Notes under the pieces: model-generated
What the model was told of the DNA's origin: nothing
The model's database searches: none
Seen by the model: only the letters and a program-made list of their open reading frames with translations
Assembly: GCA_964596395.1 (NCBI GenBank)
Contig: CAZQSY010000001.1
Coordinates: 108,091 to 172,090 of the forward strand
Origin: an uncultured Candidatus Saccharibacteria bacterium
Lineage (GTDB): Bacteria; Patescibacteriota; Minisyncoccia; Phycocordibacterales; UBA9973
Length of the DNA: 64,000 nt
Reading direction: 5' to 3'
Shown here: piece by piece, positions 1 through 64,000 of the stretch
How the letters are laid out: the number at the start of each line of letters is the position of its first letter
How positions within the stretch are numbered: the first letter of the stretch is position 1
Translations under genes and position numbers: made by a program

Positions 1-1448
1 CTGATCTGGGCCATAATGGTAGCTCCAGCTGTAAGCGGAGAACCGTCAACAGCCAAGAGATCAACCAAGATGCGACCTTCAACTTTGTCGCCTGCCTTGA
101 GGGTAAAGTCAACATCATCGAAGAGAACCGCCTCAGTCGTACCTACATCACCGTCGGTATCCTCAGTATAAGAGGTGTCGCCGGCGCCGCCGTAAGTAGC
201 TGTACCATACTTGTCACCATCAAGTTCGAGGTAAATCGCCGGAGTAGCACCACCAGCAATTATGTCATCGATATGTGATTCGACAGTTGCAGTAAGGAAT
301 ACAGGGAACTTTTGGATCTTAAGATCTGAATCACCATCAGCTTCAAGTGTGAAGTTCAAAATGGCAACATCATCAGTGGTGGTAGAAGCTGCACCGTCAA
401 GCATGTGGCCAACGTTGGCATCTTCATCGTCACTAGATTCCGAGATCTTAAGTTCCGCGTCAGTTGCAGTAGCAAAGTTCTGGAAGGTAAAGGTGCGAGT
501 TGCGGTGCTCGGATCTTCCGAGGTGCTTGCGCCCTGCGCATCTTCATAACGAACTGAACGGAAATCTACCGTCCAAGAATCGTTGGCATCGTTGGTATCA
601 AGGTTGGAAATACCAGATACAGCTACGGTTAGCTCGCCGGTATCACCTTCCTTAATCACGCCACCGTCCAATGTAACGGTTGCAATCCAGTTGTTGTCAT
701 CGTTGAATTCATTAGCATCTACGCGGCCGATCTCTTTACCATCGAGCCATACGGATACTTCTGTTGCATAATCTTCGAAGTCACTTCCTGCCGTGCCTTC
801 GTCAAAGACGAGACGAACTGCAGTAAGCTTTAGATCAGAACCGTTGGCTTCAATTTCAAGACCCGCAACCTCAACATCTTCCTCATCCTCACCAACTTGC
901 TCGTTGGAAAGAGAAGACATCAGTGTGTAGTCGGCAGATCCTGCTCCACCTTCCAATCCTGTTGAGGGAGTTGAAGGGGTGCTGGAACCATCACATTTCT
1001 GACCAGTCGTTACGCTGTACATGTAGCCGGGCATGCATCCTGCTGGAAGATTGCCAGAGGACATGCTGTCGCACTTAACACCGCTGACCGGGCTGTAGCC
1101 TGAAGTCGAGGTGCATCCTGCCGGAAGATTGCCGGAAGACGGAGGCGTGTAAGTCGGCGTATAACCTGCCGAAAGCTTCGCGCCAGTCATCGGGCCAACC
1201 ACTCCGTCAGCTACGAGGCCATTCGCGGCCTGGTAAGACATAACCGCGGCCTTTGTGAGCGAACCGAAGTATCCAGTAGACGGGGTAACACCCAGGGTCT
1301 GCTGAAGGCTCAACACTTGTGAACCGCTCATTCCTTGCTTCAGAGTAACGGTGTGCATGTAAGCGGCGTTAGCTGTACCAGCCAAAACCACTAGAGCTAA
1401 AACCATGACTCCAAAAACAAAGAGTTTTGATTTCAATAATTTACTCAT
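1..1448 (-). CDS. Secreted repeat protein with peptidoglycan-binding-like domain (partial, C-terminus beyond window start)
   Basis: Manual minus-strand translation from ATG at 1446-1448: MSKLLKSKLFVFGVMVLALVVLAGTANA signal peptide; LKQGMSGSQVLSLQQTLG...GLVADGVVGPMTGAKL resembles PG_binding_1; two SSGNLPAGC repeats; long acidic D/T/E-rich repeat region; frame stays open to position 1 so it is absent from the ORF track. Confidence 0.6.
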   Translation of the reverse strand, partial: MSKLLKSKLFVFGVMVLALVVLAGTANAAYMHTVTLKQGMSGSQVLSLQQTLGVTPSTGYFGSLTKAAVMSYQAANGLVADGVVGPMTGAKLSAGYTPTYTPPSSGNLPAGCTSTSGYSPVSGVKCDSMSSGNLPAGCMPGYMYSVTTGQKCDGSSTPSTPSTGLEGGAGSADYTLMSSLSNEQVGEDEEDVEVAGLEIEANGSDLKLTAVRLVFDEGTAGSDFEDYATEVSVWLDGKEIGRVDANEFNDDNNWIATVTLDGGVIKEGDTGELTVAVSGISNLDTNDANDSWTVDFRSVRYEDAQGASTSEDPSTATRTFTFQNFATATDAELKISESSDDEDANVGHMLDGAASTTTDDVAILNFTLEADGDSDLKIQKFPVFLTATVESHIDDIIAGGATPAIYLELDGDKYGTATYGGAGDTSYTEDTDGDVGTTEAVLFDDVDFTLKAGDKVEGRILVDLLAVDGSPLTAGATIMAQI

Positions 1449-1970
1449 AATTTTTTCTACGCCATTAATTAGTTTCGACTAAACCAAGGGCGTATTTTTC
1501 TATCACTGCTCTCGCCCGCTCGAATAATTTTTAAAACTTATAATGGAGCGCGCGACAAACAATGAACAGATATCTAACTAAACTTGAAAATAAAATGTTA
1601 ACTTATTTTATTTTCAATGACCTTTCTTTTGCCCGAAACATTTTTTGACCTGTCTCGGGTTCATCCTCATTCGCGATTTTTTCGACGAAATCACGAACGA
1701 AAACAAATGCAAACTTATGCGAATACAGAATAAACCTTGCGGCTTCATTCTGTAAGCACACGAAGTATTATAATATAAGGCCCGAAAGCTGAGCAATATA
1801 TTATGTGGATAACTATCGAGTTACAGAAAACTCTTGCTCTTCAAAGAGCCGGATAGATTGCCCACAGGGCTAATTGTCACACAATTTTAAAGAAAAAGCA
1901 AATCGAGACAGAAACCCAAAATCAATATAAAGCGCTGTCAATCCCGCTTTTGATACCCCGATTTAATCCT

Positions 1971-2945
1971 TTATAAAAGGGGGCTGTTTTCCCGGGGCGT
2001 TTGCTGCTTTGACACTGCCGTCTCGGGCGCCGCCTGCGGAGAAACTAGGAAATACTGGCTCCATCTTTTTGACCCTGTCCGATAGAGAATTCTATCGGAC
2101 ACCATAGACACCAGTTCTCTTTGTAGTGTCTTTTCACTACATGAAACAAGCGTGTCCTTTGCATTATTTTTTATGTCCGTTATCGTCAAACCGACGGAAA
2201 CACCTCCGGTAATATTTTTTGATTTTATAATTGAAGTTATTTCTTCACGTCTTTTATTTTTTAAAGCATCAAAATTGTCGGCTTTTTCTTTAAGGACATG
2301 ACCTCCACGGTTTGAATTATTCAAATGAGAAGAAAGGTTATCGGACATCCTGACGCTCTTCAGAGCATTCACCAAAGTACTTCCCTTTTGGACACCAATA
2401 CTAGTTCCATGTCCTTTACCGGAAAATCCACCAATCGGAGGTACAACTCTGTCTATCATTCTAGAAACCGGCGACGCGGGCGATTTAAAATCTATTTCTA
2501 CCGAAGGCGCCGTAGTTAGAAAATCTTTCAGCCAAAGGTTGCTTTGTACAAAGTTTTTTTGTATCGATTCTCTCAAGGAAGAAAATTCTTTGGAGAGAAT
2601 TCCCGCGTTCATTTCGGATATCATTCCGACATCACGGCCTATGTCTAATAGAAACAAAACTTCCGTTATTCCGCTCTCAAAGTCCTTTAAATGCTCTCTG
2701 GAGCCAGACACTATGTCCGATAAAATTTTTATACCTAATTCTCTTAATTTTGTCCTTAATGGTTCATCGTAACGCATCATGTCCGTTACCATATATAACG
2801 CCGTAATAAGCTTGTTTGTTCTTATATAGTAGGCAGAGTAATCTGTCCGATACGGCATCAGGGAAACGGAAGAATTTGATGTGTCCTTTATAGAATCCTG
2901 AGGAGTGTCTTTTAGGTTTTTTTCCTCTGGTAACATTGTGTCCAT
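1971..2945 (-). CDS. Hypothetical protein
   Basis: ORF track 1971..3023; start moved to internal Met (MDTMLPEE...) at 2945 because the upstream 78 nt run into repeat element copy A; no recognisable motif. Confidence 0.4.
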   Translation of the reverse strand: MDTMLPEEKNLKDTPQDSIKDTSNSSVSLMPYRTDYSAYYIRTNKLITALYMVTDMMRYDEPLRTKLRELGIKILSDIVSGSREHLKDFESGITEVLFLLDIGRDVGMISEMNAGILSKEFSSLRESIQKNFVQSNLWLKDFLTTAPSVEIDFKSPASPVSRMIDRVVPPIGGFSGKGHGTSIGVQKGSTLVNALKSVRMSDNLSSHLNNSNRGGHVLKEKADNFDALKNKRREEITSIIKSKNITGGVSVGLTITDIKNNAKDTLVSCSEKTLQRELVSMVSDRILYRTGSKRWSQYFLVSPQAAPETAVSKQQTPRENSPLL

Positions 2946-2975
2946 TATATATAGGACAGCGAAAAACGCAAGCTG

Positions 2976-3089
2976 GGGGTTCCGCGAAGTTTGTGTTTTT
3001 TGAGCTGGTCTGGTTGAGCCCACACCTTTTAAAAATTACTGTGTGGGCGACCCGAGGACCCGAGAAAAATACAAACTTCGCGGAACCCC
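2976..3089. repeat. Nested inverted-repeat element, copy A (outer 19-bp perfect IR ggggttccgcgaagtttgt / acaaacttcgcggaacccc enclosing core gagctggtctggttgag-hairpin-cgacccgaggacccgagaaaaat)
   Basis: Outer IR 2976-2994 and 3071-3089 are exact reverse complements; core 3002-3070 has an internal hairpin cccacac...gtgtggg; the same termini recur at 5694-5779 and 21642-21734. Confidence 0.7.
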
Positions 3090-3110
3090 AAAGTGTGCTA
3101 AAATACGCGC

Positions 3111-5354
3111 ATGGCGAAAAAAATCTCGAAGTCCCTGGCTAAATCTTTCATGCCGGCAAGCAAGCTGAGAACCGAAACCAAACACGGAATTTTGGCAATT
3201 CTTTTTTTTGTTTTGGCTTTATTCCTTTTCATGTCTATGTTTGACTTCGGAGGCATCGCGGGAAAAAATATTTACGAATTTCTGGATTATTTTTTTGGCG
3301 TGGGGTACATCCTTCTGCCGACGGTTCTCATGCTGCTCGGCTACTCTTTCTTGAAATCCGAAACCCCCGACATCGGCTTGACCCGCGCGACAAGCGGAGT
3401 GCTCTTCATACTGTCGAGCTTGGGTCTGATAGACCTCGTGTCGCAAACGCATGCCGGCGGATTCTTAGGCAGAATACTTTCGGGTCCTCTATTTTATTTG
3501 TTTGACGTTTACGCCAGCATAATTTTTCTCGGCGCGCTTCTGCTCATTTCGATTTTCATGATGTTTGACGCCAAGCCCGATCTAGCGGGCATCGGCAGAA
3601 AAATCTGGGCCGCCCTGAAGGGCGAAAAACAGAAACCGCTGCCTCTGCCCGAAGAAGAACCGGCCGAGTATGAAACCGAAGAAGAATATGAAACAGAAGA
3701 AACAAAACCGGAAAAAGACAAAAACGGCATGAAGGAAAAAATAAAAAAAGCTCTGGCGATAAAAAGCGGCGACGAAGAGCCCGCCCGCCATGCTTCGCAA
3801 GGCGATGCGGGCGGGGAAGAAGACCTGCCGATAAAAAAAAGAAAAACAGTTTTCGGTTCGACCTATGTACCCCCTTCGCTCTCGCTCCTTGAAGAGGACC
3901 AGGGCAAGCCAAACACCGGCGACATCAAAGCAAACGCAAACATAATCAAACGCACACTGCAGAACTTCGGCATTGAGGTAGAGATGGATGAAATAACCAT
4001 CGGTCCCACCGTCACCCGCTACGCGCTGAAACCGGCCGAGGGAGTAAAACTCTCGCGCATCGTCGGCTTGCAAAATGACCTGGCGCTAGCGCTGGCCGCA
4101 CATCCTATTAGAATAGAAGCGCCGATACCGGGCAAATCGCTGGTGGGCATAGAGATACCGAACAAATCAAAATCCATAGTCGGGCTGGCCACGCTTCTCG
4201 CAGACGGCAAATTCCAAAATTCGCAGAAACCGCTCACGATGGCCCTGGGCCGAGGCATCTCGGGCAAGGCGATGTTCGGCAATCTGGCCAAGATGCCGCA
4301 CTGCCTGGTAGCCGGCACCACCGGTAGCGGAAAATCGGTAACGATTCATTCTATGATTACTTCCCTGCTCTACCGCAACGGACCGGATGACCTGAAATTC
4401 ATATTAATAGACCCGAAACGGGTGGAGCTGACTCTTTATAACAACATCCCGCATCTCCTGACTCCGGTCATAACCGACGCCAAGAAAACAATCCTGGCCC
4501 TGAAGTGGGCCGCCAAAGAAATGGACCGCCGCTATGACATACTTGAGGCCGAATCAGTACGGGATATAGAGTCGTACCATAGCAACGTCTTGGGCAAAAG
4601 CCCGAAGAAAACAAAAACCGACGAAAACGGCGAAGAGGTCACGGTGGATGCCGACCGCCTGCCCTACATAGTCATCGTCATTGACGAACTGGCGGATATA
4701 ATGAGCGCGTATCCGCGCGAACTCGAAGCGGCAATCGTGCGTTTGGCGCAAATGTCGCGCGCGGTGGGTATACACCTGGTGCTTTCTACCCAGCGCCCCG
4801 AAGTAAACGTCATTACCGGCCTCATCAAAGCAAACATACCGGCCCGGGTAGCACTGAAAGTTTCTTCACAAGTTGACTCGCGCACCATACTAGATGCCGG
4901 CGGCGCAGAGAAACTCTTGGGAGCCGGAGACATGCTGTACTCTTCGGGGGACGCCCAGCCCGAACGCCTGCAGAGTGCGTTTATTTCGGAACCGGAAGTG
5001 AAAAAAGTCGTAAAGTACCTGGTGGATTCGTACAAAGACGAACTCATGGATGAAATTTCTCTCACCTCCGGTTCAATATCCGCCGACAAAAGTATCTTTG
5101 AAAGCACTCTGGATGATGAAGATATCGACGGAGACAACGATGAAATGTACGAAGAAGCGAGGGCCTGCGTAATCGAGGCGGGCAAGGCCTCGACTTCGTA
5201 CCTGCAGAGAAAGTTGAAATTGGGCTACGCGCGCGCCGCCCGGCTTATGGATAAACTCGAAGAACGCGGGGTCATCGGCCCCGGCGAAGGAGCCAAGCCC
5301 AGAGAAGTGCTCGAAAAAATAACGCATGACGAAAACGGCGGCAATGTGATATGA
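3111..5354 (+). CDS. ftsK: DNA translocase FtsK/SpoIIIE
   Basis: N-terminal TM helices, acidic linker, Walker A GTTGSGKS, Walker B VIVIDELAD, C-terminal gamma winged-helix (KASTSYLQRKLKLGYARAARLMDKLEERGVIGP). Confidence 0.95.
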   Translation: MAKKISKSLAKSFMPASKLRTETKHGILAILFFVLALFLFMSMFDFGGIAGKNIYEFLDYFFGVGYILLPTVLMLLGYSFLKSETPDIGLTRATSGVLFILSSLGLIDLVSQTHAGGFLGRILSGPLFYLFDVYASIIFLGALLLISIFMMFDAKPDLAGIGRKIWAALKGEKQKPLPLPEEEPAEYETEEEYETEETKPEKDKNGMKEKIKKALAIKSGDEEPARHASQGDAGGEEDLPIKKRKTVFGSTYVPPSLSLLEEDQGKPNTGDIKANANIIKRTLQNFGIEVEMDEITIGPTVTRYALKPAEGVKLSRIVGLQNDLALALAAHPIRIEAPIPGKSLVGIEIPNKSKSIVGLATLLADGKFQNSQKPLTMALGRGISGKAMFGNLAKMPHCLVAGTTGSGKSVTIHSMITSLLYRNGPDDLKFILIDPKRVELTLYNNIPHLLTPVITDAKKTILALKWAAKEMDRRYDILEAESVRDIESYHSNVLGKSPKKTKTDENGEEVTVDADRLPYIVIVIDELADIMSAYPRELEAAIVRLAQMSRAVGIHLVLSTQRPEVNVITGLIKANIPARVALKVSSQVDSRTILDAGGAEKLLGAGDMLYSSGDAQPERLQSAFISEPEVKKVVKYLVDSYKDELMDEISLTSGSISADKSIFESTLDDEDIDGDNDEMYEEARACVIEAGKASTSYLQRKLKLGYARAARLMDKLEERGVIGPGEGAKPREVLEKITHDENGGNVI

Positions 5355-5704
5355 CCTTAAACGCGAAAAAGCTGCTAAAAATTGTTTCCTTCTCAGTGCT
5401 TATTCTCTTTGTGGCTATCTACGCTTTCTACCGCTCCAGAGACCTCGTCTTTGGAGTCAAAATAAAAAATGTGAACATAACCGACGGCGCAACAGTCATT
5501 GAAAAAGTCCTGCCGGTCGAAGGGAACGCCAGAAACGCCGTTTTGCTCGCGCTTGACGGCAGGGCCGTATCAATAGACGAAGAAGGCAATTTTAAAGAAG
5601 AAATCGCGCTCTTTTCGGGTTATAATGTAGTGAGTATAAAAGCGGTAGACAAGTTCGGCAATAGCGACGAAAAAAATTATAAGTTAGTGTTTATTCCGCG
5701 ATAA
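5351..5704 (+). CDS. Small membrane-anchored hypothetical protein (ATGA overlap with ftsK stop)
   Basis: 117 aa, one N-terminal TM helix (IVSFSVLILFVAIYAFY); the last codons FIPR plus the stop lie inside the outer IR of repeat copy B. Confidence 0.5.
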   Translation: MTLNAKKLLKIVSFSVLILFVAIYAFYRSRDLVFGVKIKNVNITDGATVIEKVLPVEGNARNAVLLALDGRAVSIDEEGNFKEEIALFSGYNVVSIKAVDKFGNSDEKNYKLVFIPR

Positions 5705-5779
5705 TTATATTTTTCTCGGGTCCTCGGGTCGGCCTCTCGGCCTCAACCAGACCAGCTCGAAAAACACAATTATCGTGGA
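5694..5779. repeat. Nested inverted-repeat element, copy B (inverted relative to copy A)
   Basis: Core atttttctcgggtcctcgggtcg-gcctctcggcc-tcaaccagaccagctc is the reverse complement of the copy-A termini; outer imperfect IR ttccgcgataattat (5694-5708) / acaattatcgtggaa (5765-5779). Confidence 0.65.
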
Positions 5780-5791
5780 ATCAGTAAAAAC

Positions 5792-6832
5792 ATGATTAAG
5801 AAAAAAGAAAAGGAAGAAAAAAAGAGCAATGATAGTTCTATGCTGGATGATACTTTGAAAGCCATTCAGGCCAAATTCGGAGAAGGGGCAATTATGAAAC
5901 TCGGCGAAACCCCGAAAGTCGACGTGAATACCATACCGACCGGCTCTATCGGTCTCGACATGGCGCTCGGCGTAGGCGGCATACCGCGTGGCAGAATCAT
6001 TGAAATCTTCGGACCGGAATCCTCGGGCAAAACCACCCTTTCGCTTCACATCGTGGCCGAAGCGCAAAAGCGCGGCGGAGTTTGCGCCTACATCGACGCC
6101 GAACACGCCATGGACCCTGAATACACTAAGAAGCTCGGAGTAAACATCGACCAGCTCTTGATTTCCCAGCCGGACACCGGAGAACAAGCGCTTGAAATTA
6201 CCGAAAGCTTGGTGCGCACCGGAAAAATCGACGTAATCGTGGTTGACTCGGTGGCAGCGCTGACACCCAAAGACGAAATCGAGGGAGACATGGGCGCATA
6301 TCATGTAGGCAAACAGGCCCGACTGATGTCTCAAGCGCTCCGTAAACTCACGGCCATCGTTGCGAGAAGTAAAACGGTAGTGATTTTCATAAACCAAATC
6401 CGCATGCAAATCGGCGTGATGTTCGGCAACCCCGAAACTACGCCGGGCGGCAAAGCGCTGAAATTCTATACTTCGGTTCGGTTAGACATTCGCAAAATCG
6501 CGCAGATTAAGAAGGGTGAAGATGTAGTCGGCAGCCGCACGCGCGTGAAAGTGGTGAAAAACAAAGTCGCCGCGCCGTTCAAACAGACAGAATTTGATAT
6601 TATTTACAATGAAGGCATTTCTAAAGAGGGTGAAATGATGGCCCTAGGAGAAAAATTCAAAATCATAGAAAAAACCGGGAACTCCTATTCATACAAACCC
6701 GAGAACGGGGAAAAAGTGAAGCTGGGGGTCGGCTACGACTCTACCCGCACCTTTCTCAAAGCCAAAGAAAACGCAAAGCTGGCCGAGCAAATCCTGAAAG
6801 ACATCCGCAAAAAATTCGCGGAAGAAGCGTAA
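5792..6832 (+). CDS. recA: Recombinase RecA
   Basis: [21 protein letters not shown] Walker [10 protein letters not shown]2-loop region; Lys-rich N-terminal extension, true start may be Met at about 5840. Confidence 0.95.
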
Positions 6833-6850
6833 TCTTTAGAATATTTTAGA

Positions 6851-6878
6851 TTGACAGCAAAATTTTATTTGCTAGTAT
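6851..6878 (+). promoter_or_regulatory. Sigma70-like promoter for efp (TTGACA-16 nt-TAGTAT)
   Basis: ttgaca at 6851-6856, tagtat at 6873-6878, ATG at 6886. Confidence 0.4.
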
Positions 6879-6885
6879 ATTCGCC

Positions 6886-7464
6886 ATGTCACAACTGCAA
6901 TATAATGAAATTCGCGAGAAGAAAATAATTATCTATGATGACGAGCCGTATGAAGTGGTGGATTCGCACGTGGCCCGCACCCAGCAGAGAAAACCGCAGA
7001 ACCAGGTGAAATTGCGAAGCTTAATCTCTGGGAAGACCATCGCCGCTACTTTTCACGTTTCTGACACGGCCGAAGAGGCGGAAATAGAAAAAAAAGAAGT
7101 TAAATTTTTATACCACAACCGGGGCGAGTACTGGTTCTCTGAACCCGAGAATCCGAAAAACAGGTTTAAACTGGATGCGACACTTCTCGGCAACACGGCG
7201 AAATTTTTGAGGGAAAACAGCTTAGCAACCGCTCTGGTCTGGGGTGAAGACGAAGAGGCGAAAATTATCGGGCTCAAACTGCCGATAAAAATGGAATTCA
7301 AGGTAAAAGAAGCCCCGCCGGCCGTGCGCGGCGATACCTCAAAGAGCGGCACCAAGACCATAACACTTGAAAATGGTGCCACCCTTTCCGCCCCTATGTT
7401 CATCGAAGAAGGAGACGTAATTCGCGTCAACACCGAAACCGGAGAATACACCGAGAGGGTATAG
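6886..7464 (+). CDS. efp: Elongation factor P (divergent loop: KPGKG replaced by ARTQQRKPQNQ)
   Basis: Three-domain EF-P layout; C-terminus ITLENGATLSAPMFIEEGDVIRVNTETGEYTERV matches the EF-P C-terminal OB domain. Confidence 0.85.
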   Translation: MSQLQYNEIREKKIIIYDDEPYEVVDSHVARTQQRKPQNQVKLRSLISGKTIAATFHVSDTAEEAEIEKKEVKFLYHNRGEYWFSEPENPKNRFKLDATLLGNTAKFLRENSLATALVWGEDEEAKIIGLKLPIKMEFKVKEAPPAVRGDTSKSGTKTITLENGATLSAPMFIEEGDVIRVNTETGEYTERV

Positions 7465-7636
7465 GCGCGAAACCCTTTCTTGGCATATTTTTTATAAAGC
7501 AATCTGTCTGGCCAAGCTTGGCCAGCGAACTGCTCGTCACTCAAGAAAAACAATAGCCGGAGTACCGGCTTTGTTTTCTAAGCTCCTGCGCAAGGCTTTC
7601 TAAAAAATACGCCTGCGACCGGGTTTCGCAAACAAA

Positions 7637-7837
7637 TTATTTCGCCACGAAAGGAAGCAGGCCTAGGAAGCGAGCGTTTTTGATGGCGGTGGCGAGTTTG
7701 CGCTGGTTCTTGGCCGTCACGCCGGTGCGCCTGCGGCTCATGATTTTGCCGCTGGGATTGATAAAGCGCTTTAAGATTTCAACGTCTTTGTAATCGATAT
7801 ATTTTATGTTGTTGGCTGAAAAATAATCTTGTCGCAT
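7637..7837 (-). CDS. rpsR: 30S ribosomal protein bS18
   Basis: [14 protein letters not shown]...[29 protein letters not shown]. Confidence 0.9.
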
Positions 7838-7843
7838 AATTGA

Positions 7844-8290
7844 TTAAAATGGTATATCTTCGGGATTAATGTCTTCTTCGGGATACTCTATCGCGTCGGT
7901 CTCTTCGGCGCCTTTCGCCTCCCCTGTCTTTGCGGGGCTGCTGCCTTGCCCGCCTCCGCTTCCTTTGGGCCCGAATTGCACTCTCTCGGCCACGATTTCG
8001 GTGCGGTATTTTTTCTCGCCGCTGTTTTTGTCTTCCCAGCTCCGGGTCTGCATCCTGCCTTCTACCAGCAAAGAACTTCCTTTCTTCAAATACTGCGCGA
8101 CCGTTTCTGCCTGGCGGCCGAATACTACTATGTTGTGAAATTCGGCTGATTCCTGGCGCGCGCCGTTTTTGTCTTTCCAAACGCGGTTGGTGGCGACTCC
8201 CAGCGTGCAAACCTTTACCCCCGACGGCAGGGAGCGAAGCTCGGGGTCGCGAGTGAGGTTGCCTATTACAATCGCTTTGTTTAGATACAT
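7844..8290 (-). CDS. ssb: Single-stranded DNA-binding protein
   Basis: OB fold (AIVIGNLTRDPELR...), Gly-rich linker, acidic C-terminal tail ending DIPF. Confidence 0.9.
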   Translation of the reverse strand: MYLNKAIVIGNLTRDPELRSLPSGVKVCTLGVATNRVWKDKNGARQESAEFHNIVVFGRQAETVAQYLKKGSSLLVEGRMQTRSWEDKNSGEKKYRTEIVAERVQFGPKGSGGGQGSSPAKTGEAKGAEETDAIEYPEEDINPEDIPF

Positions 8291-8328
8291 GTTGTCAATT
8301 GTTAGTTGATAAAAAAATTAATTGACAA

Positions 8329-8841
8329 TTAATTTGCCACCATTGCTTCGATTTCCTTGTCGATTTCTTCCTTGTCTATCGGGGCAGCCGCTTCGTCTTC
8401 TTTGCCGGGGACCGAAATTTTCTTCCTTATATCTCTTTGCACGAACCTCTTTGAAGCAATCGTGTTTTCCCGAAGGGTTTTAACGGTGAGAAATCTTATA
8501 ACATCCGGCTCGTCTTTAAACTTTTTCTCTATGGCCGAAATTTTCTCCGGCTCGGCTTCAAACTTAAACCAGCCGAAATAAGCGTCGTCGAAATTTTTGC
8601 GCGCGTTTTGTAAAACCTTGGATATGGTGTAGGCGAGGCGCACTTCTTTGGGCATTTCATCCGAAATAATTGCCCCACCGGTGCTCGCGACAAGCTCTTT
8701 CAGATTGCCGTATACAGCCGGCACGTTTTCGGGCGCGACAGAGGGCGCCAAAAGATAACCGATTTCGTAAATCCGGTTGTCTGTACCTTCGGTTTCCTCG
8801 GCGGAAGTGGCCGCTGCGTCTTGGTTTTCTGCTTCTGACAT
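8329..8841 (-). CDS. rpsF: 30S ribosomal protein bS6 with acidic C-terminal extension
   Basis: RIYEIGYLLAPSV... bS6 core; conserved rpsF-ssb-rpsR order; start taken at internal Met (MSEAEN), ORF track begins at 8889. Confidence 0.8.
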   Translation of the reverse strand: MSEAENQDAAATSAEETEGTDNRIYEIGYLLAPSVAPENVPAVYGNLKELVASTGGAIISDEMPKEVRLAYTISKVLQNARKNFDDAYFGWFKFEAEPEKISAIEKKFKDEPDVIRFLTVKTLRENTIASKRFVQRDIRKKISVPGKEDEAAAPIDKEEIDKEIEAMVAN

Positions 8842-9009
8842 GAGCCCTATACTAGCAAAAAGGGTAAAATAAGTAAAGATGAAAGGCAAAACCCTTCGCA
8901 GGCGTACTTTTTGGAAGGCCTCGCGCAGGCCGGCGGGCCGAGCAGTTCGCTCCGCAAGCTTGCGGAGATAGATTGCCTTACAAAAAGTATGCCAAGAACA
9001 GGGTTTTGC

Positions 9010-9870
9010 CTATATCTGAAAAATCTTTTTGGCGTTTGCCAAAATACCCCTGGCGACATTTTCCTCGGGCAGGTTTTTTATCTGGGCAATTCTTTTTACT
9101 ACTTCCCTTACATAGACCGGCTCGTTCCTCTTGCCTCGGTAAGGTGCCGGCGCGAGGTACGGCGAATCAGTGTCGGTCAAAATCATATCAAGCGGAATTT
9201 CTTTCAAAATTTTCTCGTAATCGCAATTCCGGCCTGTTTTGCGCAGCGGGTAAGTAATCACGCCGGTAAAAGAAACCATAAAACCTAGAGAAACGAAATT
9301 GAGCGCGTCCTCTATGTCACCCTCGAAAAAATGCACCACACCTTTCACCTTTGCGTATTTTTCTAAAATATCCAGTGTGTCTTTATACGCGTTCCTGTCT
9401 TTTTTTTCGTAGTCGTTCCTGATATGAAGCATTAATGCCTTCCCTGTTTCGTTTGCTAATTCGATTTGTTCAATAAATGATTTAGCTTGTTTTTCAATAA
9501 GCCCCGGGTCAGTGCGGTAATAATCCAAACCGCACTCGCCAATCGCCACCGCTTTCGGGCTTTTCAGAATTTCGCGGTAAACATTTTTATCAAAGACCTC
9601 TCCGCGGGAAGTAAATTCTTTACCTCCCTCACCCAGTTCTTTTTCATCATGATATGAAGCGCTGGTATGTATTGGGTGGAGCCCAACAGCGGCATACACG
9701 CCCTCGCCGTATTTCTCGGCAAGCTCCACCGCTTTTCTTGAGGTGTCCGCCTGCGTGCCGACATTTATCATCCAGGTATCATTCTCAAGCGCTCTTTTTA
9801 TGACTTCTTCCCTGTCCGCCTCAAAAGCGCTGAAATTCACGTGGCAATGTATATCGATGTACTTAGACAT
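9010..9870 (-). CDS. tatD: TatD-family metal-dependent DNase/hydrolase
   Basis: IDIHCHVN, AIGECGLDY, HIRN, DTDSPYL motifs; conserved position downstream of metG. Confidence 0.9.
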   Translation of the reverse strand: MSKYIDIHCHVNFSAFEADREEVIKRALENDTWMINVGTQADTSRKAVELAEKYGEGVYAAVGLHPIHTSASYHDEKELGEGGKEFTSRGEVFDKNVYREILKSPKAVAIGECGLDYYRTDPGLIEKQAKSFIEQIELANETGKALMLHIRNDYEKKDRNAYKDTLDILEKYAKVKGVVHFFEGDIEDALNFVSLGFMVSFTGVITYPLRKTGRNCDYEKILKEIPLDMILTDTDSPYLAPAPYRGKRNEPVYVREVVKRIAQIKNLPEENVARGILANAKKIFQI

Positions 9871-9872
9871 AA

Positions 9873-11354
9873 TTATTCTTTCCTGAGAAAAAGCGGGGTT
9901 TCTGGTTTTTTGTTTTCTTTGATAAGGTTTTTAATTTTTTCCGATGTCTCCGGCAGAAACGGTAAAAGCTCATCTGCTATAGCGGAGATACCCAAAACCA
10001 ATTCTTTTATCATTCCCTTTCCTTTTTCTTCGTCCATTTTTATAACCTTGAAGGGTTCTTCTACTTGGATTTTTTTGTCTAAATTCTGCACCTGGTTCCA
10101 AATGTGCTCCATCGCTTTCTGCAAATCAAACTTTTCAAAATGTTCAGAAAATTCTTCCGGCAATTCTACTGAATTTACAGGCAAGGCCTGTAAATATTTT
10201 CCCGAGAGAGTCAAAACCCGTGAAACCAAATTCCCCAACCCATTCGCCAAGCCCGAATTGTACGCGTCTTTGAACCGCTCCAAGGTAAACGGACTGTCTT
10301 CGAAACTGCTGACTTCCTTCAGCAAAAAATACCGCAGGGCGTCCGTACCGTATTCTTTTACGATGTCCCTCGGGTCAACACCATTACCCAATGTTTTTGA
10401 CATCCTGATTCCACCCTCGCCTGTAATGAAACCGTTAACGACAATCTGGCGCGAATTCGGCAAGCCCGCCGCCATGAGCATCGCCTGCCACATCGCCCCT
10501 TGAAAACGGGTATTGTCTTTGCCGCAGTATTGCGTCGGATTGCCGTTCACCCAATATTTTTCAAAATTGCCGCTAGAACTCTCATCGGGCCCGCCTGCAA
10601 CGCTATGCGTAGCATTGCGGGCAGGCCAGCCAAGGGTAGAAATATAATTCGTCAGCGCGTCAAACCACACATACATCACATGCTCCGAGTCGCCCGGCAC
10701 AGGAACGCCCCAGGGCATTTTCGTTCTAAGGCGGGAAATTGAAAAATCCTGAAGCCCGGCTCTGACGAAGCTTTTGAGTTCGTTGAAGCGAAAATCTGGC
10801 ACGACGAAATCTGGATTCTTTTCATAGAATTGCAGAAGTTTCTCTTGAAACGCAGAATACTTGAAAAAATAATTTTCTTCTTTGATTGTCTCTAATTTTT
10901 TACCGGGATGCACCGGGCATTCGCCGTTTTCATCTAATTCCGATTCGGTTTTCTCGCTTTCACAACCCACGCAGTATTTTGTTTCGTAATCCTTTTTGTA
11001 TATATACCCGTTCTTCTCGACTCTCTGCCAAAATTCCTGCGCCGCCGCCTCATGCGGTTTATCGGTGGTGCGCACGAAATGCACATCCTCGCTTACTCCA
11101 AACATTTTGAGCTGTTCTTTAAATGTCTCGAACCCGCGGTCTACAAATTCCTGCGGCGGCAAGCCGGCTTCTTTCGCCTTTTCATAAATTTTCATCCCAT
11201 GCTCGTCGGTGCCGGTATTAAAGTACACGTCATAGCCAGAAAGTTTTTTGTAGCGGGCAATCGCGTCTGCCCGCACGAATTCAAGCGCGTGCCCCATGTG
11301 AAGCGGCGCGTTGACGTAGGGCAAAGTGGTTGTAATATAAAAACTTTTTATCAC
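9873..11354 (-). CDS. metG: Methionyl-tRNA synthetase
   Basis: HMGH (HIGH-type) motif, KMSKT motif (IRMSKTLGNGVDP), zinc knuckle CVGCESEK...CPVHPGK. Confidence 0.95.
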   Translation of the reverse strand: MIKSFYITTTLPYVNAPLHMGHALEFVRADAIARYKKLSGYDVYFNTGTDEHGMKIYEKAKEAGLPPQEFVDRGFETFKEQLKMFGVSEDVHFVRTTDKPHEAAAQEFWQRVEKNGYIYKKDYETKYCVGCESEKTESELDENGECPVHPGKKLETIKEENYFFKYSAFQEKLLQFYEKNPDFVVPDFRFNELKSFVRAGLQDFSISRLRTKMPWGVPVPGDSEHVMYVWFDALTNYISTLGWPARNATHSVAGGPDESSSGNFEKYWVNGNPTQYCGKDNTRFQGAMWQAMLMAAGLPNSRQIVVNGFITGEGGIRMSKTLGNGVDPRDIVKEYGTDALRYFLLKEVSSFEDSPFTLERFKDAYNSGLANGLGNLVSRVLTLSGKYLQALPVNSVELPEEFSEHFEKFDLQKAMEHIWNQVQNLDKKIQVEEPFKVIKMDEEKGKGMIKELVLGISAIADELLPFLPETSEKIKNLIKENKKPETPLFLRKE

Positions 11355-12436
11355 TTTTCTTTAGAAGCAATCTTTTTCTTCTCCATATCGCTCATCAGCT
11401 CCATAATAAACACCGACACCGGTATGGCAAGCACTAATCCCCAAAAACCGCCGAGCTCAAAACCAATGAGGGCGGAAATAATAACCACTAGGGGCGAAAG
11501 ACCAACAACGCTTTTTATAATGAGGGGGGCAAACAAGAAATTCTCAAACTGCTGAAGTATTACATATGCGCCGGTCACCATAAGCGCGCTAGGCACTCCG
11601 CCCGACAAAAACGCGAAATATAAAGCCGGCACTAAAGAGACAAAAAAGCCGTAAGGTATGAATTCGAGCGCGCCGGCTATGATAGAAAGAAGCAGAGCGT
11701 ACGGTATGCCCATCACTGAAAGCATCAGATAGGTGAGCACCGCCATTAAGATAGCCAGAAGCAGCTGGCCCTTCATCCAAAGTGCTATCTTCTTTCTAGA
11801 CCTTTCCCATAAATCAACTACATACTCTTCATGCTCGGGAGGCAATATGATTCTTAAGAATTTTTCTATTCCCTTTTCCTGTATAGCGAGATAGAAGGAT
11901 ATCAAAACTATGAGTATGACATTGAAAATACTGCCGAAAGCTACCGAAAGCGCTTCAAAGAAACCGCTTGAGAGTTTAGTAATAAATGCGTTTGAAGTAG
12001 AGACAAGCGTAGAAAAAGACAAGCCGTGCGAGAGATTACCGATTACATCCTTCGCGCCTGAGAAAGCATCGTTCTTGAAGTAATTTATCAGGGGCGAATT
12101 CGGAACGTATTCCGAAATAAAGACGGAAAGGTTATAAACCTCGGTGATAAGAAGCGGAGCAAAAAGGTAAAACAGAAAAGCCATCAGAAGAATGATAAGA
12201 ATATAAAGTATCACTACCCCAAAAACCCTGTTTAGTTTCCACTTTTTGAAATGAGGCGCCGCCGACTCTACGAAAGAAGCTATTATCACCGCGGTCAAGA
12301 TAACCAGAAGGAGGTCTCGCAAAAACCAAATCATGAAAAAACCGATGGCCACCAGGAAAAACCGCACAATCGTGCCGGTAGAAAGGACTATTGGAGTTGT
12401 ATTGTCCCGTCCGGGCATACGGACATCATAACACAA
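11351..12436 (-). CDS. AI-2E family (PerM/UPF0118-like) membrane transporter
   Basis: 8 predicted TM helices; pattern typical of the AI-2E family. Confidence 0.6.
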   Translation of the reverse strand: MCYDVRMPGRDNTTPIVLSTGTIVRFFLVAIGFFMIWFLRDLLLVILTAVIIASFVESAAPHFKKWKLNRVFGVVILYILIILLMAFLFYLFAPLLITEVYNLSVFISEYVPNSPLINYFKNDAFSGAKDVIGNLSHGLSFSTLVSTSNAFITKLSSGFFEALSVAFGSIFNVILIVLISFYLAIQEKGIEKFLRIILPPEHEEYVVDLWERSRKKIALWMKGQLLLAILMAVLTYLMLSVMGIPYALLLSIIAGALEFIPYGFFVSLVPALYFAFLSGGVPSALMVTGAYVILQQFENFLFAPLIIKSVVGLSPLVVIISALIGFELGGFWGLVLAIPVSVFIMELMSDMEKKKIASKEK

Positions 12437-12456
12437 CAGCGCCGCGCGGAAAAATT

Positions 12457-13725
12457 TTAAAGTTTGAGTATTTCCAGAAATCTGCCCCTATCTTTAAACG
12501 GCCCGATGAGGGCTAGATTAAGTTTTTCGTTTCTAAAAATCTTTCTGGCCATATTTCGCACCTCCTCGGCCGTGACTTTCCTTATTTCTTCGGCCTTTTC
12601 TTCGGATGTTTTTATTTCTTTCTTCAAAAGCTCCTGCCCGCCGTAAAAATTCGCTATGTCGTCGCTAGATTCGAGTGAGAGCTCCATATTGCCCACCAGA
12701 CACTCCTTCGTTCTTTCTAGTTCGCCCTCCGGAATTTTCTCTTCTTTTAATTTATTAAATTCAGCCAGAATAACTTTTATAACCTCTTCTATCCTTTGAT
12801 TATTCACGCCGGCCGAGACCTGAAAAAATCCGTGGTCGGTGTAGGCATCGTCGTAAGCGCGCACGTAGTACCCCACCCCCATTTCTTCGCGCAGTTTCTG
12901 AAAAAGGCGCGAGCTCATACTCCCACCCAAAACCCCGGCCAAAACTTGAAGCGCCGCGTTCCGCTTGTCAAAAAGTCCGAAACTTCGCACGCCGAGCACG
13001 AAATGCGTTTGGTCGGTTTCCTTAAATTTCAAAAGAACGGCCGGTTTCTTTTGCGTTTCTTTCGTTTTCACTTTGCCTGCCTTCTTGCCTCGAGAAACCT
13101 TACCGAAGGTTCTTTCGACTTCCTTACGAACTTCATTTTCTTCCACCCTGCCCGCCACGACCACCAGCGTCGCTTCGGGTAAATAATGAACTTTCTTGTA
13201 CTTAACGAAGTCGTCCCGCCTCATCGCCAAAATATTCTTCTTCTCGCCGGCAATGTTCCACCCGGCCGGCTGGTCACCGTACAAGAGCTTCATTACGAGG
13301 TCCTGCACGTGCCGCTGGGGCATGTCTTCGTACATATTTATCTCTTCGACAATCACGCCTTTTTCTTTTTCCATTTCCGTCTCCGGAAAAGTGGAATTAA
13401 GATAAACATCCGAAACCACGTCGAAAATTTTCCTAAAATGTCTCGCGTCGGCTTTGGCGTAGTAGCCCGTGTATTCTTGCGCGGTGAAAGCGTTGTATTG
13501 GCTGCCGATAGCGTCGAGCTCTTTCGAAATATCTATCGCTTTTGGCCTTTTTTCTGTACCCTTGAAACACATATGCTCCAAAAAATGTGAAATACCATTT
13601 ACTTTTTTCGTCTCGTATTTCGAACCGGCTTCTACCAAGACCAGCACCGTAACCGTCGGGTTGTCCTTCATCGGCACGGTGATTAACTTCAGCCCATTTT
13701 TTAAAACTTTTTTTGAGAATTTCAT
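12457..13725 (-). CDS. M16-family zinc peptidase (insulinase/pitrilysin-like)
   Basis: Inverted zincin motif HFLEHMCFKGT (HxxEH) near the N-terminus, about 420 aa. Confidence 0.85.
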   Translation of the reverse strand: MKFSKKVLKNGLKLITVPMKDNPTVTVLVLVEAGSKYETKKVNGISHFLEHMCFKGTEKRPKAIDISKELDAIGSQYNAFTAQEYTGYYAKADARHFRKIFDVVSDVYLNSTFPETEMEKEKGVIVEEINMYEDMPQRHVQDLVMKLLYGDQPAGWNIAGEKKNILAMRRDDFVKYKKVHYLPEATLVVVAGRVEENEVRKEVERTFGKVSRGKKAGKVKTKETQKKPAVLLKFKETDQTHFVLGVRSFGLFDKRNAALQVLAGVLGGSMSSRLFQKLREEMGVGYYVRAYDDAYTDHGFFQVSAGVNNQRIEEVIKVILAEFNKLKEEKIPEGELERTKECLVGNMELSLESSDDIANFYGGQELLKKEIKTSEEKAEEIRKVTAEEVRNMARKIFRNEKLNLALIGPFKDRGRFLEILKL

Positions 13726-13730
13726 GTTTT

Positions 13731-14171
13731 TTATTTTGGCAATTTGTCTTTAAATCTTTCTAAAATAATTGGGGTACTTGAATGGAGGGGATCTGGAAGG
13801 TTATTTAAGTTGAACCACCCGATGTCTTCAAAACTATCAAAGTCATTGTCATTATTAATAACTTTAGACGGGTCAAGAAGAACAAGAAACACTAAAAGAA
13901 CCCAGTGAGTATTTGTATCTCCCATACTGCGAAAAAGATCCATAAAACCTAAAAATTCATAACTTATTGGTTCTGCGTTATTTTCTTCTTTCAGCTCTCT
14001 CCTTAAACAATCTTCAACTTTCTCGTGCATATCAAGCGTCCCGCCGCCGAATTCCCATGCACCGTGTTCATCACGGCAACGTATACCTCTTTTTTTCATC
14101 AAAAATTTGCCACTGCCGTCATGACAAATATGAGTAATAGAGATGCCAATGCAATCTATTCCTTGTTTCAT
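13731..14171 (-). CDS. NUDIX hydrolase
   Basis: Nudix box GGGTLDMHEKVEDCLRRELKEENN. Confidence 0.8.
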   Translation of the reverse strand: MKQGIDCIGISITHICHDGSGKFLMKKRGIRCRDEHGAWEFGGGTLDMHEKVEDCLRRELKEENNAEPISYEFLGFMDLFRSMGDTNTHWVLLVFLVLLDPSKVINNDNDFDSFEDIGWFNLNNLPDPLHSSTPIILERFKDKLPK

Positions 14172-14172
14172 A

Positions 14173-15558
14173 CTAAATTTTTCCTTTTATAAAATTTATC
14201 AACCCCGCCACTTTCACTCTCTCCTGTTGCCCTGTATCTCTGTCGCGGACGGTGACTGTGTCGTCGGTGAGTGTGTCGAAGTCTATGGTAATGCAAAAAG
14301 GCGTGCCGATTTCGTCCTGCCTTCGATAGCGCTTGCCTATATTGCCGTTATCGTCCCACATCACTCGGCCAAATTCCACCTTGAGCGGGGCAAAAACTTT
14401 TTCACTAGCATAGTTCACCAACTCGGGCTTGTTTTTAAGCAAAGGTGAGACAGCGCAAATTACCGGCGCGATAGCAGGGTTAAATTTCAAAAAGGCGCGT
14501 GCTTCGTCTCCTTTCTCGTCTTCCGAATAAGCGGAGAGAAGCAAGGCCAGAATCGCACGGTCAAGCCCGAAAGACGGCTCAATTACATGTGGCACTATTT
14601 TTTGCTTGGTTTCCTCGTCCATATATTCAAGCCCGTGATTTTTTAAATCAAAATCGGTACGATAAGCCAAACCGAAAAGTTCTTTACGGCCGAAAGGATA
14701 GTCAAATTCAAAATCAATAGTTCTTTTTGAGTAATGCGCTCTGTCTTCGTCTGGTACTTCTAGCTCGTGCACCTTGCCCATATCAATTCCCACTTCTTCC
14801 ATCCATTCATTCATTTCGTCCTTCCAGTATTCAAAATATTTTTCCCATTCTTCCGGCCTGATAAAGTATTCTATTTCCATCTGTTCAAACTCTCGCAGAC
14901 GGAAAATAAAATCCCGCGGAGTGATTTCGTTCCTAAACGCTTTCCCGATTTGCGCCGTACCGAATGGAAGCTTTGGATGGTAAGCATCGACAACATTTTT
15001 AAAATTCACAAACATTCCTTGCGCGGTCTCGGGGCGGAGGTACGAAATCGCAGAAGAGTCGTCTGAAGCGCCGACTTTTGTCTGAAACATCATGTTAAAT
15101 TGTTTCGGTAATTCAAGCGTTTTACCGAGAATCCATTTTTCGCCACATTTCGGACACTTTGTCCCCGAATCCATTTTAATGTGTTTTCCTTTCATGCCAT
15201 TTTCTAAATTTTCTTCAGAATAGCTAAGTCCTGAAACCTGATCCGCTCGAAATTTTTCTTTGCATTTTTTACATTCAATCATCGGGTCGGCGAAATTCGC
15301 CACATGTCCTGTCGCCTGCCAAACTTCCTGCCGCATTAAAATAGCCGCATCCACGCCATACATATCCTGCCTTCCGTCGACGAACTTTTTCCACCAGGAG
15401 TTTTTGATATTATTTTTCAGCGCCACACCGAAGTGTCCCCAGTCGTAAGCGCCGCCGAGACCGCCGTAAATCTCCGAGCCGGAAAAAACAAACCCCCGCC
15501 GTTTGCAGAGCGAGACAATTTTATCCATCAAGTTGTTTTCTTTGTCAGAATTTTTCAT
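14173..15558 (-). CDS. glyQS: Glycyl-tRNA synthetase, alpha2 (class II) type
   Basis: About 460 aa single-chain GlyRS; RGFVFSGSEIYGGLGGAYDWGHFG; class II motifs and anticodon-binding C-terminus. Confidence 0.9.
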   Translation of the reverse strand: MKNSDKENNLMDKIVSLCKRRGFVFSGSEIYGGLGGAYDWGHFGVALKNNIKNSWWKKFVDGRQDMYGVDAAILMRQEVWQATGHVANFADPMIECKKCKEKFRADQVSGLSYSEENLENGMKGKHIKMDSGTKCPKCGEKWILGKTLELPKQFNMMFQTKVGASDDSSAISYLRPETAQGMFVNFKNVVDAYHPKLPFGTAQIGKAFRNEITPRDFIFRLREFEQMEIEYFIRPEEWEKYFEYWKDEMNEWMEEVGIDMGKVHELEVPDEDRAHYSKRTIDFEFDYPFGRKELFGLAYRTDFDLKNHGLEYMDEETKQKIVPHVIEPSFGLDRAILALLLSAYSEDEKGDEARAFLKFNPAIAPVICAVSPLLKNKPELVNYASEKVFAPLKVEFGRVMWDDNGNIGKRYRRQDEIGTPFCITIDFDTLTDDTVTVRDRDTGQQERVKVAGLINFIKGKI

Positions 15559-15585
15559 CAGGATTTTTAAAACCGCGGCCGGCCG

Positions 15586-17517
15586 TTACTCGGAAACCCT
15601 TCCCCCGTCAAACGGAAAGCCGGGGTCGTTCAACAATTTCGTGTCTAACCCCGTTCTTTTCACCTTTATGTCCACATTAGCAAAATCATCGTGCCCGGTC
15701 AAAACGGATTCATTGATAATGAGAGGGGTCGAACCGGTCTGAGACAGCGAGGGGATAAACTCAATCTGGAAAGAAACTTCTTTCCCCGCCGCGACAATGC
15801 CTGCGCCCTTGGGCACAGTACCGACGGTCCACAAGACCTCACGGGTAGAAGAATTATAAACCAAGTTTTCTCCGGACGGGACGGGAGAGCCGACCATTTT
15901 GACCCAAGGGGGTAAACTGGCGCGAACCGATACCTTAGAGACGCTGTTTGAAGTGTTGGTCAAAGACCAGGAGACGGTATAAGTCGTCTTCGATCCGGCT
16001 CGGGGTGGTATCGGGCCGGTATTCGTAAAAGGCCCCGAGTAGTAAAAAGCTTTGGTTGAAAGACCAACATCTGATTTAATCCTAATTATCCCTTTTTCAC
16101 TCCCGCTAAGTTCGGTAACCGAATCGCCAATATCAGGCCTTATACCGGTCGTAAAGACCTCTATCGAAATCTCGGGCGAAGATATTACCCCGCCCGAAGC
16201 GCTGTATAGAGGCAGAGCGTAGAAAGAAAAAGATACGTTACCTGCTTCGCCGGGCGAAACTTCGGCAAATTTGTTCCGCGAATTTTTATCCCAGATTATC
16301 ACGTCCTGCGACGAATCGTAGAAACCTTCGTTGGCCGAGATAGTCCTCTTGTCTAAAGCATTGCCGGATATTTTCGCCTTGATTTGCATATTTTTGATTT
16401 TCGTATCCAAATTGTTCTCCCATTGAATCTGCCCGACCACGCTGGTCCTAGAATCTACTGCGTATTCCCTGCTTGAGACGCCGTTCACGAATAAAACTGT
16501 CTCTACCGACGGCTTTTGTACCAGCAAGCTGTGTTCCGAGGAATTGAAGAAGGTGCCTATAGAGTACTTATCTCTCGGAGAGGGCGCACCGCTCGAAACC
16601 CGGAAAATTTTTTCTTCCCCTTCAAAGACATCCGTCATCCGGCCTGATATTTTTACTTCCCTTTCCACACCCGGTGCGAGATCCCCCAAAACCCAAACAT
16701 TGTTGCCAAAAGACGGAGCGGGATTTGCCTCAATAAACTGGAAACCGATAGGGTAATCAACCCGAAGCAATACGTCGGGAACACCTTTGCCGGAATTCAA
16801 GGAGGCCTTGATGTTGAGGTCTATATCCTGATTGGGAGTGGCCTCCCGCGGAGCGTCAACGAGCAAATTGACAGGGGTGGAATTTATGAAAATGTCAAAA
16901 AGTTTTTCTTTGACAAAAATCGCGTTTGACCCCTCCACTCGGTACTCTAATGTTATTTTTACTTCCCTCTTGCTTCCTTGTTCGCCGTACAAAATCAGCT
17001 TCACACTTTCGTTTTTCACTCCGCTGGCCGGTATGGTACCGAGTGACACGCGCACGCGTTCTTTGTCGTCGCTTCCGGACACTGCGGAATTTTTCGAATA
17101 TTCAAACACTACGTCCGCTAATTCAAGCGGGGTGTTGTTTTTGTTTGATACCTGCAAAAGAAGCGAGTACTCTTCACCGCCTTCGGTGAAGGCCGCGCTT
17201 TTCACCGAAATGTCTATATTCTCGTTCGATACGGTATTGCTCTCAGCGAAAAACATGTACGCCGCGTATCCCAAGGCTAAGGTAAAAAATATCAGCGAAA
17301 AAACAAAAAATTTTTTGAACATGGATGTCTGCATGAAAAATTGTTCCTTCACCTCGGGCTCACGAAGCCCTTCTTTCTGCCAAGAATCCGGCACTTCTTT
17401 GTTTTGAAAATGAGGAAAACTGTCGCGGTGCTCTACTCTCGTCTGGTAATTCTTGTTGAAAAGCTTAGCTTTAAGCTGTTCTATTTTATTCAGCTTGTCT
17501 TCGCTTAAAGGCGGCAT
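15586..17517 (-). CDS. Hypothetical membrane-anchored surface protein (large extracytoplasmic beta-rich domain)
   Basis: 643 aa; about 70-aa cytoplasmic N-terminus, one TM helix (FFVFSLIFFTLALGYAAYMFF), then Ig/CARDB-like repetitive extracellular region; no catalytic motif recognised. Confidence 0.5.
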   Translation of the reverse strand: MPPLSEDKLNKIEQLKAKLFNKNYQTRVEHRDSFPHFQNKEVPDSWQKEGLREPEVKEQFFMQTSMFKKFFVFSLIFFTLALGYAAYMFFAESNTVSNENIDISVKSAAFTEGGEEYSLLLQVSNKNNTPLELADVVFEYSKNSAVSGSDDKERVRVSLGTIPASGVKNESVKLILYGEQGSKREVKITLEYRVEGSNAIFVKEKLFDIFINSTPVNLLVDAPREATPNQDIDLNIKASLNSGKGVPDVLLRVDYPIGFQFIEANPAPSFGNNVWVLGDLAPGVEREVKISGRMTDVFEGEEKIFRVSSGAPSPRDKYSIGTFFNSSEHSLLVQKPSVETVLFVNGVSSREYAVDSRTSVVGQIQWENNLDTKIKNMQIKAKISGNALDKRTISANEGFYDSSQDVIIWDKNSRNKFAEVSPGEAGNVSFSFYALPLYSASGGVISSPEISIEVFTTGIRPDIGDSVTELSGSEKGIIRIKSDVGLSTKAFYYSGPFTNTGPIPPRAGSKTTYTVSWSLTNTSNSVSKVSVRASLPPWVKMVGSPVPSGENLVYNSSTREVLWTVGTVPKGAGIVAAGKEVSFQIEFIPSLSQTGSTPLIINESVLTGHDDFANVDIKVKRTGLDTKLLNDPGFPFDGGRVSE

Positions 17518-17536
17518 TACCCAATTGTAGCATACT

Positions 17537-18118
17537 CTAAAGATGTGTTTCTTTCAGAGCGCTGTTTATTTCGCGAAGTATCCGCGCCCTGTTCTTCGAG
17601 GCCTCAAAAATCAAATTCTCTTCAAACGGCGACTCGGTGAGGTTGCCGATGGCCTCATTGCCTCCGCCTATGTACCCCAGCTTGTGTAAAATACGCAGCA
17701 CTATCACCGCTTCGACGCTGCCTGTTTCTTGCGGCATCGCCGATTTTTCCAAAACGCGCAACCCGCTCAAAATATCTCCGAACAAAGCCGGGTTCGGGTC
17801 CTCACCCGGCAAGAGCCGTATCAAAAGCTTCGCGATGTTCCCCATTGTCGGCAAAATTTCGGGCGCGAGCAGGCCGCAAAGCTCGTTCGTCTTTGAAGCA
17901 CTGCCTATGCGCCAGAAATCTTTCCCTTTTACCAGGTCAATCTTCACATAAGAGAAATCCTGAAGCACATAACGCAATTTTGAAGACATTTTGCGCACGC
18001 CCGAGGCCGTAGCCAAGACCAACCCCAAATCGCGGGTGCACAAGCGGTAATATTTGCCGGTCTCGCCAAAATTTCTGCTCCCCAAAACTATGCCCTCGGT
18101 GTGATAAATGTGATGCAT
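17537..18118 (-). CDS. recO: DNA repair protein RecO (short form)
   Basis: N-terminal OB-fold region EGIVLGSRNFGETGKYYRLCTRDLGLV resembles RecO; 193 aa. Confidence 0.6.
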   Translation of the reverse strand: MHHIYHTEGIVLGSRNFGETGKYYRLCTRDLGLVLATASGVRKMSSKLRYVLQDFSYVKIDLVKGKDFWRIGSASKTNELCGLLAPEILPTMGNIAKLLIRLLPGEDPNPALFGDILSGLRVLEKSAMPQETGSVEAVIVLRILHKLGYIGGGNEAIGNLTESPFEENLIFEASKNRARILREINSALKETHL

Positions 18119-18121
18119 GCG

Positions 18122-18153
18122 TTACATAATCTATTACGTAATAGATTATGTAA
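18122..18153. promoter_or_regulatory. 32-bp perfect palindrome ttacataatctattacg|cgtaatagattatgtaa, 4 bp upstream of the recO start codon
   Basis: Exact self-complementarity checked base by base; sits in the 39-bp gap between the HD-domain gene and recO. Confidence 0.5.
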
Positions 18154-18157
18154 CTAA

Positions 18158-18817
18158 TTATATAACGAAATCCCGGAGTTCTTCTATTATTGGCTTGACT
18201 GTCTCGTCGTTTATATCTTCCGGCTTGATTTTGCACTTCGCGAAAATTTGCTTTTCAATGTTTCTCAGCGACTCACACAGGGGCTCAAAATTATCTGTCG
18301 CGATGGCGTGATTCAATTCTTTTATTCTTGCCAAGTATCTCTTTCTGCCTTCCTGAATACGCTCTCCCATAGAAACCACGCCGTGCGGGCTAACCCTCAT
18401 ATCTGAATAATTGGTAATTTTCTCCGCGAAAGACCCGCTTTGTTCAACCTCCGCGGCCTTAGAAAACCCCAGATTTTCAAGAAACATTCCGATCCCTCCC
18501 GAGACCCCCATCTCTTCAGCTATTAGTTTCGTGGCCAGATACTCGTCCGCGCCATATTTTCTCACATATTCATCTTTAACCTTTTGCCAATGTTCCAGCC
18601 CTTCCGGCTCCAGGAACTCCGGGAAGGCATTTAGATTGAACTTGATTATATTTCCCATATCATGAAGCAAACATGCCGTAACAATTTCCTGTCTTGGTAA
18701 GACCTCATCGAAATTTTCGCAAACCAAATACGCCACCGCCGCCACACGTAGCATGTGCTCCTGCAAACTAGGCATAATCTTATACTCTTCGTAAATTTCA
18801 GTGATTTTTCTTGCCAC
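18158..18817 (-). CDS. HD-domain phosphohydrolase
   Basis: H...HD signature (LQEHMLRVA ... LLHDMGNIIKF). Confidence 0.6.
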   Translation of the reverse strand: MARKITEIYEEYKIMPSLQEHMLRVAAVAYLVCENFDEVLPRQEIVTACLLHDMGNIIKFNLNAFPEFLEPEGLEHWQKVKDEYVRKYGADEYLATKLIAEEMGVSGGIGMFLENLGFSKAAEVEQSGSFAEKITNYSDMRVSPHGVVSMGERIQEGRKRYLARIKELNHAIATDNFEPLCESLRNIEKQIFAKCKIKPEDINDETVKPIIEELRDFVI

Positions 18818-21800
18818 TTATTTATTTTGGAGAATTTTTACCTTAAAAGCAAGGTCGCCTGCTTTTACTTCCTGGCCATCGTTTTTCTCCAGTTTCAAAT
18901 TTGACACAAGAACGGTCTTCAGCAGTTCCGGCTCAAATTTTTTCACCAGTTCTTCCCCATTCTTTTCTGTCTCAATATAAAGCGTTATCGAATCTTTCGG
19001 CGTAAGTCCCATATCTTTGCGCATGTCCTGCAAAGCCCGCACAAGCTCGCGAAAATCGCCTTCGGCTTTGAGTTCCGGAGTAATTTCCGTCCAGAGCAAG
19101 ATATTTTCGTCAATGTTGGTGCCCTCAACAACCTCTTTCACATTAAGTTCGTCTTTGACTAAATCAAGATATTCGCCGTCCAACTTTGAATCTTTCCATA
19201 TCTCTATTTTAGCTAACGGCTGCCTAACTTTTATTTTTTCATACTGCCGGCGCTCTAATCCGAGAGTGACTATCTTGCGAACTGTTTTCATTTTTTCCAA
19301 GACCTCTTTATCGCCAAACCGGAAAAACTTAAAACCTGCCTTAGGCCACTCGGCTAGATGCACACTTTCAGCTTCTTTTTCGTTTTTCAATTTCTGCCAG
19401 ATATCTTCAGCTGTAAACGGCGCGAAGGGAGCCAAGAGCTTCACTAAATTTTTCAAGACAAGATACAAGGTCTGTTTTGCTTCTTTGTCGCCTTCTTTCA
19501 TCCTATCCCTTGAGCGACGCAAATACCAAGTAGAAAGGTCTTCAATAAAATCCCGAACGCCCCGCACCGGCTCAAGTAATCTGTAATTTTCCAAACTTCG
19601 GGTAACAAGCTCGGTCAACTCGTCCATTCTCGCTAAAATCCATTTATCCAAAACATCGCCCGATTTCGGCTGGCTGTTTTTCTCGACCGAAGTGTCGCGG
19701 TAAAGTTCGTAGAACGCGAGAATATTGTAAAGCAGTCCGAAGACCTGCTGATGCAAGAGACGCACGGTTTTCTCGTCAAAATTTTTGGATTCGCCCGGCT
19801 GGTTGACTGAATACATCCATAGGCGAAGCGTATCAGCGCCGTATTTTTCTATCATTTCCCACGGGTCGACAATGTTGCCCAATGACTTCGACATTTTTTT
19901 GCCCTGCGCGTCGAGCAAATGCCCGAGGCAAATCACGTTTTTGTACGCCTTACCTCGGCCCATTAAAATCCCGACTGCGTGCAATGTGTAAAACCACCCG
20001 CGCGTCTGGTCTATGGCTTCAGAAATGTAATCGGCCGGGTATCCGGCACCTTCTACCCATTTCTTGCTTTCGAACGGGTAATGGTCCTGCGCGAAAGGCA
20101 TGGCACCCGAATCAAACCACACGTCCATCACTTCTTTCACTCGCTTTAAATCGCCCCCGCACTCGCAGACAACTTCCGTTTCGTCAATGTACGGTCTATG
20201 AAAATCAAGTTCGAAATCTTTATTGTGCGGAAGCGGAACAAAAGGAAACTCGGTAAATTCAGAGAATCCCACAGGCGGAATTGACGCTTCAAGTTCTCTG
20301 ATGGTTTCCTCGTCATTTAACCCAAGTGCACCAGCGACAATCAGTCTGCGTGGACCTTCGTGGGTAACGATGAGTATGTTTTCATTCTTGTATTTTTTGT
20401 CTATGTCGTAGAGAAAATTGGAAACTCTAAGTTTTACATCTCTCTGCGTTTCACTTCCATCCGTATCAAGAAAATATCTTTTTTCTCCGGTTTTATCCCC
20501 CCAAAATTCCCGCCATGTTCTACCCTTGAAACTGCCGGTGAATATCTCACGCAAACGTTTATCAAAAACAAGTTTGTCCTGCGGTAAGTCAAGCTCTTTC
20601 AAAATTATTTCCGCCGTCTCTTTGGTTCTCAAAAAATCTGAAGATATCATAAGAGTGATATCTTCTTTCCTCAGTTTCCGAGCCGAATCGAGTGCCTGCT
20701 TTTTACCCTCTTCGGTCAAATGGTCGTTGTCGCTTTCAATTTTGTTGCTTATGAGCCCCTTCAAATTCGCCTCGGCTTGCGCGTGTCGTATCGCGAAGTA
20801 TTTATTGCCGGATTTTTTGGTTTTTTCTTTCAGTTCTTCCAAACTGCCGATGACTTCTCTCTTATGGCATTTCTCGCATTCCCATACCGGAAGGGGCGTA
20901 CCCCAGTACCGCTCGCGCGAAATTGCCCAATCTTTAATCTCTCTTAGCCATTCGCCGAAGCGTCCTTCGCGTATGTGCGCCGGCTCCCAATTTATTTTCT
21001 CGTTTTCTTTTATGAGCTCATCCCTCAACTTTGACATTCCGATATACCAGGAATCGCGGGCGTAATATATGAGCGCGGTCTTACATCGCCAGCAGTACGG
21101 GTATGAGTGCTCGTATTTTTCTTTTTTCAAAAGTAGACCCCGGTGCGCCAAATCTTTGATAATCTCAACCGCGGTTTCTTCATCTCGGGTAAAACGCCCT
21201 TCCAGGAATCCTGTCCCCGACAGAAACTTTCCATCCAAACCTACCAGGTGATGCTTCGGCAGACCGATTTTCGTACCCAGCTCAAAGTCATCTTGGCCGT
21301 ACATCACGGCGGTATGCACCACACCGGTACCGTCTTCGGTCGTCACGAAATCAGCAGGATACACCTTGTATGCTTTTTCTAATTTAGGTTTCTCGCTTTC
21401 GGATATAACATTTTGCAAAAACGGATAAAGCGGCTCGTACTCAAGGCCGATTAAATTTTTTCCCTTTAGTTTTTCCAAAACCTGATACTCGCCTTGAATT
21501 TCCTGCAATCTTTTTTCCGCCAGTATTAAAACTTCATTTTCTTTTTTAATTTTTACGTAATCAATATCTTCCCCCACCGCGAGCGCGACGTTGCCCGGCA
21601 ACGTCCATGGTGTCGTCGTCCAAGCAAGAATGTAAAGCGGAGCCGCGGAATGATTTTCGAGTGTCTGGTTGAGGCCGTTCTTTGCCGAACTTTCTGCACG
21701 GCCGACCCGAGGACCGAGAAAATCATTCCGCGGCGAAGCGATAATTTTAAACTTTACGTAGACCGACAAGTCCTTCACATCCTGGTACCCCTGCGCGAGC

Positions 21801-22384
21801 TCGTGCGAAGAAAGAGCCGTGCCGCAACGCGGGCACCAGGGCACCACTTTGTAGTCCTTGTATAAAAGTCCCCGTTCGTTTACTTTCTTTACGATGTTCC
21901 AAAGCGATTCAATGTAGTCATTGTGATAAGTAACGTACGGATTCTCCTGGTCAACCCAATAGCCAATACGCTCGGTAAACTTGTTCCAGAATTCCAGATA
22001 CTCCCAAACGCTTTCTTTGCATTGCTGATTAAATTTCGCGATGCCATACTCCTCGATTGCTTTTTTTGAATCAAGCCCGAGCTTTTTCTCAACCTGCAGT
22101 TCCACCGGCAAGCCGTGCGTGTCCCACCCGCCTTTTCGGCGCACATGGCATCCGCGCATGGTCTTGTACCGAGGGATGGCATCTTTGAAAGCGCGAGCTT
22201 CGAGGTGGTGAATACCCGGCTTGCCATTGGCTGTCGGCGGGCCTTCATAAAAAACGAACTCCTTTCTGCCCTCGGTTTGCTTTACCGATTTTTCAAAAAT
22301 TTTATTCTCTTTCCAAAATTCCAAAATCCGTTCTTCACGTATCGTCGCTTCACATTTTTCGATTTTTTTGCTTTCCTCGTTCAT
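18818..22384 (-). CDS. ileS: Isoleucyl-tRNA synthetase with two insertions (31-aa repeat-element-derived segment; about 190-aa histidine phosphatase domain)
   Basis: HIGH-type motif PTANGKPGIHHLEAR, WTTTPWTLPGN (CP1 start), KMSKSLGNIVDP; 1188 aa, oversized because of the insertions. Confidence 0.95.
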   Translation of the reverse strand: MNEESKKIEKCEATIREERILEFWKENKIFEKSVKQTEGRKEFVFYEGPPTANGKPGIHHLEARAFKDAIPRYKTMRGCHVRRKGGWDTHGLPVELQVEKKLGLDSKKAIEEYGIAKFNQQCKESVWEYLEFWNKFTERIGYWVDQENPYVTYHNDYIESLWNIVKKVNERGLLYKDYKVVPWCPRCGTALSSHELAQGYQDVKDLSVYVKFKIIASPRNDFLGPRVGRAESSAKNGLNQTLENHSAAPLYILAWTTTPWTLPGNVALAVGEDIDYVKIKKENEVLILAEKRLQEIQGEYQVLEKLKGKNLIGLEYEPLYPFLQNVISESEKPKLEKAYKVYPADFVTTEDGTGVVHTAVMYGQDDFELGTKIGLPKHHLVGLDGKFLSGTGFLEGRFTRDEETAVEIIKDLAHRGLLLKKEKYEHSYPYCWRCKTALIYYARDSWYIGMSKLRDELIKENEKINWEPAHIREGRFGEWLREIKDWAISRERYWGTPLPVWECEKCHKREVIGSLEELKEKTKKSGNKYFAIRHAQAEANLKGLISNKIESDNDHLTEEGKKQALDSARKLRKEDITLMISSDFLRTKETAEIILKELDLPQDKLVFDKRLREIFTGSFKGRTWREFWGDKTGEKRYFLDTDGSETQRDVKLRVSNFLYDIDKKYKNENILIVTHEGPRRLIVAGALGLNDEETIRELEASIPPVGFSEFTEFPFVPLPHNKDFELDFHRPYIDETEVVCECGGDLKRVKEVMDVWFDSGAMPFAQDHYPFESKKWVEGAGYPADYISEAIDQTRGWFYTLHAVGILMGRGKAYKNVICLGHLLDAQGKKMSKSLGNIVDPWEMIEKYGADTLRLWMYSVNQPGESKNFDEKTVRLLHQQVFGLLYNILAFYELYRDTSVEKNSQPKSGDVLDKWILARMDELTELVTRSLENYRLLEPVRGVRDFIEDLSTWYLRRSRDRMKEGDKEAKQTLYLVLKNLVKLLAPFAPFTAEDIWQKLKNEKEAESVHLAEWPKAGFKFFRFGDKEVLEKMKTVRKIVTLGLERRQYEKIKVRQPLAKIEIWKDSKLDGEYLDLVKDELNVKEVVEGTNIDENILLWTEITPELKAEGDFRELVRALQDMRKDMGLTPKDSITLYIETEKNGEELVKKFEPELLKTVLVSNLKLEKNDGQEVKAGDLAFKVKILQNK
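21642..21734. repeat. Nested inverted-repeat element, copy C, inserted in frame (93 nt) in ileS
   Basis: Perfect 16-bp outer IR gccgcggaatgatttt (21642-21657) / aaaatcattccgcggc (21719-21734); core gagtgtctggttgag ... ggccgacccgaggaccgagaaaat matches the copy-A termini; on the minus strand it encodes SPRNDFLGPRVGRAESSAKNGLNQTLENHSAA. Confidence 0.65.
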
Positions 22385-22436
22385 GACTTTCTATTCTAAA
22401 ATTCTATAGAATATTAGAATACTTTTAGTGCTAAAA

Positions 22437-22600
22437 TTAAAAAACTCGTCCTCAAATTACAAAATAAATTTATAATTCAAGGACGAGTTTCCCCGTGGTA
22501 CCACCTTGTTTACTTCTCATTTTCCCGGGTTCTACTCTCCGAAAGGCAAGGCCTTTCGGGTTTCTTCCCGTAGCTCCAGAGTGATTACTCCTTCAACGCT
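22437..22600 (-). promoter_or_regulatory. T-box riboswitch leader (putative Ile specifier AUC) with intrinsic terminator, upstream of ileS
   Basis: Minus-strand RNA contains AACAAGGUGGUACCACGGGGAAA (T-box consensus GGUGGUACC), then the hairpin CUCGUCC...GGACGAG plus UUUUUU; a Stem-I-like region GGAGUAAUCACUCUGG has AUC followed by A; extended -10 TGTTATACT at about 22606-22614. Confidence 0.7.
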
Positions 22601-22620
22601 TGAAGAAAGTATAACACAAT

Positions 22621-24249
22621 TCACATCTTTTCCAATACCGGAATGCCCAAAACAGTAAGCCCGTTTTTCATAACGGTGGCAAAAGCATGGCTTAGGGCAA
22701 CTTTGTAGGGAGAGGACGGGTCTTCTGAATTAACGATTTGCTCTTTGCCGTAAAAGCTATTATACGCACGGGCAAGTTCTACCAAGTAACTAGCTATATA
22801 GTGGGGCGCGAATTCTTCCCCGGCTCTTAAGACAACCTCGGGAAAACGGTAAAGCAATCTTTCAACTTCCATCACCTGCCAATCTTGCGGAAGTCCGACT
22901 TCCGCAGAAATTTTATTTTCTTTCGCTTTTTCCAAAATAGAATTCGCGCGAGCGTAAGAGTACTGCAAATACACGCCCGAGTCGCCCTCGGTAGAAACCG
23001 ATTTTTCAATATCAAAAATTATATCCCCGCCCACGGCTTGTCGCAGAATCATGTACTTGATTGCGCCGATGGCCACCCGCTCGTCCCCTTTTACTTTTTC
23101 TTTGAGAAGATTAATCAAACTCTCGGCGGTAATAACATCGCCGGTGCGGGAACTCATCTTTCCCGTAGGTAGGCGAAGCATGCCGTGGGAAAGATGTTTT
23201 AGTTTTCCTTTGAGTTCTGGAAAAACCTCCCCGATGGCAACTTCGGTAACATCAAAAAAAGCATCCTGTTCGTTCGCGGTTATAGTTATTGACTGGTCGT
23301 AGGCGAATAAGTCCTTTTTGATTTTTGCCAGCCCGACTTCTTTGGCTTCGTAAGTGGGAAGTTTTTCGGAATTAAGAAATACTCTCGTATGCAAACCAAA
23401 TTTTTCACCCTCAAAAACAACAGCCCCTTCCGATTCTTTAAATACTTTACCTAGATTTTCTAAAACTAGTTTCTGTCCTATTTCCCCCGCTTCGCTTTCT
23501 AAAAAGTGGTGGTCGAAATGACTGTCTAGTTTTTTATAAATAGACTCAAAATATTCAAAAGAGGATTCCCTGCCAGCTTCAAATAAAAGGTTGATTTGTG
23601 AATCTGTGCCATCATAGATTTTTTTATTAATCTCAATGATTTCTTTCCTCGCACTTTCATCTTCCTCGTAAGCTTTATGACCATTGGCATACGCTACTAT
23701 AAAATTACCCGAGTGTTTCAAGAGATACCACACTGCTTTGGCCACATGCAAACCCTTGTCGCCATGATATGTGGCCGCCTTGACCTCCCCGCCACAAACT
23801 TTCACCAACCTCACTACCGCTTCGCCGATAGCATTGTTCATTAAATGCCCGATATGAAATTCTTTAAACGGGTTGGGCTGGGTGTGCTCTATAAAAAATT
23901 TCCTTCCGGAAAAAATATCACTCGCCCCAAAATTTCCATTTTCTGTAATTTTCTTTACGCTATCGGCAAAAAATTCTTTAGACAGATGAAAATTTATGAA
24001 CCCCGGCCCGGCAACTTGAATTTCCTGAATTTCGGGAAATCCACCCTGAGCTTGCCGAAGGGTCATTACGATTTTTTCCGCCAACTCTTTCGGATTCGTT
24101 TCTAGCTTTTTTGCCAGAACCATCGCTACGTTACTAGAGTAATCGCCGTTTTTGATATCTTCAGGGTGTTCAATGGCAAAATCCACATCTTCTTTTATTC
24201 CAAGATTTTTTAAAGCACTTTGTATTATTTCTTTTATCTTATCCTGCAT
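22621..24249 (-). CDS. argS: Arginyl-tRNA synthetase
   Basis: HIGH-type motif in FIEHTQPNPFKEFHIGHLMN; ArgRS N-terminal add-on and DALR-type anticodon-binding C-terminus; ORF track start 24273 overlaps dut, internal Met at 24249 chosen. Confidence 0.9.
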   Translation of the reverse strand: MQDKIKEIIQSALKNLGIKEDVDFAIEHPEDIKNGDYSSNVAMVLAKKLETNPKELAEKIVMTLRQAQGGFPEIQEIQVAGPGFINFHLSKEFFADSVKKITENGNFGASDIFSGRKFFIEHTQPNPFKEFHIGHLMNNAIGEAVVRLVKVCGGEVKAATYHGDKGLHVAKAVWYLLKHSGNFIVAYANGHKAYEEDESARKEIIEINKKIYDGTDSQINLLFEAGRESSFEYFESIYKKLDSHFDHHFLESEAGEIGQKLVLENLGKVFKESEGAVVFEGEKFGLHTRVFLNSEKLPTYEAKEVGLAKIKKDLFAYDQSITITANEQDAFFDVTEVAIGEVFPELKGKLKHLSHGMLRLPTGKMSSRTGDVITAESLINLLKEKVKGDERVAIGAIKYMILRQAVGGDIIFDIEKSVSTEGDSGVYLQYSYARANSILEKAKENKISAEVGLPQDWQVMEVERLLYRFPEVVLRAGEEFAPHYIASYLVELARAYNSFYGKEQIVNSEDPSSPYKVALSHAFATVMKNGLTVLGIPVLEKM

Positions 24250-24250
24250 T

Positions 24251-24673
24251 TCATTTTCTTCCGGTTGAACCAAACGCGCTCAAACCGCGAGAAGAATCTG
24301 AAAGTTCATCCGCTTCTTCAAGCTCGACAATTTCAACCGGATAAATTATCAACTGAGCCACTTTGTCTCCTATCTCGACAGTATAAGGCTTGTCGGATAA
24401 ATTAACTAGGTGAGTGTTGTACTCACCCCGAAACCCGGCATCGAAAACGCCGCCCATGGTGTGCAGTCCAGCTTTGGAAATACTGCTTTTATCTTTCACC
24501 ACAGCCGCGTAACCAGCCGGAAATTCAAGGGCGAAACCGTGGAAAAATCGATGGTGCCCCATCGGGGGGATGGTAACTTCTTCCATCGCATACATATCCA
24601 TACCTACATCTCCCGGATGGGCATATTTGGGCAACTTCGCGTCTTTATGCAATTTTTTTACTTTGATTTTCAT
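24251..24673 (-). CDS. dut: dUTP diphosphatase
   Basis: dUTPase motifs: AGYAAVVKDKSSISKAGL, GVFDAGFRGE, C-terminal RGLSAFGSTG. Confidence 0.85.
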   Translation of the reverse strand: MKIKVKKLHKDAKLPKYAHPGDVGMDMYAMEEVTIPPMGHHRFFHGFALEFPAGYAAVVKDKSSISKAGLHTMGGVFDAGFRGEYNTHLVNLSDKPYTVEIGDKVAQLIIYPVEIVELEEADELSDSSRGLSAFGSTGRK

Positions 24674-25149
24674 TTAAAAAATTCTTCGGGATAAAATTTG
24701 AAACTGGGTATAAATATTTCCGGTTTTTCTTTCAGTAGCTTCTTAAACTCTTCCACAGAAAACCATTTTACCTGTTCAACTTCGTCATCTTTTTTTACGA
24801 AGGGATAATCATGAGCGACTTTGGCGAAAAACCACTGTGCAAAGTATTCGTGGCCGGCCGATATCCTGACTTTTGAGCCAAGGGTAAATTTCACTCCAGT
24901 CAAACCTATTTCTTCTTTCGCTTCTTTTATTATATTAGATTCATATGTCTCACCTTCCTCCACAGTACCGGCAACCGCAGGCCCCCAGAGACCCGGGTCA
25001 TGTTTCTTGTTGAAAGCCCTTTGCGCAAGCAAAACATTCCCCTCATGGTCGGCAAGCCACAAACCACTAACACGAGAAACACCTTTCTTGTCTTTTCTAT
25101 CTTTGTACCCTATTATTTCATCCTGCTCGTTTACAATCGGAATTTTCAT
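24670..25149 (-). CDS. NUDIX hydrolase
   Basis: Nudix box GTVEEGETYESNIIKEAKEEIGL; start set at internal Met (MKIPIVNEQ) to avoid an 86-nt overlap with tmk. Confidence 0.75.
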   Translation of the reverse strand: MKIPIVNEQDEIIGYKDRKDKKGVSRVSGLWLADHEGNVLLAQRAFNKKHDPGLWGPAVAGTVEEGETYESNIIKEAKEEIGLTGVKFTLGSKVRISAGHEYFAQWFFAKVAHDYPFVKKDDEVEQVKWFSVEEFKKLLKEKPEIFIPSFKFYPEEFFK

Positions 25150-25153
25150 AAAG

Positions 25154-25858
25154 CTATTTAAGTACTTTCTTGACTTTTGCGTAGACTTTTTCGTGCACTT
25201 CTTCACGGGATAAAATCTTTCCTCCCTTGGAGCATTCAACTTTCACAAAATTCGGGATTTGTTTTGAAAGCCATAGCGCGCTATTGCGGGAATTTACCAA
25301 ATGACTTACATCTGCTTCGTGTACATCTTTTTTCTTTTTCAAGTACGCTCTTTTCATCTTACTACTTTCTCTGTCTTTCAAAAGCTGCAAAACTATTTTT
25401 ATCGGGAGTGACAAGTAAAGCGTAATATCCGGCCTGGGAATTTTGAAAACTTCATATTCCATTTTATCCAGCCAATTCAGAAAATCATTCCTCTTTTTCG
25501 CGCTTTTTATTTTTCCTCCCTGATGAATTTGATTGGCCGAAACATATCTGTTGGCGATAACGACATATCCCTCCTGGAGCCATTTTTTAATCCCTTCACC
25601 TGATTCCCAGCGGTCAGCCGCGTACAAAACCGAAGCAATTTTGGGGTGCACGTGCAAGAATTTGTAATACTGCTCCGACAAACAATGCCCGATAAAAGCG
25701 CCGAAGAAATTTTTGTAATACTCGGGAAAATCCACAATTTTCACCATGTGTCCTTCCCGTTTCAGACGCCCGGAAAGCAAAGTGACCTGCGTATGCTTCC
25801 CGCTTCCGTCAGTGCCGTCTATGACTATCAATTTTCCTTTAGTCTTTTTCTTTGCCAC
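25154..25858 (-). CDS. tmk: Thymidylate kinase
   Basis: P-loop IVIDGTDGSGKHTQ, DRW/LID region. Confidence 0.9.
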   Translation of the reverse strand: MAKKKTKGKLIVIDGTDGSGKHTQVTLLSGRLKREGHMVKIVDFPEYYKNFFGAFIGHCLSEQYYKFLHVHPKIASVLYAADRWESGEGIKKWLQEGYVVIANRYVSANQIHQGGKIKSAKKRNDFLNWLDKMEYEVFKIPRPDITLYLSLPIKIVLQLLKDRESSKMKRAYLKKKKDVHEADVSHLVNSRNSALWLSKQIPNFVKVECSKGGKILSREEVHEKVYAKVKKVLK

Positions 25859-25902
25859 AAGAGAAATATAGCAGAAATAGATTCAAATTAAAAACGCAAT
25901 TT

Positions 25903-26517
25903 TTACACGGTAATTTTTTCCAAAACTTTCCTACAAGAACAACTGTATCCCAGTTGACAAATCGCTATTTCGTTAACAGATACCCGGATTGGAAATTCAA
26001 TTTTTAGATGCTCCGTATTTCCGTTCCCTAAAGTGATGTGTGGGTAAAAGTTGTCGCCGACTCGAGCATTTCTAAAATTTCTCACGTATTCTATGGAGCC
26101 GTCAGTTACCTCTGGCTCCACAAACATTTCTCGCACCGCGTCTTGACCTAAATTTACAGATTTCATCACTTCATAATGCAGTGCAAATAAACCACCTGTT
26201 TTCTCTACCGTCAAAATTGGAAATTTTAAACTGGTGTCAATTCCTGTTATGTGTACCTCCAGTGGTAAATATTTTTTTACTATCGGTTCAATTTTTTCCT
26301 TGACGGAAAAAATATTGTCTCTTTCGATAGTTCCCATAAGAAGAGAGACGTGAGAAAAATATACCTTATTATCTATAATATAGGGTTTCATATTATTAGT
26401 GCGAATCAAGCTAGCACTTAAGTCACACACAAACGCGCCAATTTTCTCCGGCAAAAATAGAGCTATATCTATGGCAACTTTGGTGCTCATTTTGTTATTG
26501 GCTTTGTATTTTAGCAT
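25903..26517 (-). CDS. 2H-phosphoesterase (LigT/ThpR-like) family protein
   Basis: Two H-x-T/S-x motifs (HVSLL and HITLG) at the spacing typical of 2',5'-RNA ligase-type 2H enzymes. Confidence 0.55.
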   Translation of the reverse strand: MLKYKANNKMSTKVAIDIALFLPEKIGAFVCDLSASLIRTNNMKPYIIDNKVYFSHVSLLMGTIERDNIFSVKEKIEPIVKKYLPLEVHITGIDTSLKFPILTVEKTGGLFALHYEVMKSVNLGQDAVREMFVEPEVTDGSIEYVRNFRNARVGDNFYPHITLGNGNTEHLKIEFPIRVSVNEIAICQLGYSCSCRKVLEKITV

Positions 26518-26550
26518 ATTTCTGACCGATTGTTATGTTTTTCAAATTGG

Positions 26551-26578
26551 GACATTCTCTGCCATGGCAGAATTTGTC
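26551..26578. promoter_or_regulatory. Composite palindrome gacattc-TCTGCCATGGCAGA-atttgtc upstream of PaaX-like regulator gene 1
   Basis: 14-bp perfect palindrome 26559-26572 with partially complementary flanks; lies in the divergent promoter region between the ligT-like gene and 26609..27088. Confidence 0.45.
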
Positions 26579-26608
26579 CTATTGTTGCTTTTTGGCTATA
26601 ATCAAACT

Positions 26609-27088
26609 ATGCCCATCGCAAGCGAAATACTAAAAGAACTGTGGAACACAGAGCTAAAATGCAAAGGAGCACCTGTGAACATTTTTGGCATTCCACGTTT
26701 TGGGAAATACCCTGTCGGGAGCATCCGAAGAACTATAGACCGTTTGAAGGAAAGAGGTGTGTTGGAAAAAGAATTAGGTGGGATTGTACTATCAAGACAC
26801 GGAATAAAATACGCGAGAAAAAAAATTGATTCACTGAAACAGTTTGAAAAACCGAAAGGGATTTCAAAAGAGAGAACTCTGCTTCTGATGTTTGATATAC
26901 CCACGGGAAAGAAAGGAGAAAGGGAGTGGTTGCGGTGGCACTTGAAAAAATTCAATTACACGATGGTTCAGAAAAGCGTCTGGGTTGGGCCATGGCCGTT
27001 ACCGAAAGATTTCAAGGAGTATTTGGCAAAAATAAAGCTGGACAAACACATTAAAATTTTCAAACTGGCCAAATCGTATGTAAAATGA
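26609..27088 (+). CDS. Small PaaX-like regulator (N-terminal wHTH-like region + C-terminal Cas2-fold-like/PaaX_C-like region), paralog 1
   Basis: Start set at MPIASEILKELW by alignment to paralog 34384..34866; shared motifs PVNIFGIPRF, MFDIPTGKKGEREWLRWHLKKFNYTMVQKSVWVGPWPLPKDF; C-terminal pattern resembles the PaaX C-terminal domain. Confidence 0.55.
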   Translation: MPIASEILKELWNTELKCKGAPVNIFGIPRFGKYPVGSIRRTIDRLKERGVLEKELGGIVLSRHGIKYARKKIDSLKQFEKPKGISKERTLLLMFDIPTGKKGEREWLRWHLKKFNYTMVQKSVWVGPWPLPKDFKEYLAKIKLDKHIKIFKLAKSYVK

Positions 27089-27118
27089 GACACTTTCTGC
27101 CATAGCAGAAAGTGTCTC
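27087..27118 (+). terminator. 14-bp perfect stem / 4-nt loop hairpin gagacactttctgc-cata-gcagaaagtgtctc followed by a U-run; related in sequence to the 26551-26578 palindrome
   Basis: Arms are exact reverse complements; starts at the stop codon of 26609..27088; followed by gtgtatttttta. Confidence 0.6.
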
Positions 27119-27131
27119 GGTGTATTTTTTA

Positions 27132-27605
27132 TTACTTCCCGGCCAGTTCTTCCAGCGCTTGAGTTGCGTAAAACAAAACATTCGGCCTCAAATCCATACT
27201 CTTTAATTCTTCCCGGGTCACCCAGCGAATTTCTGTGCGTTCATGTGCGTTTTGTGGCTCAGAAACTTTATCAGTATCCGAAGTGGCAAAATACACTAAA
27301 ACCACATGCTGGTGCGTGTCGTTCACATGATGAATATCCATATAACGCGGCGCAAAAAGGTGTCTGTATTTAAATTTATCATTAATCTCATCCGGCATAG
27401 GTTTAGAACCAGTTATTTTTATATCCAATCCCACCTCCTCTTTTGCCTCTCTTGATACCGCTTGGTTGGGTTCTTCGTCAAGCTCTACGTGGCCACCCAC
27501 AGAAAGCCAGATTTTATATTTATCGTGCTTGCGCAATAAAACTTTGTTTTTATGGACAATAAAAACTTCTACCGTAAAATCTATTTTTTCATGGATGTGG
27601 GGCAT
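27132..27605 (-). CDS. NUDIX hydrolase
   Basis: Nudix box GGHVELDEEPNQAVSREAKEEVGL. Confidence 0.8.
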   Translation of the reverse strand: MPHIHEKIDFTVEVFIVHKNKVLLRKHDKYKIWLSVGGHVELDEEPNQAVSREAKEEVGLDIKITGSKPMPDEINDKFKYRHLFAPRYMDIHHVNDTHQHVVLVYFATSDTDKVSEPQNAHERTEIRWVTREELKSMDLRPNVLFYATQALEELAGK

Positions 27606-27628
27606 GATCTCTTAATATTTCCTATTTC

Positions 27629-28090
27629 CTACCTTGCTAAGAATTTTGAGTAAAATTCATAATTTTTTAAGAAAATTTCCAACGCAGGTCGTTCGTCCCA
27701 AACTATATCCAAATCTAAAATGTTTTTTATGCTAACCCAGTGACTTTCCAAAGTCGTCTCTAACTCCTCTTTCGCTGAATTGATATCTCCGCTTACATAG
27801 TCACAGATTCTCGCTATTGCATTGATTTGTATCTGGTCGTTATCTTTAGCGTATTCCCAGTTCCAACAATAAATCGGCGTTCCCGGTCTGCATACTATCC
27901 CTGTTTCCTCTTTAACTTCCTCCATAATAGATTCGTCGGGGGTTTGCCCAAACTCTATTTTCCCTCCAGACAACCCATACTTTCCTACTACTTTCGTGGC
28001 AGTATATTTGGAACTTGAATACTTAATCAGCAAAACTTCACCAAGCTTATTCAGCACTATGGCTTTTTGCGCAAATTTCTGTATGTGCAT
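27629..28090 (-). CDS. NUDIX hydrolase
   Basis: Nudix box SGGKIEFGQTPDESIMEEVKEETGI. Confidence 0.75.
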   Translation of the reverse strand: MHIQKFAQKAIVLNKLGEVLLIKYSSSKYTATKVVGKYGLSGGKIEFGQTPDESIMEEVKEETGIVCRPGTPIYCWNWEYAKDNDQIQINAIARICDYVSGDINSAKEELETTLESHWVSIKNILDLDIVWDERPALEIFLKNYEFYSKFLAR

Positions 28091-28123
28091 AAATTTTCAC
28101 CCCGACCTGGAGTTCCATAAATT

Positions 28124-28852
28124 TTATTTTCCAGATATTGAATACCCGCCATCCACTAAAATCGTCTGCCCTGTTATAAAACTGGCTCTATCACTCGCCA
28201 AGAATAAAATTGCTTCAGCAATTTCTTTTGGTTGACCTACTCTACCAAGTAAAGCACTTTTCACTTGTTTCCAAACCTGTTCGTCCCAAATCTTAGACAT
28301 GGGTGTTTCAGTAAAACCGGGAGCAACCGCTTTCACGGCAATAGTTGGAGCAAAGTCTTTTGCTAAGGTAGATGTTAGATTTACTATTGCCGCTTTCGAG
28401 GCAGAATACGCAGGGCGACCTGAAGTGTTTTCGTAAGCTCGAATTGAAGCCACGTTTACTATTCGTCCGTATTTTTTCTTCTGCATCTTTGGTATAACCG
28501 CCTGACAGAAATGAACTGTCCCTAAAACGTTAATCTTGAAAAGGTTTAGCCAGGATTCATCTGTCGATTCAAGTAATCTTTCCCTACTAGCGGTGCCTGC
28601 GCAATTCACTAAAGCGTCTATTTTTTTAACTTTCTTCAATATCTCGGCAATAGCTCTGTCGACAGCTTCTTTTTCCGACACATCGCAAAAAATATAATCA
28701 CTCTTAAGCTCTTTTGCTAATTTTTTAAGTTTTTCGCTTTCAGTCCTGCCGTGCAAAATTACTTTTGCACCATACTTTTTTGCCAACCTAGCAGTAGCCA
28801 TGCCAATCCCAGAAGATGAACCGGTTATCAAGATGATTTTGCCTTTTAACAT
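28124..28852 (-). CDS. Short-chain dehydrogenase/reductase (SDR) family oxidoreductase
   Basis: TGSSSGIG cofactor-binding motif, catalytic YSASKAA. Confidence 0.85.
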   Translation of the reverse strand: MLKGKIILITGSSSGIGMATARLAKKYGAKVILHGRTESEKLKKLAKELKSDYIFCDVSEKEAVDRAIAEILKKVKKIDALVNCAGTASRERLLESTDESWLNLFKINVLGTVHFCQAVIPKMQKKKYGRIVNVASIRAYENTSGRPAYSASKAAIVNLTSTLAKDFAPTIAVKAVAPGFTETPMSKIWDEQVWKQVKSALLGRVGQPKEIAEAILFLASDRASFITGQTILVDGGYSISGK

Positions 28853-28900
28853 GTTTTTCGCTTTAGTTAAGTAAAGTGGGTAATAGAAACGAAATCATTT

Positions 28901-30145
28901 TTACACAAATTTTTTCGGAATCGGGAATTTTTGGGCTAATTTTTTGATTTCTTTATGCACGGATTCTTTTACTCTTTTGTTATCTTTGTTCTTAAGCGCC
29001 TCAATCATAAGCTCGGCTACGAGCGCGCAATCTTTTTCTTTAAAACCTCTAGTGGTTATCGCCGGCGTGCCGAAACGTATGCCCGAAGGGTCCATCGGCT
29101 TCCTCGGGTCATCGGCAATCATATTCATGTTGAGCGTTATGCCCACTTCATCGAGCACCGTCTGCGCCTCTTTACCGGTAACGCCCAGCGAGCCATATAC
29201 ATCAGCCAAAATTAGGTGATTATCCGTCCCGCCGCCGATCATTCTGATTTTGTGCTTATGCAAAACTTTCTCCATGGCCTTTGCGTTCTTCAAAATCTGC
29301 AGAGCATACTTTTTGAATTTAGGTGTGAGCGCTTCGCCAAAAGCGACGGCTTTCGCGGCAATGGTATGCATATGCGGACCACCCTGTATGCCGGGAAAAA
29401 TGGCTTTATCTATTTTCTTCGCGATTTCTTCGTTTTCGCGTACCAGAATCATCCCTCCTCTCGGGCCCCTCAGTGTCTTGTGAGTGGTGGTGGTAATTAT
29501 GTCAAAACCGTCGCTAAACGGATTGCGTAATGCCCCGGCGGCAATCAGCCCGGCGATATGCGCCATGTCGGCCATGGTAATGGCGCCGACTTCGTGCGCA
29601 ATTGCGACAAATTTTTTGTAATTAAGCGTGCGCGAGTAGGCGGAAAAGCCGGCCAAAATTATTTTTGGTTTCTTTTCTATAGCTACGCGGCGCAGGTCAG
29701 CGTAGTCAATTTCTCCCGTTTTGGTATTTTTCATCTTATACCTGACGAAATTGTAAATTTTCGCCGGGAGCGTCATTGGATGGCCGTGTGTCAAGTGTCC
29801 GCCGTGCGACAAATCCATGCCTAAGACGGTATCCCCCGGCTCGAGCAAAGCCGAATACACGGCCAGATTGGCCGGCGCTCCGGAGTGCGGTTGCACGTTC
29901 GCAAATTTGCATTTGAAAAGTTTGCAAGCCCGCTCGATTGCCAGATTTTCCACGGCATCAGTAAAATCCTGGCCGCCGTAATACCGCCGGCCGGGATAAC
30001 CCTCGGAGTATTTATTGGTAAAAACCGAACCGTTGGCCTTTAAAACATCTTCGGAAACATAGTTCTCGGAAGGTATCAGTTCTAAACCTTCGGCTTGCCT
30101 CTTTTCTTCCCCTTTTATGAGTTTTTCGAGTTTTTTATCTCGCAT
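28901..30145 (-). CDS. glyA: Serine hydroxymethyltransferase
   Basis: LELIPSENYVS, PLP-lysine region TTTTHKTLRGPRGG. Confidence 0.95.
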   Translation of the reverse strand: MRDKKLEKLIKGEEKRQAEGLELIPSENYVSEDVLKANGSVFTNKYSEGYPGRRYYGGQDFTDAVENLAIERACKLFKCKFANVQPHSGAPANLAVYSALLEPGDTVLGMDLSHGGHLTHGHPMTLPAKIYNFVRYKMKNTKTGEIDYADLRRVAIEKKPKIILAGFSAYSRTLNYKKFVAIAHEVGAITMADMAHIAGLIAAGALRNPFSDGFDIITTTTHKTLRGPRGGMILVRENEEIAKKIDKAIFPGIQGGPHMHTIAAKAVAFGEALTPKFKKYALQILKNAKAMEKVLHKHKIRMIGGGTDNHLILADVYGSLGVTGKEAQTVLDEVGITLNMNMIADDPRKPMDPSGIRFGTPAITTRGFKEKDCALVAELMIEALKNKDNKRVKESVHKEIKKLAQKFPIPKKFV

Positions 30146-30993
30146 CCTGCGATTATATCACACCTGAAAATTATCGTACCCATAGTGTCTGTGCGCAGTA
30201 TTTTGGCTCCGAACACGGTCAAAATATCCAGTACATCCTGATGCGGGTGGCCGTACTTGTTTTCCTTGCCGGATGAAATCAAGGCGTACGCCGGAGAAAC
30301 CGCTTTGACAAAATTCCCCGAAGTCGAAGTGCGCGAGCCATGATGACCGGTCTTTAAAATATCACTGTCAATTTTTGGCAAAGGGTTCCTAGTGAGAACA
30401 ATTTCTTCGGTTTTCTTCGTAGCATCCCCGGTAAACATTATGGAGGTCTTGCCGTAAGAAAGCCGGGCCACCACCGAGCCGTCATTCGGCGCCCAGTACG
30501 AAACGTCCCGGTCGGGAAAAAGAATCTCTATAACCGCCCCGCCGCCGATATCGAGTTTCATACCCTTTCGGGCGAGAATATCCGGAATATTTTTTCTTTT
30601 TATCTCGTCCTTCAAGTTTTGAAAAACTTTTGAGTCGTTAAAAGTCCCGGGTTCGAACACCGCGCCAATTTCATAATTCTTCAAAACATCCGAGAAGCCC
30701 GCGATATGGTCTTGGTCGGGGTTGGTAATAACCAACGCGTCAATGCGTCTGTCAAAAGGAGATATCGCACGCGCGAGCTCCCCTAGGATTCTTCCATTCG
30801 GGCCTCCGTCGAAAAGAATTTGCGTTCCGGTTGGAGATTCTATGAAAAACGCGTCGCCTTGGCCGACATCAAGCATAGCTAGAGTAAGCGCCCCCTGAGA
30901 ACCGCGCCAATCAAGATAAAGTACAAAGGCGTCGAATACAATAAGGAAAAAAAGTATGAGGAGAAGCCAATGTTTTTTAGAGGAGGAAGACAT
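30115..30993 (-). CDS. Membrane-anchored metallo-beta-lactamase-fold protein (ComEC C-terminal domain-like)
   Basis: N-terminal TM helix, then LDVGQGDAFFIESPTG..ILFDGG, ITNPDQDHIAG, GHHGS motifs typical of the ComEC/Rec2 MBL domain. Confidence 0.75.
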   Translation of the reverse strand: MSSSSKKHWLLLILFFLIVFDAFVLYLDWRGSQGALTLAMLDVGQGDAFFIESPTGTQILFDGGPNGRILGELARAISPFDRRIDALVITNPDQDHIAGFSDVLKNYEIGAVFEPGTFNDSKVFQNLKDEIKRKNIPDILARKGMKLDIGGGAVIEILFPDRDVSYWAPNDGSVVARLSYGKTSIMFTGDATKKTEEIVLTRNPLPKIDSDILKTGHHGSRTSTSGNFVKAVSPAYALISSGKENKYGHPHQDVLDILTVFGAKILRTDTMGTIIFRCDIIAGCEIKNSKNS

Positions 30994-31031
30994 GCTACAA
31001 TTTTAACATTACTATTAAAACAATCAGAGCC

Positions 31032-31625
31032 ATGAAAAAATTTGAAGAAGCAAAATTTGAAATCGGCGAGCTCGCGGGTATTTCGAAGAAAAATATAGAA
31101 GAGCATTTGAAACTTTACTCGGGGTATGTGAAAAATGCCAACTTAATACTGGAGAAAATAGTGGAGCTAGCGCAAGATTCAGAAAAAAACGCTTACGCTT
31201 TGGGGGAAATTCAAAGAAGGTTTGGTTTTGAATACAACGGCATGCGAAACCACGAAGTTTATTTTGATTCTCTTTCCGACGGAGCGCAGTCCCTCGGAGA
31301 AAATAGCGAACTCAAGAAAGCAATCGTAGAAGAGTGGGGCTCGTTTGACGTGTGGCTTGCCCGATTCAAAGCTGTGGCGCTCACGCGCGGCATCGGCTGG
31401 GCCATGCTTTACTACGACAAAAAAGACGGAAGATTGCTTACGACTTGGGTGGATGAACAGCACTTGGGGCAACTCCAGGATTGCGCCCTGATACTGGGAC
31501 TCGACATGTGGGAACACGCATACGTCTATGATTACCCGACCTCGGAGAAGAAAAAATACGTGGAGGCATTTTTTGAAAATCTGAATTGGGAGAGCGCGGA
31601 GAAAAATTTCCTAAATGTAAAATAA
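31032..31625 (+). CDS. Fe/Mn superoxide dismutase-like protein
   Basis: DMWEHAYV (D/H metal ligands), NHEVYF (His ligand), N-terminal helical hairpin with a single His (IEEHLKLY) where HHxKHH is usual. Confidence 0.8.
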   Translation: MKKFEEAKFEIGELAGISKKNIEEHLKLYSGYVKNANLILEKIVELAQDSEKNAYALGEIQRRFGFEYNGMRNHEVYFDSLSDGAQSLGENSELKKAIVEEWGSFDVWLARFKAVALTRGIGWAMLYYDKKDGRLLTTWVDEQHLGQLQDCALILGLDMWEHAYVYDYPTSEKKKYVEAFFENLNWESAEKNFLNVK

Positions 31626-31635
31626 AAAATCGAGA

Positions 31636-31712
31636 AAAGGTTTTTAAGGGGTTTGGCGAGCGACGGCGAGCCAATTTCAGGAATTTTTAAGCTTCAAAAA
31701 TTCCGTACCGAC
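31636..31712. repeat. GC-rich palindromic intergenic module (host form, no nested inserts)
   Basis: ggggtttggcgagcgacggcgagccaatttcaggaatttttaagcttcaaaaattccgtacc; 9-bp stem ggaattttt/aaaaattcc; the same scaffold recurs at 56736-56862 with two inserted palindromes; outer IR atcgagaaaaggttttt / aaaaaccttattctcgat. Confidence 0.5.
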
Positions 31713-31719
31713 AAAAACC

Positions 31720-33246
31720 TTATTCTCGATTTTTTATCTCAAGGAGAAAGCTTTTCGCATTTCCCCCAAAAAGCTTGTAAGCAAACCAAGCGTATACGGC
31801 CATTGTCAGCACTAGAGGAAATTCTGGAATAGAGAGCGAAGCGAAAGGAACTCGCGCGAAAAAATTTACTACGGACATTTCGTAATGAAGTAAGAGATAC
31901 GACATGAAACCGAAAGGAACGGAAGCAAAATACCAAATTAACCCGGCGAATCCGGCAATAAAACCAAAACCCATGGTGAAAGGAATGAGCGGCAAAATCA
32001 AGACGTTGGCCGGCAATGCCACCAGCGAAAGGCTGCCCATTTTGTAAAGTATGAAAGGCAGAACAAAAATATAAACGGCAGTAGTAATAGAGAAAATTTC
32101 CCGCAGGCCGAAATAGGGCGTGACCCACTCAAAATATTTTTCAACTTTCGGAGCAAAAAATATCACCGCGACAGTGGCTAAGAAGGAAAGCTGAAAAGAT
32201 ACGTCAAAACGCAAAATGAAAGGGTTCCAGAGTACCATGACGATGCCTGCCAGAAGAAGCGCCCGGCCGGCATCATAGCCCCTGCCTGAAACTTTCGCGA
32301 AAAGAGAAATTACCGCCATCACCCCCGCTCGCACCGCGGTAGAAGGAGCGCCGGTCATGAGCACGAACAAAAATATGGAAAACATGCCGGCCCCCGCCGC
32401 CCATCCCATAGGCAAAAAAGAGAAAAATTTCATGAACCACTTGGCGACAATCATGATGTTGTAGCCGGAAAGAGCGACAATGTGTATCGTACCTGTTGAG
32501 ACGAGATTCTCCCGAAAAGATTCTTCAAACGAGGCCTTTTCACCTAAAATAAGGCCGGCCATGAGCAGAGATTCTGGTTCTCGAATGGCTTGATTTATTT
32601 TTTCGGAAAATTTTTCTTTGACGGAAAATAAAATTTCTTTCACCTTGTTCCCATCCCCACGCGAAATTATTTCAGCATCCGGATACTTCATCAGGTAAAA
32701 AATCCCGTCCTTGCGCAAGTAATTCACATAATCAAATTCTTTACCTTGGTCGGTTATGAAATTTTCCGGCTTTTTTAAAACTCCTTTTATATCCAATTTA
32801 TCTCCGTACTTAGAATTATTTTCCAGCCCTACTGTAACTAAAATTCTTGTTTTGAAACCTTTTTCTTCGGCTTCCACGATAAATTTCTGATTATTTTCGG
32901 CCACGTTCGGCTCATCGGCAATTTCACCGGTCAAAGAAACTCTCTGGCCTACTTTTGATTCGAAAAACTCCGGCACAGGCCTATCCGCAACGCTAAATCT
33001 CCAAATCCCAAAACAGAAAAGCAGAACAAAAACCGAAATTAAAACCCCTATTTTATTCTTGGAAACAAAAGTAAAAAACAAGAGCAGTGCAAAAGCTAAG
33101 ACCCCAAATAAAATAACAACGTGTAAATTCACAAAAACACCTGCCTCGCCGGCACCTGCCTGTCCGGTAGGCAGGGGCAGGAAAGAGCGCACAAGCACTC
33201 CCAGGATAAAACCCGCGCAAGCCGAGTAAAAAATTTTATCTTGCAT
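31720..33246 (-). CDS. comEC: ComEC/Rec2 competence channel protein (N-terminal OB/DUF4131 + competence domain, no MBL domain)
   Basis: Polytopic membrane protein; HIVALSGYNIMIV competence-domain signature; ends before any MBL motifs. Confidence 0.85.
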   Translation of the reverse strand: MQDKIFYSACAGFILGVLVRSFLPLPTGQAGAGEAGVFVNLHVVILFGVLAFALLLFFTFVSKNKIGVLISVFVLLFCFGIWRFSVADRPVPEFFESKVGQRVSLTGEIADEPNVAENNQKFIVEAEEKGFKTRILVTVGLENNSKYGDKLDIKGVLKKPENFITDQGKEFDYVNYLRKDGIFYLMKYPDAEIISRGDGNKVKEILFSVKEKFSEKINQAIREPESLLMAGLILGEKASFEESFRENLVSTGTIHIVALSGYNIMIVAKWFMKFFSFLPMGWAAGAGMFSIFLFVLMTGAPSTAVRAGVMAVISLFAKVSGRGYDAGRALLLAGIVMVLWNPFILRFDVSFQLSFLATVAVIFFAPKVEKYFEWVTPYFGLREIFSITTAVYIFVLPFILYKMGSLSLVALPANVLILPLIPFTMGFGFIAGFAGLIWYFASVPFGFMSYLLLHYEMSVVNFFARVPFASLSIPEFPLVLTMAVYAWFAYKLFGGNAKSFLLEIKNRE

Positions 33247-33265
33247 CTAAGAAAGAAGCAAAAAA

Positions 33266-33745
33266 TTATTTTCTAAGTTCTACCGGAACATTGTCCGCGA
33301 AACTGGCGGCGATTTCATCCGCCCGCTCGTTCCACCGGTCGCCATTGTGACCTTCGACATAACTCCATCTTGGTTTTAATTCCTCCGCGAGTTTATGCAG
33401 TTCTTCCCAAAGTTCACGATTGAGTACCGGTTTTTTATTGGCGTTTCTCCAATTATTTTTCTGCCAGTTGTGTATCCATTCGGTAATTCCCAAAATCACG
33501 TATTTGGAATCCGAAAAAATTTCCGCCTGATCAATGTCAAAGGTGCCCTTTGACATGCATGCTTTAACGTACTTCAGTGCCTCTATCGCCGCGGTAAGCT
33601 CCATCTGGTTATTGGTGGCGTGCTCGCTTCTCCCGCCGATTTCAAAAACATTGTCGCCTGCCAAAAAAATCGCCGCCCAGCCGGCTTTCCCCGGGTTCCC
33701 CCTCGCCGCCCCGTCAGTATAGATTGTGATTTTATCTTTTTGCAT
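33266..33745 (-). CDS. rnhA: Ribonuclease HI
   Basis: IYTDGAARGNPGKAGWAAI, NNQMELTAAIEAL, SDSKYV, VEGHNGDRWNERAD; start set at internal Met (MQKDKITIYTDG), ORF track start 33793. Confidence 0.85.
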   Translation of the reverse strand: MQKDKITIYTDGAARGNPGKAGWAAIFLAGDNVFEIGGRSEHATNNQMELTAAIEALKYVKACMSKGTFDIDQAEIFSDSKYVILGITEWIHNWQKNNWRNANKKPVLNRELWEELHKLAEELKPRWSYVEGHNGDRWNERADEIAASFADNVPVELRK

Positions 33746-33807
33746 CCGGTTTTTCAGAACTAATCTCAAGAAAAGAATCAATATATTCGTCAATTATGGC
33801 AATCGTC

Positions 33808-34281
33808 TTAATCTTTTTGTTTTCCAGAGATTTTATCGCGTTTTTTATCTCTGACACATCTTCTATAATTATGTATGTCTGACATGGAATCAACAAATGG
33901 GTGAATCCAGTCTTCTACCAACTTGCCACAGAAAAGCAGGTTTGGCCTTCTATGATAACTGTCTTTAGGTAAAACAGTTATCACTGGTTTCCTGAAATAT
34001 TTCGCTATCACAAACTCCATAGCGGTACCGGCACCAATACCGCGGTCTTTTTCCTCAGCGTTTACTATGATCAAGTCGTTTTGTCTAATATGCAAGCAAT
34101 CCGCACCAAAAACAAGTTTTGGATTTCCTTCTAAGGAATTAAGGTAAAAATTATTCGGGTCAAACAGCTCAAAGTCGCCAGAAATTTTGGAAATCACTTC
34201 GGAATATCTTTTACGCCAGTCTACTAGCTTTTTGGCTTCATTGTCTCCCTTCGGCACCGAACCTGCCAGATAAATTTTCAT
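33808..34281 (-). CDS. Nucleoside 2-deoxyribosyltransferase-like (LOG/YtoQ-like Rossmann) protein
   Basis: MKIYLAGS start and GADCLHIRQNDLIIVN...GAGTAMEFVIAKYFRKPVITV pattern of the nucleoside deoxyribosyltransferase-like superfamily. Confidence 0.5.
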   Translation of the reverse strand: MKIYLAGSVPKGDNEAKKLVDWRKRYSEVISKISGDFELFDPNNFYLNSLEGNPKLVFGADCLHIRQNDLIIVNAEEKDRGIGAGTAMEFVIAKYFRKPVITVLPKDSYHRRPNLLFCGKLVEDWIHPFVDSMSDIHNYRRCVRDKKRDKISGKQKD

Positions 34282-34316
34282 GCTCGCGATTATAGCAAAA
34301 AAACATCACGTACGCC

Positions 34317-34358
34317 AACGTCAATATACTCTGCGATAGCAGAAAAAATTGACACTGA
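34317..34358. promoter_or_regulatory. 42-bp composite palindrome aacgtcaat-atac-tctgcgatagcaga-aaaa-attgacact upstream of PaaX-like regulator gene 2
   Basis: Outer IR gtcaat/attgac enclosing inner tctgc-gata-gcaga; direct repeat of 34869-34910. Confidence 0.4.
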
Positions 34359-34383
34359 TAAGAACAAAGAATATAATACAAAC

Positions 34384-34866
34384 ATGTCTCTCGCACGAGA
34401 AATTATAAAAGAACTCTTAAAACCTACCCTGAATTATAAAGGTATGCCAGTGAATATATTTGGCATACCGAGATTCAGGAAACATTCCTTTGGTTCACTT
34501 AGAACAACTGTCTGGGAAATGAAAAGAAAAGGATTGATAGAAAAGCGAGGAAGCGGGTGGTATTCCACACCCGCTGGGAAAAAATTCGTGCAGAGGAAAT
34601 ACGAGTCACTCGAACAATTCTCAAATAGCTTTGCGAAAGGCACGCCAAAAAACCTTTTAGTTATGTACGATATACCTGAATATAAAAAAGCAGAAAGAGA
34701 ATGGTTTCGCTGGCATTTGAAAAAATTCGGCTATCTGATGATTCAAAGAAGTGTATGGATTGGTCCTTCTCCTTTGCCGAAAGATTTTTTAGACTACGTG
34801 GAAAAAATAAAACTGAAAAGAAACATAAAAACTTTTAGGCTGGCAAAACCGTATAAGGCAAAATAA
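34384..34866 (+). CDS. Small PaaX-like regulator, paralog 2
   Basis: 160 aa; clear paralog of 26609..27088 (MPVNIFGIPRF, LLVMYDIPEYKKAEREWFRWHLKKFGYLMIQRSVWIGPSPLPKDF). Confidence 0.55.
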   Translation: MSLAREIIKELLKPTLNYKGMPVNIFGIPRFRKHSFGSLRTTVWEMKRKGLIEKRGSGWYSTPAGKKFVQRKYESLEQFSNSFAKGTPKNLLVMYDIPEYKKAEREWFRWHLKKFGYLMIQRSVWIGPSPLPKDFLDYVEKIKLKRNIKTFRLAKPYKAK

Positions 34867-34868
34867 AC

Positions 34869-34910
34869 AAACGTCAATGAATCTTGCTATCGCGTAAAAT
34901 ATTGACACTC
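34869..34910. repeat. 42-bp composite palindrome aacgtcaat-gaa-tcttgctatcgcg-taaaat-attgacact downstream of regulator gene 2
   Basis: Same outer IR gtcaat/attgac as 34317-34358; inner part is a degenerate, inverted version of gcgatagca. Confidence 0.4.
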
Positions 34911-34951
34911 AAACATTCTTCTTAAACATCCTCGGAAAATAGTTAGGGGGC

Positions 34952-36610
34952 TTACAAAATATCTATCACCCGAAGCCGTAATTCTTCCCTGCCGCCGAAG
35001 CGGGATAGGTCGAGAGAGGCCAAAAGGTTCACTCGCGAGCCGAGAGTGACGGGGGTCTTGAAAGAATCGCCGTTTGAAAAAAAGGAAACAGCTTTTACTC
35101 CGCTTTTGCCCGAACCGGAGAAAGTTATCTCTAGATGTTCCCCGCCGTTCTTGCCGAATTTTTTTATATTTTCCACTTTCACGCCTTCAAAAAGAAAAAC
35201 CGGCTTGGGGTTACCCAGACCGAAGGGAGCGAGCTTGGATATCTCTTTCCAGTTTTTCATATTCACCGCCTCCAGGCCGGATTTTATGTCGTACGGAACT
35301 CCTTCTTCCTTCTTTTCCCGTTTAACTTTCGTAAAAGAGAAGCAAAGCGCTTCTTCCAAAGAATGGATTTTCTCGCTTCGCACTGTAAAACCGCCGGCCA
35401 GCTCGTGCCCGCCGAATTCCGAAAAAAATTCTCTCGTTTCCTGCATCAGTTCAACAACTGAAACCGAGCCGTCGCTCCGGCAGGATCCTTTGATTAAATC
35501 ATTCTCGTCCCGCCCCCACACAAAAACCGGCTTCTTGTATTGGTCTTTCATCTTGCCCGCCACCAACCCCAAAACCCCTACCCGCCACACGGGGTTACCG
35601 ATTACGAGCACTTCTTTCAAATTTTCTGCTTCCCTTGCCTCAAGTTTCTTGTGGACTTCGCGAACAATGCTCGTGACAACTGTTTTTCTGTCGTCATTTA
35701 TTTTGGACAAACGAGCCGCGAGCGCGCCCGCTTCTCCATCGTCTGAAGTGGCCAAAAGTTCGTAGGCAAGACGGGGACTATCCATGCGGGAAGCGGCATT
35801 CAACCGCGGGGTGAGCATAAAGCCGATGTCGTCTTCGCTAACATGTCTCTGTTCGATGTAAAGCTTCGAAAAAATTTTTTGTAAACCGGGACGTGGGGAT
35901 TTTCTTAGAACCTTCATACCGAAATAAGCAATAGCTCTGTTTTCTCCGGTGAGCGGGACCTGGTCGGAAAGCGTAGCGAGGCCCGCCATATCCAAGAGCC
36001 ATTTTTCCCACCCTTCGCCTATTTTATAGAATTCGCCGTATTTTTTTATGAATCCCTGAATAAACTTGAAAACAACGCCGGCGCCGCACAGCATCTTTTC
36101 GGGATAACCGTCGACTTTCGGATTCAGAATCGCGCAAGCTCTAGGTAACTCGGCGGGCGGTATATGGTGATCGGTGACTATCGTGTCGATATTTAAAACC
36201 TTCGCCTGCGCAATTTCGGAAACGGCTGTGGTGCCCAAATCAACGGTTATTATGAGCCGGGCTCCTTTACCCGCGAATTCTTTAATGGCGGCGAGGTTTA
36301 AACCGTATCCTTCGGAATTTCTCTCGGGGATATACACTTCGTAATTTTCAAAGCCGATTCTTTTAAAAAGGTCCCTCAACATCACCGCTCCGGGAATGCC
36401 GTCGCAATCATAATCGGCGTATATTATGATTTTTTCCTTGGCCTCAACCGCCTCGAAAAGCCGTACGCAGGCATGCTCCATATCCCTCATTAAAAAAGGG
36501 TCGTGAATGTCGCGCCTGTATTCGGGGTTCAAAAAGGCCTCGGCTTCCGCCTCGGCAGTAATTCCCCTTCTCGCAAGCAATTCGCCGAGCAACTCCCCGT
36601 ATTTTTGCAT
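34952..36610 (-). CDS. recJ: Single-stranded-DNA-specific exonuclease RecJ
   Basis: DHH motifs ([19 protein letters not shown]), DHHA1 region, C-terminal OB-like domain. Confidence 0.9.
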
Positions 36611-36667
36611 AAAAGAATTCTATCACACGCGGCTTGTTTTCTCTTTGGCTGCTGGTATAATCAAGGC

Positions 36668-37021
36668 ATGCAAGAATGCGTTTTCTGTAAAATCGCAAGA
36701 AAAGAAATTCCGGCCGAAGTAATTTATGAGGATGATGATTTTATCGCGTTTTTGGACATAAAGCCGCTCGGGCCCGGACACGCCCAAGTGATACCGAAAA
36801 AGCATTACCGATGGGTCTGGGATGTGCCGAACGCGGGAAAATATTTTGAAGTGGTAAAAAGAATCGCGCTGGCGCAGAAAAAAGTGTTCAAGGCGGACAT
36901 CGCCCGTTCGCAAATTTACGGCGAAGAAATTCCCCACGCCCATATCTGGGTTTGGCCGGAAACAGTGGGAGACGCGACAGACCTGAAAGCGAACGCCAAA
37001 AGAATTACCTCAATACTTTAA
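36668..37021 (+). CDS. HIT-family (histidine triad) nucleotide hydrolase
   Basis: CVFCKI zinc-finger-like start, HIT motif PHAHIWVWP; start set at MQECVFCKI (ORF track 36503); TGGTATAAT extended -10 at about 36651-36659. Confidence 0.8.
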
Positions 37022-38060
37022 TACCCGGCAAAGTTCCTTTGGCCAGGAATTCCAGAGTGGCGCCGCCGCCGGTGGAAACGAAAGAAAACTTTTTCTCCAT
37101 TTTCATTTCTGAAATAATCTGCACCGTGTCGCCCCCGCCGATTATAGAGACGGCGGCGGCGCCCCCCACCATCTTGAGAACTTTTTTGGTAGCGCCGGAA
37201 TCTTTGCCGAGCGGGCCGTTCCACAGGATGAGCTTAGATTTTTTTATGTAGGGCGCGAGTTCTTGAACCGACTCTTTGCCGATATCCACAATGAAATCGC
37301 CTTTAGCTACTTCGCTTATTTTCTTGTTTTCGAGAACGCCGTCTTTCTCTACCAAAACATCAACTGGTAAAATCAGTTTTTTGTTCGCGAGAATTTTTTT
37401 CAAATCAAAACCAGGAGCTTCGTATAAAGACCTGCCTATCTCATAACCCTTGGCCCTAAGCAAGACATTTAAAATCGCTCCGCCCACAAAAACGTAATCG
37501 GCCAGTTTCAAATATTTTTTGATTAGCGGAACCTTGGTGGAAAATTTTGCCCCGCCCAGAATGAAAAGAAACGGATGTTTCGGGTTCTTGAAGGCCTTGG
37601 ATAAATTTTTCACTTCTTCTTCGAGCTGAAAACCGGCGTAAGCGGGCAGAAATTTTGGCACGGAAACAATCGAGGCGTGCGCGCGGTGCGAAACCGAAAA
37701 AGCCTCGTTCACGTAAATATCCGCCATGGCCGACATTTGCCTAGCAAAAGACGGATTGTTTTCGGACTCGCCCGGAAACTTTCTGACGTTCTCAAAAAAT
37801 TCTATTTTTGACTTTGGCCCGCGGAAAATTTCAAAAAAACGCTTTTCTACGGGCGTCAAACTTTCTGAGCCGTCCTTGCCGAGGTGAGTCACCAGAATTA
37901 TTTTCCCGGGATTTTTTTTCAAAAGAAACTCTATGGTCGGCAGGGCTTTGCGAATCCTGAAATCATCTTCTACCCTCCCGTCTTTCACCGGCACGTTGAA
38001 ATCAACCCGCACTAGAATTTTCTTTCCTCTCAAATTTTTTAATTTTCGGATGCTTCGCAT
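37005..38060 (-). CDS. pgk: Phosphoglycerate kinase (compact form)
   Basis: [13 protein letters not shown]-terminal signature; C-terminal GGGDT...STGGGA nucleotide-binding motifs. Confidence 0.9.
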
Positions 38061-38824
38061 GCGTTTACTATGTTAGAAAATTTTCCGGCATCCAAGCTTG
38101 CCCGGCCTACCAGAAACCCGTCTACTTCTCCGTTGTTCAGGAATTCAGCCACGTTTCTCTCGTCCACCGAGCCGCCATAAATTATTTTCACGCGCTCGGC
38201 CGAGGACAGACCGAATTTATCGGACAAAACTTTCCTGGCGAAAATTACCATCTCTCGGCATTCTTCGGCGGTGGCGGCCGTCGCGCCTTTGCCGATGGCC
38301 CAAATCGGCTCGTAAGCGACAATTATCTTCGAAAGCGCTTCTTTGGGAATTCCGGACAAGCATTCCTCGATTTCTTTCCTGATAAAATTAAGATACTGGT
38401 GTTCTTCATCGCGGGACGGCTCGCCGAAACAAAGCACGGGCGAAAACCCGATTGCGAGAGAAGCTTTCAGTTTTTTGTTCACTGTCTCGTTTGTATCGCC
38501 GCCGCCCGAAGAATGGTCGCGGCGTTCCGAATGGCCGAGAATGACATATTTCGCTCCGGCCTCGCGAAGCTGTAAAGCGGAGACCTGACCCGTAAAAGCG
38601 CCTTCTTCCTTCCAAAAAGCGTCTTGCGCGCCAATGTAAATTTTCTTTGCCGAGCGGCCGGAAAGCTTTTTTATTTTTTCCAAATATAAAACAGGGGGGC
38701 AAATTACGATTTCGGTTTTCTTAAGGCCAGATGCCGCTTTCGCGGTATTCTTGAAAAGAATTTCTGCTTCTTTGGAAGAAGCCGGATTCATCTTCCAGTT
38801 GGCTATGCATATTTTCCTAGACAT
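38039..38824 (-). CDS. tpiA: Triosephosphate isomerase
   Basis: ICIANWKMN, ILGHSERR, AYEPIWAIGKGATA. Confidence 0.9.
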   Translation of the reverse strand: MSRKICIANWKMNPASSKEAEILFKNTAKAASGLKKTEIVICPPVLYLEKIKKLSGRSAKKIYIGAQDAFWKEEGAFTGQVSALQLREAGAKYVILGHSERRDHSSGGGDTNETVNKKLKASLAIGFSPVLCFGEPSRDEEHQYLNFIRKEIEECLSGIPKEALSKIIVAYEPIWAIGKGATAATAEECREMVIFARKVLSDKFGLSSAERVKIIYGGSVDERNVAEFLNNGEVDGFLVGRASLDAGKFSNIVNACEASEN

Positions 38825-38849
38825 GGGGGAAATTGTAGCACAAAAAGAC

Positions 38850-40595
38850 CTATTCGGTTTCCTTCCAGGAAGAAATGCTCCACCCGCCGGACGGACCGTT
38901 CACGAAATTCAAATCCGCCAGACCGGTCTCGTAAGTCACAACCGAATTGTTGTTAAGTTCTATCCATTTCCCGTTCAGCGCTTTGGCGGTGGCGTTGTTC
39001 TCGAGCTCCACTTCCCCATAGGCGGCGTATAGTATCACCGCGCCGCCGTTGTTGTGCAGTTCAATAGCCGAAGTAGAAGGCCAGGTGGAGAGAGCCATAA
39101 TGTAACTGCCGGGCACGCCGGAACCGCTAAAGGTTGTGTTGTTGTCTATCAGTATTTTGCCGTCGGCGATTATCAACCCCTCGGAAGAAGAGTAACTGGC
39201 GGAAAGATTTACGGTTGAATTATTTTTTATGGTTATGGTGCCTGTAACCCACAAAGTGCCCGTTATGGTTAAATGACCTCCGTTATCAACCAGCAAATTG
39301 CCAACCACTTTTTGCGGACCAAGAGACATAGACTCACCATTGGCGATGGTATAGTCGCCCGTGTGCGTCCCGCCCGCTTCGGCTTCGCTTTTCCAATCCA
39401 ATACGTTCTGGTCGGAAATCGGCATCGGCGTCTGCACCGGGTCGGCCAAACTGGTATCGCAGGATTTATTGTTGCCGGTTCCCGTTTGGCAATAATTTGT
39501 ACCGGCAATATTTGAATTATTCACCGTGTGCGCGTAAGCATTGCCTACGCCGCCGGAACCCACCGTTATGCCGTCGATTAACCCGGTCACGCCTCCCAAG
39601 TACAATCTGAAAAACCCATCCAGTCCCGACGGGGAAGTGTTGTTCCAAGTACCCGAATATTGCCCGACCTTGCCGAGCCCGCTCGGATAGCCATTACTGT
39701 TTCCACCTATTGTGTAATATTTTGAGGAATTCGTCGCTCCGTCAAGCACAAGCCAGTAAGTAACACCGGCCGTAAGTTCCGGATTAGAAGAAAAAGGCAA
39801 ACTCACCCAGTTGTAAGTGGCAGAAACCAATGAAGCGGACAAAGAGCGGGAGGTTATGGTAGTCGTACCGGGATTGCCCGACGCGTCATTTACAATACGA
39901 ACCGTCAAGTTCGAAGGAGTGCTGACCTTTTTCAAATACAGTTCAACTTTGTTGATTTGTCCCGTACTGCTCACCTGAAAACTTTGGGCAAAATCCTGGG
40001 AACCGCTTGCGTTCCCAAAAGTCACATCATAAGCGGGGGGCAGTATGTCGTTCGTCTGGTCGGCGGTGAGGGAAGCGGAATTGGCGGACGTGGCACTGCC
40101 GGTAATAGTGCCGGTGCCGGTGATGATACCGTTTGAATAAACGCTTCCGTTAATTACCGAATTGCTTCTCAAGTCGATGCCGCCGGTGCCCGATTGAACT
40201 CCGAAATTAAACGATGCCCCGGTGCCTGTGTTTAGCACCAGCTGAGTTGTCCTCTGCCTGTTCGACACGTCGCCGACAGCCGATACTGTTTTTTGGTTGT
40301 AGCCGGAATCAGCGATAGTGGCCGAACCCGAATTGCCGTTAAGCTCAATAATGTTTGTTCCTCCGATATCCTTTCCGGTCTTTAGGCGAAAATACGCGTC
40401 TTCCACCGCCGACTCGGCCAAGTACAAACTCTGGCTTGATTTAACCTGATTGTCCGCGCTTTTGAATCCGCGAACGGATGGCGAAACGAGACCGGAAGTA
40501 ACAGCCAAAGAAAGAAACAGGAAAAAAACCACTGACACGAGCATCGCCGCTCCGCCCTGCCTGTCTAAATTTTTAATTTCTTTAAGGTAGTACAT
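38850..40595 (-). CDS. Large pilus-associated protein (PilX/PilY1-like minor pilin or tip protein candidate)
   Basis: N-terminal hydrophobic pilin-like segment (GGAAMLVSVVFFLFLSLAV), then 550 aa of Gly/Ser/Thr/Asn-rich beta-type sequence; last gene of the pilus operon. Confidence 0.5.
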   Translation of the reverse strand: MYYLKEIKNLDRQGGAAMLVSVVFFLFLSLAVTSGLVSPSVRGFKSADNQVKSSQSLYLAESAVEDAYFRLKTGKDIGGTNIIELNGNSGSATIADSGYNQKTVSAVGDVSNRQRTTQLVLNTGTGASFNFGVQSGTGGIDLRSNSVINGSVYSNGIITGTGTITGSATSANSASLTADQTNDILPPAYDVTFGNASGSQDFAQSFQVSSTGQINKVELYLKKVSTPSNLTVRIVNDASGNPGTTTITSRSLSASLVSATYNWVSLPFSSNPELTAGVTYWLVLDGATNSSKYYTIGGNSNGYPSGLGKVGQYSGTWNNTSPSGLDGFFRLYLGGVTGLIDGITVGSGGVGNAYAHTVNNSNIAGTNYCQTGTGNNKSCDTSLADPVQTPMPISDQNVLDWKSEAEAGGTHTGDYTIANGESMSLGPQKVVGNLLVDNGGHLTITGTLWVTGTITIKNNSTVNLSASYSSSEGLIIADGKILIDNNTTFSGSGVPGSYIMALSTWPSTSAIELHNNGGAVILYAAYGEVELENNATAKALNGKWIELNNNSVVTYETGLADLNFVNGPSGGWSISSWKETE

Positions 40596-40598
40596 ATC

Positions 40599-41099
40599 TT
40601 AATAATCGCCGCGCAAAACCACCGTATCGTAAAAATCCGCCGTGCGACCTGCCGGGTCACGCTCGGATGAAACACTCACGAAAATTTTTACCGCCGTGCC
40701 CATGTTGGTATTTATTTGTGTGAAAGAAACGGAAGAAATCAGAGTATTGGGCGAATTTAAATTGTCGGTAAATACGTCGTTCTCTAAAAACCTCAGGGCC
40801 GAGCCGGAACGGGAGAATTCAACCGTCTTATTCGCCCCGTCATGGTCGACGGTGTTGATTTTGAGGTTGGTGCCGGTTATGGCGGCAATGCTTTTTGAAT
40901 TTTTTACTTCTCTGGAAATTCTTTCCATTATGACACCCCCCTGCGCGAGGTCCCTGTATATCGCCGCCTCTTTGAAAGACTTGGTCATCACCGCCAAGGA
41001 ATTGATAATGGCTATGGAAAAAATGGCGAAAAGGGAAACGTAAAAAACGGCCTCCAGAAGCGCGTATCCTTGATTATTTTTAAAGCCGTTTAGGTTCAT
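40599..41099 (-). CDS. Prepilin-type (class III signal) minor pilin/pseudopilin
   Basis: QG|YALLEAVFYVSLFAIFSIAI: Gly at -1, Glu at +5, hydrophobic helix. Confidence 0.6.
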   Translation of the reverse strand: MNLNGFKNNQGYALLEAVFYVSLFAIFSIAIINSLAVMTKSFKEAAIYRDLAQGGVIMERISREVKNSKSIAAITGTNLKINTVDHDGANKTVEFSRSGSALRFLENDVFTDNLNSPNTLISSVSFTQINTNMGTAVKIFVSVSSERDPAGRTADFYDTVVLRGDY

Positions 41100-41104
41100 A
41101 AATT

Positions 41105-41584
41105 TCAGCTGAATATGTCCATAACGTAAAATTGCAAATTTTTTGAAATGCTCTGCCCGCCTTCATTCCAGGAAATCGTGACTGTTACCAGTTTGGTGCC
41201 GGGGTCATCATCGCCAGAGTCGGCAATATCGTCGGTGGCGGGGTCGCGATTGACCGGCGAGATGCTTACCGTTCGCGTAAAAATACCCACCGTGCTCGGG
41301 GTGTCGGAGAGCGTCCAAGTGCCCGAGAAAGCCGGGTAGTACGGGGTCTCTTCGGAGAGGGCGGAAATGTTTCCCCAAGAATTATCGCGCAAAATGCGCA
41401 CGGCTTCGGCACCTTCCTCTAAAAGAAAACTCGCCTGGATATCGTGAAGCGCCTGGCGCGACACGGAAACCGATTTTCCCGCCACCGACATGGCGCCCAA
41501 CACCGAAGCGACGATGATTGATACCGCCACCAGTACTTCAACCATCATGAAGCCGCCGATTTTGATTTTTGGAAATTTTTTCAT
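41105..41584 (-). CDS. Prepilin-type minor pilin/pseudopilin
   Basis: GG|FMMVEVLVAVSIIVASVLGA: class III signal with Glu +5. Confidence 0.65.
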   Translation of the reverse strand: MKKFPKIKIGGFMMVEVLVAVSIIVASVLGAMSVAGKSVSVSRQALHDIQASFLLEEGAEAVRILRDNSWGNISALSEETPYYPAFSGTWTLSDTPSTVGIFTRTVSISPVNRDPATDDIADSGDDDPGTKLVTVTISWNEGGQSISKNLQFYVMDIFS

Positions 41585-41589
41585 GCTGA

Positions 41590-42057
41590 CTAATCAATGC
41601 CAACCGAGCCGGTGGCAAAAATGGTAATCGTTTTCTCTGAAGAAGGCGTGGCCACGGTCACGACACCGGTTTTGCTGGGAGCTCCGGACAATTTCTCGAA
41701 ATACAGCTCGCCGCTTGAGGCACTAACCCCCGCTAGGGTGACATCGGTGATATTCGCCGGAGAAATAATATCGATTATTTGATTATCCGAAGCGACTTCA
41801 GAAAAAACTTTGCCTTTGAAAATTATAACCCGGTCGGATTCGAAACGCACACCGTATTCAGACGAATCCAGAGAAGCCAAGCTCTTTGACTGAGCGTCGC
41901 GTAGGGCGGAGGCCGCATCTTCCAGCGCGTTTTTCAAAACCTGGTTTTCTTTTATATCTGAAAACTGGGCCAGCACCACCGAGACCAGAAAAATCAGAAT
42001 AGCCAAAACCACGAGTATCTCCATAAGTGTTATTCCTTTTTGGCGAAAATTTTTCAT
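41590..42057 (-). CDS. Type IV pilin (major pilin candidate)
   Basis: KG|ITLMEILVVLAILIFLVSVVLA: canonical prepilin peptidase site with Glu +5. Confidence 0.75.
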   Translation of the reverse strand: MKNFRQKGITLMEILVVLAILIFLVSVVLAQFSDIKENQVLKNALEDAASALRDAQSKSLASLDSSEYGVRFESDRVIIFKGKVFSEVASDNQIIDIISPANITDVTLAGVSASSGELYFEKLSGAPSKTGVVTVATPSSEKTITIFATGSVGID

Positions 42058-42107
42058 AAGGTTAAACCTTTTTTAAATTCCCAAGGTTTAACCTTGGGAC
42101 AAATGGC

Positions 42108-43325
42108 TCAGTTTATGTTATCCAGCACGGAATACAGGGGCGAAATCATGGATACGGCGAAAAAGCCGACAGCCCCGCCGATAATCACCATTAGCACCGG
42201 CTCGATAATCGTGGAAAGATTTTTGGTTTTGTTTTCTATCTCCGTTTCGTAAAAAGAAGCGATTTGCGAAAGCATTTCCGACAGCTTGCCGGTTTCTTCC
42301 CCGACTTGCGTCATTTCTTCCATCATTATCGGATAAAAATTCGTGTTTTCCTCGAACGCCTTCGAGAAAGGCGAACCCTTCTCTATGTATTCTTTCGCTT
42401 GCTCCAAAATTTTCTTGTAGTAAATATTTTGAACCACGTCTCCTGTTATTTCTATCGCCCGGGTAATAGACACGCCCGAAGACAAAAGCGAAGACATGGT
42501 GCGCGCCGTTCGCGCCGAATTGAGCTCCTTGGTCATGCTGCCGATAATCGGCAGCTTAATCAACGCGAAGTGCGTGTATTTCCGCATAAAGGGTGCCTTG
42601 AGGAGGTATACCGTTCCCGCCGCCGTGCCGATTATCAAAGTAAAAGAAATGAGCAGGTGCTCCGAGAAAAAGTTTCCGAGGGCGATAATAAATTTAGTGG
42701 AAGCAGGAAGGTCCACATTTAACTCCTTGAAGGTGGAGGCCAGCGTCGGCACCACAAAAGCAAACATCAGCACGCCAATCAGCACCATGGCCGAGAGAAT
42801 CACGCTCGGATAGATAAGCGCTCCCTTAACTTTCCTACTCAAAGAATACGCTTTTTCCAAATTCGCGCCCACTTCGGATAACGCGCCCGAGAGATTGCCC
42901 GATTCTTCGCCGGCCTTCGTCATGGAAACGAAAAGATTCGAAAAAACATTCGGAAATTTCGCGAAACCCGAAGAAAGCGTGCCGCCCGCGTCAATTTCTC
43001 CGGCCAGCGCGGTCAAAACATTCACGAAGCCGGGATTTTTCGTCTGCTTTTTCAAAACCGAAAGGGCTCTGGAAAGCGAAAGCCCGGCCTTGAGCATCCC
43101 GCTCAAATTTTTGGTGAAAATAATAAGTTCGCCAAGCCCCACCCTAGAAAGAAAGCGCGCGGTCAAGTTGGATAAATCGAACGGACTCGATTTTCCTTCT
43201 TTTATGGAAATCGGGAGGTCTCCCTTGTCGCGCAATTCGCGAGACAAGGTAAAACGGTCGGCCGCCTCCATCGTGCCTTCAAAAATTTGCCCGTTTTTCA
43301 ATTTTGCTTTGTAGGTAAAAAGCAT
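42108..43325 (-). CDS. pilC: Type IV pilus assembly platform protein PilC (GspF family)
   Basis: Two T2SS_F repeats, three TM segments, about 400 aa. Confidence 0.85.
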   Translation of the reverse strand: MLFTYKAKLKNGQIFEGTMEAADRFTLSRELRDKGDLPISIKEGKSSPFDLSNLTARFLSRVGLGELIIFTKNLSGMLKAGLSLSRALSVLKKQTKNPGFVNVLTALAGEIDAGGTLSSGFAKFPNVFSNLFVSMTKAGEESGNLSGALSEVGANLEKAYSLSRKVKGALIYPSVILSAMVLIGVLMFAFVVPTLASTFKELNVDLPASTKFIIALGNFFSEHLLISFTLIIGTAAGTVYLLKAPFMRKYTHFALIKLPIIGSMTKELNSARTARTMSSLLSSGVSITRAIEITGDVVQNIYYKKILEQAKEYIEKGSPFSKAFEENTNFYPIMMEEMTQVGEETGKLSEMLSQIASFYETEIENKTKNLSTIIEPVLMVIIGGAVGFFAVSMISPLYSVLDNIN

Positions 43326-43326
43326 A

Positions 43327-45078
43327 CTACTCTGAAACGACGCGAAAGACCTCCTCTAAAGAAGTATTGCCCAAAACCGCCTGGAAAACTCCGTCTTCGA
43401 GAATCGTCATCATGCCTTCGGTTTTCGCCTGCTTTTCTATTTCGTCCGAAGAAGCGCCACGCAAAACCATTTCTTTCACGGCCGGAGAAACCTTCAGGAC
43501 TTCGTGAATCCCCACGCGGCTCTGGTATCCGTCGGCCGACTCCTGACTCTTGGCCGGCTTGTAAAAAGGAACTTTGCTCCAGTCCTCCTTCGGCCCGACG
43601 AGCTTTTCGTTTTTTAGAAGCTCAAGCATCCGCTCTAAATTCACAACTTTCCCCAGATTTTTCAATTCATCCGCCGAGAGAAAATATTTTTCCCTGCTCG
43701 GCGTGAGCTTGCGCACCAGACGCTGGGCGATAATCGTCTTTACCGTTGAAACTATCAGAAACGGCAGAGCGCCCATGTCGATGAGACGGGGTATCGCTCC
43801 GGCCGCGGAATTGGTATGTATTGTAGAAAGCACCAGGTGGCCGGTCAGCGCGGCGTTTATCGCGAGACCGGCCGTCTCGCTGTCGCGGATTTCGCCCACC
43901 ATTATTATGTTCGGGTCTTGGCGCAGAAGCGAACGCAAGCCGCCCGCGAAAGTAAGCCCAATTTCGGGTTTTACCTGCACTTGGTTCACTCTGGGCATCT
44001 GATATTCTATCGGGTCTTCGACGGTGGAAATATTAACTTCCGGCCGGTTCAGCATCTCGAGCATGGTGTAAAGGGTAGTGGTCTTTCCGCTGCCGGTAGG
44101 GCCGGTGGCCAGCACCATGCCAATTTTTTGTTTCAGCGAATCGTGAATTCTCTCGAGCGCTTCCCCGTGAAAACCCAAGCCCTCCAGGGTAAAGCCGTGG
44201 GCGTTTTCTTTGAGTATTCTTATGACCGTTTTTTCTCCGTAAAAAATAGGCAGAGTAGAAACGCGAAAGGAAACTTTTTCTCCATTTTGCTCTATTTTGA
44301 ATCGTCCATCCTGCGGCAATCTTTTTTCGTCAAGCTTCAGGTTGGCCAGTACCTTGATGCGGGTGGTTATGCCGGGCGCCGCAGCTTTTTCCAAAACCAT
44401 GGCATCGTGCAGGATTCCATCTATCCTGTACCGCACAATCAAATCGCTCTCCCCGGGCTCTATGTGTATGTCCGAAGCGTTCTGAAGTATGGCGTGAAAA
44501 ATCAGAGAGTCCACGATTTTTACGACCGGCAAGTCCTCGGCCATGGCCTTGAGTTCCGCTTCCGTTTTTTCGGTATCCTTGGCGTCAACTTTCAGAGAAG
44601 CCGCTTCTTTTTTTATGATACTGTCAAAGTCGGCCTGCAAACTTTTTCGATACTGCACTAACGCTGATTTTATCGATAGAGAATCAGTCAGCCGGGGAAG
44701 AATTTTTTCTCCCGCCTTTTTCTTGATGAAATCAATCATCGGCAAATCGTCCACGTCGAGCATCGCCACCTCCAATCCCGATTTTGAATTTTGATAAGCG
44801 ATGATGTTGTGATTTCTGGCAATCGGTTCGGGAATCAAGGAGAGAACCGAAGAATCTATTTTTTTCTTGGTCAGGTCAACGAAGGGAATGCCCAGCACGA
44901 AGGCCTCCATGCGCTTCAAGTCGGTTTCGGACATTTTTTCTTCCGAAATCAAGAGGTCTCCCAGTTTTTGTTTTTTTGCCTCGGCTTTTTTCGCCAGCTC
45001 TTCCAAGTCGCTTTTCGCGATGACTCCCGATTGCAAGACCGCTTTCTTGAATTGCTCTTCGTTGATTTGCATTACCAA
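43327..45078 (-). CDS. pilB: Type IV pilus assembly ATPase PilB (GspE family)
   Basis: N-terminal GSPII_E_N domain, Walker A GPTGSGKTTTLY, Asp box, Walker B, His box. Confidence 0.9.
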   Translation of the reverse strand: MVMQINEEQFKKAVLQSGVIAKSDLEELAKKAEAKKQKLGDLLISEEKMSETDLKRMEAFVLGIPFVDLTKKKIDSSVLSLIPEPIARNHNIIAYQNSKSGLEVAMLDVDDLPMIDFIKKKAGEKILPRLTDSLSIKSALVQYRKSLQADFDSIIKKEAASLKVDAKDTEKTEAELKAMAEDLPVVKIVDSLIFHAILQNASDIHIEPGESDLIVRYRIDGILHDAMVLEKAAAPGITTRIKVLANLKLDEKRLPQDGRFKIEQNGEKVSFRVSTLPIFYGEKTVIRILKENAHGFTLEGLGFHGEALERIHDSLKQKIGMVLATGPTGSGKTTTLYTMLEMLNRPEVNISTVEDPIEYQMPRVNQVQVKPEIGLTFAGGLRSLLRQDPNIIMVGEIRDSETAGLAINAALTGHLVLSTIHTNSAAGAIPRLIDMGALPFLIVSTVKTIIAQRLVRKLTPSREKYFLSADELKNLGKVVNLERMLELLKNEKLVGPKEDWSKVPFYKPAKSQESADGYQSRVGIHEVLKVSPAVKEMVLRGASSDEIEKQAKTEGMMTILEDGVFQAVLGNTSLEEVFRVVSE

Positions 45079-45090
45079 TCATTTTATAAC

Positions 45091-45165
45091 AGAAAACTAA
45101 AAAAGCATATCTCTAGAAATTCGTACCCTAGAAAAGATATGCTTTTTAGTTTTCTGTTGAGTTAG
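45091..45165 (-). other. Long near-perfect hairpin (about 28-bp arms) between the giant surface protein gene and pilB
   Basis: aacagaaaactaaaaaagcatatctctag ... ctagaaaagatatgctttttagttttctgtt; arms complementary except for a 1-nt indel and 2 mismatches; loop aaattcgtacc. Confidence 0.55.
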
Positions 45166-48100
45166 TTTTCTATAAACACCGGTTTCTTGCCGCCGGTAGA
45201 TACGTACACCCACAATTCGTCGGGGGCCTGGCCGCCTGGGCCGGTGCAGGTGATTGAATATTTCGTGCTGCGCGAAGGCCCCGGGCTGACTAAAACACTT
45301 CCCTCAGTATCGCCGCCGGTCGTAATCGCGCCACCTTCGTAAATAATATTAGAGCAAGACGTGGTGTTGGTAGATGTCCATTCCAGAGTAAACGGCTCGC
45401 CAGAAGATATCGGGTTCTTTGAATCCGCCGAAAGCGAAAGGTTAGCGTTCGGAGAAGCCACTGTATCTGTGCAGATGCTCCCGTTCCAGAAAGTTGCAGA
45501 CGCGCAGTCAGCGAAAGCGGTAGCGCGAGCGAGCTCAATCCCGTCATTGTACAAGAAAAAAGTCCTCGGGCTTGAATCGTATGGAACCGGCAAACCTACG
45601 TTGTTCCCGAAATTTCCGGCCATAACAGTAGTTTTTGCTTCTGGATAGTTTGAGGTTATTGCCGAGTCCCCTGCCGGGTTTATGGTGGTCCAATCAAAGT
45701 GAACATCACAGCTACTGTTGCCCGAAAGTATCTCGCAAGGGCTGTCTAGGGGGGTCAAACTTCCAGTCGGAGCTTCGCCGCAAGCCGGCGCCTGGCAGGA
45801 TTGCGTGGGACTTCCTACACAATCAGCCCCGCCGTTGGCTGGAGCAGGGTTGGTGCATGTGCGTGTCTGCACGCCGGACTCTCCGCACATTGTCGCGCTA
45901 CAGGCGCCCCACTGCGACCATCCGCCGTCCACCGGGTCGCTGGTCACGGTCACATCCACCCATGCGCCGCAGTTATTGTTTTCGTTCGACTCGGTCACGA
46001 CGCCGGTAAAGGTCGGGTCATTGTCGGCGCAGGCGCGAACCGAATATGTGCCTGGAGCGATAAAGGTGTACGAGGGAGAGAAAGTTGTGTTATTTCCTCC
46101 GGCGGAAAGCGCTGGCATCAGGGTTGCGTTCAGCGATTCTATCGTGCCGAAACCGCCGGTACTTGAAGCCACCTGGAAAAAGTTCGGGAACGAAGTCGGG
46201 GTCGCGGCAGTGCCGGAGTTTGAGATGGTAGCCGAGAAAGTTACAGCTTCATTCGCGTTGACTTCTGTCGGCGAAGAACTGGAAGCAGTCAGTTCGGGTA
46301 AGGACGCGCCCGGGGTGGCAAAAGTGGCATCCGGAGAGTAGCCGGTGAGTCCCGCCGAGTTCGTGGCGTAACCTCGGTAGTAGTATACTGTTCCACCCGA
46401 CAAGCCGGTCCTTACGTGGGAATAGGCGACATTTACAGAAATACCGCCTTCGGCGCTGCAGTTTGAAGAAGGATTCGGCGCTGTTCCGAGACACGTGCCG
46501 CGGGCGGTGATAGTCGCCGGGATTCCGGCTGAAGTTACAGTCGCTCCGAGTGTCGCCTTATAGGTAGAACCGTCGAGAGAGATGTCCGACGAAGTGGGGC
46601 TCGCGACGGTCGGCGGGGTATTCCCCGAAGCGGCGAAGGTCGCGCTGAATGTCTGGTTTGAAGTTATGTTTGTGAAGGTGTAAGAAGTCGCGCTGGTAGT
46701 AGTCGGAGTACCGTTTACTATGTGCGAGGCAACTACATATCCGTTGCTTGGAGTGAGAGTAAGAGTAGTTGAATTCGTACCGTAAATCACCGAAGTGGTC
46801 CCCGCCGGAGAGATAGTTCCGTTTAACGCCTGAGTAACGGCGATAGTCGGTTTTGCTCTGCACTGCCCGCTTACCCAATCGCTGCCGGAAGCACACGTCG
46901 CAGTGGCGCTGCTTTGGTCGAGCAACACACCGTTGTTGTACAGATAAAATGTTTTTGTCCCGTCAGATATTTGATAATTAAGGGGCGATGTGTTGTTTCT
47001 AGAATCCGCCACCACTATTTGTGGCGGAGTAGTCACTTGAGAATAACTTGCAGGATTGTTTACGCTCCAGGAAATACTCGAGTTACAGGCGCTGGAACCT
47101 ATCGGAATAGTACAATCGGTAGAGGAGACATTGCCCGACATTTGCCCGGCTATCGCCGAGAAAGAAGCAGTAACCGTACAAGCCGAAGTTACCGGACCCG
47201 TGGTGTAAATACTTCCCGCAAGTGAGCCGCCGCAGCCGGTAACAGTATTTATCTCATAACCGCTGTTCGGAGAAATGGTGAAAGAACCAGTGGAATTGTA
47301 GTTCACATTCCTGGAAGACGGGGTGATGGTCCCGCCGACCCCTCCACTAACTGAAGTGCCGACCGTGTATGAATTTAGAGAGAACGAAGCAGATACGTTG
47401 CACCCCGAAGTAATCGCACCAGTCGTATAAGTCGTACCCGAAAGCGAGCCGTTGCAACCGGAAGCGGAAGCGGTGTAACCGGCAGTCGGGGTAACAGTAA
47501 ATGTTGTGGTAAGGCCATGATTCACTGTCCTAGTTGAAGGAGTAATTGAACCGCCGGCCCCACTACCACTTGAGGTTACCGTGTACGAATTTTGCGAGAA
47601 AGTCGCGCTAACTGTACAGTTCGCGGTAATAGAGTTTGTCGTGTAAATATTTCCGGCAAGAGATCCGCCGCAGGTGCCGCCGACCGAAGCGGTGTAGCCG
47701 GTATTCGGAGTAACGGTGAAGGAAGTGTTGTCGCCCGATGCTACGGTTTGAGCAGTATTTGGAGATATGGAACCACCAGCGCCGGCGCTGGGAGTAACTG
47801 TATAGGTATTAGAAGCCACGGTAATATTCTTCCAGGGACCGCAGTTGTTGCTCTCGTTTGATTCAGTGATGGTGCCAGCGTTTGACGAACTGGTCTTGTC
47901 AGCACAAACGCGGATGGAATACGTGCCAGCCGGGCTGAAAGTAATTGATGGGGAGGTAGCCGTATCCATTCCCCCGGCGGTAACCGCAGGCATGGTACCG
48001 CTTGGCGTTCTGTCGGCGGGTGTCCCGCACCCGCCTCCCGTATTGCATGTCTGGAAAAAATAACTGAACGAAGCGCCGGTCGAAGCATTGCCACCGTTGG

Positions 48101-51100
48101 AAATAACAGCGGTGTAAGTCCTGGCGACACCGGTGGTGGCGGCTGAAGGGCTCGCAAGGCCAGCAGTCAAGTCGGGTAAGGGTTTGTCTTCGGAACAAGA
48201 GGCGCTGCTCCCGCCGTTTGAACCCGCGCAGGTCCATGTCCAGGCGGTTGCTCCGTTCACGTTGCTGGTACTGGTACCCGAAGAACAATTGTAGTGAGCG
48301 GGGGCGCAGGAGCCATTGACCGGAGACACGACGGATGAGAATGAAGCTGTTACGGTACAGTTTGAATTTATTGAACCGGTCGTATAAGTGTAGTTCGGAG
48401 CAGTACCCGAAAGCGAGCCGCTGCAGCCAGAGGCGGAAGCGGTGTAGCCGGAGTTTGAAGTCACGGTGAAGGTAGTGGTAGTACCCGCGTTAACCACTAC
48501 CGAACTCGGGGTTATATTCCCATTCGGAGAACCGTTATCTGTGGCTGTCACGGTATAAGTCACAGCAGTTGTCCCACAAACACTTCCGTTCCAAGTGGTA
48601 CCAGCAGAACAAGAAGTCGTGGCCGTAGCAGAATCCAACTCTTGCCCGTTGTTGTATAGATAGAAAGTTCTTGAGCCGTAGTGTACCGAATATGTCGCCG
48701 AACCAGAGTTTCCCGAGCCCACAGTTATATTTGTCGGAGTGGTTACCGCCGAAGTTGAAACCGGATTGGTCGTACTCCAGCTTATGCTTGAACTACAACT
48801 ACTTTGTCCGGATGGAATCGTGCAATTCGAAGCGCTGATTGTTCCAGACATACCGCCGGCCGAAGCCGCAAACGTTGCCGTCACGCTTTTAGCCGAGTTC
48901 ATGGTGAAACTGCAAGTTCCGGTGCCGGTACACGCGCCCGACCAGCCAGAGAATGTATAACCGGAAGAAGGAGCAGCGGTGAGAGAGACGCTAGTACCGC
49001 TGCTTACGTTTGCAGAACAAGTAGTGCCACAATTTATGCCGTTGCCGGTTACGGTGCCGCTGCCGGATTTAGTTACAGAAAGAATGTATGTTGTCGGACT
49101 AAACGTCGCCGTCACGCTTTTGTTTGCGTTCATAGTGAAACTGCAAGTTCCGGTGCCGGTGCAGGCACCCGACCAGCCAGAGAATGTATAACCAGAAGAA
49201 GGAGTAGCGGCGAGAGAAACGTTTGCTCCAGTTATGATATTAACCGTACAGGGGTAAGAACTGCAACCAGACAGAATGTTGCCAGCAGAACCAGACGCGG
49301 TACCGCTCAGAGTGCCGCTGCCGCTTTTGTTTACCGTAAGCGCGCTAGTTTGAACTGAATTGAAAGTAAACGTCACCGTGCAGTTTGTGGTTATGGCGTT
49401 CGTCGTGTAAGTGGTACCGTTTAATGTTCCCCCACAAGTGCCGCCGACCGAAGCGGTGTAGCCCGAGTTGGGGATAACATTAAAGGAAATAATCCCGCCG
49501 TGCGAAACATAATAATTATCCCCCGAAGAAGACCAAGTAGAAGTCTGTTGAGATACACTCCCATTCGCGCCAGCGGTAACCGTAACACTATGGAAAAAGA
49601 AAGCTATAAGCGAGCAATTTTGGGTGATGGGCTCGGTTGTGTAAATAACTGAACCGCTCCCCAGAACTTCGACCTGGCTACCACACCCTGAAACCGCACC
49701 TAGATAGCCGGAATTCGCCGTTACGGTGAAAGTAGTAGTCTGACCGGATTGCACAGTTCTGAATGAGGGAGTGATAGACCCACCGGAACCATCTACCGAG
49801 GCAGACACAGTATAGCTAGGTGTTGTTTGGCTAAACGTAGCTGAAACGGTACAATTCGCGGTTATCACATTTGTAGTGTAAGTAGTGCCACTTAAAGTTC
49901 CCCCGCAAGTACCACCCACCGAAGATATATATCCAGAATTCGGTGACACGGTGAAAGACATGGTATACCCGTAGGTTATTGATTGGGAAGTGCTCGGAGA
50001 AATTGAACCGCCGGAGCCAGCGCTCGGCGTCACCGTCAAGACCGCTTTGTTGAATGTCGCAGTAACACTCTTGTTTGAATTCATAACGAAACTGCATACA
50101 GAACTCGCTCCAGTGCAAGCGCCCGACCAGCCCGAGAAAGTAGAACCAGTTGAGGGTGTGGCAACCAAATCAATGAGATCATTTGGATAAAAACTCGCGG
50201 AACATGTGGTCCCACAGCTGATACCGCTCGGAGAAGAGGTAATTGTTCCTGAACCAGTACCAGCTTTACTTACGGTCAGAGTGTACGGGGCTAAGCTGAA
50301 CGTCGCCGTCACGCTTTTGTTTGAATTCATGGTGAAATTGCAGGTTCCTGTGCCAGTGCAGGCGCCCGACCAATTCGAGAATACATAGCCCGCAGACGGG
50401 CTCGCGGTGAGGGACACACTCGCACCGCTTGAAACATTAACTGTGCATGGGTATGAAGAGCAGCCGGAGAGAATGTTGCCGGCAGTGCCGGAGGCAGTGC
50501 CGGATATAGTGCCACTGCCGGTCTTGCTGACAGTGAGAGCGTAGTTCTGATAAGAAGTTGTAAAAGAAACATCAGAACCATAGCTTGTGCCCGCTCCGTT
50601 TGTGGCATACGCGCGCACATGATACGTAGTACCCTGAGAAAGACCGGTGATATAACTTATCCATGGACTGCTCGCGCTACTTGTTCCATCGGCAGTTTTG
50701 CCTAGATAAGAAGAAACCGTAGGATTTGAAGAAAGCCCCCACACTATTCCGCTTGCTGAAATGGGTGAGCCATTCACGGATGTGATTTGTCCCCCACTCT
50801 GTGCGGAAGTTGGAGATATGTTTGAAACGTTGCTGGTCGTAACTGTCGGCGCCTCGGCCGGGGTCACAAATGAGGAAGTGGAAGAGTACCCCGTGAGATA
50901 GGCCGAGTTGGTGGCATATCCCTTGAAATAATAAGTTGTGCCCGGATTTAGATTTGTCAAAGAAAGAGAAAAAGGGTTAGTGGAAGAACCAGACAAGCAG
51001 GTGTTTAAACTAGAAGAAGAAGTTCCGTAACAAAAACCTCTGCTGTTTATAGTAGAAGGACTACCGAAATTTGATATGGTGTCAGACAAAGTTACACTTC

Positions 51101-52007
51101 GCGAAGCCAGATTGGAATAAGAAGGGTTGGCGAGTGTGGGAGCGGTGTTGTTCTGCGCGTAGCTTATGCTCACCGTGCAGTTGCCGGTAACCGCACCTGT
51201 GGTATATGTATAGGAAGAACTTTGCGATGAAGTAGGGCTCCCGCTGCATCCCGAAGCCGAAGCGGTATAGCCTGATGCCGGAGCTATGACGAAAGAAGTG
51301 TTAGAACCATGCGTAACATTTTTAGAAACAGAGTTTGAGGTGGAACCGTCTATTGTGCCGTTTGCAGAGTTGTCTGTTGCCGTAACAACGTAAGAGTTCA
51401 GGGCAAACGTCGCCGTCACGCTTTTGGCCGAGTTCATGGTGAAACTGCATGTTCCGGTGCCGGTGCAAGCGCCCGACCAACCAGAGAATGTCGACCCGAA
51501 ACTCGGAGAAGCACTAAGGGTAACGCTGGTACCGCTAGAATAACTTGCGCTGCAGGTGGCCCCGCAGGAGATTCCCGCCGGAGTCGAAGTAATCGTACCT
51601 GCGCCCGTGCCTGCTTTGCCCACCGTTAAAGCATAGCTTGATGCCACAGTTACGGTCACCGACTTAGAGACATCGTACATTTCACCCTGAGCATTTACAC
51701 AATAAAGGGTGTAAGTAGCGGTGGACGAAGGAGAAACACTCTGACTTCCGATGATATGTGTTGTCGCGTCGGGGTAAATGATGCCGGAGAAGCCGCTGCC
51801 TCCGGTGCTGCTTTTATAACACTCCACGGCATCATAAACAATCCAACTTAAAGTGGAAGAGCCGCCGGGCTGTATAGTAGTCGGGGAAGCGGTAAAATCT
51901 ATGCTCGTCGCCGGTCCGACAGCTGAAACAATGTTTTGTTTTAAAGCCGCAAAAAACAAAAACGCGGCTAGAACCGAAGCGAGGGTGAGAAAAATTTTCT
52001 TGAACAT
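45162..52007 (-). CDS. Giant secreted surface protein (2281 aa): InlB-B-repeat (GW-SGAC-TG-C-FTMN-N-SVTATF) modules, Ig-like repeats, one thrombospondin type-1-like module
   Basis: Signal peptide MFKKIFLTLASVLAAFLFFAAL; at least 8 copies of the G(Y/S)(T/V)FSGWSGACTG(T/A)GTCxFTMNSNKSVTATF motif; DGGWSQWGACSATMCGESGVQTRTCTNPAPANGGADC at about 45775-45930; Ser/Thr/Gly-rich; first gene of the pilB-pilC-pilin operon; extended -10 TGTATAAT on the minus strand at about 52077-52090. Confidence 0.85.
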   Translation of the reverse strand: MFKKIFLTLASVLAAFLFFAALKQNIVSAVGPATSIDFTASPTTIQPGGSSTLSWIVYDAVECYKSSTGGSGFSGIIYPDATTHIIGSQSVSPSSTATYTLYCVNAQGEMYDVSKSVTVTVASSYALTVGKAGTGAGTITSTPAGISCGATCSASYSSGTSVTLSASPSFGSTFSGWSGACTGTGTCSFTMNSAKSVTATFALNSYVVTATDNSANGTIDGSTSNSVSKNVTHGSNTSFVIAPASGYTASASGCSGSPTSSQSSSYTYTTGAVTGNCTVSISYAQNNTAPTLANPSYSNLASRSVTLSDTISNFGSPSTINSRGFCYGTSSSSLNTCLSGSSTNPFSLSLTNLNPGTTYYFKGYATNSAYLTGYSSTSSFVTPAEAPTVTTSNVSNISPTSAQSGGQITSVNGSPISASGIVWGLSSNPTVSSYLGKTADGTSSASSPWISYITGLSQGTTYHVRAYATNGAGTSYGSDVSFTTSYQNYALTVSKTGSGTISGTASGTAGNILSGCSSYPCTVNVSSGASVSLTASPSAGYVFSNWSGACTGTGTCNFTMNSNKSVTATFSLAPYTLTVSKAGTGSGTITSSPSGISCGTTCSASFYPNDLIDLVATPSTGSTFSGWSGACTGASSVCSFVMNSNKSVTATFNKAVLTVTPSAGSGGSISPSTSQSITYGYTMSFTVSPNSGYISSVGGTCGGTLSGTTYTTNVITANCTVSATFSQTTPSYTVSASVDGSGGSITPSFRTVQSGQTTTFTVTANSGYLGAVSGCGSQVEVLGSGSVIYTTEPITQNCSLIAFFFHSVTVTAGANGSVSQQTSTWSSSGDNYYVSHGGIISFNVIPNSGYTASVGGTCGGTLNGTTYTTNAITTNCTVTFTFNSVQTSALTVNKSGSGTLSGTASGSAGNILSGCSSYPCTVNIITGANVSLAATPSSGYTFSGWSGACTGTGTCSFTMNANKSVTATFSPTTYILSVTKSGSGTVTGNGINCGTTCSANVSSGTSVSLTAAPSSGYTFSGWSGACTGTGTCSFTMNSAKSVTATFAASAGGMSGTISASNCTIPSGQSSCSSSISWSTTNPVSTSAVTTPTNITVGSGNSGSATYSVHYGSRTFYLYNNGQELDSATATTSCSAGTTWNGSVCGTTAVTYTVTATDNGSPNGNITPSSVVVNAGTTTTFTVTSNSGYTASASGCSGSLSGTAPNYTYTTGSINSNCTVTASFSSVVSPVNGSCAPAHYNCSSGTSTSNVNGATAWTWTCAGSNGGSSASCSEDKPLPDLTAGLASPSAATTGVARTYTAVISNGGNASTGASFSYFFQTCNTGGGCGTPADRTPSGTMPAVTAGGMDTATSPSITFSPAGTYSIRVCADKTSSSNAGTITESNESNNCGPWKNITVASNTYTVTPSAGAGGSISPNTAQTVASGDNTSFTVTPNTGYTASVGGTCGGSLAGNIYTTNSITANCTVSATFSQNSYTVTSSGSGAGGSITPSTRTVNHGLTTTFTVTPTAGYTASASGCNGSLSGTTYTTGAITSGCNVSASFSLNSYTVGTSVSGGVGGTITPSSRNVNYNSTGSFTISPNSGYEINTVTGCGGSLAGSIYTTGPVTSACTVTASFSAIAGQMSGNVSSTDCTIPIGSSACNSSISWSVNNPASYSQVTTPPQIVVADSRNNTSPLNYQISDGTKTFYLYNNGVLLDQSSATATCASGSDWVSGQCRAKPTIAVTQALNGTISPAGTTSVIYGTNSTTLTLTPSNGYVVASHIVNGTPTTTSATSYTFTNITSNQTFSATFAASGNTPPTVASPTSSDISLDGSTYKATLGATVTSAGIPATITARGTCLGTAPNPSSNCSAEGGISVNVAYSHVRTGLSGGTVYYYRGYATNSAGLTGYSPDATFATPGASLPELTASSSSPTEVNANEAVTFSATISNSGTAATPTSFPNFFQVASSTGGFGTIESLNATLMPALSAGGNNTTFSPSYTFIAPGTYSVRACADNDPTFTGVVTESNENNNCGAWVDVTVTSDPVDGGWSQWGACSATMCGESGVQTRTCTNPAPANGGADCVGSPTQSCQAPACGEAPTGSLTPLDSPCEILSGNSSCDVHFDWTTINPAGDSAITSNYPEAKTTVMAGNFGNNVGLPVPYDSSPRTFFLYNDGIELARATAFADCASATFWNGSICTDTVASPNANLSLSADSKNPISSGEPFTLEWTSTNTTSCSNIIYEGGAITTGGDTEGSVLVSPGPSRSTKYSITCTGPGGQAPDELWVYVSTGGKKPVFIEN

Positions 52008-52162
52008 ATTTATATAATATTAGCTTTTAAACACGTAAAAATGGGATTTTATTTTTTTGAACACACGACAATCCTAATATTATACAATATAAAGAAACCG
52101 ATACCGTGTATCTTTTTAGAAAAACATGTTAATAACTTTAATTAATTAGAACTACCCTAAAT

Positions 52163-52191
52163 TTGCACCTAAAGACGCGCTGTGGTATCAT
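52163..52191 (+). promoter_or_regulatory. Sigma70-like promoter for nusA (TTGCAC-17 nt-TATCAT, TG-extended)
   Basis: ttgcac 52163-52168, tatcat 52186-52191 preceded by tgtgg. Confidence 0.45.
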
Positions 52192-52248
52192 GCGGGAATA
52201 CAAGTCCTGTCTCAAGCGGGGCTTTTTTATTTAAATAAACAAACAATT

Positions 52249-53418
52249 ATGCTAGACATCAAGACATTAAGGTCAGCCCTGGAACAGCTAGAAGAAGAAA
52301 AAAAGATTCCGAAAGAAAAAATTCTGGAAGCCATCGAGCAAGCCATGGCCGCCGCCTACAAAAAGGATTACGGCAAGAAGGGGCAGATTATCCGCGCCAA
52401 GTTTGACTTGGAAACCGGCAAGACGGATTTCTACCAGGTGAAAATTGTAGTGGACGAAACAATCATCCGCTTTGAAGACGAACCGATTGACGAGAACGAC
52501 GAGCGGGCGCGCTTCAACGAAGAGCATCACATCATGCTCGAGGACGCGCGCAAAATAAAAAAGAACGTCGAATTAAACGATGAAATAATTTTCCCGCTCG
52601 AAGCTAAAGACGATTACGGACGCATCGCGGCCCAAACCGCCAAACAGGTAATTATCCAAAGAATCCGCGAGGCCGAGAGAAGCTCAATCATGGATGAATA
52701 CGGCACTCGCGAAGGAGAAGTGGTGAGCGGCATCGTGCAAAAAATAGAAAGGGGAAATGTTTACGTCGATTTCAGTCGGGCGACCGGCGTTTTGCCGGCC
52801 GAAGAGCAGATTCCAGGAGAATTTTTTCAGCGGGGGCAAAGAATCCGGGCTTACCTGTATTCGGTAGAAGACACTCCGCGGGGAATCAACTTGCGCCTGT
52901 CCCGCACGCATCCCAAATTTTTGGAGAAGCTTTTTGCCGTGGAAGCTCCAGAGGTAGAGAATGGCGTGGTAGAAATAAAATCAGTGGCCCGGGAAGCCGG
53001 TGCCCGCTCAAAAATCGCCGTTTTCTCGAACGACGAACATATTGACCCGGTCGGTTCCTGCGTCGGCCCGAAGGGCACGCGGGTAAACACCATCACCTCG
53101 GAACTGGCGGGAGAAAAAATCGACATCATTCCGTGGTCTGCCGACCCGAAGACATTCGTCTCTAATTCTCTGTCTCCAGCCAAAGTAATCTCCGTCGAGA
53201 TTGAAGAAAGCGAACACAAAGCCGTGGTAGAGGTGACCGAAGACCAGTTGTCGCTCGCCATCGGAAAAGGCGGACAAAACGTGCGCCTGGCGGCCAAACT
53301 CACCGGATGGAAAATAGACATCAAGGGTGACGAGAAGGAAAAGCCGGAAGAAGCGAAAGAAGAAGATGGGGATGCCTTAGACCAGTCCGCGCCGGAAGAA
53401 AAGAGCGACGAGGAGTAA
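52249..53418 (+). CDS. nusA: Transcription termination/antitermination factor NusA
   Basis: N-terminal RNAP-binding domain, S1 domain, two KH domains (LAIGKGGQNVRLAAKLTGWKIDI), acidic C-terminal tail. Confidence 0.9.
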   Translation: MLDIKTLRSALEQLEEEKKIPKEKILEAIEQAMAAAYKKDYGKKGQIIRAKFDLETGKTDFYQVKIVVDETIIRFEDEPIDENDERARFNEEHHIMLEDARKIKKNVELNDEIIFPLEAKDDYGRIAAQTAKQVIIQRIREAERSSIMDEYGTREGEVVSGIVQKIERGNVYVDFSRATGVLPAEEQIPGEFFQRGQRIRAYLYSVEDTPRGINLRLSRTHPKFLEKLFAVEAPEVENGVVEIKSVAREAGARSKIAVFSNDEHIDPVGSCVGPKGTRVNTITSELAGEKIDIIPWSADPKTFVSNSLSPAKVISVEIEESEHKAVVEVTEDQLSLAIGKGGQNVRLAAKLTGWKIDIKGDEKEKPEEAKEEDGDALDQSAPEEKSDEE

Positions 53419-53498
53419 GAGGCGGTAAATTAAATTTTTTTGTTAATATTAAAAGCATTACAAATTAATTTTTTTCGTAAAGAAAAAAGAATAAAATC

Positions 53499-55499
53499 AT
53501 GAATTCGTATCTTTTGTTTGCGATTGTCTGTTCTTTGGTTGGCATCTTTTACGGGCTTTTCCTTGCCCGGACGATTCTCCGGAAAAGTCCCGGCAATGAA
53601 AAAATGCAGTCCATCGCGAATGCGATTGCCGAAGGAGCGAAAGCGTACCTGAACAGGCAATACAAAACCATCGGCGCCATTGCCGTCATTTTGTTTTTCG
53701 TGCTTTGGTTCGGTTTGGGTATTTATTCAGCGGTAGGATTCATCGTCGGCGCGTTTTTGTCTGCTCTGGCCGGCTACGTCGGCATGAACGTTTCCGTGCG
53801 GGCGAATGTGCGCACAACTGAAGCGGCCAAAGAAGGGTTGAGCAAAGCCCTGGGTCTCGCTTTCAGAGGAGGCACGGTTACCGGCCTCTTGGTAGTAGGA
53901 CTGGCTCTATTGGGAGTAGCGGTAATTTACCTCGCTACCGGCGACATGAAAGCGCTGGTCGGCTTGGGCTTCGGCGCTTCGCTTATTTCCGTTTTCGCCC
54001 GGCTTGGCGGAGGAATTTTCACCAAAGCGGCCGATGTGGGCGCCGACTTGGTCGGAAAAGTTGAAGCCGGCATTCCAGAAGACGACCCGAGAAATCCGGC
54101 TGTTATCGCGGATAATGTCGGCGATAATGTCGGCGACTGCGCGGGTATGGCGGCCGATTTGTTCGAGACATACACAGTCACTTCAGTCGCTACTATGCTT
54201 TTGGGTTCGCTTCTTTTCACAAATTTTGAAAACGCGCTTCTGTATCCGCTCGCTATCGGCGGGGCGGCGATTCTTTGTTCAATCATCGGAACCTGGTTCG
54301 TAAAACTCGGAAAAAACAAAAACATCATGGGCGCCCTTTACAAGGGGCTGATTGCCTCGGGAGTTTTGGCCGCGGCCTCTTTCTATCCGCTCACCAAAAT
54401 GCTGATGAGTGAAAATCCCGGAAACTACACAGTGGGGGGGCTTTTCGCGAGCGCAATCACGGGACTAGTAGTGACGGGATTGCTCGTCGTGATTACCGAA
54501 TATTTCACTTCTACTCAATACTCGCCGGTCAAATCCATTGCCGAGGCCTCTATCTCGGGACACGGTACGAATGTGATTCAGGGCCTGGCCGTCTCGATGA
54601 AATCAACAGCCCTTCCCCTCTTAACAATTATCATGGGAATTTTGGTTACTTACCATTTCGGCGGACTTTACGGCATAGCGGTAGCAGCCATGGCCATGCT
54701 TTCAATGACCGGGATAATCGTGGCGATTGACGCTTACGGCCCGATTACCGACAACGCCGGCGGAATCGCCGAGATGGCCGAACTTCCTGATTCGGTTCGC
54801 GATGTCACCGACCCGCTCGATGCCGTGGGTAATACTACTAAAGCGGTTACCAAGGGCTACGCTATCGGTTCGGCCGGGCTCGCAGCGCTGGTGCTTTTCT
54901 CGGCTTACACCGAAGAAATCAAGGTGGTGGCCGGCGAAGTTATGAAATTTGATTTAAGTGACCCGAAGGTAATCGTGGGTCTTTTCATCGGCGGACTTTT
55001 GCCTTATTACTTCGGCGCTTTGTGCATGGAAGCGGTGGGAAAAACCGCCGGCAAGGTTGTCGAAGAAGTGCGCCGACAGTTCAGAGAAATCAAAGGAATT
55101 ATGGAAGGCAAAGCCAAGCCCGAATACGGCAAATGCGTAGACATAGTTACAGGAAGCGCAATTAAGCAAATGATCGTTCCAGCTCTTATCCCCGTGCTTG
55201 CCCCGCTCTTGGTAGGATTCCTCTTAGGGCCGGTGGCGCTCGGCGGACTTTTGGTCGGCTCGATCATCACCGGGCTCTTTGTCGCAATTTCAATGACCTC
55301 CGGCGGTGGCGCTTGGGATAACGCCAAAAAACACATTGAAAAAGGACATCACGGGGGCAAGGGCTCGGACGCACACAAAGCGGCCGTCACCGGCGACACT
55401 GTGGGCGACCCATACAAAGATACCGCCGGCCCGGCCATTAACCCGATGATAAAAATACTAAACATCGTGGCACTCCTCATCGTCGGGCTTTTGTTCTAG
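53499..55499 (+). CDS. hppA: Membrane-bound proton/sodium-translocating pyrophosphatase
   Basis: About 16 TM helices; [20 protein letters not shown] and [19 protein letters not shown] signatures of H+-PPases. Confidence 0.9.
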
Positions 55500-55580
55500 T
55501 GTTCTCTGAAGTTAAATGGTAAAATTATTAGGTCTTCAAAGTAAGGCAAAATTTATCATTTAACTAAAAAAATAATTGTC

Positions 55581-56384
55581 ATGAAAAAATATTTAGGTTT
55601 GTTTTTGGGAGGCGCGCTTCTTCTAACTGGAGCCGTAGCCCTAGCAGAATCAGAAAACTCCGGCTCTGGTTCGCTTAATGCAGGTATGGGGCTCCGCCTC
55701 GGCGTGCCGGTCGAGGTGAAAGCGCGGCAGGACGCCATTAAAGCCAAAATTGAAGAGATGCGGCAGGAGCGCCAAGAAATGATGGCCGAGCTTGGCGAAA
55801 AAAGAGAAGAGAACAAGAAAGAGCTTTTGGAAATGCGGGAAGAAGTGAAAGCCGAACGCGAAGCTATAAAAGCTGAACTCGAAACAGATCGCGAAGCGGT
55901 AAAGGCAAAGTTCGAGGCCCTGAAGGAAAAGGTAAAGACTGAAAGAGACGCGGCCAAAGCGAAAATTTTAGAGGTGCGGCTCTCTGGCCGCGAGAAGGCC
56001 CTGCAGATTTTTGATTTGGTGGTAGAAAAACTCGGCGCTTTGAAAGACAGAGTAAATGCGCATATAGAAAAACTTGATGCGAAAGGAGTCGATGTTTCAG
56101 CCGCCGAGGAATTCGTGGCCGTCGCAGAAGTGAAGCTGGATGAAGCAAAGGTGAAAATAACCGAAGTGAACACACTCTTGGCCGATTCAGAGGAAGAACT
56201 ATCGGTCGAAGAGAAAACAAAACTCAGAACATTGCGTACCGAAGCGCAGACGCTCGTGCGCGAAGCGCATCAGGCGCTGAAGGATGCGATTAAATCACTA
56301 CGCGAGAGCGTACGGGTAAAGATAGAAGCCCAGGCAAAAGTTGAGGCCGAAAACGAGACAGAAACCGAAAGCGAAAGCGAATAG
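55581..56384 (+). CDS. Secreted Lys/Glu-rich coiled-coil protein
   Basis: Signal peptide MKKYLGLFLGGALLLTGAVALA, then heptad-like KE-rich sequence ending ETETESESE; the antisense ORF 55556..56173 is a codon-mirror artefact. Confidence 0.55.
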   Translation: MKKYLGLFLGGALLLTGAVALAESENSGSGSLNAGMGLRLGVPVEVKARQDAIKAKIEEMRQERQEMMAELGEKREENKKELLEMREEVKAEREAIKAELETDREAVKAKFEALKEKVKTERDAAKAKILEVRLSGREKALQIFDLVVEKLGALKDRVNAHIEKLDAKGVDVSAAEEFVAVAEVKLDEAKVKITEVNTLLADSEEELSVEEKTKLRTLRTEAQTLVREAHQALKDAIKSLRESVRVKIEAQAKVEAENETETESESE

Positions 56385-56424
56385 GTACAGGGTAAACTTT
56401 TATAAAATCTAAAAATAAAAAAAC

Positions 56425-56655
56425 ATGGAACCAGAAAAAAAATCCAACGGCGCGCTTATCGGGGTGATAGTCATAATCCTCATCCTCGTGCTCGGCGGCA
56501 TATATATATGGCAGTCCAAGGTGGCCAAGGCGCCAAGCGACACTCTCACCGAGGAACCCACGACCGAGGACTCAAACGAGCTTCAGAACCTGGAACAGGA
56601 ACTCAACACCACCGATGTTGAAATCGGGGCCAGCGTAATAGAGAGCGTGCAGTAA
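56425..56655 (+). CDS. Small single-pass membrane protein
   Basis: 76 aa, TM helix LIGVIVIILILVLGGIYIW, acidic C-terminal tail; followed by a strong terminator. Confidence 0.4.
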   Translation: MEPEKKSNGALIGVIVIILILVLGGIYIWQSKVAKAPSDTLTEEPTTEDSNELQNLEQELNTTDVEIGASVIESVQ

Positions 56656-56670
56656 AAAATACCAGAATAC

Positions 56671-56703
56671 AAAATCCCCCGCTTAAGGCGGGGGATTTTG
56701 TAT
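56671..56703 (+). terminator. Rho-independent terminator aaatcccccgc-ttaag-gcgggggattt + U-run
   Basis: 11-bp perfect stem, 5-nt loop, then tgtattt. Confidence 0.7.
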
Positions 56704-56735
56704 TTAGACGAAACTCGTTGAGGCATAGCTTAAAA

Positions 56736-56862
56736 AGGGGGTTTGCCGAGCCCTGCCTGCCGGCAGGCAGGGACGGCGAGGCAACTTCAGGAATTTTTAA
56801 GCCTGCCCGCAATGCTTTCAGCATAGCTGATGCAGGCGGGCTTCAAAAATTCCGTACCCTTT
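56736..56862. repeat. Composite GC-rich palindromic module: the 31636-31712 scaffold carrying two nested palindromic inserts
   Basis: gggggtttgccgagc-[ccctgcctgccggcaggcaggg]-acggcgaggcaacttcaggaatttttaagc-[ctgcccgcaatgctttcagcatagctgatgcaggcggg]-cttcaaaaattccgtacc; insert 1 recurs at 62413-62434, insert 2 at 63463-63500. Confidence 0.5.
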
Positions 56863-56936
56863 TTAAGCTATGCCGATGAAGAGTTTCGTAGATTAAGATT
56901 TTTGACAAAAAACAGTGATAAATATAGTATGGGCTT

Positions 56937-58049
56937 ATGTTAAAAACCAATATCAAAAAACTGCCCGGAAGCGAAGTTGAAATAGAGGGAGAACTGGAAG
57001 CGGATGTTTTTGAAAAATATTTTTCGGTAGCGGTGAAAAAAATCGGCGAGAATCTGGAAATTGACGGATTCCGCAAAGGCAAGGTTCCCGAGAGCGTCTT
57101 GCTTTCGAAAGTTCCCGAATCGCGAATATTAAACGAAATGGCTGAGCTCGCGCTTTCCGAGTATTACCCGAAAATCCTAGAGGAAAACAAAATAGACGCC
57201 ATTGGCCGGCCCGAAATAACCATCACCAAGCTCGCCCGCAAAAATCCGCTCGGCTTCAAAATAAAAACCGCGGCGCTTCCCGAAGTGAAGCTTCCCGATT
57301 ACAAAGAAATAGCCAAAAAAATAATTGCGGGTATTACCGACGCGGAGAAAAATTTTGAAGCGACGGAGAAAGAAATAGAAGACACCATCTTGGATATCCG
57401 CAAATCGCGCGCGCCAAAAATTCACATGGCGGATGCGGTAAAGAGCGACGGAGAAAAGACGGAAGCAACGCTTCCTTCTGAAGACAAAATTTCTGCCGAG
57501 AAGGGTGAAAACAAGCCGGCTGAACCCGAGCTCCCCGAATTGAGCGACGACTTCGTGCGCTCGCTGGGGCCCTTCAAAGATATCGCCGACTTCAGAGACA
57601 GATTGAAAGAGAACATCAAACTCGAAAAACAAAACAATCTAAAAGAAAAGACCCGTCTGAAAATCGTGGAAAAAATCATAGAAGAAATGCGGGTAGACCT
57701 GCCCGGCGTTTTAGTTCATGCCGAACTAGACAAAATCCTGTACCGCATGGAATCCGACATCACCGCGATGGGAATGAATTTTGAAGATTATCTGAAGCAC
57801 ATCAAAAAAACACCCGAAGACCTGCGCAAAGAATTTCGCCCTGACGCCGAGAAAAAGGCAAAGCTCGAGCTCGCCATACACGGCATCGCCGAAGCGGAAA
57901 ATATTTCCGCCGACCCCGAACGGGTGGCTCAAGAAGTGTCGGCAATTTTGGAACATTATAAAGACGCCGACCCCGAACGCGCCCGCATGCACGCTGAGAA
58001 CGTGCTGACGAACGAAAAGGTGTTTGAGTTTTTGGAGGGACAAGGATAA
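56937..58049 (+). CDS. tig: Trigger factor lacking the FKBP-type PPIase domain
   Basis: N-terminal ribosome-binding signature [12 protein letters not shown]; C-terminal chaperone arm present; the middle PPIase domain is replaced by a low-complexity acidic linker. Confidence 0.8.
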
Positions 58050-58096
58050 AAATTCCCCTATTAAACAAACTCATCAAAAAGGTATATAATCAAAGT

Positions 58097-58696
58097 ATGT
58101 TAATACCAACTGTTATTGAAAAAAGTCAGTTCGGCGAGAGGGCCTATGATATTTACTCGCGGCTCTTGAGGGAGCGGATTGTCTTTTTGGCCGGGCCGAT
58201 AGACGACAATGTGGCAAATATAGTAATCGCCCAACTTCTTTTTCTAGAATCCGAAGACCAGAAGAAAGATATCTCGCTTTACATCAATTCCCCCGGCGGG
58301 TCGGTTTCGGCCACGCTCGCCATAGTTGATACCATGTCTCATATCAGACCCGATGTTTCCACTTTCTGCGTAGGCCTAGCCGCTTCCGGCGCGGCGCTCA
58401 TTCTTTCGGCCGGAAAGAAGGGTAAGCGTTTCATTCTGCCAAACGCCGAGGTAATGATTCATCAGCCCTTGGGCGGCGTGGAAGGCCAGGCGACGGACAT
58501 CGCGATTACCGCCAAGCATATTTTAAAAACGAAAGACAGCTTGAACAAAATTCTGGCGAAAAATACCGGCAAACCCCTCACACAAATCGAAAAAGACGTG
58601 GAGCGCGATTTCTTCATGGATGCCGAAGAAGCAAAAAAATACGGCATTATCGATGAGATAGTAGTGAAATCCAAAACGCCGGAGAAAAAAGAGTAG
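58097..58696 (+). CDS. clpP: ATP-dependent Clp protease proteolytic subunit
   Basis: Ser-His-Asp triad context ([19 protein letters not shown]), about 200 aa; conserved tig-clpP order. Confidence 0.9.
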
Positions 58697-58698
58697 GT

Positions 58699-60594
58699 CT
58701 ATAAAATTTTCATCACCCCTCCCTGATTTCCCGCCAAGACGTACTCGGCCACTTTGTTTTCCACGATTTCCTCCATTGCCCTTTTTATCGGCCTCGCGCC
58801 GAATTCAGGGTCGAACCCCGCCCCGGCGACTTTGTCTACGAGCGCATCGGTAATTTCCAATTTTATTTTTTTATCTTCAAATAAGCGTCCAGCAAAATCA
58901 TCCAGCATCAAAATTGTTATCTTTCTCGCCTCGGCGCTATCGAGCGGTTGAAAGAGAATGATATCGTTGAATCTGTTCATAAATTCAGGAGAAAATATTT
59001 GTTCGGAAATTAAATGATTAACCAGTTCTTTTTTGCCGATACCCGGGTTCCTGACAATTTCGGCGCTGCCGGCGTTGGAAGTGGCAATAATAAGCGACTC
59101 TCTGAAACTTGCCTCACGTCCCGAACTTCTGGTAAGCCGGCCCTCATCGAGCACCTGCAAAAGCAAGTGGTGTATCGCGGTGTGTGCCTTTTCCAACTCG
59201 TCGAAAAACACCAGCGACAAGGGAGATTCTTCGATTTCCGCGCACAACCTCTCGGTAAAGACCTCTACCGAAGAAGGCATAGAAAATTCGCTCATATCAA
59301 AGCGGAGCATCGCGTTCTTCCGGCCGAAATAGATTTCGGCCAGAATTTTCGCTGTGTGTGTCTTGCCCACCCCGGTTGGCCCGAGAAAAAGAAAACTCCC
59401 CGCCGGCTTGCTCGGGTCACTTATGCCGGTGCGAAGACGCTTGAGCGCCGCAGATACTTCTCTCACTGCTTCATCCTGGCCGATTATTTTTTTCTTCATG
59501 TTTTCCTCTAAACCCGCCAGCGCCTGCCTCTCGCCAGCGCCCAAGTCGCCGACCGGAATATTCGTCTTGTCCGAAATAATCCGTCGCGCGTCTTCGACAG
59601 TTATTTTTTTATCGAGCGTCTGCAGTTCTTCGAGAATAGACAGCGATTTTTCCGGCTCCCGTTCGTTGCCGATTAGCCGCCCCGCGAGCCGTATGATTTC
59701 CGTTACCGCTTCATCCTCTATCCTTATGCCTTTTGCTCGCGCGTTTTCTTTCAAAATGGCCGCAGTGTCGGCCTCGTTCGTTTCGGCCAAATCGACTTTC
59801 TCGAATTTAGAAAGAAACTCCGGATATTTTTTCAGAACCTGGTCGTAGTTCGCGAAATCGGTAGTGACGATAATACCCAGCCGCGGGGTCGAAAGATAAG
59901 GCATAAGCCGCTCGTACAGACCTTCGTACAGATGAATGTTTTCTATTACGGCAATCACGTTCCCGGCTGAAGCGGTTTCTTTGAGGCACGCATCAAAGTC
60001 GGGTATTGAAATACCTTCCACAAAAAGCTCTACCACTCTGTGGTTCCGAATGCCGGCGAAAGAAAGCCCCGAGCGGCCTAGCCGGCCGAGGTGCGAAAGC
60101 AGGGCCGATTTGCCGACGCCGGTGTCCCCCACCACAAGCACGTTGCGCGTTCCATCTTTCGAAAGTCCGCGCTCTATCATTCTAAGCGCGCGCTCCTTGC
60201 CGTAGATTTTCTGCGAACGAGCCGACACGAGGTCGCGACTGTGTTTGCGCAAAACATACGTGTCCATGTATGAAAGCGAGGCGCCGACGCTTCCCAAACC
60301 CTGCAGACCTTCACGGTTTATGTTAACAGGAAAAATCAAAAAAAACGGGAGCGAGATAATGACAACAAGAGTAAAGCCGAGGCCTAAAATTATCAGAAAA
60401 CTGCGAGCGATGAAACCCAAAAGCCGCGAGAGTACAAAAAAAGCGAATTTTTCGACAAACGTATAGCTCTCCCTTGTGATAGTATCCATTTTCCACGGAC
60501 GAAAGAGGGTTTTAAAAAGAAGCGGAGTGGAAAAGGCGTGAAAAGCGTAGTTCACCAAGTTCCTCCAAGACACAAGCCCTTTATGCATGGGCAT
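58699..60594 (-). CDS. Membrane-anchored Clp/Hsp100-family double AAA+ ATPase (ClpA/B-like D1+D2, N-domain replaced by TM segments)
   Basis: Two TM helices in the first 90 aa; D1 Walker A VVGDTGVGKSAL; D2 QDEAVREVSAALKRLRTGISDPSKPAGSFLFLGPTGVGKTHTA, LRFDMSEF, LVFFDELEKAH, LQVLDEGRLT closely matching ClpA/ClpB D2. Confidence 0.65.
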   Translation of the reverse strand: MPMHKGLVSWRNLVNYAFHAFSTPLLFKTLFRPWKMDTITRESYTFVEKFAFFVLSRLLGFIARSFLIILGLGFTLVVIISLPFFLIFPVNINREGLQGLGSVGASLSYMDTYVLRKHSRDLVSARSQKIYGKERALRMIERGLSKDGTRNVLVVGDTGVGKSALLSHLGRLGRSGLSFAGIRNHRVVELFVEGISIPDFDACLKETASAGNVIAVIENIHLYEGLYERLMPYLSTPRLGIIVTTDFANYDQVLKKYPEFLSKFEKVDLAETNEADTAAILKENARAKGIRIEDEAVTEIIRLAGRLIGNEREPEKSLSILEELQTLDKKITVEDARRIISDKTNIPVGDLGAGERQALAGLEENMKKKIIGQDEAVREVSAALKRLRTGISDPSKPAGSFLFLGPTGVGKTHTAKILAEIYFGRKNAMLRFDMSEFSMPSSVEVFTERLCAEIEESPLSLVFFDELEKAHTAIHHLLLQVLDEGRLTRSSGREASFRESLIIATSNAGSAEIVRNPGIGKKELVNHLISEQIFSPEFMNRFNDIILFQPLDSAEARKITILMLDDFAGRLFEDKKIKLEITDALVDKVAGAGFDPEFGARPIKRAMEEIVENKVAEYVLAGNQGGVMKIL

Positions 60595-60790
60595 ATTCTA
60601 CCATAAGATTGACTTAAGCGCGGCATGCTGTTATATTGTAACAGTCAAATTTTTACAAATTATTTTGAAATTGGTTTATAGGAATATCCATATTTTATGT
60701 TGTCGCAAAGAAAAATTTTTCTAGAAACAGTATTACTGGAAGAGTAATACCCCAACATAGTGGCTGTTTTTATAAGCCGGGAAAAGGCTT

Positions 60791-62323
60791 ATGAGTTCTA
60801 CCTTAATAATAATTCTCATTGGGGCATTAGTGCTCCTTTTGGGCGTTTCCATCGGCTACTACCTGCGCGTAATTGTTGCCCTGGGAAAAAGAAAATCGAT
60901 TGAAATCGACATCAAGCAGATGCTTGTCTCGGCTAAAGAAGAAGCGCAGAAAATCACCGACGACGCCAAGGCGAAAGCCGACAAAAAGCTCGCCGAGCTG
61001 AAGGACGAGGAAAAAAAGAAAGAGGAAGAGTTTAAAGAAACAGAGAAACGCCTTATCAAGAAAGACGAGTTTTTGGACGCCCGCCAGGTGGAAATAGACA
61101 AGGAAGTTGAAAATATTAAAACAAAAGTCGAAGAGATCAAAAAAATCCAGGAGAAAGTCCTCTCGCTGGAAGCCGAGAAACGAACGGCGCTGGAAAGGGT
61201 CTCAAAACTTTCGGAGCTCGACGCCAAAGAAGAGCTCATGCGGGACATAGAAAAGAAATATGAAGAAGACCTGCTGGTAAGAATTCAGAAACTCGAAAAT
61301 TCGAGCGATGAGAAGCTCGATAAGCGGGCCAAGGAAATTCTAGCCACTTCAATTCAGCGATTGGCTTCTTCTACCGCCGCCGAACTCATGACCACCACGG
61401 TCACCATTCCGAACAACGAAATCAAAGGAAAAATCATCGGCAAAGAAGGCCGAAACATCCGCGCCTTCGAACGGGCTGCCGGCGTCGAATTGATTGTCGA
61501 CGACACTCCGGGCTCAATTATCATTTCTTCCTTCGACCCGATTCGCCGGCAAGTGGCTCGACTGGCGCTTGAAAATCTAATACTCGACGGCCGTATTCAG
61601 CCCGCCAAGATTGAAGAGTTGGTAGAAAAAGCGCGCGAAGAAATCAACAAAATAATCAAAGAAAAAGGCGAACAGGCGGTGTATGAATGCGGAATATTCA
61701 ACTTCGACCCGCGCATTGTAGCTATTCTGGGACGCCTGTACTTCCGCACCAGTTACGGCCAAAATGTTTTGCAGCATTCTATTGAAATGGCGCACATTGC
61801 CGGCATGATTGCCGAAGAACTCGGCGCCGACGTGGCCATCGCCAAAGCCGGCGCCCTGGTGCACGACATCGGCAAGGCCCTAGACCATGAGGTGCAGGGC
61901 ACGCACGTGGAAATCGGTATCAGAATCCTCCAAAAATTCGGGGCGGACGAAAGAATAATTACCTCCATGAAATCCCACCATGAGGACTACCCGTACGAAA
62001 CGGTAGAAGCGGTAATCGTGCAAACAGCCGACGCCATATCCGGCGGCCGCCCGGGCGCGCGCCGCGACTCGGTAGAGAATTATCTGAAGCGCTTGCAGGA
62101 GCTTGAAGCGCTGGTAAACGCCTTTGAAGGAGTTGAAAAATCTTATGCCCTGCAAGCTGGCCGGGAAATTCGCATCTTCGTTACGCCCGACAAAATTTCA
62201 GACGCCGAAGCGAAAATCATGGCCCGCGACATTGCCACCAAAATCGAGCAGGAGCTCAAATACCCCGGTGAAATCAAAGTAACAATCATCCGCGAAACGA
62301 GAGTTATCGAGTATGCCAGGTAG
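60791..62323 (+). CDS. rny: Ribonuclease Y
   Basis: N-terminal TM helix, coiled coil, KH domain (GKIIGKEGRNIRAFE), HD domain (HSIEMAHIAGMIAEELG...LVHDIGKA); promoter-like TTGACT-17 nt-TATATT at 60607-60635. Confidence 0.9.
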   Translation: MSSTLIIILIGALVLLLGVSIGYYLRVIVALGKRKSIEIDIKQMLVSAKEEAQKITDDAKAKADKKLAELKDEEKKKEEEFKETEKRLIKKDEFLDARQVEIDKEVENIKTKVEEIKKIQEKVLSLEAEKRTALERVSKLSELDAKEELMRDIEKKYEEDLLVRIQKLENSSDEKLDKRAKEILATSIQRLASSTAAELMTTTVTIPNNEIKGKIIGKEGRNIRAFERAAGVELIVDDTPGSIIISSFDPIRRQVARLALENLILDGRIQPAKIEELVEKAREEINKIIKEKGEQAVYECGIFNFDPRIVAILGRLYFRTSYGQNVLQHSIEMAHIAGMIAEELGADVAIAKAGALVHDIGKALDHEVQGTHVEIGIRILQKFGADERIITSMKSHHEDYPYETVEAVIVQTADAISGGRPGARRDSVENYLKRLQELEALVNAFEGVEKSYALQAGREIRIFVTPDKISDAEAKIMARDIATKIEQELKYPGEIKVTIIRETRVIEYAR

Positions 62324-62556
62324 AAAATTTAAATTTTAATGGCTCAAATGGCAGGATTTGAGCCGTTGGGTCTTATGTTTGACAACTTTTTGACAAAATA
62401 GTCAAAGTGCCTGCCTACCGGCAGGCAGGTTCGCTTCTATTGCGTTAAAAAACCCTTGTTATATAATGTATAAGCACTTTTAAAAGTAACTTGGTCGACA
62501 AGAATCCCGTTAGGGGTCAAACTAACGGAAAAATTATAAGCTTGATTTTAAGTTCT

Positions 62557-62829
62557 ATGAATAAACAAGCATTAGCTGACTGGGTATATGGAAAAATCGG
62601 CGGCACGAAAGTGCAGGCCGAAGAGGTCGTAGATGGTCTTTTTAACGCCATCACCGACACTATGAAGAAAGGAGGTGAGGTTTCTATCGCCGGTTTCGGT
62701 ATTTTCTCGGTAAAAGCTCGCGCCGCTCGCATGGCCCGCAACCCCAAGACCGGGGAGCAGGTCAAAGTGGCCGCCAAGAAAGTTCCGAAATTCCGCCCCG
62801 CCAAAGCCCTGAAGGACGCGGTAGAATAA
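62557..62829 (+). CDS. hup: DNA-binding protein HU
   Basis: MNKQALADWV...GFGIFSVKARAARMARNPKTGEQVKVAAKKVPKFRPAKALKDAV; start at internal Met; -10 TATAAT at 62467-62472. Confidence 0.85.
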   Translation: MNKQALADWVYGKIGGTKVQAEEVVDGLFNAITDTMKKGGEVSIAGFGIFSVKARAARMARNPKTGEQVKVAAKKVPKFRPAKALKDAVE

Positions 62830-62848
62830 ATTTTCTAGGAACCAAATT

Positions 62849-62873
62849 AAAAAGCCCCGCAAGGGGTTTTTTA
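62849..62873. terminator. Bidirectional intrinsic terminator aaaagcccc-gcaa-ggggtttt between hup and lexA
   Basis: GC stem with A-run upstream and U-run downstream; serves convergent genes. Confidence 0.65.
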
Positions 62874-62883
62874 ATTTCTAATT

Positions 62884-63453
62884 CTAGTATTTTCTTATCA
62901 CCGCTTTCAGGACGGCGACAATTTTTAGGCTGTGGATGGGATAAATCGGCTCATAATTTTTGTTGGCCGGTTCGAGCCAGGCCTTGCCTCCCCGCTTGCG
63001 CAGGTACTTCATAGTAAACTCCCCGTCCACTTCGGCAATCACAATTTCGCCGTCTTCGGCGTGGTCACGTTTTTCCACCAGCACCATATCCCCCGGCTCG
63101 ATGTGCGCGTCTATCATAGAATCGCCGTCAACTTCAAGAAGATACGAAAGCGATTTGTTTTTTATTAAAAGAGAATCCAAGTTCACCGTATCGGCCAATT
63201 CTTCTTCGACAGAAGCCGGGAAGCCGGCGGTCACAAAACCGAGCTTCTTAATTTCACCGAAGGTATTCGAAGGCACCAACCTCCCCAGATGGTCTTTGGC
63301 CACTATCCCCGCCTCAATCAATTTGTTCACAATTTTAAAAACGGCGTTCTTTGACTTGAAACCGAAGAGCCCTGCCATCTCTCTATACGTCGGCATGCGC
63401 TTGTTCTTCTCGTAAAAGCTCTCTAGTTTTGTTTGGTAAAAATTCCTCACCAT
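62884..63453 (-). CDS. lexA: LexA repressor
   Basis: N-terminal wHTH, cleavage-site region VTAGFPAS (Ala-Gly), S24 peptidase Ser (VDGDSM) and Lys (FTMKYL). Confidence 0.9.
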   Translation of the reverse strand: MVRNFYQTKLESFYEKNKRMPTYREMAGLFGFKSKNAVFKIVNKLIEAGIVAKDHLGRLVPSNTFGEIKKLGFVTAGFPASVEEELADTVNLDSLLIKNKSLSYLLEVDGDSMIDAHIEPGDMVLVEKRDHAEDGEIVIAEVDGEFTMKYLRKRGGKAWLEPANKNYEPIYPIHSLKIVAVLKAVIRKY

Positions 63454-63474
63454 AAAAAAATCCTGCCCGCAATG

Positions 63475-63672
63475 CTAGGCAAAGCGCAGCAGGCGGGGAA
63501 AAATCTTTCTGAAAAAATTCTGCCGGTTGTGAAAGCGGATTTTTTTAAGCAAGAGCTTGTGGTCTCTCGCTTCCCTCTTGTACTCTTCCCCGCGCAAGAT
63601 TTTGAAGTCAATTATTCTGTTAATCCTATTGATTTCTTTTTCTATGGTTTGTAAATATTGTTTTTGCGACAT
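63475..63672 (-). CDS. Small basic protein co-transcribed upstream of lexA from an SOS-box promoter
   Basis: 66 aa from Met at 63672 (MSQKQYLQTIEKEINRINRIIDFKILRGEEYKREARDHKLLLKKIRFHNRQNFFRKIFPRLLRFA); the ATG is 7 nt after the -10; ORF track lists 63475..63708. Confidence 0.45.
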   Translation of the reverse strand: MSQKQYLQTIEKEINRINRIIDFKILRGEEYKREARDHKLLLKKIRFHNRQNFFRKIFPRLLRFA

Positions 63673-63678
63673 GCAAAT

Positions 63679-63708
63679 AGTATAAGTGAACGAGCGTTCA
63701 CCTGTCAA
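63679..63708 (-). promoter_or_regulatory. LexA-regulated promoter: TTGACA - spacer containing SOS box GAACGCTCGTTC (GAAC-N4-GTTC) - TATACT
   Basis: Minus strand reads TTGACAggtGAACgctcGTTCacTTATACTatttgcATG; plus-strand box at 63688-63699. Confidence 0.6.
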
Positions 63709-63725
63709 ATGTAAGGTGTGGATAA

Positions 63726-63968
63726 CTAAAGTGGCTCAAATAGTTCTTCCAGTTCTTTTCTTTTCTCCGGATTAATTTTCGCGCTGAAAAATTCAGACAA
63801 CAATTCGGGTTCGTAGAAAGTTATGGGTTTTTCAGCCGCCATATTTATCAATTCATCCAAAGTCATAGGCGTGAATTCTATTTTTTCTCCTCCATCCAAT
63901 TCAGGAAGGGCTACTTTTTTCAACTTTCTGCCTATAAATACGTAAACCGCCCATTCGACTTTAGCCAA
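63726..63968 (-). CDS. Hypothetical small acidic protein
   Basis: 80-aa ORF, no recognisable motif. Confidence 0.3.
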   Translation of the reverse strand: MAKVEWAVYVFIGRKLKKVALPELDGGEKIEFTPMTLDELINMAAEKPITFYEPELLSEFFSAKINPEKRKELEELFEPL

Positions 63969-64000
63969 TGGCTGGAGAGCCTTCCATAAAACTAAATCAC

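What the first reader, a model, noticed from the sequence alone, without database searches (positions are those of the whole stretch)
45162..52007. 2281-aa secreted InlB-B-repeat / TSP1-containing giant protein heading a minimal type IV pilus operon
The gene is immediately upstream of, and co-oriented with, pilB-pilC-three prepilins-large pilus protein, and is separated from pilB only by an 84-bp gap containing a long hairpin. It carries a signal peptide, at least 8 copies of the GWSGACTGTGTCxFTMNxNKSVTATF InlB-B-type module, many Ig-like S/T/G-rich repeats, and near the C-terminus a thrombospondin type-1 signature (WSQWGACSATMCGESGVQTRTCTNPAPANGGADC), which is rare in bacteria. This arrangement suggests a pilus-associated adhesin or host-contact protein. 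The operon lacks pilM/N/O/Q/T within the window.
Basis: partly seen in the sequence, partly recalled or inferred. Interest (0 to 1): 0.65.

Follow-up and report, generated by a model that had tools for sequence, protein, structure and literature searches.

The report
Giant CPR adhesin beside pilus operon
This is a real 2281-residue secreted, adhesin-like surface protein of an ultrasmall (CPR/Paceibacteria) bacterium, carrying a genuine animal-type thrombospondin repeat; it is consistently encoded next to the type IV pilus genes in its close relatives, but as its own transcription unit, and its short conserved C-terminal tail has no known function.

Summary
ORF 45162-52007 (-) is intact and was assembled identically in two public contigs. 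It encodes a signal peptide plus about 26 beta-sandwich or Cys-rich modules: 14 InlB-B/Flg_new_2-like (only 5 with the WSGAC signature, not 8 or more), 3 fn3-like, 2 CARDB, 3 copies of a domain with no Pfam model ('modX'), one real TSP1 repeat and a terminal Ig-like domain.

The host is a Paceibacteria (Ca. Nomurabacteria-like) bacterium. 'Heading the pilus operon' is not supported. The hairpin is an intrinsic terminator, canonical in relatives. pilB has its own extended -10 box just before its ATG, also where the upstream slot is empty. The pilB-pilC-minor-pilin operon exists without any upstream gene in 20 of 49 bounded relatives.

Linkage is nevertheless real in the clade. Proteins sharing the C-terminal cassette (CARDB-TSP1-modX-Ig) and an extreme C-terminal tail, [KR]KKPx[FY]xE[NQD]-COOH, lie directly 5' of pilB in most sampled cases. 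The N-terminal stalks differ freely between relatives.

Best reading: a hypervariable fibrillar adhesin that works alongside the pilus, with the tail as the likely docking signal. I rate it a new variant of a known kind, of moderate interest.

The parts
45162..52007 (-). Giant ORF, 2281 aa plus stop: a secreted multi-module surface protein
   Evidence: The identical protein is on two public contigs.
52014..52019 (-). TATTAT -10-like box 6 nt upstream of the giant gene's ATG. No Shine-Dalgarno sequence, so this looks like the start of a leaderless unit.
   Evidence: The same geometry is seen at 17 of 52 window genes, against 4% at random positions.
51921..52007 (-). Sec-type signal peptide, aa 1-29 (MFKK / hydrophobic core / VSA|VGP)
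   Evidence: Read from the sequence. It is the only hydrophobic segment in the protein. Orthologues have equivalent AxA-type signal peptides. Not run through a predictor.
51642..51920 (-). N-terminal domain, aa 30-122; Ig-like by sequence pattern only
   Evidence: Conserved at 38% identity in the nearest relative L081. No Pfam hit. No significant BLASTP similarity to the C-terminal Ig domain.
48869..51638 (-). Stalk block 1, aa 124-1047: InlB-B/Flg_new_2-like modules (type A at 124-202, 488-571, 574-653, 887-970, 973-1047; type B at 206-284, 657-726, 732-805, 806-883) and two fn3-like modules (287-382, 384-484)
   Evidence: Pfam PF18998 E 3e-76, TIGR02543, own HMM domain map, self-similarity.
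48573..48845 (-). modX copy 1, aa 1055-1145: four-Cys Ig-like domain with an FYLYNN motif and no Pfam model
48336..48557 (-). InlB-B type B module, aa 1151-1224
48159..48326 (-). Cys-rich module, aa 1228-1283 (C..HY.C...W.W.C.G.NGG...C)
   Evidence: It recurs in P0029, P0052, P0096 and L009. No Pfam hit.
47808..48158 (-). CARDB 1, aa 1284-1400
46314..47804 (-). Stalk block 2, aa 1402-1898: three InlB-B type B modules (1402-1617), modX copy 2 (1625-1717), one InlB-B type B (1720-1792), fn3-like 3 (1796-1898)
45936..46280 (-). CARDB 2, aa 1910-2024; start of the conserved C-terminal cassette
   Evidence: The cassette aa 1765-2281 is 48% identical in L081/L129.
45780..45923 (-). Thrombospondin type-1 repeat, aa 2029-2076 (WSQW, six Cys, TRTC)
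   Evidence: Pfam 22.7 bits against 21.6; PDB phmmer 3e-12; AF2 pLDDT 87 with only TSR folds returned.
45468..45755 (-). modX copy 3, aa 2085-2180
   Evidence: pLDDT above 90 with an Ig-like fold.
45195..45449 (-). C-terminal Ig-like domain, aa 2187-2271
45165..45194 (-). Extreme C-terminal tail GGKKPVFIEN-COOH, an instance of the conserved motif [KR]KKP-x-[FY]-x-E-[NQD]
   Evidence: pLDDT about 51, so it is a free peptide in the model. It is the only ORF in the window with this ending.
45090..45156 (-). Long hairpin, interpreted as an intrinsic (bidirectional-type) terminator. The core at 45099-45147 is A5 / stem / U6.
   Evidence: Canonical terminators sit at the same position in L001, L003, L004, L007, L008, L009, L002, L081, L083, L084 and L085. 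No Rfam family matches.
45083..45091 (-). TGTTATAAA, an extended -10-like box for pilB, 10 nt before the ATG at 45072
   Evidence: Relatives have TGnTATAAT/TATACT 6-9 nt before the pilB ATG.
38850..45072 (-). Adjacent, separately promoted pilus operon: pilB (43327-45072), pilC (42108-43325), three minor prepilins (41590-42057, 41105-41584, 40599-41099) and a 581-aa pilin-like protein with a choice-of-anchor R domain (38850-40595). Intergenic gaps are 1, 50, 5, 5 and 3 nt.
   Evidence: This backbone is conserved in 80 Paceibacteria loci.

Best explanation
The gene encodes a Sec-exported, disulfide-rich (72 Cys) fibrillar adhesin-like surface protein of a Paceibacteria (Ca. Nomurabacteria-like, CPR) bacterium.

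Shown:
- It has a cleavable-type signal peptide and then about 26 small modules. The first part is a variable stalk of InlB-B/Flg_new_2-like and fn3-like beta-sandwiches. The last part is a conserved C-terminal cassette, CARDB-TSP1-modX-Ig, ending in the tail KKPVFIEN-COOH.
- It is its own leaderless-type transcription unit. It sits in a plastic slot between nusA and the conserved pilB-pilC-minor-pilin operon, ends in an intrinsic terminator, and pilB has its own promoter.
- In the clade with PilB at least about 74% identical, a signal-peptide protein with this tail, and usually a TSP1 repeat, almost always occupies the position directly 5' of pilB. Its N-terminal domain content is reshuffled, from 388 to 2296 aa.

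Inferred:
- If extended, the mature protein would project about 100 nm from the cell. It binds a partner or host cell surface, or a polymer, through its CARDB/TSP1 modules.
- It works alongside the pilus (pili reach and retract, the adhesin holds) rather than being a pilus subunit.
- There is no TM segment, no LPXTG motif and no other anchor, and the tail is the only element shared regardless of the preceding domain. The tail is therefore the most likely retention or docking signal.
For: - Domain content.
- TSP1 by score, by homology to solved TSRs and by fold.
- Ig-like folds of modX and the C-terminal domain at pLDDT 85-98.
- No second hydrophobic segment.
- Terminator and own promoter.
- Slot plasticity (20 of 49 empty; unrelated domain sets in L003, L004, L005, L007, L040).
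- Orthologue with conserved ends and a variable middle.
- Linkage of cassette/tail proteins to pilB. In the 80 genome loci, 10 of 216 upstream co-oriented proteins carry the tail against 0 of 952 others (Fisher p 4e-8, not phylogenetically independent).
- The TSP1 core motif is present in 8 of the 10 immediately pilB-adjacent metagenome loci and in none of the 5 loci with no pilB downstream.
- Flg_new-type domains are recognised stalk domains of fibrillar adhesins (PMC9210967).
- Giant surface proteins are a known CPR theme (PMC8080830).
Against: - No binding partner, localisation or expression data exist.
- No recognised anchor was found, so surface retention is an inference.
- CARDB and TSP1 are adhesive by analogy only.
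- Tail-bearing relatives also occur next to unrelated genes (P0029, L143/L171, L192, L111, L212). More distant CARDB/TSP1 proteins are unlinked to pilB. The pilB linkage could therefore be inherited synteny in one clade.
- The simple terminator scan did not flag the window's own AT-rich hairpin, and read-through into pilB cannot be excluded.
Confidence: 0.55

Rival explanations
1. Physically pilus-coupled adhesin or cargo. After Sec export the protein is captured by the type IV pilus machinery through its C-terminal tail. It is either displayed on the minor-pilin tip complex (pilin1-3 plus the 581-aa protein), as PilY1/PilC is, or pushed out and released by the pseudopilus as in T2SS or TcpF-type secretion.
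For: - Cassette/tail proteins lie immediately 5' of pilB in most sampled cases, even where the downstream minor-pilin set is inverted or replaced (L007, L083, L092).
- The tail is a free, conserved linear peptide independent of the preceding domain.
- The protein lacks any other anchor.
- TSP1 repeats are grafted directly onto a type IV prepilin in another bacterium (P0066, N_methyl + 2 TSP_1).
- From general knowledge: PilY1 and TcpF are non-pilin proteins with Sec signals that depend on T4P machinery.
Against: - It is a separate transcription unit.
- There is no pilin signal and no PilY1/PilC domain.
- About 30% of tail proteins are not near pil genes.
- 58 of 147 modX proteins chosen without regard to context carry the tail, which suggests a general signal rather than a pilus-specific one.
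- No interaction test was possible.
Confidence: 0.2
2. Envelope or matrix protein with only historical synteny. It is an S-layer-like, cell-wall-associated or released matrix protein whose position next to pilB is a neutral leftover of one insertion into a recombination-prone nusA|pilB gap.
For: - The gap is empty in 20 of 49 relatives. Elsewhere it holds many unrelated genes for secreted proteins.
- All linked cases fall in one PilB clade (64-84% identity).
- The units are transcriptionally insulated.
- The folds are generic Ig-like; an S-layer protein (EA1) appears among the distant matches.
Against: - The position is retained while the rest of the protein is reshuffled and the flanking pilin genes are rearranged.
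- There are no SLH or other S-layer or wall-binding domains.
- The conserved CARDB-TSP1 cassette argues for a ligand-binding role.
Confidence: 0.15
3. One reading: the giant gene is the first cistron of the pilus operon, and the hairpin is an attenuator or processing site within one transcript.
For: - The two genes are co-oriented, 89 nt apart, with no room for a full -35/-10 promoter outside the hairpin.
- The window's hairpin is AT-rich and was not called by the terminator scan.
Against: - Homologous positions in relatives hold textbook terminators directly followed by TGnTATAAT/TATACT and, 6-9 nt later, the pilB ATG.
- The same -10 geometry precedes pilB where nusA is the neighbour, and it marks unit starts throughout this window.
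- The pil operon is intact without any upstream gene in 20 loci.
Confidence: 0.1

Closest known systems
Fibrillar adhesins (stalk repeats plus an adhesive domain plus an anchor; Monzon & Bateman, PMC8286594, PMC9210967)
   Same: Long secreted protein built of tandem beta-sandwich stalk domains (Flg_new-type, fn3-like, Ig-like) with putative binding modules. It evolves fast by domain shuffling.
   Different: It has no LPXTG, TM, T1SS or autotransporter anchor. Instead it has a 9-10-residue C-terminal tail of unknown function. The putative adhesive modules (CARDB, TSP1) sit in the C-terminal part. The host is a CPR bacterium.
Giant surface proteins of CPR bacteria (e.g. Vampirococcus lugosii, PMC8080830)
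   Same: Very large proteins with adhesion-type domains, predicted to lie on the cell surface, in a reduced genome that also encodes type IV pili and ComEC. They are proposed to have a host-attachment role.
   Different: Those were inferred to be membrane-localised and were not reported as positionally linked to pilB. No TSP1 repeat or C-terminal tail motif was described for them.
Listeria InlB B-repeat / Pfam PF18998 Flg_new_2 and TIGR02543 repeats
   Same: 14 modules match this family (Pfam E 3e-76).
   Different: There is no LRR internalin domain and no GW or LPXTG anchoring. Only the repeat is shared, so this is not an internalin.
Eukaryotic thrombospondin type-1 repeats (thrombospondin-1, properdin, UNC5, ADAMTS; apicomplexan TRAP-type adhesins)
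   Same: Six-Cys pattern, W-x-x-W and R layers, 35-48% identity to solved TSRs, and the same predicted fold. It is used in an extracellular adhesive context.
   Different: It is a single repeat in a bacterial protein. The eukaryotic glycosylation context (O-fucose, C-mannose) is not expected here. The ligand is unknown, and so is the direction of any inter-domain transfer.
Non-pilin type IV pilus partners: PilY1/PilC tip adhesins and the T4P-secreted TcpF (own knowledge)
   Same: Sec-signal, non-pilin proteins encoded beside pilus genes that mediate adhesion or colonisation.
   Different: No PilY1/PilC beta-propeller domain is present. The gene lies 5' of pilB as a separate unit rather than inside the minor-pilin operon. 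Dependence on the machinery is untested.
Modular type IV pilins (S. sanguinis PilB, PMC8179133) and the N_methyl + 2xTSP_1 protein P0066
   Same: Adhesive modules (including TSP1 in P0066) associated with type IV pili.
   Different: The giant protein has an ordinary Sec signal peptide, not a class III prepilin signal, so it cannot be polymerised as a pilin.
Pam pili of CPR bacteria (bioRxiv 10.64898/2026.03.03.709456)
   Same: CPR-specific extracellular proteins with Ig-like folds that are used for host contact.
   Different: Pam pilins are small two-domain subunits assembled by donor-strand exchange. They are reported mainly in Saccharimonadia and Microgenomatia. No homology or similar operon is seen here.

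Membership tests
Pfam PF18998 Flg_new_2 (divergent InlB B-repeat) | Profile score above the gathering threshold, in repeated copies | tested here: met
   251.9 bits against 23.6, E 3e-76, 11 stretches. TIGR02543 35.5 bits against 20.95. 14 modules by own HMMs.
Thrombospondin type-1 repeat (PF00090) | Profile score above the gathering threshold | tested here: met
   22.7 bits against 21.6, E 1.2e-4, aa 2029-2076. This is a marginal pass on its own.
Thrombospondin type-1 repeat (PF00090) | Sequence hallmarks: WxxW, six Cys, Arg layer; homology to solved TSRs | tested here: met
   WSQWGACS..MCG..TRTC..GGADC..SC..AC. UNC5B 2.9e-12 and TSP-1 TSR2-3 4.6e-12. Invariant C, W, R and G columns in a 50-sequence alignment.
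Thrombospondin type-1 repeat (PF00090) | TSR fold | tested here: met
   AF2 pLDDT 87.1. All top-50 Foldseek PDB matches are TSR domains, with TM-score (normalised to the query) up to 0.65. This is a predicted structure, not a solved one.
CARDB (PF07705) | Profile score above the gathering threshold | tested here: met
   50 bits against 22.7, two copies.
Fibrillar adhesin | Tandem stalk domains | tested here: met
   About 20 tandem beta-sandwich modules. Flg_new is listed as a stalk domain (PMC9210967).
Fibrillar adhesin | A demonstrated or recognised adhesive domain | tested here: inconclusive
   CARDB and TSP1 are adhesion-associated by annotation or analogy only.
Fibrillar adhesin | A recognised cell-surface anchor (LPXTG, TM, SLH, GW, etc.) | tested here: not met
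   No hydrophobic segment beyond aa 4-23. No anchor domain in Pfam or NCBIfam. The protein ends in KKPVFIEN.
Type IV pilus operon member (co-transcribed cistron) | No terminator or promoter between it and pilB; conserved together with the operon | tested here: not met
   A terminator plus pilB's own -10 box. The operon occurs without any upstream gene in 20 of 49 bounded loci.
Type IV pilin / pseudopilin | Class III signal peptide (G-1, E+5, N_methyl motif) | tested here: not met
   The N-terminus MFKKIFLTLASVLAAFLFFAAL..VSA|V has no G/FTLxE and no PF07963 hit.
PilY1/PilC tip adhesin | C-terminal PilY1/PilC beta-propeller domain | tested here: not met
   No such Pfam or NCBIfam hit at E up to 1. 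The C-terminal 266 aa model as TSR plus two Ig-like domains.
T4P/T2SS-dependent secreted substrate (TcpF-like) | Export depends on the pilus machinery | not testable with these tools
   Needs genetics or fractionation. Only positional linkage is available.
Known C-terminal sorting signals (LPXTG, PEP-CTERM, GlyGly-CTERM, PGF-CTERM, T9SS CTD) | Signature motif followed by a TM helix and a basic tail, or a CTD profile | tested here: not met
   No TM after the motif; the protein ends 1 residue after the conserved Glu. No NCBIfam sorting-domain hit.

The most novel reading that the evidence does not exclude
The extreme C-terminal tail [KR]KKP-x-[FY]-x-E-[NQD]-COOH is a previously undescribed sorting or docking signal of Paceibacteria. 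It would couple a hypervariable family of TSP1/CARDB-bearing giant adhesins to the type IV pilus apparatus, either by display on the minor-pilin tip or by T2SS-like, pilus-driven release. That would explain why these genes are kept directly 5' of pilB while everything else about them is reshuffled.
Probability: 0.15. Interest if true: 0.75.

Novelty: new variant of a known kind. Interest (0 to 1): 0.45.

Why it matters
CPR/Patescibacteria make up a large share of bacterial diversity. They are thought to live attached to other cells, yet outside a few cultured Saccharibacteria the molecules that make contact are unknown.

This locus gives a concrete, testable candidate set for Paceibacteria:
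- a conserved C-terminal cassette (CARDB-TSP1-modX-Ig) on a freely varying stalk
- a fixed position beside the pilus assembly genes
- a short C-terminal tail, shared by dozens of large secreted proteins, that fits no known sorting signal

It also shows that true thrombospondin type-1 repeats are a recurrent module of these bacterial proteins. That bears on the origin and spread of a domain usually treated as eukaryotic. If the tail proves to be a docking signal, it would define a new way for wall-bearing ultrasmall bacteria to display or release adhesins.

Tried and rejected
- Assembly artefact or fused ORF: rejected. The identical protein is on two contigs, and the DNA repeats are only 62-91% identical.
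- Hairpin as a known RNA element: no Rfam match at E up to 1 over 38000-53000.
- Hairpin as an attenuator inside one operon: rejected in favour of a terminator after comparison with relatives.
- modX and the C-terminal domain as a specific known fold: Foldseek returned only generic Ig, fn3 and titin-like matches. Pfam has no model for modX.
- N-terminal and C-terminal Ig-like domains as homologues: BLASTP was not significant.
- Tail conservation as a DNA-level element of the pilB promoter: rejected. The tail also occurs on proteins far from pilB, and a terminator lies between it and the -10 box.
- Tail strictly linked to pilB: rejected. P0029, L143/L171, L192, L111 and L212 are not adjacent.
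- More distant CARDB/TSP1 proteins (P0046, P0044, P0077) are not pilB-linked.
- Literature searches for bacterial or CPR TSP1, for pilus-linked giant proteins and for such a C-terminal signal found nothing specific. The library is incomplete.
- Not attempted: a chimeric AF2 run of the tail with the minor pilins. The tool's input restriction and the lack of paired alignments would have made it uninformative.
Full report
**Observation.** The window holds an uninterrupted ORF on the minus strand at 45162-52007 (ATG start, 2281 codons). The identical protein sequence is present on two independent public contigs, a 25-kb Logan assembly and a 200-kb NCBI contig, with the same neighbours. Its internal DNA repeats are only 62-91% alike. 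It is therefore not a repeat-collapse or fusion artefact. The protein is 46% Ser+Thr+Gly and has 72 Cys. Its only hydrophobic segment is aa 4-23. The N-terminus (MFKK, hydrophobic core, VSA|VGP) reads as an ordinary Sec/SPase I signal peptide, as do the N-termini of its relatives. No predictor was available.

**Domain content.** Pfam gives Flg_new_2 (divergent InlB B-repeat) at E 3e-76 in 11 stretches, two CARDB domains (E 4e-13), and TSP_1 at 22.7 bits against a gathering score of 21.6. fn3 is below threshold. NCBIfam adds TIGR02543. Iterated HMMs built from the protein itself resolve the following:
- 14 InlB-B-like modules: five 'type A' with the W[ST]GAC...KSVTATF signature and nine 'type B' with SGY...CGG...NCTV.A.F
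- three fn3-like modules
- three copies of a four-Cys module I call modX
- one Cys-rich module
- two CARDB domains, one TSP1 repeat and a C-terminal Ig-like domain

**The TSP1 repeat is real.**
- It has WxxW, six Cys and the Arg layer.
- phmmer against PDB sequences gives UNC5B 2.9e-12 and thrombospondin-1 TSR2-3 4.6e-12, then properdin, ADAMTS13 and C6-C9.
- An AF2 model of aa 2022-2082 with a 50-sequence alignment reaches pLDDT 87, and every one of the top 50 Foldseek PDB matches is a TSR domain.
- In the 5.8-billion-protein search, the segment matches metazoan TSR proteins at 55-65% identity. It also matches many metagenomic bacterial proteins that combine PF00090 with CARDB, cohesin/dockerin, a sortase domain or even a prepilin N_methyl motif (P0066).

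TSP1 is unusual in bacteria, but it is not unique to this gene.

**C-terminal structure.** An AF2 model of aa 2016-2281 (pLDDT 84.8) shows TSR, then modX (pLDDT above 90), then an Ig-like domain, then a low-confidence tail. Foldseek returns only generic Ig, fn3 and titin-type matches for the two beta-sandwiches. modX has no Pfam model. It is nevertheless found in at least 1343 50%-identity cluster representatives, at up to 11 copies per protein, in proteins up to 3566 aa.

**Organism and neighbourhood.** PilB of the window retrieves 80 loci, nearly all labelled as CPR/Patescibacteria MAGs, chiefly Paceibacterota/Parcubacteria. The closest are Ca. Nomurabacteria MAGs at 74-78% identity.
- Downstream of the giant gene lie pilB (T2SSE + MshEN), pilC (T2SSF), three prepilins with G-1/E+5, and a 581-aa protein. 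That protein has a pilin-like N-terminus lacking E+5 and a choice-of-anchor R domain.
- The gaps within this cluster are 1, 50, 5, 5 and 3 nt.
- The rest of the window is housekeeping. Pfam scans of 20 other ORFs found no further pil genes.
- Across the 80 loci the backbone nusA(-) | pilB pilC pilin1-3 581-aa tpiA pgk recJ is conserved.

**Operon question.** The 67-nt hairpin at 45090-45156 is highly stable (dG -34.5, z -8.1). Its core is A5, a stem and U6. At the same position, the upstream gene of L001, L003, L004, L007, L008, L009, L002, L081, L083, L084 and L085 is followed by a textbook intrinsic terminator (A-tract, GC-rich stem, U-tract). That terminator abuts TGnTATAAT/TATACT, and the pilB ATG follows 6-9 nt later.

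A -10-like box within 4-14 nt of the pilB ATG is present in 44 of 80 loci, including those where nusA is the direct neighbour. Others have one slightly further upstream. In the window itself, 17 of 52 genes have TGnTAnAAT ending 6-7 nt before the ATG, against 4% at random positions. These genes include the giant gene (TATTAT-N6-ATG), tpiA and, less canonically, pilB (TGTTATAAA-N10-ATG).

This organism evidently uses leaderless-type units. The giant gene and the pil operon are two such units separated by a terminator. No Rfam family matches the region. The simple terminator scan did not list the window's AT-rich hairpin, so some read-through cannot be excluded.

**Linkage.** The nusA|pilB interval is plastic. 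Of 49 loci where nusA bounds it, 20 contain no ORF of 100 aa or more. Others contain assorted co-oriented genes, many with signal peptides. In the closest relatives (PilB at least 74% identical), 8 of 9 have a large signal-peptide protein immediately 5' of pilB, 390-2296 aa long. Their Pfam content is largely unrelated:
- L003: Beta_helix, CARDB, Flg_new_2 and TSP_1
- L004: PKD and CARDB
- L040: Big_7
- L007: none

The nearest relative (L081/L129, PilB 84%) has an orthologue with a conserved N-terminal domain (38% identity) and C-terminal 520 aa (48%). Its middle differs, and the assembly is broken by gaps.

What these proteins share is an extreme C-terminal tail, [KR]KKP-x-[FY]-x-E-[NQD]-COOH (GGKKPVFIEN in the window).
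- In the 80 loci, 10 of 216 upstream co-oriented proteins have it, against 0 of 952 others (Fisher p 4e-8; these cases are related, not independent).
- Of seven tail-bearing homologues of the C-terminal 382 aa that were looked up, P0002, P0003, P0030, P0037 and P0043 are directly 5' of pilB. P0084 is in the nusA slot with a truncated downstream gene. P0029 lies next to infA.
- More distant CARDB/TSP1 proteins are not linked: P0046, with a variant ...IFQEF ending, P0044 and P0077.
- A motif-only scan of metagenome contigs for KKPxFxEN-stop returned 120 matches. Sixteen of these are real C-termini of such proteins. pilB follows within 25-204 nt in 10 of them and at 1.1 kb in one. Five lie beside unrelated genes.
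- The TSP1 core motif is present in 8 of the 10 immediately adjacent loci and in none of the 5 with no pilB downstream.
- Among 147 modX proteins chosen without regard to their ends, 58 finish with P-x-[FYILW]-x-E-x.
- The tail follows different last domains: Ig-like here, the Cys module in L009 and several others.
- It is modelled as a free peptide (pLDDT about 51).

**Interpretation.** The architecture is that of a fibrillar adhesin: a signal peptide, a long variable stalk of small beta-sandwiches and a conserved ligand-type cassette. Flg_new-type domains are recognised stalk domains (PMC9210967). Giant surface proteins are a known feature of CPR genomes and are thought to mediate host attachment (PMC8080830). 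Type IV pili are required for host association in cultured Saccharibacteria (title of PMC9894109; PMC10633639).

What differs here:
1. No known anchor is present.
2. A conserved C-terminal tail fits no described sorting signal.
3. A true TSR is a recurrent module.
4. The position directly 5' of pilB persists in one clade despite wholesale reshuffling.

I therefore favour a hypervariable adhesin that acts alongside the pilus and is docked through its tail (0.55). Three rivals follow:
- Direct pilus coupling, as tip display or pilus-driven release (0.2).
- An envelope or matrix protein with merely inherited synteny (0.15).

All functional steps beyond sequence, fold and synteny are inference.

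**Novelty and score.** As a protein it is a new, unnamed member of a known kind. The tail, the modX family, the recurrent TSP1 and the conserved pilB adjacency make it a new variant worth follow-up. Nothing here overturns current views, and the mechanism is untested. Interest is 0.45. The most novel reading not excluded is that the tail is a new docking signal tying these adhesins to the pilus machinery (probability about 0.15).

Noticed in passing
Whole window; e.g. 52014-52019 (giant), 45083-45091 (pilB), upstream of 38824 (tpiA), upstream of 17517 (DUF11 protein): 17 of 52 genes have an extended -10 box (TGnTAnAAT) ending 6-7 nt before the ATG, with no Shine-Dalgarno sequence. At random positions the rate is 4%. 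This suggests widespread leaderless transcription units in this CPR genome.
   Followed up: partly
Window 45165-45194 (-); L003-L009, L093-L212 subset, P0002-P0267 subset: A conserved extreme C-terminal tail, [KR]KKP-x-[FY]-x-E-[NQD]-COOH, occurs on many large secreted Paceibacteria proteins. It is independent of the preceding domain. 58 of 147 modX proteins have it. A variant ending ...[IV]P.FQEF also exists. It matches no known sorting signal.
   Followed up: partly
Window aa 1055-1145, 1625-1717, 2085-2180 of the giant (48573-48845, 46857-47135, 45468-45755): 'modX' is a roughly 95-aa four-Cys Ig-like domain with an FYLYNN motif and no Pfam model. It is found in at least 1343 cluster representatives, at up to 11 copies per protein.
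   Followed up: yes
Window 48159-48326 (-), aa 1228-1283: A small Cys-rich module (C..HY.C...W.W.C.G.NGG...C) recurs in other CPR proteins (P0029, P0052, P0096, L009). It has no Pfam hit.
   Followed up: no
Window 18818-22384 (-): The isoleucyl-tRNA synthetase (1188 aa) carries an inserted histidine-phosphatase (His_Phos_1) domain at aa 531-693.
   Followed up: no
P0066: A 474-aa protein from another bacterium combines a type IV prepilin N_methyl signal with two TSP1 repeats. TSP1 is thus grafted directly onto a pilin.
   Followed up: no
L036, L061, L066, L074, L076, L078 (gene immediately 5' of pilB): In more distant Paceibacteria, a CheY-like receiver protein (MK.IL.IEDE...) occupies the position directly upstream of pilB, judged by its N-terminal sequence only.
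   Followed up: no
Window 15586-17517 (-): A second candidate surface protein: 643 aa with a DUF11 repeat hit and a canonical TGCTACAAT-N6-ATG start.
   Followed up: no
Window 42081-42097 (-): A short perfect hairpin (CCAAGGTTAAACCTTGG) lies in the 50-nt gap between pilC and the first prepilin gene. It may be an internal attenuator or processing site of the pil operon.
   Followed up: no
L081 (4381-9473): The orthologous giant gene of the nearest relative is split over three frames and contains 200 N. Such repeat-rich genes are probably often broken or under-called in MAGs.
   Followed up: partly

What the first reader, a model, noticed from the sequence alone, without database searches (positions are those of the whole stretch)
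56736..56862. Family of GC-rich palindromic intergenic modules that nest inside each other
The scaffold seen plain at 31636-31712 reappears at 56736-56862 with two palindromic inserts inside its stem-loops. Insert 1 (ccctgcctgccggcaggcaggg) also occurs alone at 62413-62434 before hup. Insert 2 (cctgcccgcaatgct...agcaggcggg) recurs at 63463-63500 between lexA and the SOS-regulated ORF. Modular, nested, GC-rich palindromes in AT-richer intergenic DNA suggest a MITE-like repeat system that targets hairpin loops, or a set of structured RNA or protein-binding modules used combinatorially.
Basis: seen in the sequence. Interest (0 to 1): 0.5.

Follow-up and report, generated by a model that had tools for sequence, protein, structure and literature searches.

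The report
Nested mobile palindromes in CPR bacterium
Two tiny GC-rich hairpin repeats, found almost letter for letter in hundreds of unrelated bacterial and phage contigs, sit inside the two loops of a larger hairpin repeat in this ultra-small (CPR) bacterium; they look like selfish palindromic DNA that also sits in-frame inside essential genes.

Summary
Window 56722-56874 is a copy of a long-hairpin repeat ("scaffold A", plain copy at 31622-31737). A 20-nt perfect palindrome (PAL20) lies in its first inner loop and a 39-nt imperfect palindrome (PAL39) in its second. About 20 other scaffold A copies from related CPR genome assemblies have neither insert.

All three modules behave as mobile, non-autonomous repeats. 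Syntenic relatives lack scaffold A where the window has it and carry it where the window does not. The exact nested 39-mer occurs 13 times, and the exact copy from the methionyl-tRNA synthetase gene (MetRS) 24 times, in unrelated metagenome contigs, in a real phage and in a Kiritimatiellae-like contig. PAL20 occurs in 35 viral loci, once inside a tRNA-Met variable loop.

Three more window copies sit in-frame in FtsK, MetRS and ComEC. About one third of copies elsewhere lie in long ORFs, 80% of those in one frame (P-A-R-N-A…A-G-G).

Hairpin loops are enriched targets (about 8-fold) but not obligatory ones. No transposase, terminal inverted repeats or regular target duplication were found, so the mobilising mechanism is unknown.

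The closest analogues are Rickettsia palindromic elements and REP sequences. I found no description in the literature searched.

The parts
56722..56874 (+). Composite element: scaffold A copy 2 (outer stem plus core) carrying two nested palindromes. It lies between the terminator hairpin of the upstream gene (56666-56704) and the tig promoter-like site (56902-56930).
   Evidence: I6: perfect 18-nt arms; fold -94.6 kcal/mol, z = -9.25.
56752..56771 (.). PAL20, a perfect 20-nt palindrome CCTGCCTGCCGGCAGGCAGG, inserted in the loop of inner hairpin P2 of scaffold A.
   Evidence: The same 20-mer occurs in 35 viral loci. Logan contig L287 covers it.
56802..56840 (+). PAL39, the 39-nt variant of the PAL36 family, inserted at AAG^CTT in the loop of inner hairpin P3 of scaffold A.
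   Evidence: The identical 39-mer occurs 13 times in unrelated metagenome contigs.
31622..31737 (+). Scaffold A copy 1, uninterrupted: 24-nt outer arms plus core 31646-31712. It lies between the convergent SOD and ComEC genes.
   Evidence: I2; z = -6.76. The orthologous junction in L102 is empty.
62410..62429 (.). PAL20 variant (CCTGCCTACCGGCAGGCAGG), solitary, between rny and the hup promoter region.
   Evidence: The syntenic relative L087 has no PAL20 in this spacer, but the spacers do not align base for base.
63462..63497 (+). PAL36 copy, solitary, next to the lexA start.
   Evidence: The syntenic relative L087 has no PAL36 in this spacer, but the spacers do not align base for base.
10590..10625 (-). 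PAL36 copy in-frame in the MetRS gene, encoding PARNATHSVAGG.
   Evidence: The 12-aa insert is absent from most of 120 homologues. The identical 36-mer occurs 24 times in metagenomes.
3780..3815 (+). PAL36-like copy (CCCGCCCGCCATGCT…GCGGGCGGG) in-frame in the FtsK linker, encoding PARHASQGDAGG.
33136..33177 (-). 42-nt in-frame insert in the ComEC N-terminus (PLPTGQAGAGEAGV), made of one PAL20-like unit plus a partial second unit.
   Evidence: The L102 orthologue reads RSFL|FVNL without it.

Best explanation
Window 56722-56874 is a stack of three non-autonomous palindromic repeat elements inserted into one another at the DNA level.

The host element is scaffold A. It is a long hairpin of about 95-115 nt with a fast-evolving, compensated outer stem and a conserved core holding two inner hairpins, P2 and P3. 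A 20-nt palindrome (PAL20) landed in the P2 loop. A 39-nt imperfect palindrome of the PAL36/39 family landed in the P3 loop.

All three are multicopy, horizontally widespread, apparently selfish DNA. They persist wherever an insertion does little harm:
- between a terminator and the next promoter;
- in loops of other hairpins, or in a tRNA variable loop;
- in disordered tails and surface loops of proteins, when the length is a multiple of three and the element is read in the one hydrophilic frame.

Shown: copy multiplicity, sequence identity across unrelated contexts, filled and empty sites between syntenic relatives, in-frame residence in genes, and nesting.

Inferred: that they move by a trans-acting enzyme not encoded in the window. 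This enzyme most likely recognises the folded single-stranded hairpin, because the conserved unpaired bases and mismatches in an otherwise covarying hairpin resemble substrates of HUH/Y1-type or attC-type recombination. Also inferred: that hairpin loops are favoured because they are single-stranded and tolerant.
For: Nesting:
- The two inserts interrupt an otherwise colinear scaffold.
- 20 scaffold A copies found in other contigs have uninterrupted P3 loops (AAGCTTC or AAGCTTA) and short P2 loops.

Mobility of scaffold A:
- L102, syntenic with window 28.9-36.8 kb at up to 87% amino-acid identity, has no spacer at the SOD/ComEC junction.
- L102 carries its own copy between recJ and HIT, where the window (36611-36668) has none. 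L110 carries a copy at a third site.
- There are 2-3 copies per MAG in CAZUCZ01, MFTY01 and CAYOLW01.
- Copies lie in-frame inside fmt and inside another ORF.

Mobility of PAL36/39:
- Identical 36-mers and 39-mers lie in contigs of 31-65% GC.
- There are three intergenic copies in a bona fide phage.
- One contig's ArgG is 77-78% identical to Kiritimatiellae and Lentisphaerales MAG proteins.
- The MetRS copy is a clean 12-aa insert relative to most homologues.
- Copies lie in-frame in S9 (four contigs), GrpE, CysRS and GatB.

Mobility of PAL20:
- 35 viral loci, with up to 6 copies per viral contig.
- One copy in a tRNA-Met variable loop; ARAGORN calls the tRNA with and without it.
- A filled ComEC site in the window against an empty one in L102.
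- Relative L087 shows no PAL20 or PAL36 in the rny-hup and lexA spacers, but these spacers do not align base for base, so this is weaker than the ComEC case.

Loop preference: inverted flanks of 8 nt or more in 6.8% of copies against 0.8% of controls.

Frame filter: 45 of 129 copies lie in long ORFs, 36 of them in frame +0. 113 of 126 copies have lengths that are multiples of 3.
Against: - No transposase or HUH/Y1 gene is present among about 30 window ORFs scanned, or among 70 ORFs of PAL-rich phage contigs.
- There are no conserved terminal inverted repeats.
- Abutting direct repeats of 7 nt or more occur in only 5-7% of copies, and their length varies from 7 to 14 nt.
- No transposition event is directly observed.
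- The near-invariance of a 36-mer across distant lineages could also mean selection for a function. So could covariation in the stems, orientation bias toward the coding strand (60 of 91, p = 0.003), and repeated occupancy of the same sites in MetRS and Fmt by different hairpins.
- The whole genome of the window organism could not be searched.
Confidence: 0.7

Rival explanations
1. The modules are functional structured RNA elements, such as mRNA stability, processing or regulatory hairpins, or small RNAs. Hosts keep them and combine them, and nesting is modular elaboration of an RNA.
For: - Scaffold A: 91.7% of cells paired against 79.7% in shuffles; 15 pairs show compensatory change; 0 of 500 shuffles reach the observed values.
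- Conserved G-U pairs are possible only on the given strand.
- P3 shows compensatory variants in L082 and L251.
- PAL36 inner pair 16/26 covaries: TA 20, AT 11, GC 2.
- Orientation is biased to the sense strand.
- One Fmt site and one MetRS site hold hairpins in many lineages.
Against: - No Rfam family matches at gathering or permissive thresholds.
- Presence differs between syntenic relatives, in both directions.
- The same sequence sits in unrelated places: essential-gene ORFs, phage intergenic DNA, a tRNA loop, and promoter-proximal and terminator-proximal spacers.
- Most MetRS homologues, and about 20% of Fmt homologues, have nothing at the site.
- Covariation is equally expected if a hairpin is needed for mobility.
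Confidence: 0.15
2. The palindromes are DNA-level host signals, such as DNA-uptake signal sequences of naturally competent bacteria, binding sites for a nucleoid or repair protein, or terminators. They would spread by biased uptake and recombination rather than by transposition.
For: - The window encodes ComEC and type IV pilus / type II secretion-type ATPase and platform proteins.
- Uptake sequences are known, from general knowledge of Haemophilus USS and Neisseria DUS, to occur as inverted pairs and to sit in preferred reading frames inside genes. The frame bias here is similar.
- The sequence is near-invariant across lineages.
Against: - Copies are clean insertions of 20-42 nt relative to orthologues, not motifs built up by point mutation.
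- 36-39 nt is far longer than known uptake signals.
- Copies occur in phages and in a distant phylum.
- The nested and intragenic copies are not followed by T-tracts.
Confidence: 0.07
3. The long hairpins and palindromes inside genes are intron-like. The outer stem brings the flanks together and the element is excised from the RNA, so it need not be translated.
For: - Long closing stems flank conserved cores.
- CPR bacteria are known, from general knowledge, to carry many unexplained insertions in rRNA genes.
- A 2H-phosphoesterase/LigT-like gene is present in the window.
Against: - Every intragenic copy examined keeps the frame open and has a length that is a multiple of 3: the family B element in IleRS (93 nt), scaffold A in fmt, and PAL36, PAL39 and the 42-nt ComEC insert.
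- 80% of intragenic PAL copies use one frame. That is expected under translation and not under excision.
Confidence: 0.03
4. The resemblances are chance matches among GC-rich low-complexity palindromes, or an assembly artefact.
For: - GC-rich palindromes are common as terminators.
- Positions 56777-56840 are covered only by the window assembly.
Against: - Shuffles give an expected 0.00 matches for PAL20 in the window.
- Exact 36-mers and 39-mers recur dozens of times.
- The arms carry the same asymmetric mismatches (T-G and C-A) in every copy, which indicates common descent.
- An independent assembly reproduces the PAL20 nest and both flanks.
Confidence: 0.01

Closest known systems
Rickettsia palindromic elements (RPEs)
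   Same: - Several families of palindromic repeats of about 100-150 bp in a reduced genome.
- Many are inserted in-frame in unrelated housekeeping genes and translated as extra peptide segments.
- No associated transposase is known. (RPE features as summarised in PMC10969869.)
- Scaffold A and sister families B and C match this description.
   Different: - The host is a CPR (Paceibacteria-like) bacterium, not Rickettsia. No sequence relation was tested.
- The small PAL elements are 4-7 times shorter than RPEs.
- PAL elements are shared almost identically by distant lineages and phages.
- Elements are found nested in one another's loops.
REP / REPIN sequences mobilised by RAYT (IS200/IS605-like Y1) transposases
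   Same: - Imperfect GC-rich palindromes of 20-40 nt present in many copies.
- Recognised as folded single-stranded hairpins; no terminal inverted repeats or target duplications (general knowledge).
- PAL20 and PAL36 have this size and architecture, with conserved mismatches and an internal loop.
   Different: - REPs are extragenic and species-specific, and co-occur with a single RAYT gene.
- About a third of PAL copies are intragenic.
- PAL copies are near-identical across phyla and in phages.
- PAL copies lack the 5' GTAG motif.
- No RAYT was found in the sequence available.
Bacterial MITEs (Correia, ERIC, RUP, Nezha, QMITE)
   Same: Short non-autonomous repeats that fold into hairpins, are polymorphic between relatives, and are occasionally intragenic and in-frame (PMC10969869).
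   Different: - MITEs are defined by conserved terminal inverted repeats, fixed target-site duplications and a related IS.
- Here the ends vary and the centre is conserved.
- Abutting duplications are rare and of variable length.
- No parent IS is evident.
GC clusters and double-hairpin elements of fungal mitochondrial genomes
   Same: Very short GC-rich palindromic elements that invade AT-richer DNA, genes and each other (general knowledge, not tested here).
   Different: Those are organellar and eukaryotic. There is no evidence of relatedness and the mechanism is likewise unknown.
Integron attC sites and IS200/IS605 ends (folded single-strand recombination substrates)
   Same: Imperfect hairpins whose conserved unpaired bases define strand and register. 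This is a plausible analogy for how PAL and scaffold A could be recognised (inference).
   Different: - There are no integrase, cassette array or TnpA/TnpB genes nearby.
- Copies are dispersed singly.

Membership tests
MITE | Conserved terminal inverted repeats shared by all copies | tested here: not met
   In 17 aligned scaffold A copies the outer arms are the most variable part. All 13 outer-stem pairs vary, and 12 of them show changes on both sides. The core is invariant. PAL arms are conserved, but the arms are essentially the whole element.
MITE | Target-site duplication of fixed length flanking each copy | tested here: not met
   Abutting direct repeats of 7 nt or more flank 7 of 132 PAL36 copies and 3 of 41 PAL20 copies. 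Lengths range from 7 to 14 nt. This is enriched over controls but is a minority and not of fixed length. The two nested inserts have at most 1 nt of ambiguity.
MITE | A related autonomous IS with matching ends in the genome | not testable with these tools
   No transposase was found in window ORFs. The rest of the genome could not be retrieved.
Rickettsia palindromic elements (RPE-like selfish palindromes) | Palindromic repeat of about 100-150 bp present in several copies or families per genome | tested here: met
   Scaffold A occurs twice in the window. Families B (2976-3089, 21642-21734) and C (7482-7613, 8901-8993) also occur twice each. Some MAGs hold 2-3 scaffold A copies.
Rickettsia palindromic elements (RPE-like selfish palindromes) | In-frame insertion in unrelated protein-coding genes, leaving the ORF intact | tested here: met
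   PAL lies in MetRS, FtsK and ComEC. Family B lies in IleRS. Scaffold A lies in Fmt and in a 382-aa ORF.
Rickettsia palindromic elements (RPE-like selfish palindromes) | Sequence membership in RPE families 1-10, in Rickettsia hosts | not tested
   No RPE consensus sequences were available in the tools. The host is CPR by protein homology, so membership in the strict sense is not claimed.
REP/REPIN-RAYT | Imperfect palindrome of 20-40 nt in many copies | tested here: met
   PAL20, PAL36 and PAL39.
REP/REPIN-RAYT | Extragenic location | tested here: not met
   45 of 129 copies lie in long ORFs, and 3 of 7 window copies are intragenic.
REP/REPIN-RAYT | Cognate RAYT (Y1 transposase) gene in the same genome | tested here: inconclusive
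   None was found among the ORFs scanned in the window and in PAL-rich phage contigs. Whole genomes were not available.
Known RNA families (Rfam 15) | Match to a covariance model at or near its gathering score | tested here: not met
   There were 0 gathering-score hits in the window. Only noise-level miRNA-type hairpin hits were found on both scaffold loci.
Intrinsic terminator | GC-rich hairpin followed directly by a T-tract, at a gene's 3' end | tested here: not met
   The scan finds the true terminator-like hairpin at 56666-56704 but not the composite or its inserts. Intragenic copies cannot be terminators.

The most novel reading that the evidence does not exclude
PAL20 and PAL36/39, and perhaps the scaffold A, B and C hairpins, may represent an undescribed class of ultra-small (20-39 nt) structured mobile elements. 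They would be shared nearly identically across CPR bacteria, PVC-group bacteria and phages, and would be spread by phages. An as yet unknown trans-acting activity would insert a folded single-stranded hairpin into exposed loops (other hairpins, tRNA variable loops) and into coding DNA in one orientation. The result would be reusable hot spots in essential genes, such as the MetRS loop, the Fmt linker and the S9 N-terminus.
Probability: 0.3. Interest if true: 0.8.

Novelty: new variant of a known kind. Interest (0 to 1): 0.6.

Why it matters
If these are selfish micro-palindromes, four things follow.

1. Extremely reduced CPR genomes still carry several families of selfish repeats, even inside aminoacyl-tRNA synthetases, FtsK, Fmt and ribosomal protein S9.

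2. A 36-nt sequence shared almost unchanged by distant bacteria and phages points to frequent horizontal spread, and to a mobilising activity that is not yet identified.

3. Such elements inflate and diversify protein loops. They also break short-read assemblies: the Logan contigs end exactly at them. Both effects can mislead gene calling and annotation in metagenomes.

4. Nesting in loops offers a natural experiment for how single-stranded hairpins are chosen as insertion targets.

Tried and rejected
- **Known RNA family.** I first suspected that scaffold A was a single-copy housekeeping ncRNA (SRP, 6S, Y RNA, 5S, hammerhead). I rejected this because Rfam gives nothing, copies lie in-frame in ORFs, and sites differ between syntenic relatives.
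- **Retrieving the source contig.** Lookup of the exact MetRS protein failed, so no whole-genome census was possible.
- **One false scaffold hit.** L028 matched the 17-mer only by chance, inside a HIT gene.
- **INPHARED phages.** No real match to PAL36.
- **FtsK empty-site comparison with L002.** tblastn gave no alignment of the linker region.
- **tRNA D-loop insertions.** These were suspected in L240 and L283 but ARAGORN did not confirm them. Only the L276 variable-loop case holds.
- **Target motif.** Only weak preferences were found: A at -1 in 52% of copies, and A-rich positions at +2/+3.
- **Mobilising enzyme.** No transposase or HUH family was found in window ORFs or among 70 ORFs of PAL-rich viral contigs. 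Those ORFs showed only phage structural proteins and Mtd_N domains.
- **Literature.** Searches for the PAL sequence, for RPE together with CPR, and for palindromic insertions in Parcubacteria returned nothing relevant.
- **A recollection not confirmed.** I recall that 'ARND/LAMT'-type repeat peptides are common in uncultured-bacteria annotations. I could not confirm this in the library, and I offer it only as a lead.

Full report
**1. What is in the sequence**

The plain scaffold A core (GGGGTTTGGCGAG CGAC GGCGAGCCAA TTTCA GGAATTTTT AAGCTTC AAAAATTCC GTACC) lies at 31646-31712. It is enclosed by 24-nt inverted arms at 31622-31645 and 31714-31737.

At 56722-56874 the same core reappears between a different, perfect 18-nt pair of arms. 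It is interrupted at exactly two places:
- The perfect 20-nt palindrome CCTGCCTGCCGGCAGGCAGG (56752-56771, "PAL20") follows GAGC in the first inner hairpin.
- A 39-nt imperfect palindrome, CCTGCCCGCAATGCTTTCAGCATAGCTGATGCAGGCGGG (56802-56840, "PAL39"), splits the AAGCTT of the second inner loop.

The first inner stem differs between the two copies by a compensatory change (TTGGC/GCCAA against TTGCC/GGCAA). Both loci fold far better than shuffled sequence, with z-scores of -6.8 and -9.3.

PAL20 recurs alone, with one mismatch, at 62410-62429. None is expected by chance. A 36-nt relative of PAL39 lies at 63462-63497.

**2.

A pattern search for the arms (CCYGCCYGC … GCRGGCRGG) finds seven small palindromes in the window. 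Three lie inside genes and keep the frame:
- 3780-3815 in the FtsK linker, read as PARHASQGDAGG.
- 10590-10625 in MetRS, read as PARNATHSVAGG.
- 33136-33177 in ComEC.

In an alignment of 120 MetRS homologues, most proteins (477-481 aa) have nothing at this loop. The window protein has exactly the 12 residues encoded by the palindrome.

The ComEC orthologue of a syntenic relative reads RSFL|FVNL where the window reads RSFL-PLPTGQAGAGEAGV-FVNL. At the DNA level this is a clean 42-nt filled site against an empty one.

The window also holds two other long-hairpin families:
- Family B lies at 2976-3089 and, in-frame, in IleRS at 21642-21734.
- Family C lies at 7482-7613 and 8901-8993, and is absent from the syntenic relative L002.

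**3. The organism**

Protein homologues and synteny place the window in the CPR, close to MAGs labelled Paceibacterota or Nomurabacteria. Some relatives are deposited as "Saccharibacteria". Because they are syntenic with the window at 87-91% amino-acid identity, I treat those labels with caution.

**4. Scaffold A is a mobile long-hairpin repeat, not a housekeeping RNA gene**

Seventeen of them carry the complete core. A looser search found 20 copies, with two or three in some MAGs. None has an insert in either inner loop.

Structure. In an alignment of 17 copies the core is nearly invariant and the outer arms are unrelated in sequence, yet they still pair. 91.7% of cells are paired against 79.7% in shuffles. 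Fifteen pairs show changes on both sides. None of 500 shuffles reaches the observed values, and slid-partner controls score lower. Two copies carry a compensatory change in the otherwise invariant second hairpin.

Position. The sites are not conserved between relatives:
- L102 is syntenic with window 28.9-36.8 kb. It has no spacer at the SOD/ComEC junction, where the window has copy 1.
- L102 has its own copy between recJ and HIT, where the window has a 58-nt empty spacer.
- L110 has a copy at a third site.

In genes. In one MAG the element sits in-frame inside fmt, read as RRGLASDGEPTSGIFKLQKFRTE. In another it sits in a 382-aa ORF. An alignment of 120 Fmt homologues shows this peptide, or diverged relatives of it, at one site in most sequences, and nothing there in about a fifth.

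Rfam has no matching family.

**5. The small palindromes are widespread and almost invariant**

- Of 126 metagenome copies, 87 are 36 nt long and 20 are 39 nt long.
- The exact MetRS 36-mer occurs 24 times.
- The exact nested 39-mer occurs 13 times.
- The host contigs range from 31% to 65% GC.

One set of viral contigs is a genuine phage, with head-closure and virion proteins, and carries three intergenic copies. One high-GC contig encodes an ArgG that is 77-78% identical to proteins of Kiritimatiellae and Lentisphaerales MAGs. The element is therefore not confined to CPR.

All copies share the same arm asymmetry, a T-G and a C-A opposition. This marks common descent rather than convergence. 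The tip is a small covarying stem: pair 16/26 reads TA 20, AT 11, GC 2.

PAL20 occurs exactly in 35 viral loci, with up to six copies per viral contig. One of those copies lies in the variable loop of a tRNA-Met. ARAGORN recognises that tRNA with and without the insert.

PAL20-like and PAL36 copies co-occur in several contigs, and one PAL contig also carries scaffold A.

**6. Where they land**

Of 129 non-redundant PAL36/39 copies, 45 lie within long open frames. Thirty-six of those 45 are in a single frame and orientation, reading P-A-R-N-A…A-G-G. Examples are the N-terminal tail of ribosomal protein S9 in four contigs whose flanks have diverged, plus GrpE, CysRS and GatB.

The top strand is co-oriented with neighbouring genes in 60 of 91 loci (p = 0.003).

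Flank features:
- Flanks that pair with each other, meaning the element sits in another hairpin, occur in 6.8% of copies against 0.8% of permuted controls.
- Direct repeats of 7 nt or more anywhere in the flanks occur in 19.7% against 4.2%.
- Repeats that directly abut the element occur in only 5-7% of copies, and their length varies.
- Target base preferences are weak.

The MetRS loop holds different GC-rich hairpins in different relatives: a PAL36 variant in L291 and unrelated palindromes in L289 and L290. Some sites are therefore used repeatedly.

**7. Interpretation**

The best reading is that the composite at 56722-56874 records two insertions of small selfish palindromes into the loops of a larger selfish hairpin. 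It sits in a harmless spot between a terminator (56666-56704) and the tig promoter-like site.

Established:
- The modules are multicopy.
- Identical sequences occur in unrelated contexts.
- Filled and empty sites exist between relatives.
- Copies reside in-frame in genes.
- The modules nest in one another.

Not established:
- How the elements move. No transposase was found in the window or in PAL-rich phage contigs.
- Any terminal inverted repeats or regular target duplications.

An imperfect hairpin with conserved unpaired bases resembles substrates of single-strand recombinases, such as IS200/IS605 and RAYT enzymes or integron attC recombination. I offer that as the most likely kind of mechanism. 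It is an inference only.

The main rival is that the hairpins are functional RNA or DNA signals. Covariation, strand bias and site re-use keep it alive. The presence/absence pattern and the scatter of contexts count against it.

**8. Assembly check**

Contigs from an independent Logan assembly of run SRR15237813 match the window at 100% identity. They end at 56776 (after the nested PAL20), start at 56841 (after PAL39), and end at 31670 (inside copy 1). This is the pattern expected when a de Bruijn graph breaks at repeats. The PAL39 nest itself rests on the window assembly alone, together with its exact match to a 39-mer seen 13 times elsewhere.

**9. Novelty**

Full-text searches found no paper containing the PAL sequence, none linking Rickettsia palindromic elements with CPR bacteria, and none describing palindromic insertions in Parcubacteria genes.

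The phenomenon belongs to a known kind, namely selfish palindromic repeats such as RPE, REP and MITEs. It differs in four ways:
- The small elements are only 20-39 nt long.
- They are near-identical across distant lineages and phages.
- They reside in-frame in essential genes.
- They nest in one another's loops.

I rate it a new variant of a known kind.

Noticed in passing
window 21642-21734 (minus strand, inside IleRS ORF 18818-22384) and 2976-3089: A second long-hairpin family (B: GTCTGGTTGAG-hairpin-CGACCCGAGGACC inside 17-25-nt arms). One copy is translated in-frame as 31 extra residues in IleRS. The other lies just upstream of ftsK.
   Followed up: partly
window 7482-7613 (+) and 8901-8993 (-): A third long-hairpin family (C). 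Two inverted copies bracket the S18-SSB-S6 genes, with a compensated inner hairpin (GGCCAAGCTTGGCC against CCGCAAGCTTGCGG). Both are absent from syntenic relative L002. Two more copies occur in metagenome locus L218.
   Followed up: partly
window 18818-22384 (-): The IleRS gene carries an internal histidine-phosphatase (His_Phos_1) domain, also recorded for the orthologue in relatives L002 and L003. This is an unusual domain insertion in an aminoacyl-tRNA synthetase.
   Followed up: no
window 26399-27088 (+) and 34384-34866 (+): Two paralogous genes have a PaaX_M / Cas2-like domain and share a 171-nt repeat (26909-27079 and 34684-34854). A homologue sits next to IleRS in relatives. No CRISPR array or cas1 gene was seen.
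   Followed up: no
window ~44000-52000: The cumulative GC-skew minimum lies at about 44-46 kb. Genes switch there from mostly the minus strand (left) to mostly the plus strand (right), which suggests a replication origin nearby. The 2281-aa ORF at 45162-52007 is built of internal repeats spaced 231, 1107 and 1197 nt apart.
   Followed up: no
MetRS homologues (P0001-P0120); loci L289, L290, L291, L002: One surface loop of MetRS (TLGW-P…-ENFEKYW) carries at least ten different insert types across Paceibacteria. Those inspected at the DNA level are GC-rich hairpins of unrelated sequence. This looks like a hot spot that is re-used.
   Followed up: partly
Fmt homologues P0121-P0240: Most Paceibacteria Fmt proteins carry a 25-30-residue segment at one site. 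The segment looks like scaffold A or diverged relatives of it (for example LRTLAQADEPSRAIFQQENMRGEQ). About 20% lack it.
   Followed up: partly
L276 (viral contig), around position 2284-2303: A phage tRNA-Met gene has PAL20 in its variable loop, giving a 92-nt tRNA with an extra arm. ARAGORN calls it with and without the insert.
   Followed up: yes
L191 ~2560-2666; L190; L245: L191 holds three PAL36 units in direct tandem, in-frame. In L190 and L245 the PAL tip is replaced by another small palindrome, so nesting or tip exchange also occurs within PAL itself.
   Followed up: no
L120, L127 and L129 (PAL36-bearing viral contigs): Three ORFs carry the Mtd_N domain, the N-terminal domain of the major tropism determinant that is the target protein of the diversity-generating retroelement in Bordetella phage. 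No reverse transcriptase was seen in the stretches held.
   Followed up: no
L289, L290 and L291, between MetRS and TatD: A DUF559 (Vsr-like endonuclease fold) gene is present in three syntenic relatives but absent from the window and from L002.
   Followed up: no
window 55500-56660: Two ORFs without Pfam matches (55581-56384 and 56425-56655) lie between the H+-pyrophosphatase gene and tig. Relative L245 has only a 165-nt spacer there, holding yet another hairpin repeat. This may be a small inserted island next to the composite element.
   Followed up: no

What the first reader, a model, noticed from the sequence alone, without database searches (positions are those of the whole stretch)
58699..60594. 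Membrane-anchored ClpA/ClpB-like double AAA+ ATPase convergent with clpP
D2 is nearly canonical ClpA/B (GSFLFLGPTGVGKTHTA, LRFDMSEF, LVFFDELEKAH, LQVLDEGRLT). D1 has Walker A VVGDTGVGKSAL. The usual N-domain is replaced by about 90 aa with two TM helices, and no obvious IGF/IGL ClpP-docking tripeptide is seen. It could be a membrane-tethered unfoldase for membrane-protein quality control, a role normally taken by FtsH, which is not seen in this window.
Basis: partly seen in the sequence, partly recalled or inferred. Interest (0 to 1): 0.55.

Follow-up and report, generated by a model that had tools for sequence, protein, structure and literature searches.

The report
Membrane-fused Clp-like ATPase lacking pore loops
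This gene encodes a membrane-embedded relative of the Clp/Hsp100 protein-unfolding ATPases, found only in Parcubacteria-type ultrasmall bacteria, that has lost the loops such machines use to grip proteins and to dock ClpP and is fused to a small membrane protein that other lineages encode as a separate upstream gene.

Summary
The ORF and every quoted motif are real. The true start is probably the second ATG (629 aa), set by a conserved leaderless promoter, so there is no hidden N-domain. The fold is a two-ring Clp/Hsp100. D2 keeps all its ATPase motifs. D1 is catalytically dead: Walker B is EN instead of DE and the arginine fingers are lost. Both rings lack the aromatic pore loops, and the D2 loop is deleted. 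There is no M-domain and no ClpP-docking tripeptide.

clpP adjacency holds only in the closest clade. None of about 58 distant loci has clpP within 6 kb.

The main new result concerns residues 3-90. They are homologous (HMM E 1e-13; hhalign 98.5%) to a 125-135-aa stand-alone membrane protein with no Pfam family. In 39 other Parcubacteria loci that protein is encoded immediately upstream of an 810-890-aa orthologue, which has its own TM hairpin and a Clp_N domain. The window protein is therefore a natural fusion of partner and motor.

It most likely works as a D2-driven membrane remodeller acting through that partner module, not as an FtsH-like or ClpP-feeding unfoldase. Its substrate and membrane topology remain unknown. 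I found no description of the family in the literature.

The parts
58699..60594 (-). Longest ORF (631 aa) of the membrane-fused Clp/Hsp100-like ATPase. The stop codon is at 58699-58701.
58699..60588 (-). Most likely true CDS (629 aa), starting at the second ATG (M3 in ORF numbering).
   Evidence: 91 of the 120 best homologues are 629 aa. The family consensus starts MH(P/S)GIxSW, at the M3 position, and the start position fits the conserved promoter spacing.
60595..60603 (-). Extended -10 promoter element TGGTAGAAT, ending 6 nt before the second ATG. This predicts a leaderless mRNA.
   Evidence: Read directly from the sequence. TGnTA(G/A)AAT-N6-ATG is conserved in 19 of 19 close loci. The consensus scan missed it because there is no -35 box.
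60460..60588 (-). N-module (aa 3-45): conserved motif SWxNLVxYAFxAFSxPLLxKTLFxPWK. Homologous to the N-terminal part of the stand-alone small membrane protein.
   Evidence: HMM E 1.1e-13 on aa 8-88; hhalign 98.5%, E 1.5e-15
60313..60459 (-). Membrane segment (aa 46-94). One helix carries the conserved stripe N53-R57-G60-R64, followed by invariant G71, P83 and P89. Probably two spans (about 47-70 and 72-90).
   Evidence: Hydropathy, conservation, charge bias. AF2 draws one long helix at 46-80.
59617..60312 (-). Linker plus D1 (aa 95-326), a degenerate AAA+ ring. There is no M-domain between D1 and D2.
60106..60129 (-). D1 Walker A, GDTGVGKS (aa 156-163). It is retained in the close clade. The Lys is replaced by Arg or other residues in many distant members.
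59938..59955 (-). D1 degenerate Walker B, IAVIEN (aa 214-219). The catalytic Glu is replaced by Asn in every family member examined.
58702..59616 (-). D2 (aa 327-631): AAA_2 plus ClpB_D2-small. Walker A and B, sensor-1 N507, Arg finger R493 and sensor-2 GAR (R601) are all intact.
59359..59382 (-). D2 Walker A, GPTGVGKT (aa 405-412).
59197..59214 (-). D2 Walker B, LVFFDE (aa 461-466).
59248..59286 (-). Site of the deleted D2 pore loop (aa 437-449, FSMPSSVEVFTER). The ClpB segment VGAPPGYVGYEEGG is missing here.
   Evidence: HMMER alignments to T. thermophilus ClpB and S. aureus ClpC; family comparison.
59026..59055 (-). D2 surface loop (aa 514-523, VRNPGIGKKE; family consensus IANPxIDKKT). It occupies the position of the ClpA IGL / ClpC VGF ClpP-docking loop but has no hydrophobic-Gly-hydrophobic motif.
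58097..58696 (+). clpP, a convergent neighbour. This is context only; no functional link was found.

Best explanation
The gene encodes a lineage-specific (Parcubacteria/Paceibacteria, Patescibacteria), membrane-embedded derivative of the class-1 Clp/Hsp100 ATPases. It is a natural fusion of two proteins.

Shown:
- Residues about 3-90 are homologous to a stand-alone 125-135-aa membrane protein with no Pfam family.
- In most other Parcubacteria that protein is encoded directly upstream of, and often overlapping, an 810-890-aa orthologous ATPase.
- That longer ATPase has its own TM hairpin plus a Clp_N domain.
- In the window's clade the partner is fused straight onto D1, and the TM hairpin and Clp_N are gone.
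- D1 keeps Walker A but has Walker B EN instead of DE, SKF instead of the RRF arginine fingers, and no KYRG pore loop.
- D2 keeps every catalytic motif, but its GYVG pore loop is deleted.
- There is no M-domain and no ClpP-docking loop.

Inferred:
- D1 is a nucleotide-binding assembly ring and D2 is the only motor.
- Without gripping loops or a ClpP interface, the hexamer does not thread polypeptides into ClpP.
- Instead it uses D2 ATP hydrolysis to drive conformational work on or through its membrane partner module, as a Torsin-like non-threading remodeller at the cytoplasmic face of the membrane.
- The split loci lie next to the dcw cluster in many genomes, which suggests a role in envelope or division homeostasis.

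The substrate is unknown.
For: Fold and motifs:
- Pfam AAA_2 plus ClpB_D2-small.
- Foldseek matches ClpC, ClpB and ClpA with TM about 0.7.
- HMMER alignments to ClpB and ClpC show the D2 pore-loop deletion, D1 IENIH in place of IDELH, and SKF in place of RRF.
- The same degeneracies appear in all 80 genome loci. The D2 loop is hypervariable in the long forms and deleted in the short forms.

Conservation: more than 100 clusters at 64-70% identity, 91 of the top 120 exactly 629 aa, with invariant residues in the TM region.

Fusion:
- Small ORFs upstream of the long forms cluster with the N-termini of the fused forms.
- An HMM built only from stand-alone proteins hits the window protein at aa 8-88, E 1.1e-13. 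Across loci, 43 are fused and 39 are split.
- Intergenic gaps are mostly -4 to +9 nt.
- hhalign gives 98.5% probability, E 1.5e-15.
- Starting independently from the small proteins, the next gene is the ATPase.

Clp_N in the long forms: a profile of that region hits Hsp104, Hsp101 and ClpC N-domains at E 3.7e-6 to 1e-3, and there is a weak Pfam Clp_N hit.

No ClpP link: synteny; motif.

No hidden N-domain: the conserved leaderless promoter.

Precedent for a pore-loop-less, membrane-associated Hsp100 relative that depends on membrane cofactors: Torsin (PMC5425593).
Against: - No experiment exists for any family member.
- Loss of the aromatic pore loops argues against canonical threading but does not prove that no substrate passes through the channel.
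- D2 is otherwise a fully competent Hsp100 motor.
- An Hsp20 gene lies close by in 7 split loci, which would fit a proteostasis role.
- clpP adjacency is kept in about 15 close genomes.
- Membrane topology is unresolved. The positive-inside rule favours two spans, whereas AF2 draws a single long helix.
- Physical interaction between the small protein and the ATPase is inferred only from fusion and adjacency.
Confidence: 0.6

Rival explanations
1. One reading: a membrane-tethered unfoldase that extracts or unfolds damaged membrane proteins, like FtsH, possibly handing them to the neighbouring ClpP.
For: It has a membrane anchor and an Hsp100 two-ring fold with an active D2. clpP is adjacent in the window and in about 15 close relatives. 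No clpX follows clpP in the usual tig-clpP-clpX position.
Against: Neither ring has an Ar-phi-Gly pore loop. The ClpP-docking loop position has no IGL/IGF/VGF motif. The genes are convergent with stops 2 nt apart, so they are not co-transcribed. None of about 58 distant loci has clpP within 6 kb, and neither do the loci.
Confidence: 0.12
2. A ClpP-independent threading machine: a membrane-bound disaggregase or extractor, analogous to ClpB or Msp1, that grips substrates with non-canonical pore residues. The fused partner would act as a membrane adaptor.
For: D2 is catalytically intact, with Arg finger and sensor motifs. An Hsp20 gene lies two genes upstream in 7 split loci. The long forms keep a Clp_N domain, which is the usual adaptor or substrate-binding domain.
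Against: The D2 loop varies in both length and sequence in the long forms and is deleted in the short forms, so it is not under selection as a gripping element. There is no M-domain for DnaK coupling. D1 is dead.
Confidence: 0.2
3. A decaying, non-functional remnant of a ClpB/ClpC gene.
For: Many canonical motifs are lost: D1 Walker B, the Arg fingers, both pore loops and the N-domain.
Against: The ORF is intact, 91 of the 120 closest hits are exactly 629 aa, and more than 100 sequence clusters share 64-70% identity. Residues in the TM module and in D2 are invariant. The promoter is conserved. Each of the 80 loci comes from a different assembly.
Confidence: 0.02

Closest known systems
ClpC / ClpB / ClpA (class-1 Clp/Hsp100 ATPases)
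   Same: Two-ring AAA+ fold (Foldseek TM about 0.7). D2 is of AAA_2 type with the ClpB_D2-small domain and with Walker A/B, sensor 1, Arg finger and sensor 2. The canonical alignment starts at the N-domain/D1 linker, about aa 106. The long orthologues keep Clp_N.
   Different: It is an integral membrane protein. D1 is catalytically dead. KYRG and GYVG pore loops are absent. There is no M-domain (unlike ClpB and ClpC) and no IGL/VGF ClpP loop (unlike ClpA and ClpC). In the window form the N-domain is replaced by a fused membrane partner. NCBIfam scores are far below the equivalog cut-offs: 310 against 1232 for ClpB, and 275 against 993 for ClpA.
Torsin ATPases with LAP1/LULL1 (eukaryotic ER and nuclear envelope)
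   Same: Torsins are Hsp100-related AAA+ proteins that lack aromatic pore loops, are membrane-associated through an N-terminal hydrophobic segment, and depend functionally on membrane-protein partners (PMC5425593).
   Different: Torsin has a single AAA+ ring, lacks its own Arg finger (the cofactor supplies it), and is luminal and eukaryotic. Here there are two rings, D2 has its own Arg finger (R493), the ATPase must be cytoplasmic, and the partner is a small helical membrane protein rather than a degenerate AAA+ fold. This is an analogy, not membership.
FtsH
   Same: N-terminal membrane anchor followed by a cytoplasmic AAA+ domain.
   Different: FtsH has one classical AAA ring with an aromatic pore loop and a C-terminal M41 zinc peptidase. 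None of these is present here.
Msp1/ATAD1 and Bcs1 (membrane-anchored AAA extractors and translocases)
   Same: A single polypeptide with an N-terminal TM anchor and an AAA motor working at the membrane surface.
   Different: Msp1 threads substrates with aromatic pore loops (PMC7018516, listed but not read). These proteins belong to the classical AAA clade, not Hsp100, and have no fused partner module.
NSF D2, Pex1/Pex6 D1 (non-catalytic rings of double-ring AAA+ proteins)
   Same: One ring binds nucleotide but does not hydrolyse it and serves assembly. D1 here has Walker A but no catalytic Glu or Arg fingers. This comparison rests on established knowledge of those families.
   Different: They belong to a different AAA+ clade, and in them the active ring retains its pore loops.

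Membership tests
Class-1 Clp/Hsp100 (ClpA/ClpB/ClpC) | Two tandem AAA+ modules, with the second of AAA_2 type plus the ClpB_D2-small domain | tested here: met
   Pfam, PDB phmmer, Foldseek.
Class-1 Clp/Hsp100 (ClpA/ClpB/ClpC) | N-terminal Clp_N (double Clp repeat) domain | tested here: not met
   No Pfam hit on aa 1-128 even at E<=1. The region is instead homologous to a small membrane protein. The domain is present in the split long-form orthologues.
Class-1 Clp/Hsp100 (ClpA/ClpB/ClpC) | Ar-phi-Gly substrate-gripping pore loops in D1 (KYRG) and D2 (GYVG) | tested here: not met
   Alignments to ClpB and ClpC; family-wide comparison.
Class-1 Clp/Hsp100 (ClpA/ClpB/ClpC) | Catalytically competent D1 (Walker B DE, Arg fingers RR) | tested here: not met
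   IENIH in place of IDELH, and SKF in place of RRF.
Class-1 Clp/Hsp100 (ClpA/ClpB/ClpC) | Score above the NCBIfam equivalog cut-off | tested here: not met
   ClpB 310 against 1232, ClpA 275 against 993, ClpV 210 against 885.
ClpB/Hsp104 disaggregase | Coiled-coil M-domain inserted in D1 for DnaK/Hsp70 coupling | tested here: not met
   The D1 match ends at about aa 326 and the D2 match starts at about 322-328. There is no insertion relative to the family.
ClpP-partner unfoldases (ClpA, ClpC, ClpE, ClpX) | Surface loop with a hydrophobic-Gly-hydrophobic tripeptide (IGL/IGF/VGF) that docks into ClpP | tested here: not met
   The loop position reads NPxI(D/E)KK. The only conserved tripeptides of that type lie in the membrane segment and in a D1 strand.
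ClpP-partner unfoldases (ClpA, ClpC, ClpE, ClpX) | Physical binding to and activation of ClpP | not testable with these tools
   This needs biochemistry. The genomic link is not conserved.
FtsH | C-terminal M41 zinc metalloprotease (HExxH) after a single AAA module | tested here: not met
   No Peptidase_M41 hit. No HE[AGSC]GH (FtsH-type) motif anywhere in the window.
Torsin | Single Hsp100-like AAA+ domain lacking both pore-loop aromatics and an Arg finger, in the ER lumen | tested here: not met
   Only a weak Pfam Torsin hit (E 0.0037, below the cut-off). The protein has two rings and the Arg finger R493 is present. Loss of the pore loops is shared.
Parcubacterial small-membrane-protein + Clp-like ATPase pair (family defined here) | N-module FSxPLLxKTLFSPW(K/R) plus a helix with SRxxGxxxR and a TM segment, fused to or encoded directly upstream of an ATPase whose D1 Walker B is (D/E)N | tested here: met

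The most novel reading that the evidence does not exclude
The pair (fused here) may be a previously unrecognised type of AAA+-powered membrane device specific to Parcubacteria. In this reading a pore-loop-less Hsp100 ring, driven by D2 alone, moves arginine-bearing transmembrane helices of the partner (the conserved N53-R57-G60-R64 stripe). That movement would handle an anionic or lipid-linked envelope component, or assemble or disassemble a division or envelope complex. This would fit its frequent position directly upstream of mraZ-rsmH-ftsL-ftsI and near mltG. It would not be a protein unfoldase at all.
Probability: 0.1. Interest if true: 0.85.

Novelty: new variant of a known kind. Interest (0 to 1): 0.6.

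Why it matters
Clp/Hsp100 machines are the textbook case of polypeptide threading by aromatic pore loops. The only well-known relative without such loops is eukaryotic Torsin, whose mechanism is still unresolved.

Here a whole bacterial lineage carries what appears to be a single-copy Hsp100 derivative (no assembly gave two loci) that is conserved in sequence and length. It is an integral membrane protein, runs on one ring, has lost both pore loops and the ClpP interface, and has an obligate small membrane partner revealed by a gene fusion.

If this is confirmed, it gives:
- a tractable bacterial model for non-threading Hsp100-type mechanics;
- a function-linked pair of 'hypothetical' genes in organisms where most lineage-specific genes are unannotated;
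- a correction to public annotation. These proteins are labelled ClpA/ClpC 'Clp protease ATP-binding subunit', which their motifs do not support, and the exact match in NCBI (P0001, 618 aa) is annotated as starting 13 codons after the first ATG.

Tried and rejected
- Pfam and NCBIfam on the N-terminus found nothing.
- Pfam on the N-regions of the long forms did not see Clp_N. A profile-against-PDB search was needed.
- AF2 of the full protein and of the stand-alone partner gave confident helices but drew the membrane part as one long helix, so topology was not settled.
- Foldseek of the partner model against PDB found nothing below E 8.9.
- A profile search for other architectures containing the N-module listed only stand-alone 123-173-aa proteins among the 120 shown. 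All named ones are from Patescibacteria.
- Neighbourhood clustering found no universally conserved third partner. The dcw cluster (17 of 47 loci), Hsp20 (7), MltG (8) and two small unknown ORFs (c9, c16) recur only in sub-clades.
- Five literature searches found no paper on a membrane Clp/Hsp100 in Patescibacteria or CPR bacteria.
- Attempts to place the window in its source contig by exact-protein look-up failed, so clpX and ftsH elsewhere in the genome could not be checked.
- The promoter scan missed the -10-only promoter.
- The idea that clpP adjacency signals a functional pair was rejected on the synteny evidence.
Full report
OBSERVATION. Pfam finds AAA_2 (aa 396-545, E 3e-36) and ClpB_D2-small (551-623). 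D1 gets only weak generic P-loop hits, and nothing matches aa 1-125. NCBIfam ClpB, ClpA and ClpV models hit far below their equivalog cut-offs: 310 against 1232, 275 against 993, and 210 against 885. An AF2 model built on 37 homologues (pLDDT 83.9) superposes on ClpC, ClpB and ClpA protomers with TM about 0.7. clpP (Pfam E 3e-82) lies at 58097..58696 on the plus strand. The two stop codons are 2 nt apart and there is no terminator between them. tig and hppA lie upstream of clpP. rny, hup and lexA lie on the other side. No ftsH or clpX is in the window.

START CODON. 91 of the 120 closest homologues are exactly 629 aa, and the family consensus begins MH(P/S)GIxSW, at the M3 position. In the window and in 18 related loci, an extended -10 box TGnTA(G/A)AAT ends exactly 6 nt before that ATG (window positions 60603-60595, read). 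This predicts a leaderless mRNA that starts at the second ATG (60588). The protein is therefore 629 aa, and there is no room upstream for a hidden N-domain. The exact match in NCBI (P0001, 618 aa) is annotated as starting 13 codons after the first ATG.

MOTIF ANATOMY. The HMMER alignments to T. thermophilus ClpB and S. aureus ClpC show the following.
- The canonical match begins at the N-domain/D1 linker, about aa 106-125.
- D1 Walker A is present (GDTGVGKS).
- D1 Walker B reads IENIH where ClpB has IDELH, so the catalytic Glu is Asn.
- The D1 arginine fingers RRF are SKF.
- The D1 KYRG pore loop is absent.
- D1 runs directly into D2, with no M-domain.
- D2 has Walker A and B, sensor-1 N507, Arg finger R493 and sensor-2 GAR.
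- About 15 residues corresponding to VGAPPGYVGYEEGG, the D2 pore loop, are deleted.
- At the position of the ClpC VGF / ClpA IGL loop the protein is shorter and reads RNPGIGKK. The family consensus there is NPxI(D/E)KK.
- The only conserved hydrophobic-Gly-hydrophobic tripeptides lie in the membrane segment and in a D1 strand.

FAMILY. The protein belongs to a large, tightly conserved family. More than 7,800 database hits were scored, and the best 120 share 64-70% identity. They come from Paceibacteria, Nomurabacteria and Minisyncoccia MAGs and are named 'AAA family ATPase' or 'Clp protease ATP-binding subunit'. An exhaustive search with aa 1-330 found more distant full-architecture members at 26-38% identity and 600-656 aa.

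A scan of one genome per species with the D1 Walker B pattern returned 145 relatives. Almost all of the 80 loci kept are labelled Patescibacteria: Nomura-, Campbell-, Nealson-, Azam-, Portnoy-, Moran- and Terrybacteria, or generic names. Two carry other labels and may be mis-binned. Each locus came from a different assembly.

Most distant members are 810-890 aa and also begin with TM segments. Across all of them, D1 Walker B is (D/E)N and the D1 Walker A Lys is often Arg or another residue. The D2 loop is RLIGS-x(5-9)-G-LT, with no aromatic residue and with variable length. The extra length of the long forms lies entirely between the membrane segment and D1. A profile of that region hits Hsp104, Hsp101 and ClpC N-domains (E 3.7e-6 to 1e-3), and one orthologue has a weak precomputed Clp_N hit. 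The ancestral form is therefore TM hairpin + Clp_N + dead D1 + active D2.

THE FUSION. Clustering the ORFs of all loci showed that a 124-156-aa ORF lies immediately upstream of the long-form ATPase on the same strand. This ORF groups with the N-termini of the fused forms.
- An HMM built only from these stand-alone proteins hits aa 8-88 of the window protein at E 1.1e-13.
- The same HMM hits all other short forms at 1e-15 to 1e-24, and the long fused forms at 1e-17 to 1e-39.
- In total 43 loci are fused and 39 are split. Six of the seven loci without a hit are contig-edge fragments.
- Gaps between the small ORF and the ATPase are mostly -4 to +9 nt.
- hhalign of the window N-terminus against 42 stand-alone proteins gives 98.5% probability, E 1.5e-15 and 39% identity over 69 columns.
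- Starting independently from two small proteins (P0459 and P0432), the next gene, 8 nt and 2 nt downstream, is an 844-aa or 853-aa AAA_lid_9 + AAA_2 + ClpB_D2-small protein.

The small family has no Pfam domain and is annotated 'hypothetical'. In two searches it was found only as 123-173-aa proteins, and all named ones are from Patescibacteria. Its AF2 model has no relative in PDB. F21, R57 and P89 are invariant, and S22, P33, W34, N53, G60 and R64 are nearly so, across fused and stand-alone forms.

The window protein is therefore a Rosetta-stone fusion. The partner is joined directly to D1, and the ATPase's own TM hairpin and Clp_N have been lost. One reading, which is inference, is that Clp_N mainly served to hold the partner and became dispensable once the two were covalently linked.

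MEMBRANE SEGMENT. Hydropathy gives one 45-residue block (aa 50-94) with basic flanks. The N-module is strongly basic in stand-alone proteins: K+R 9.5 against D+E 3.1 (n=184). The positive-inside rule therefore places it in the cytoplasm. Because the ATPase must also be cytoplasmic, an even number of spans is required: about 47-70 (carrying R57 and R64), a turn at invariant G71, and about 72-90. AF2 instead draws one continuous helix, so the topology stays open.

GENOMIC CONTEXT. The order lexA-hup-rny-AAA-clpP-tig-hppA is kept in about 15 of 22 loci at 60% identity or more. None of about 58 distant loci has clpP within 6 kb, and neither do the loci examined. In the long-form loci, mraZ-rsmH-ftsL-ftsI follows on the same strand in 17 of 47, and also in L090. 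Hsp20 recurs upstream in 7 loci and MltG/YceG in 8. These contexts are clade-limited hints, not proof of function.

MECHANISM. Shown: D1 is dead, D2 is intact, neither ring has a pore loop, there is no ClpP loop and no M-domain, and the partner is fused or adjacent in every complete locus examined but one (L069). Inferred: D1 acts as an assembly ring and D2 as the only motor. The machine does not thread proteins into ClpP. It performs ATP-driven conformational work on or through the partner membrane module.

The nearest functional analogy is Torsin. It is Hsp100-related, lacks aromatic pore loops, is membrane-associated and depends on membrane cofactors (PMC5425593). Torsin has one ring and no Arg finger of its own, so this is an analogy and not membership.

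The last is contradicted by the strong conservation.

NOVELTY. Five full-text searches found no description of a membrane-embedded Clp/Hsp100 in Patescibacteria or CPR bacteria. The proteins exist in databases only under generic or misleading names. I rate it a new variant of a known kind: an Hsp100 derivative with a new architecture and a new partner. Interest is 0.6. Identity and evolutionary history are well supported (about 0.85). The proposed mode of action is an inference (about 0.5).

Noticed in passing
window 18818..22384 (-): The isoleucyl-tRNA synthetase-like ORF (1188 aa) carries a histidine phosphatase (His_Phos_1) domain at aa 531-693, inserted inside the class I catalytic domain. 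This is an unusual insertion for an aaRS.
   Followed up: no
window 60595..60603 (-) and loci L001-L030: An extended -10 box TGnTA(G/A)AAT lies exactly 6 nt before the start ATG in all 19 close loci, which implies a conserved leaderless transcript. The exact match in NCBI (P0001, 618 aa) is annotated as starting 13 codons after the first ATG.
   Followed up: yes
window 56937..58049 (+): Trigger factor is only 370 aa, with Trigger_N and Trigger_C but no FKBP-type PPIase domain detected.
   Followed up: no
window 45162..52007 (-), next to 42108..45078: A giant 2281-aa ORF with five InlB B-repeat (Flg_new_2) domains and a CARDB domain lies directly beside type IV pilus pilB and pilC genes. It is probably a surface or adhesion protein.
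   Followed up: no
loci L032-L085, L090: In 17 of 47 long-form loci, and in L090, the small-protein + ATPase cassette sits directly upstream of mraZ-rsmH-ftsL-ftsI on the same strand. Hsp20 (7 loci) and MltG/YceG (8 loci) recur upstream, together with two small unknown ORFs, c9 (about 114 aa, membrane) and c16 (about 127 aa).
   Followed up: partly
P0090 (close homologue, 64% identity); long forms in L032-L088: The D1 Walker A lysine is not conserved. P0090 has GNAGIGIK, and many long forms have GxGR(R/K). D1 may therefore not even bind nucleotide in part of the family.
   Followed up: partly
locus L021 (CAZUCZ010000004.1): The orthologue there is truncated to 468 aa, with the tblastn match ending at query residue 451. 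It may be a frameshift, a pseudogene or an assembly error.
   Followed up: no
window 55581..56384 (+) and 38850..40595 (-): A 267-aa E/K-rich protein with an N-terminal hydrophobic (signal-like) segment (a related ORF recurs in 8 loci as cluster c15) and a 581-aa ORF both have no Pfam match.
   Followed up: no
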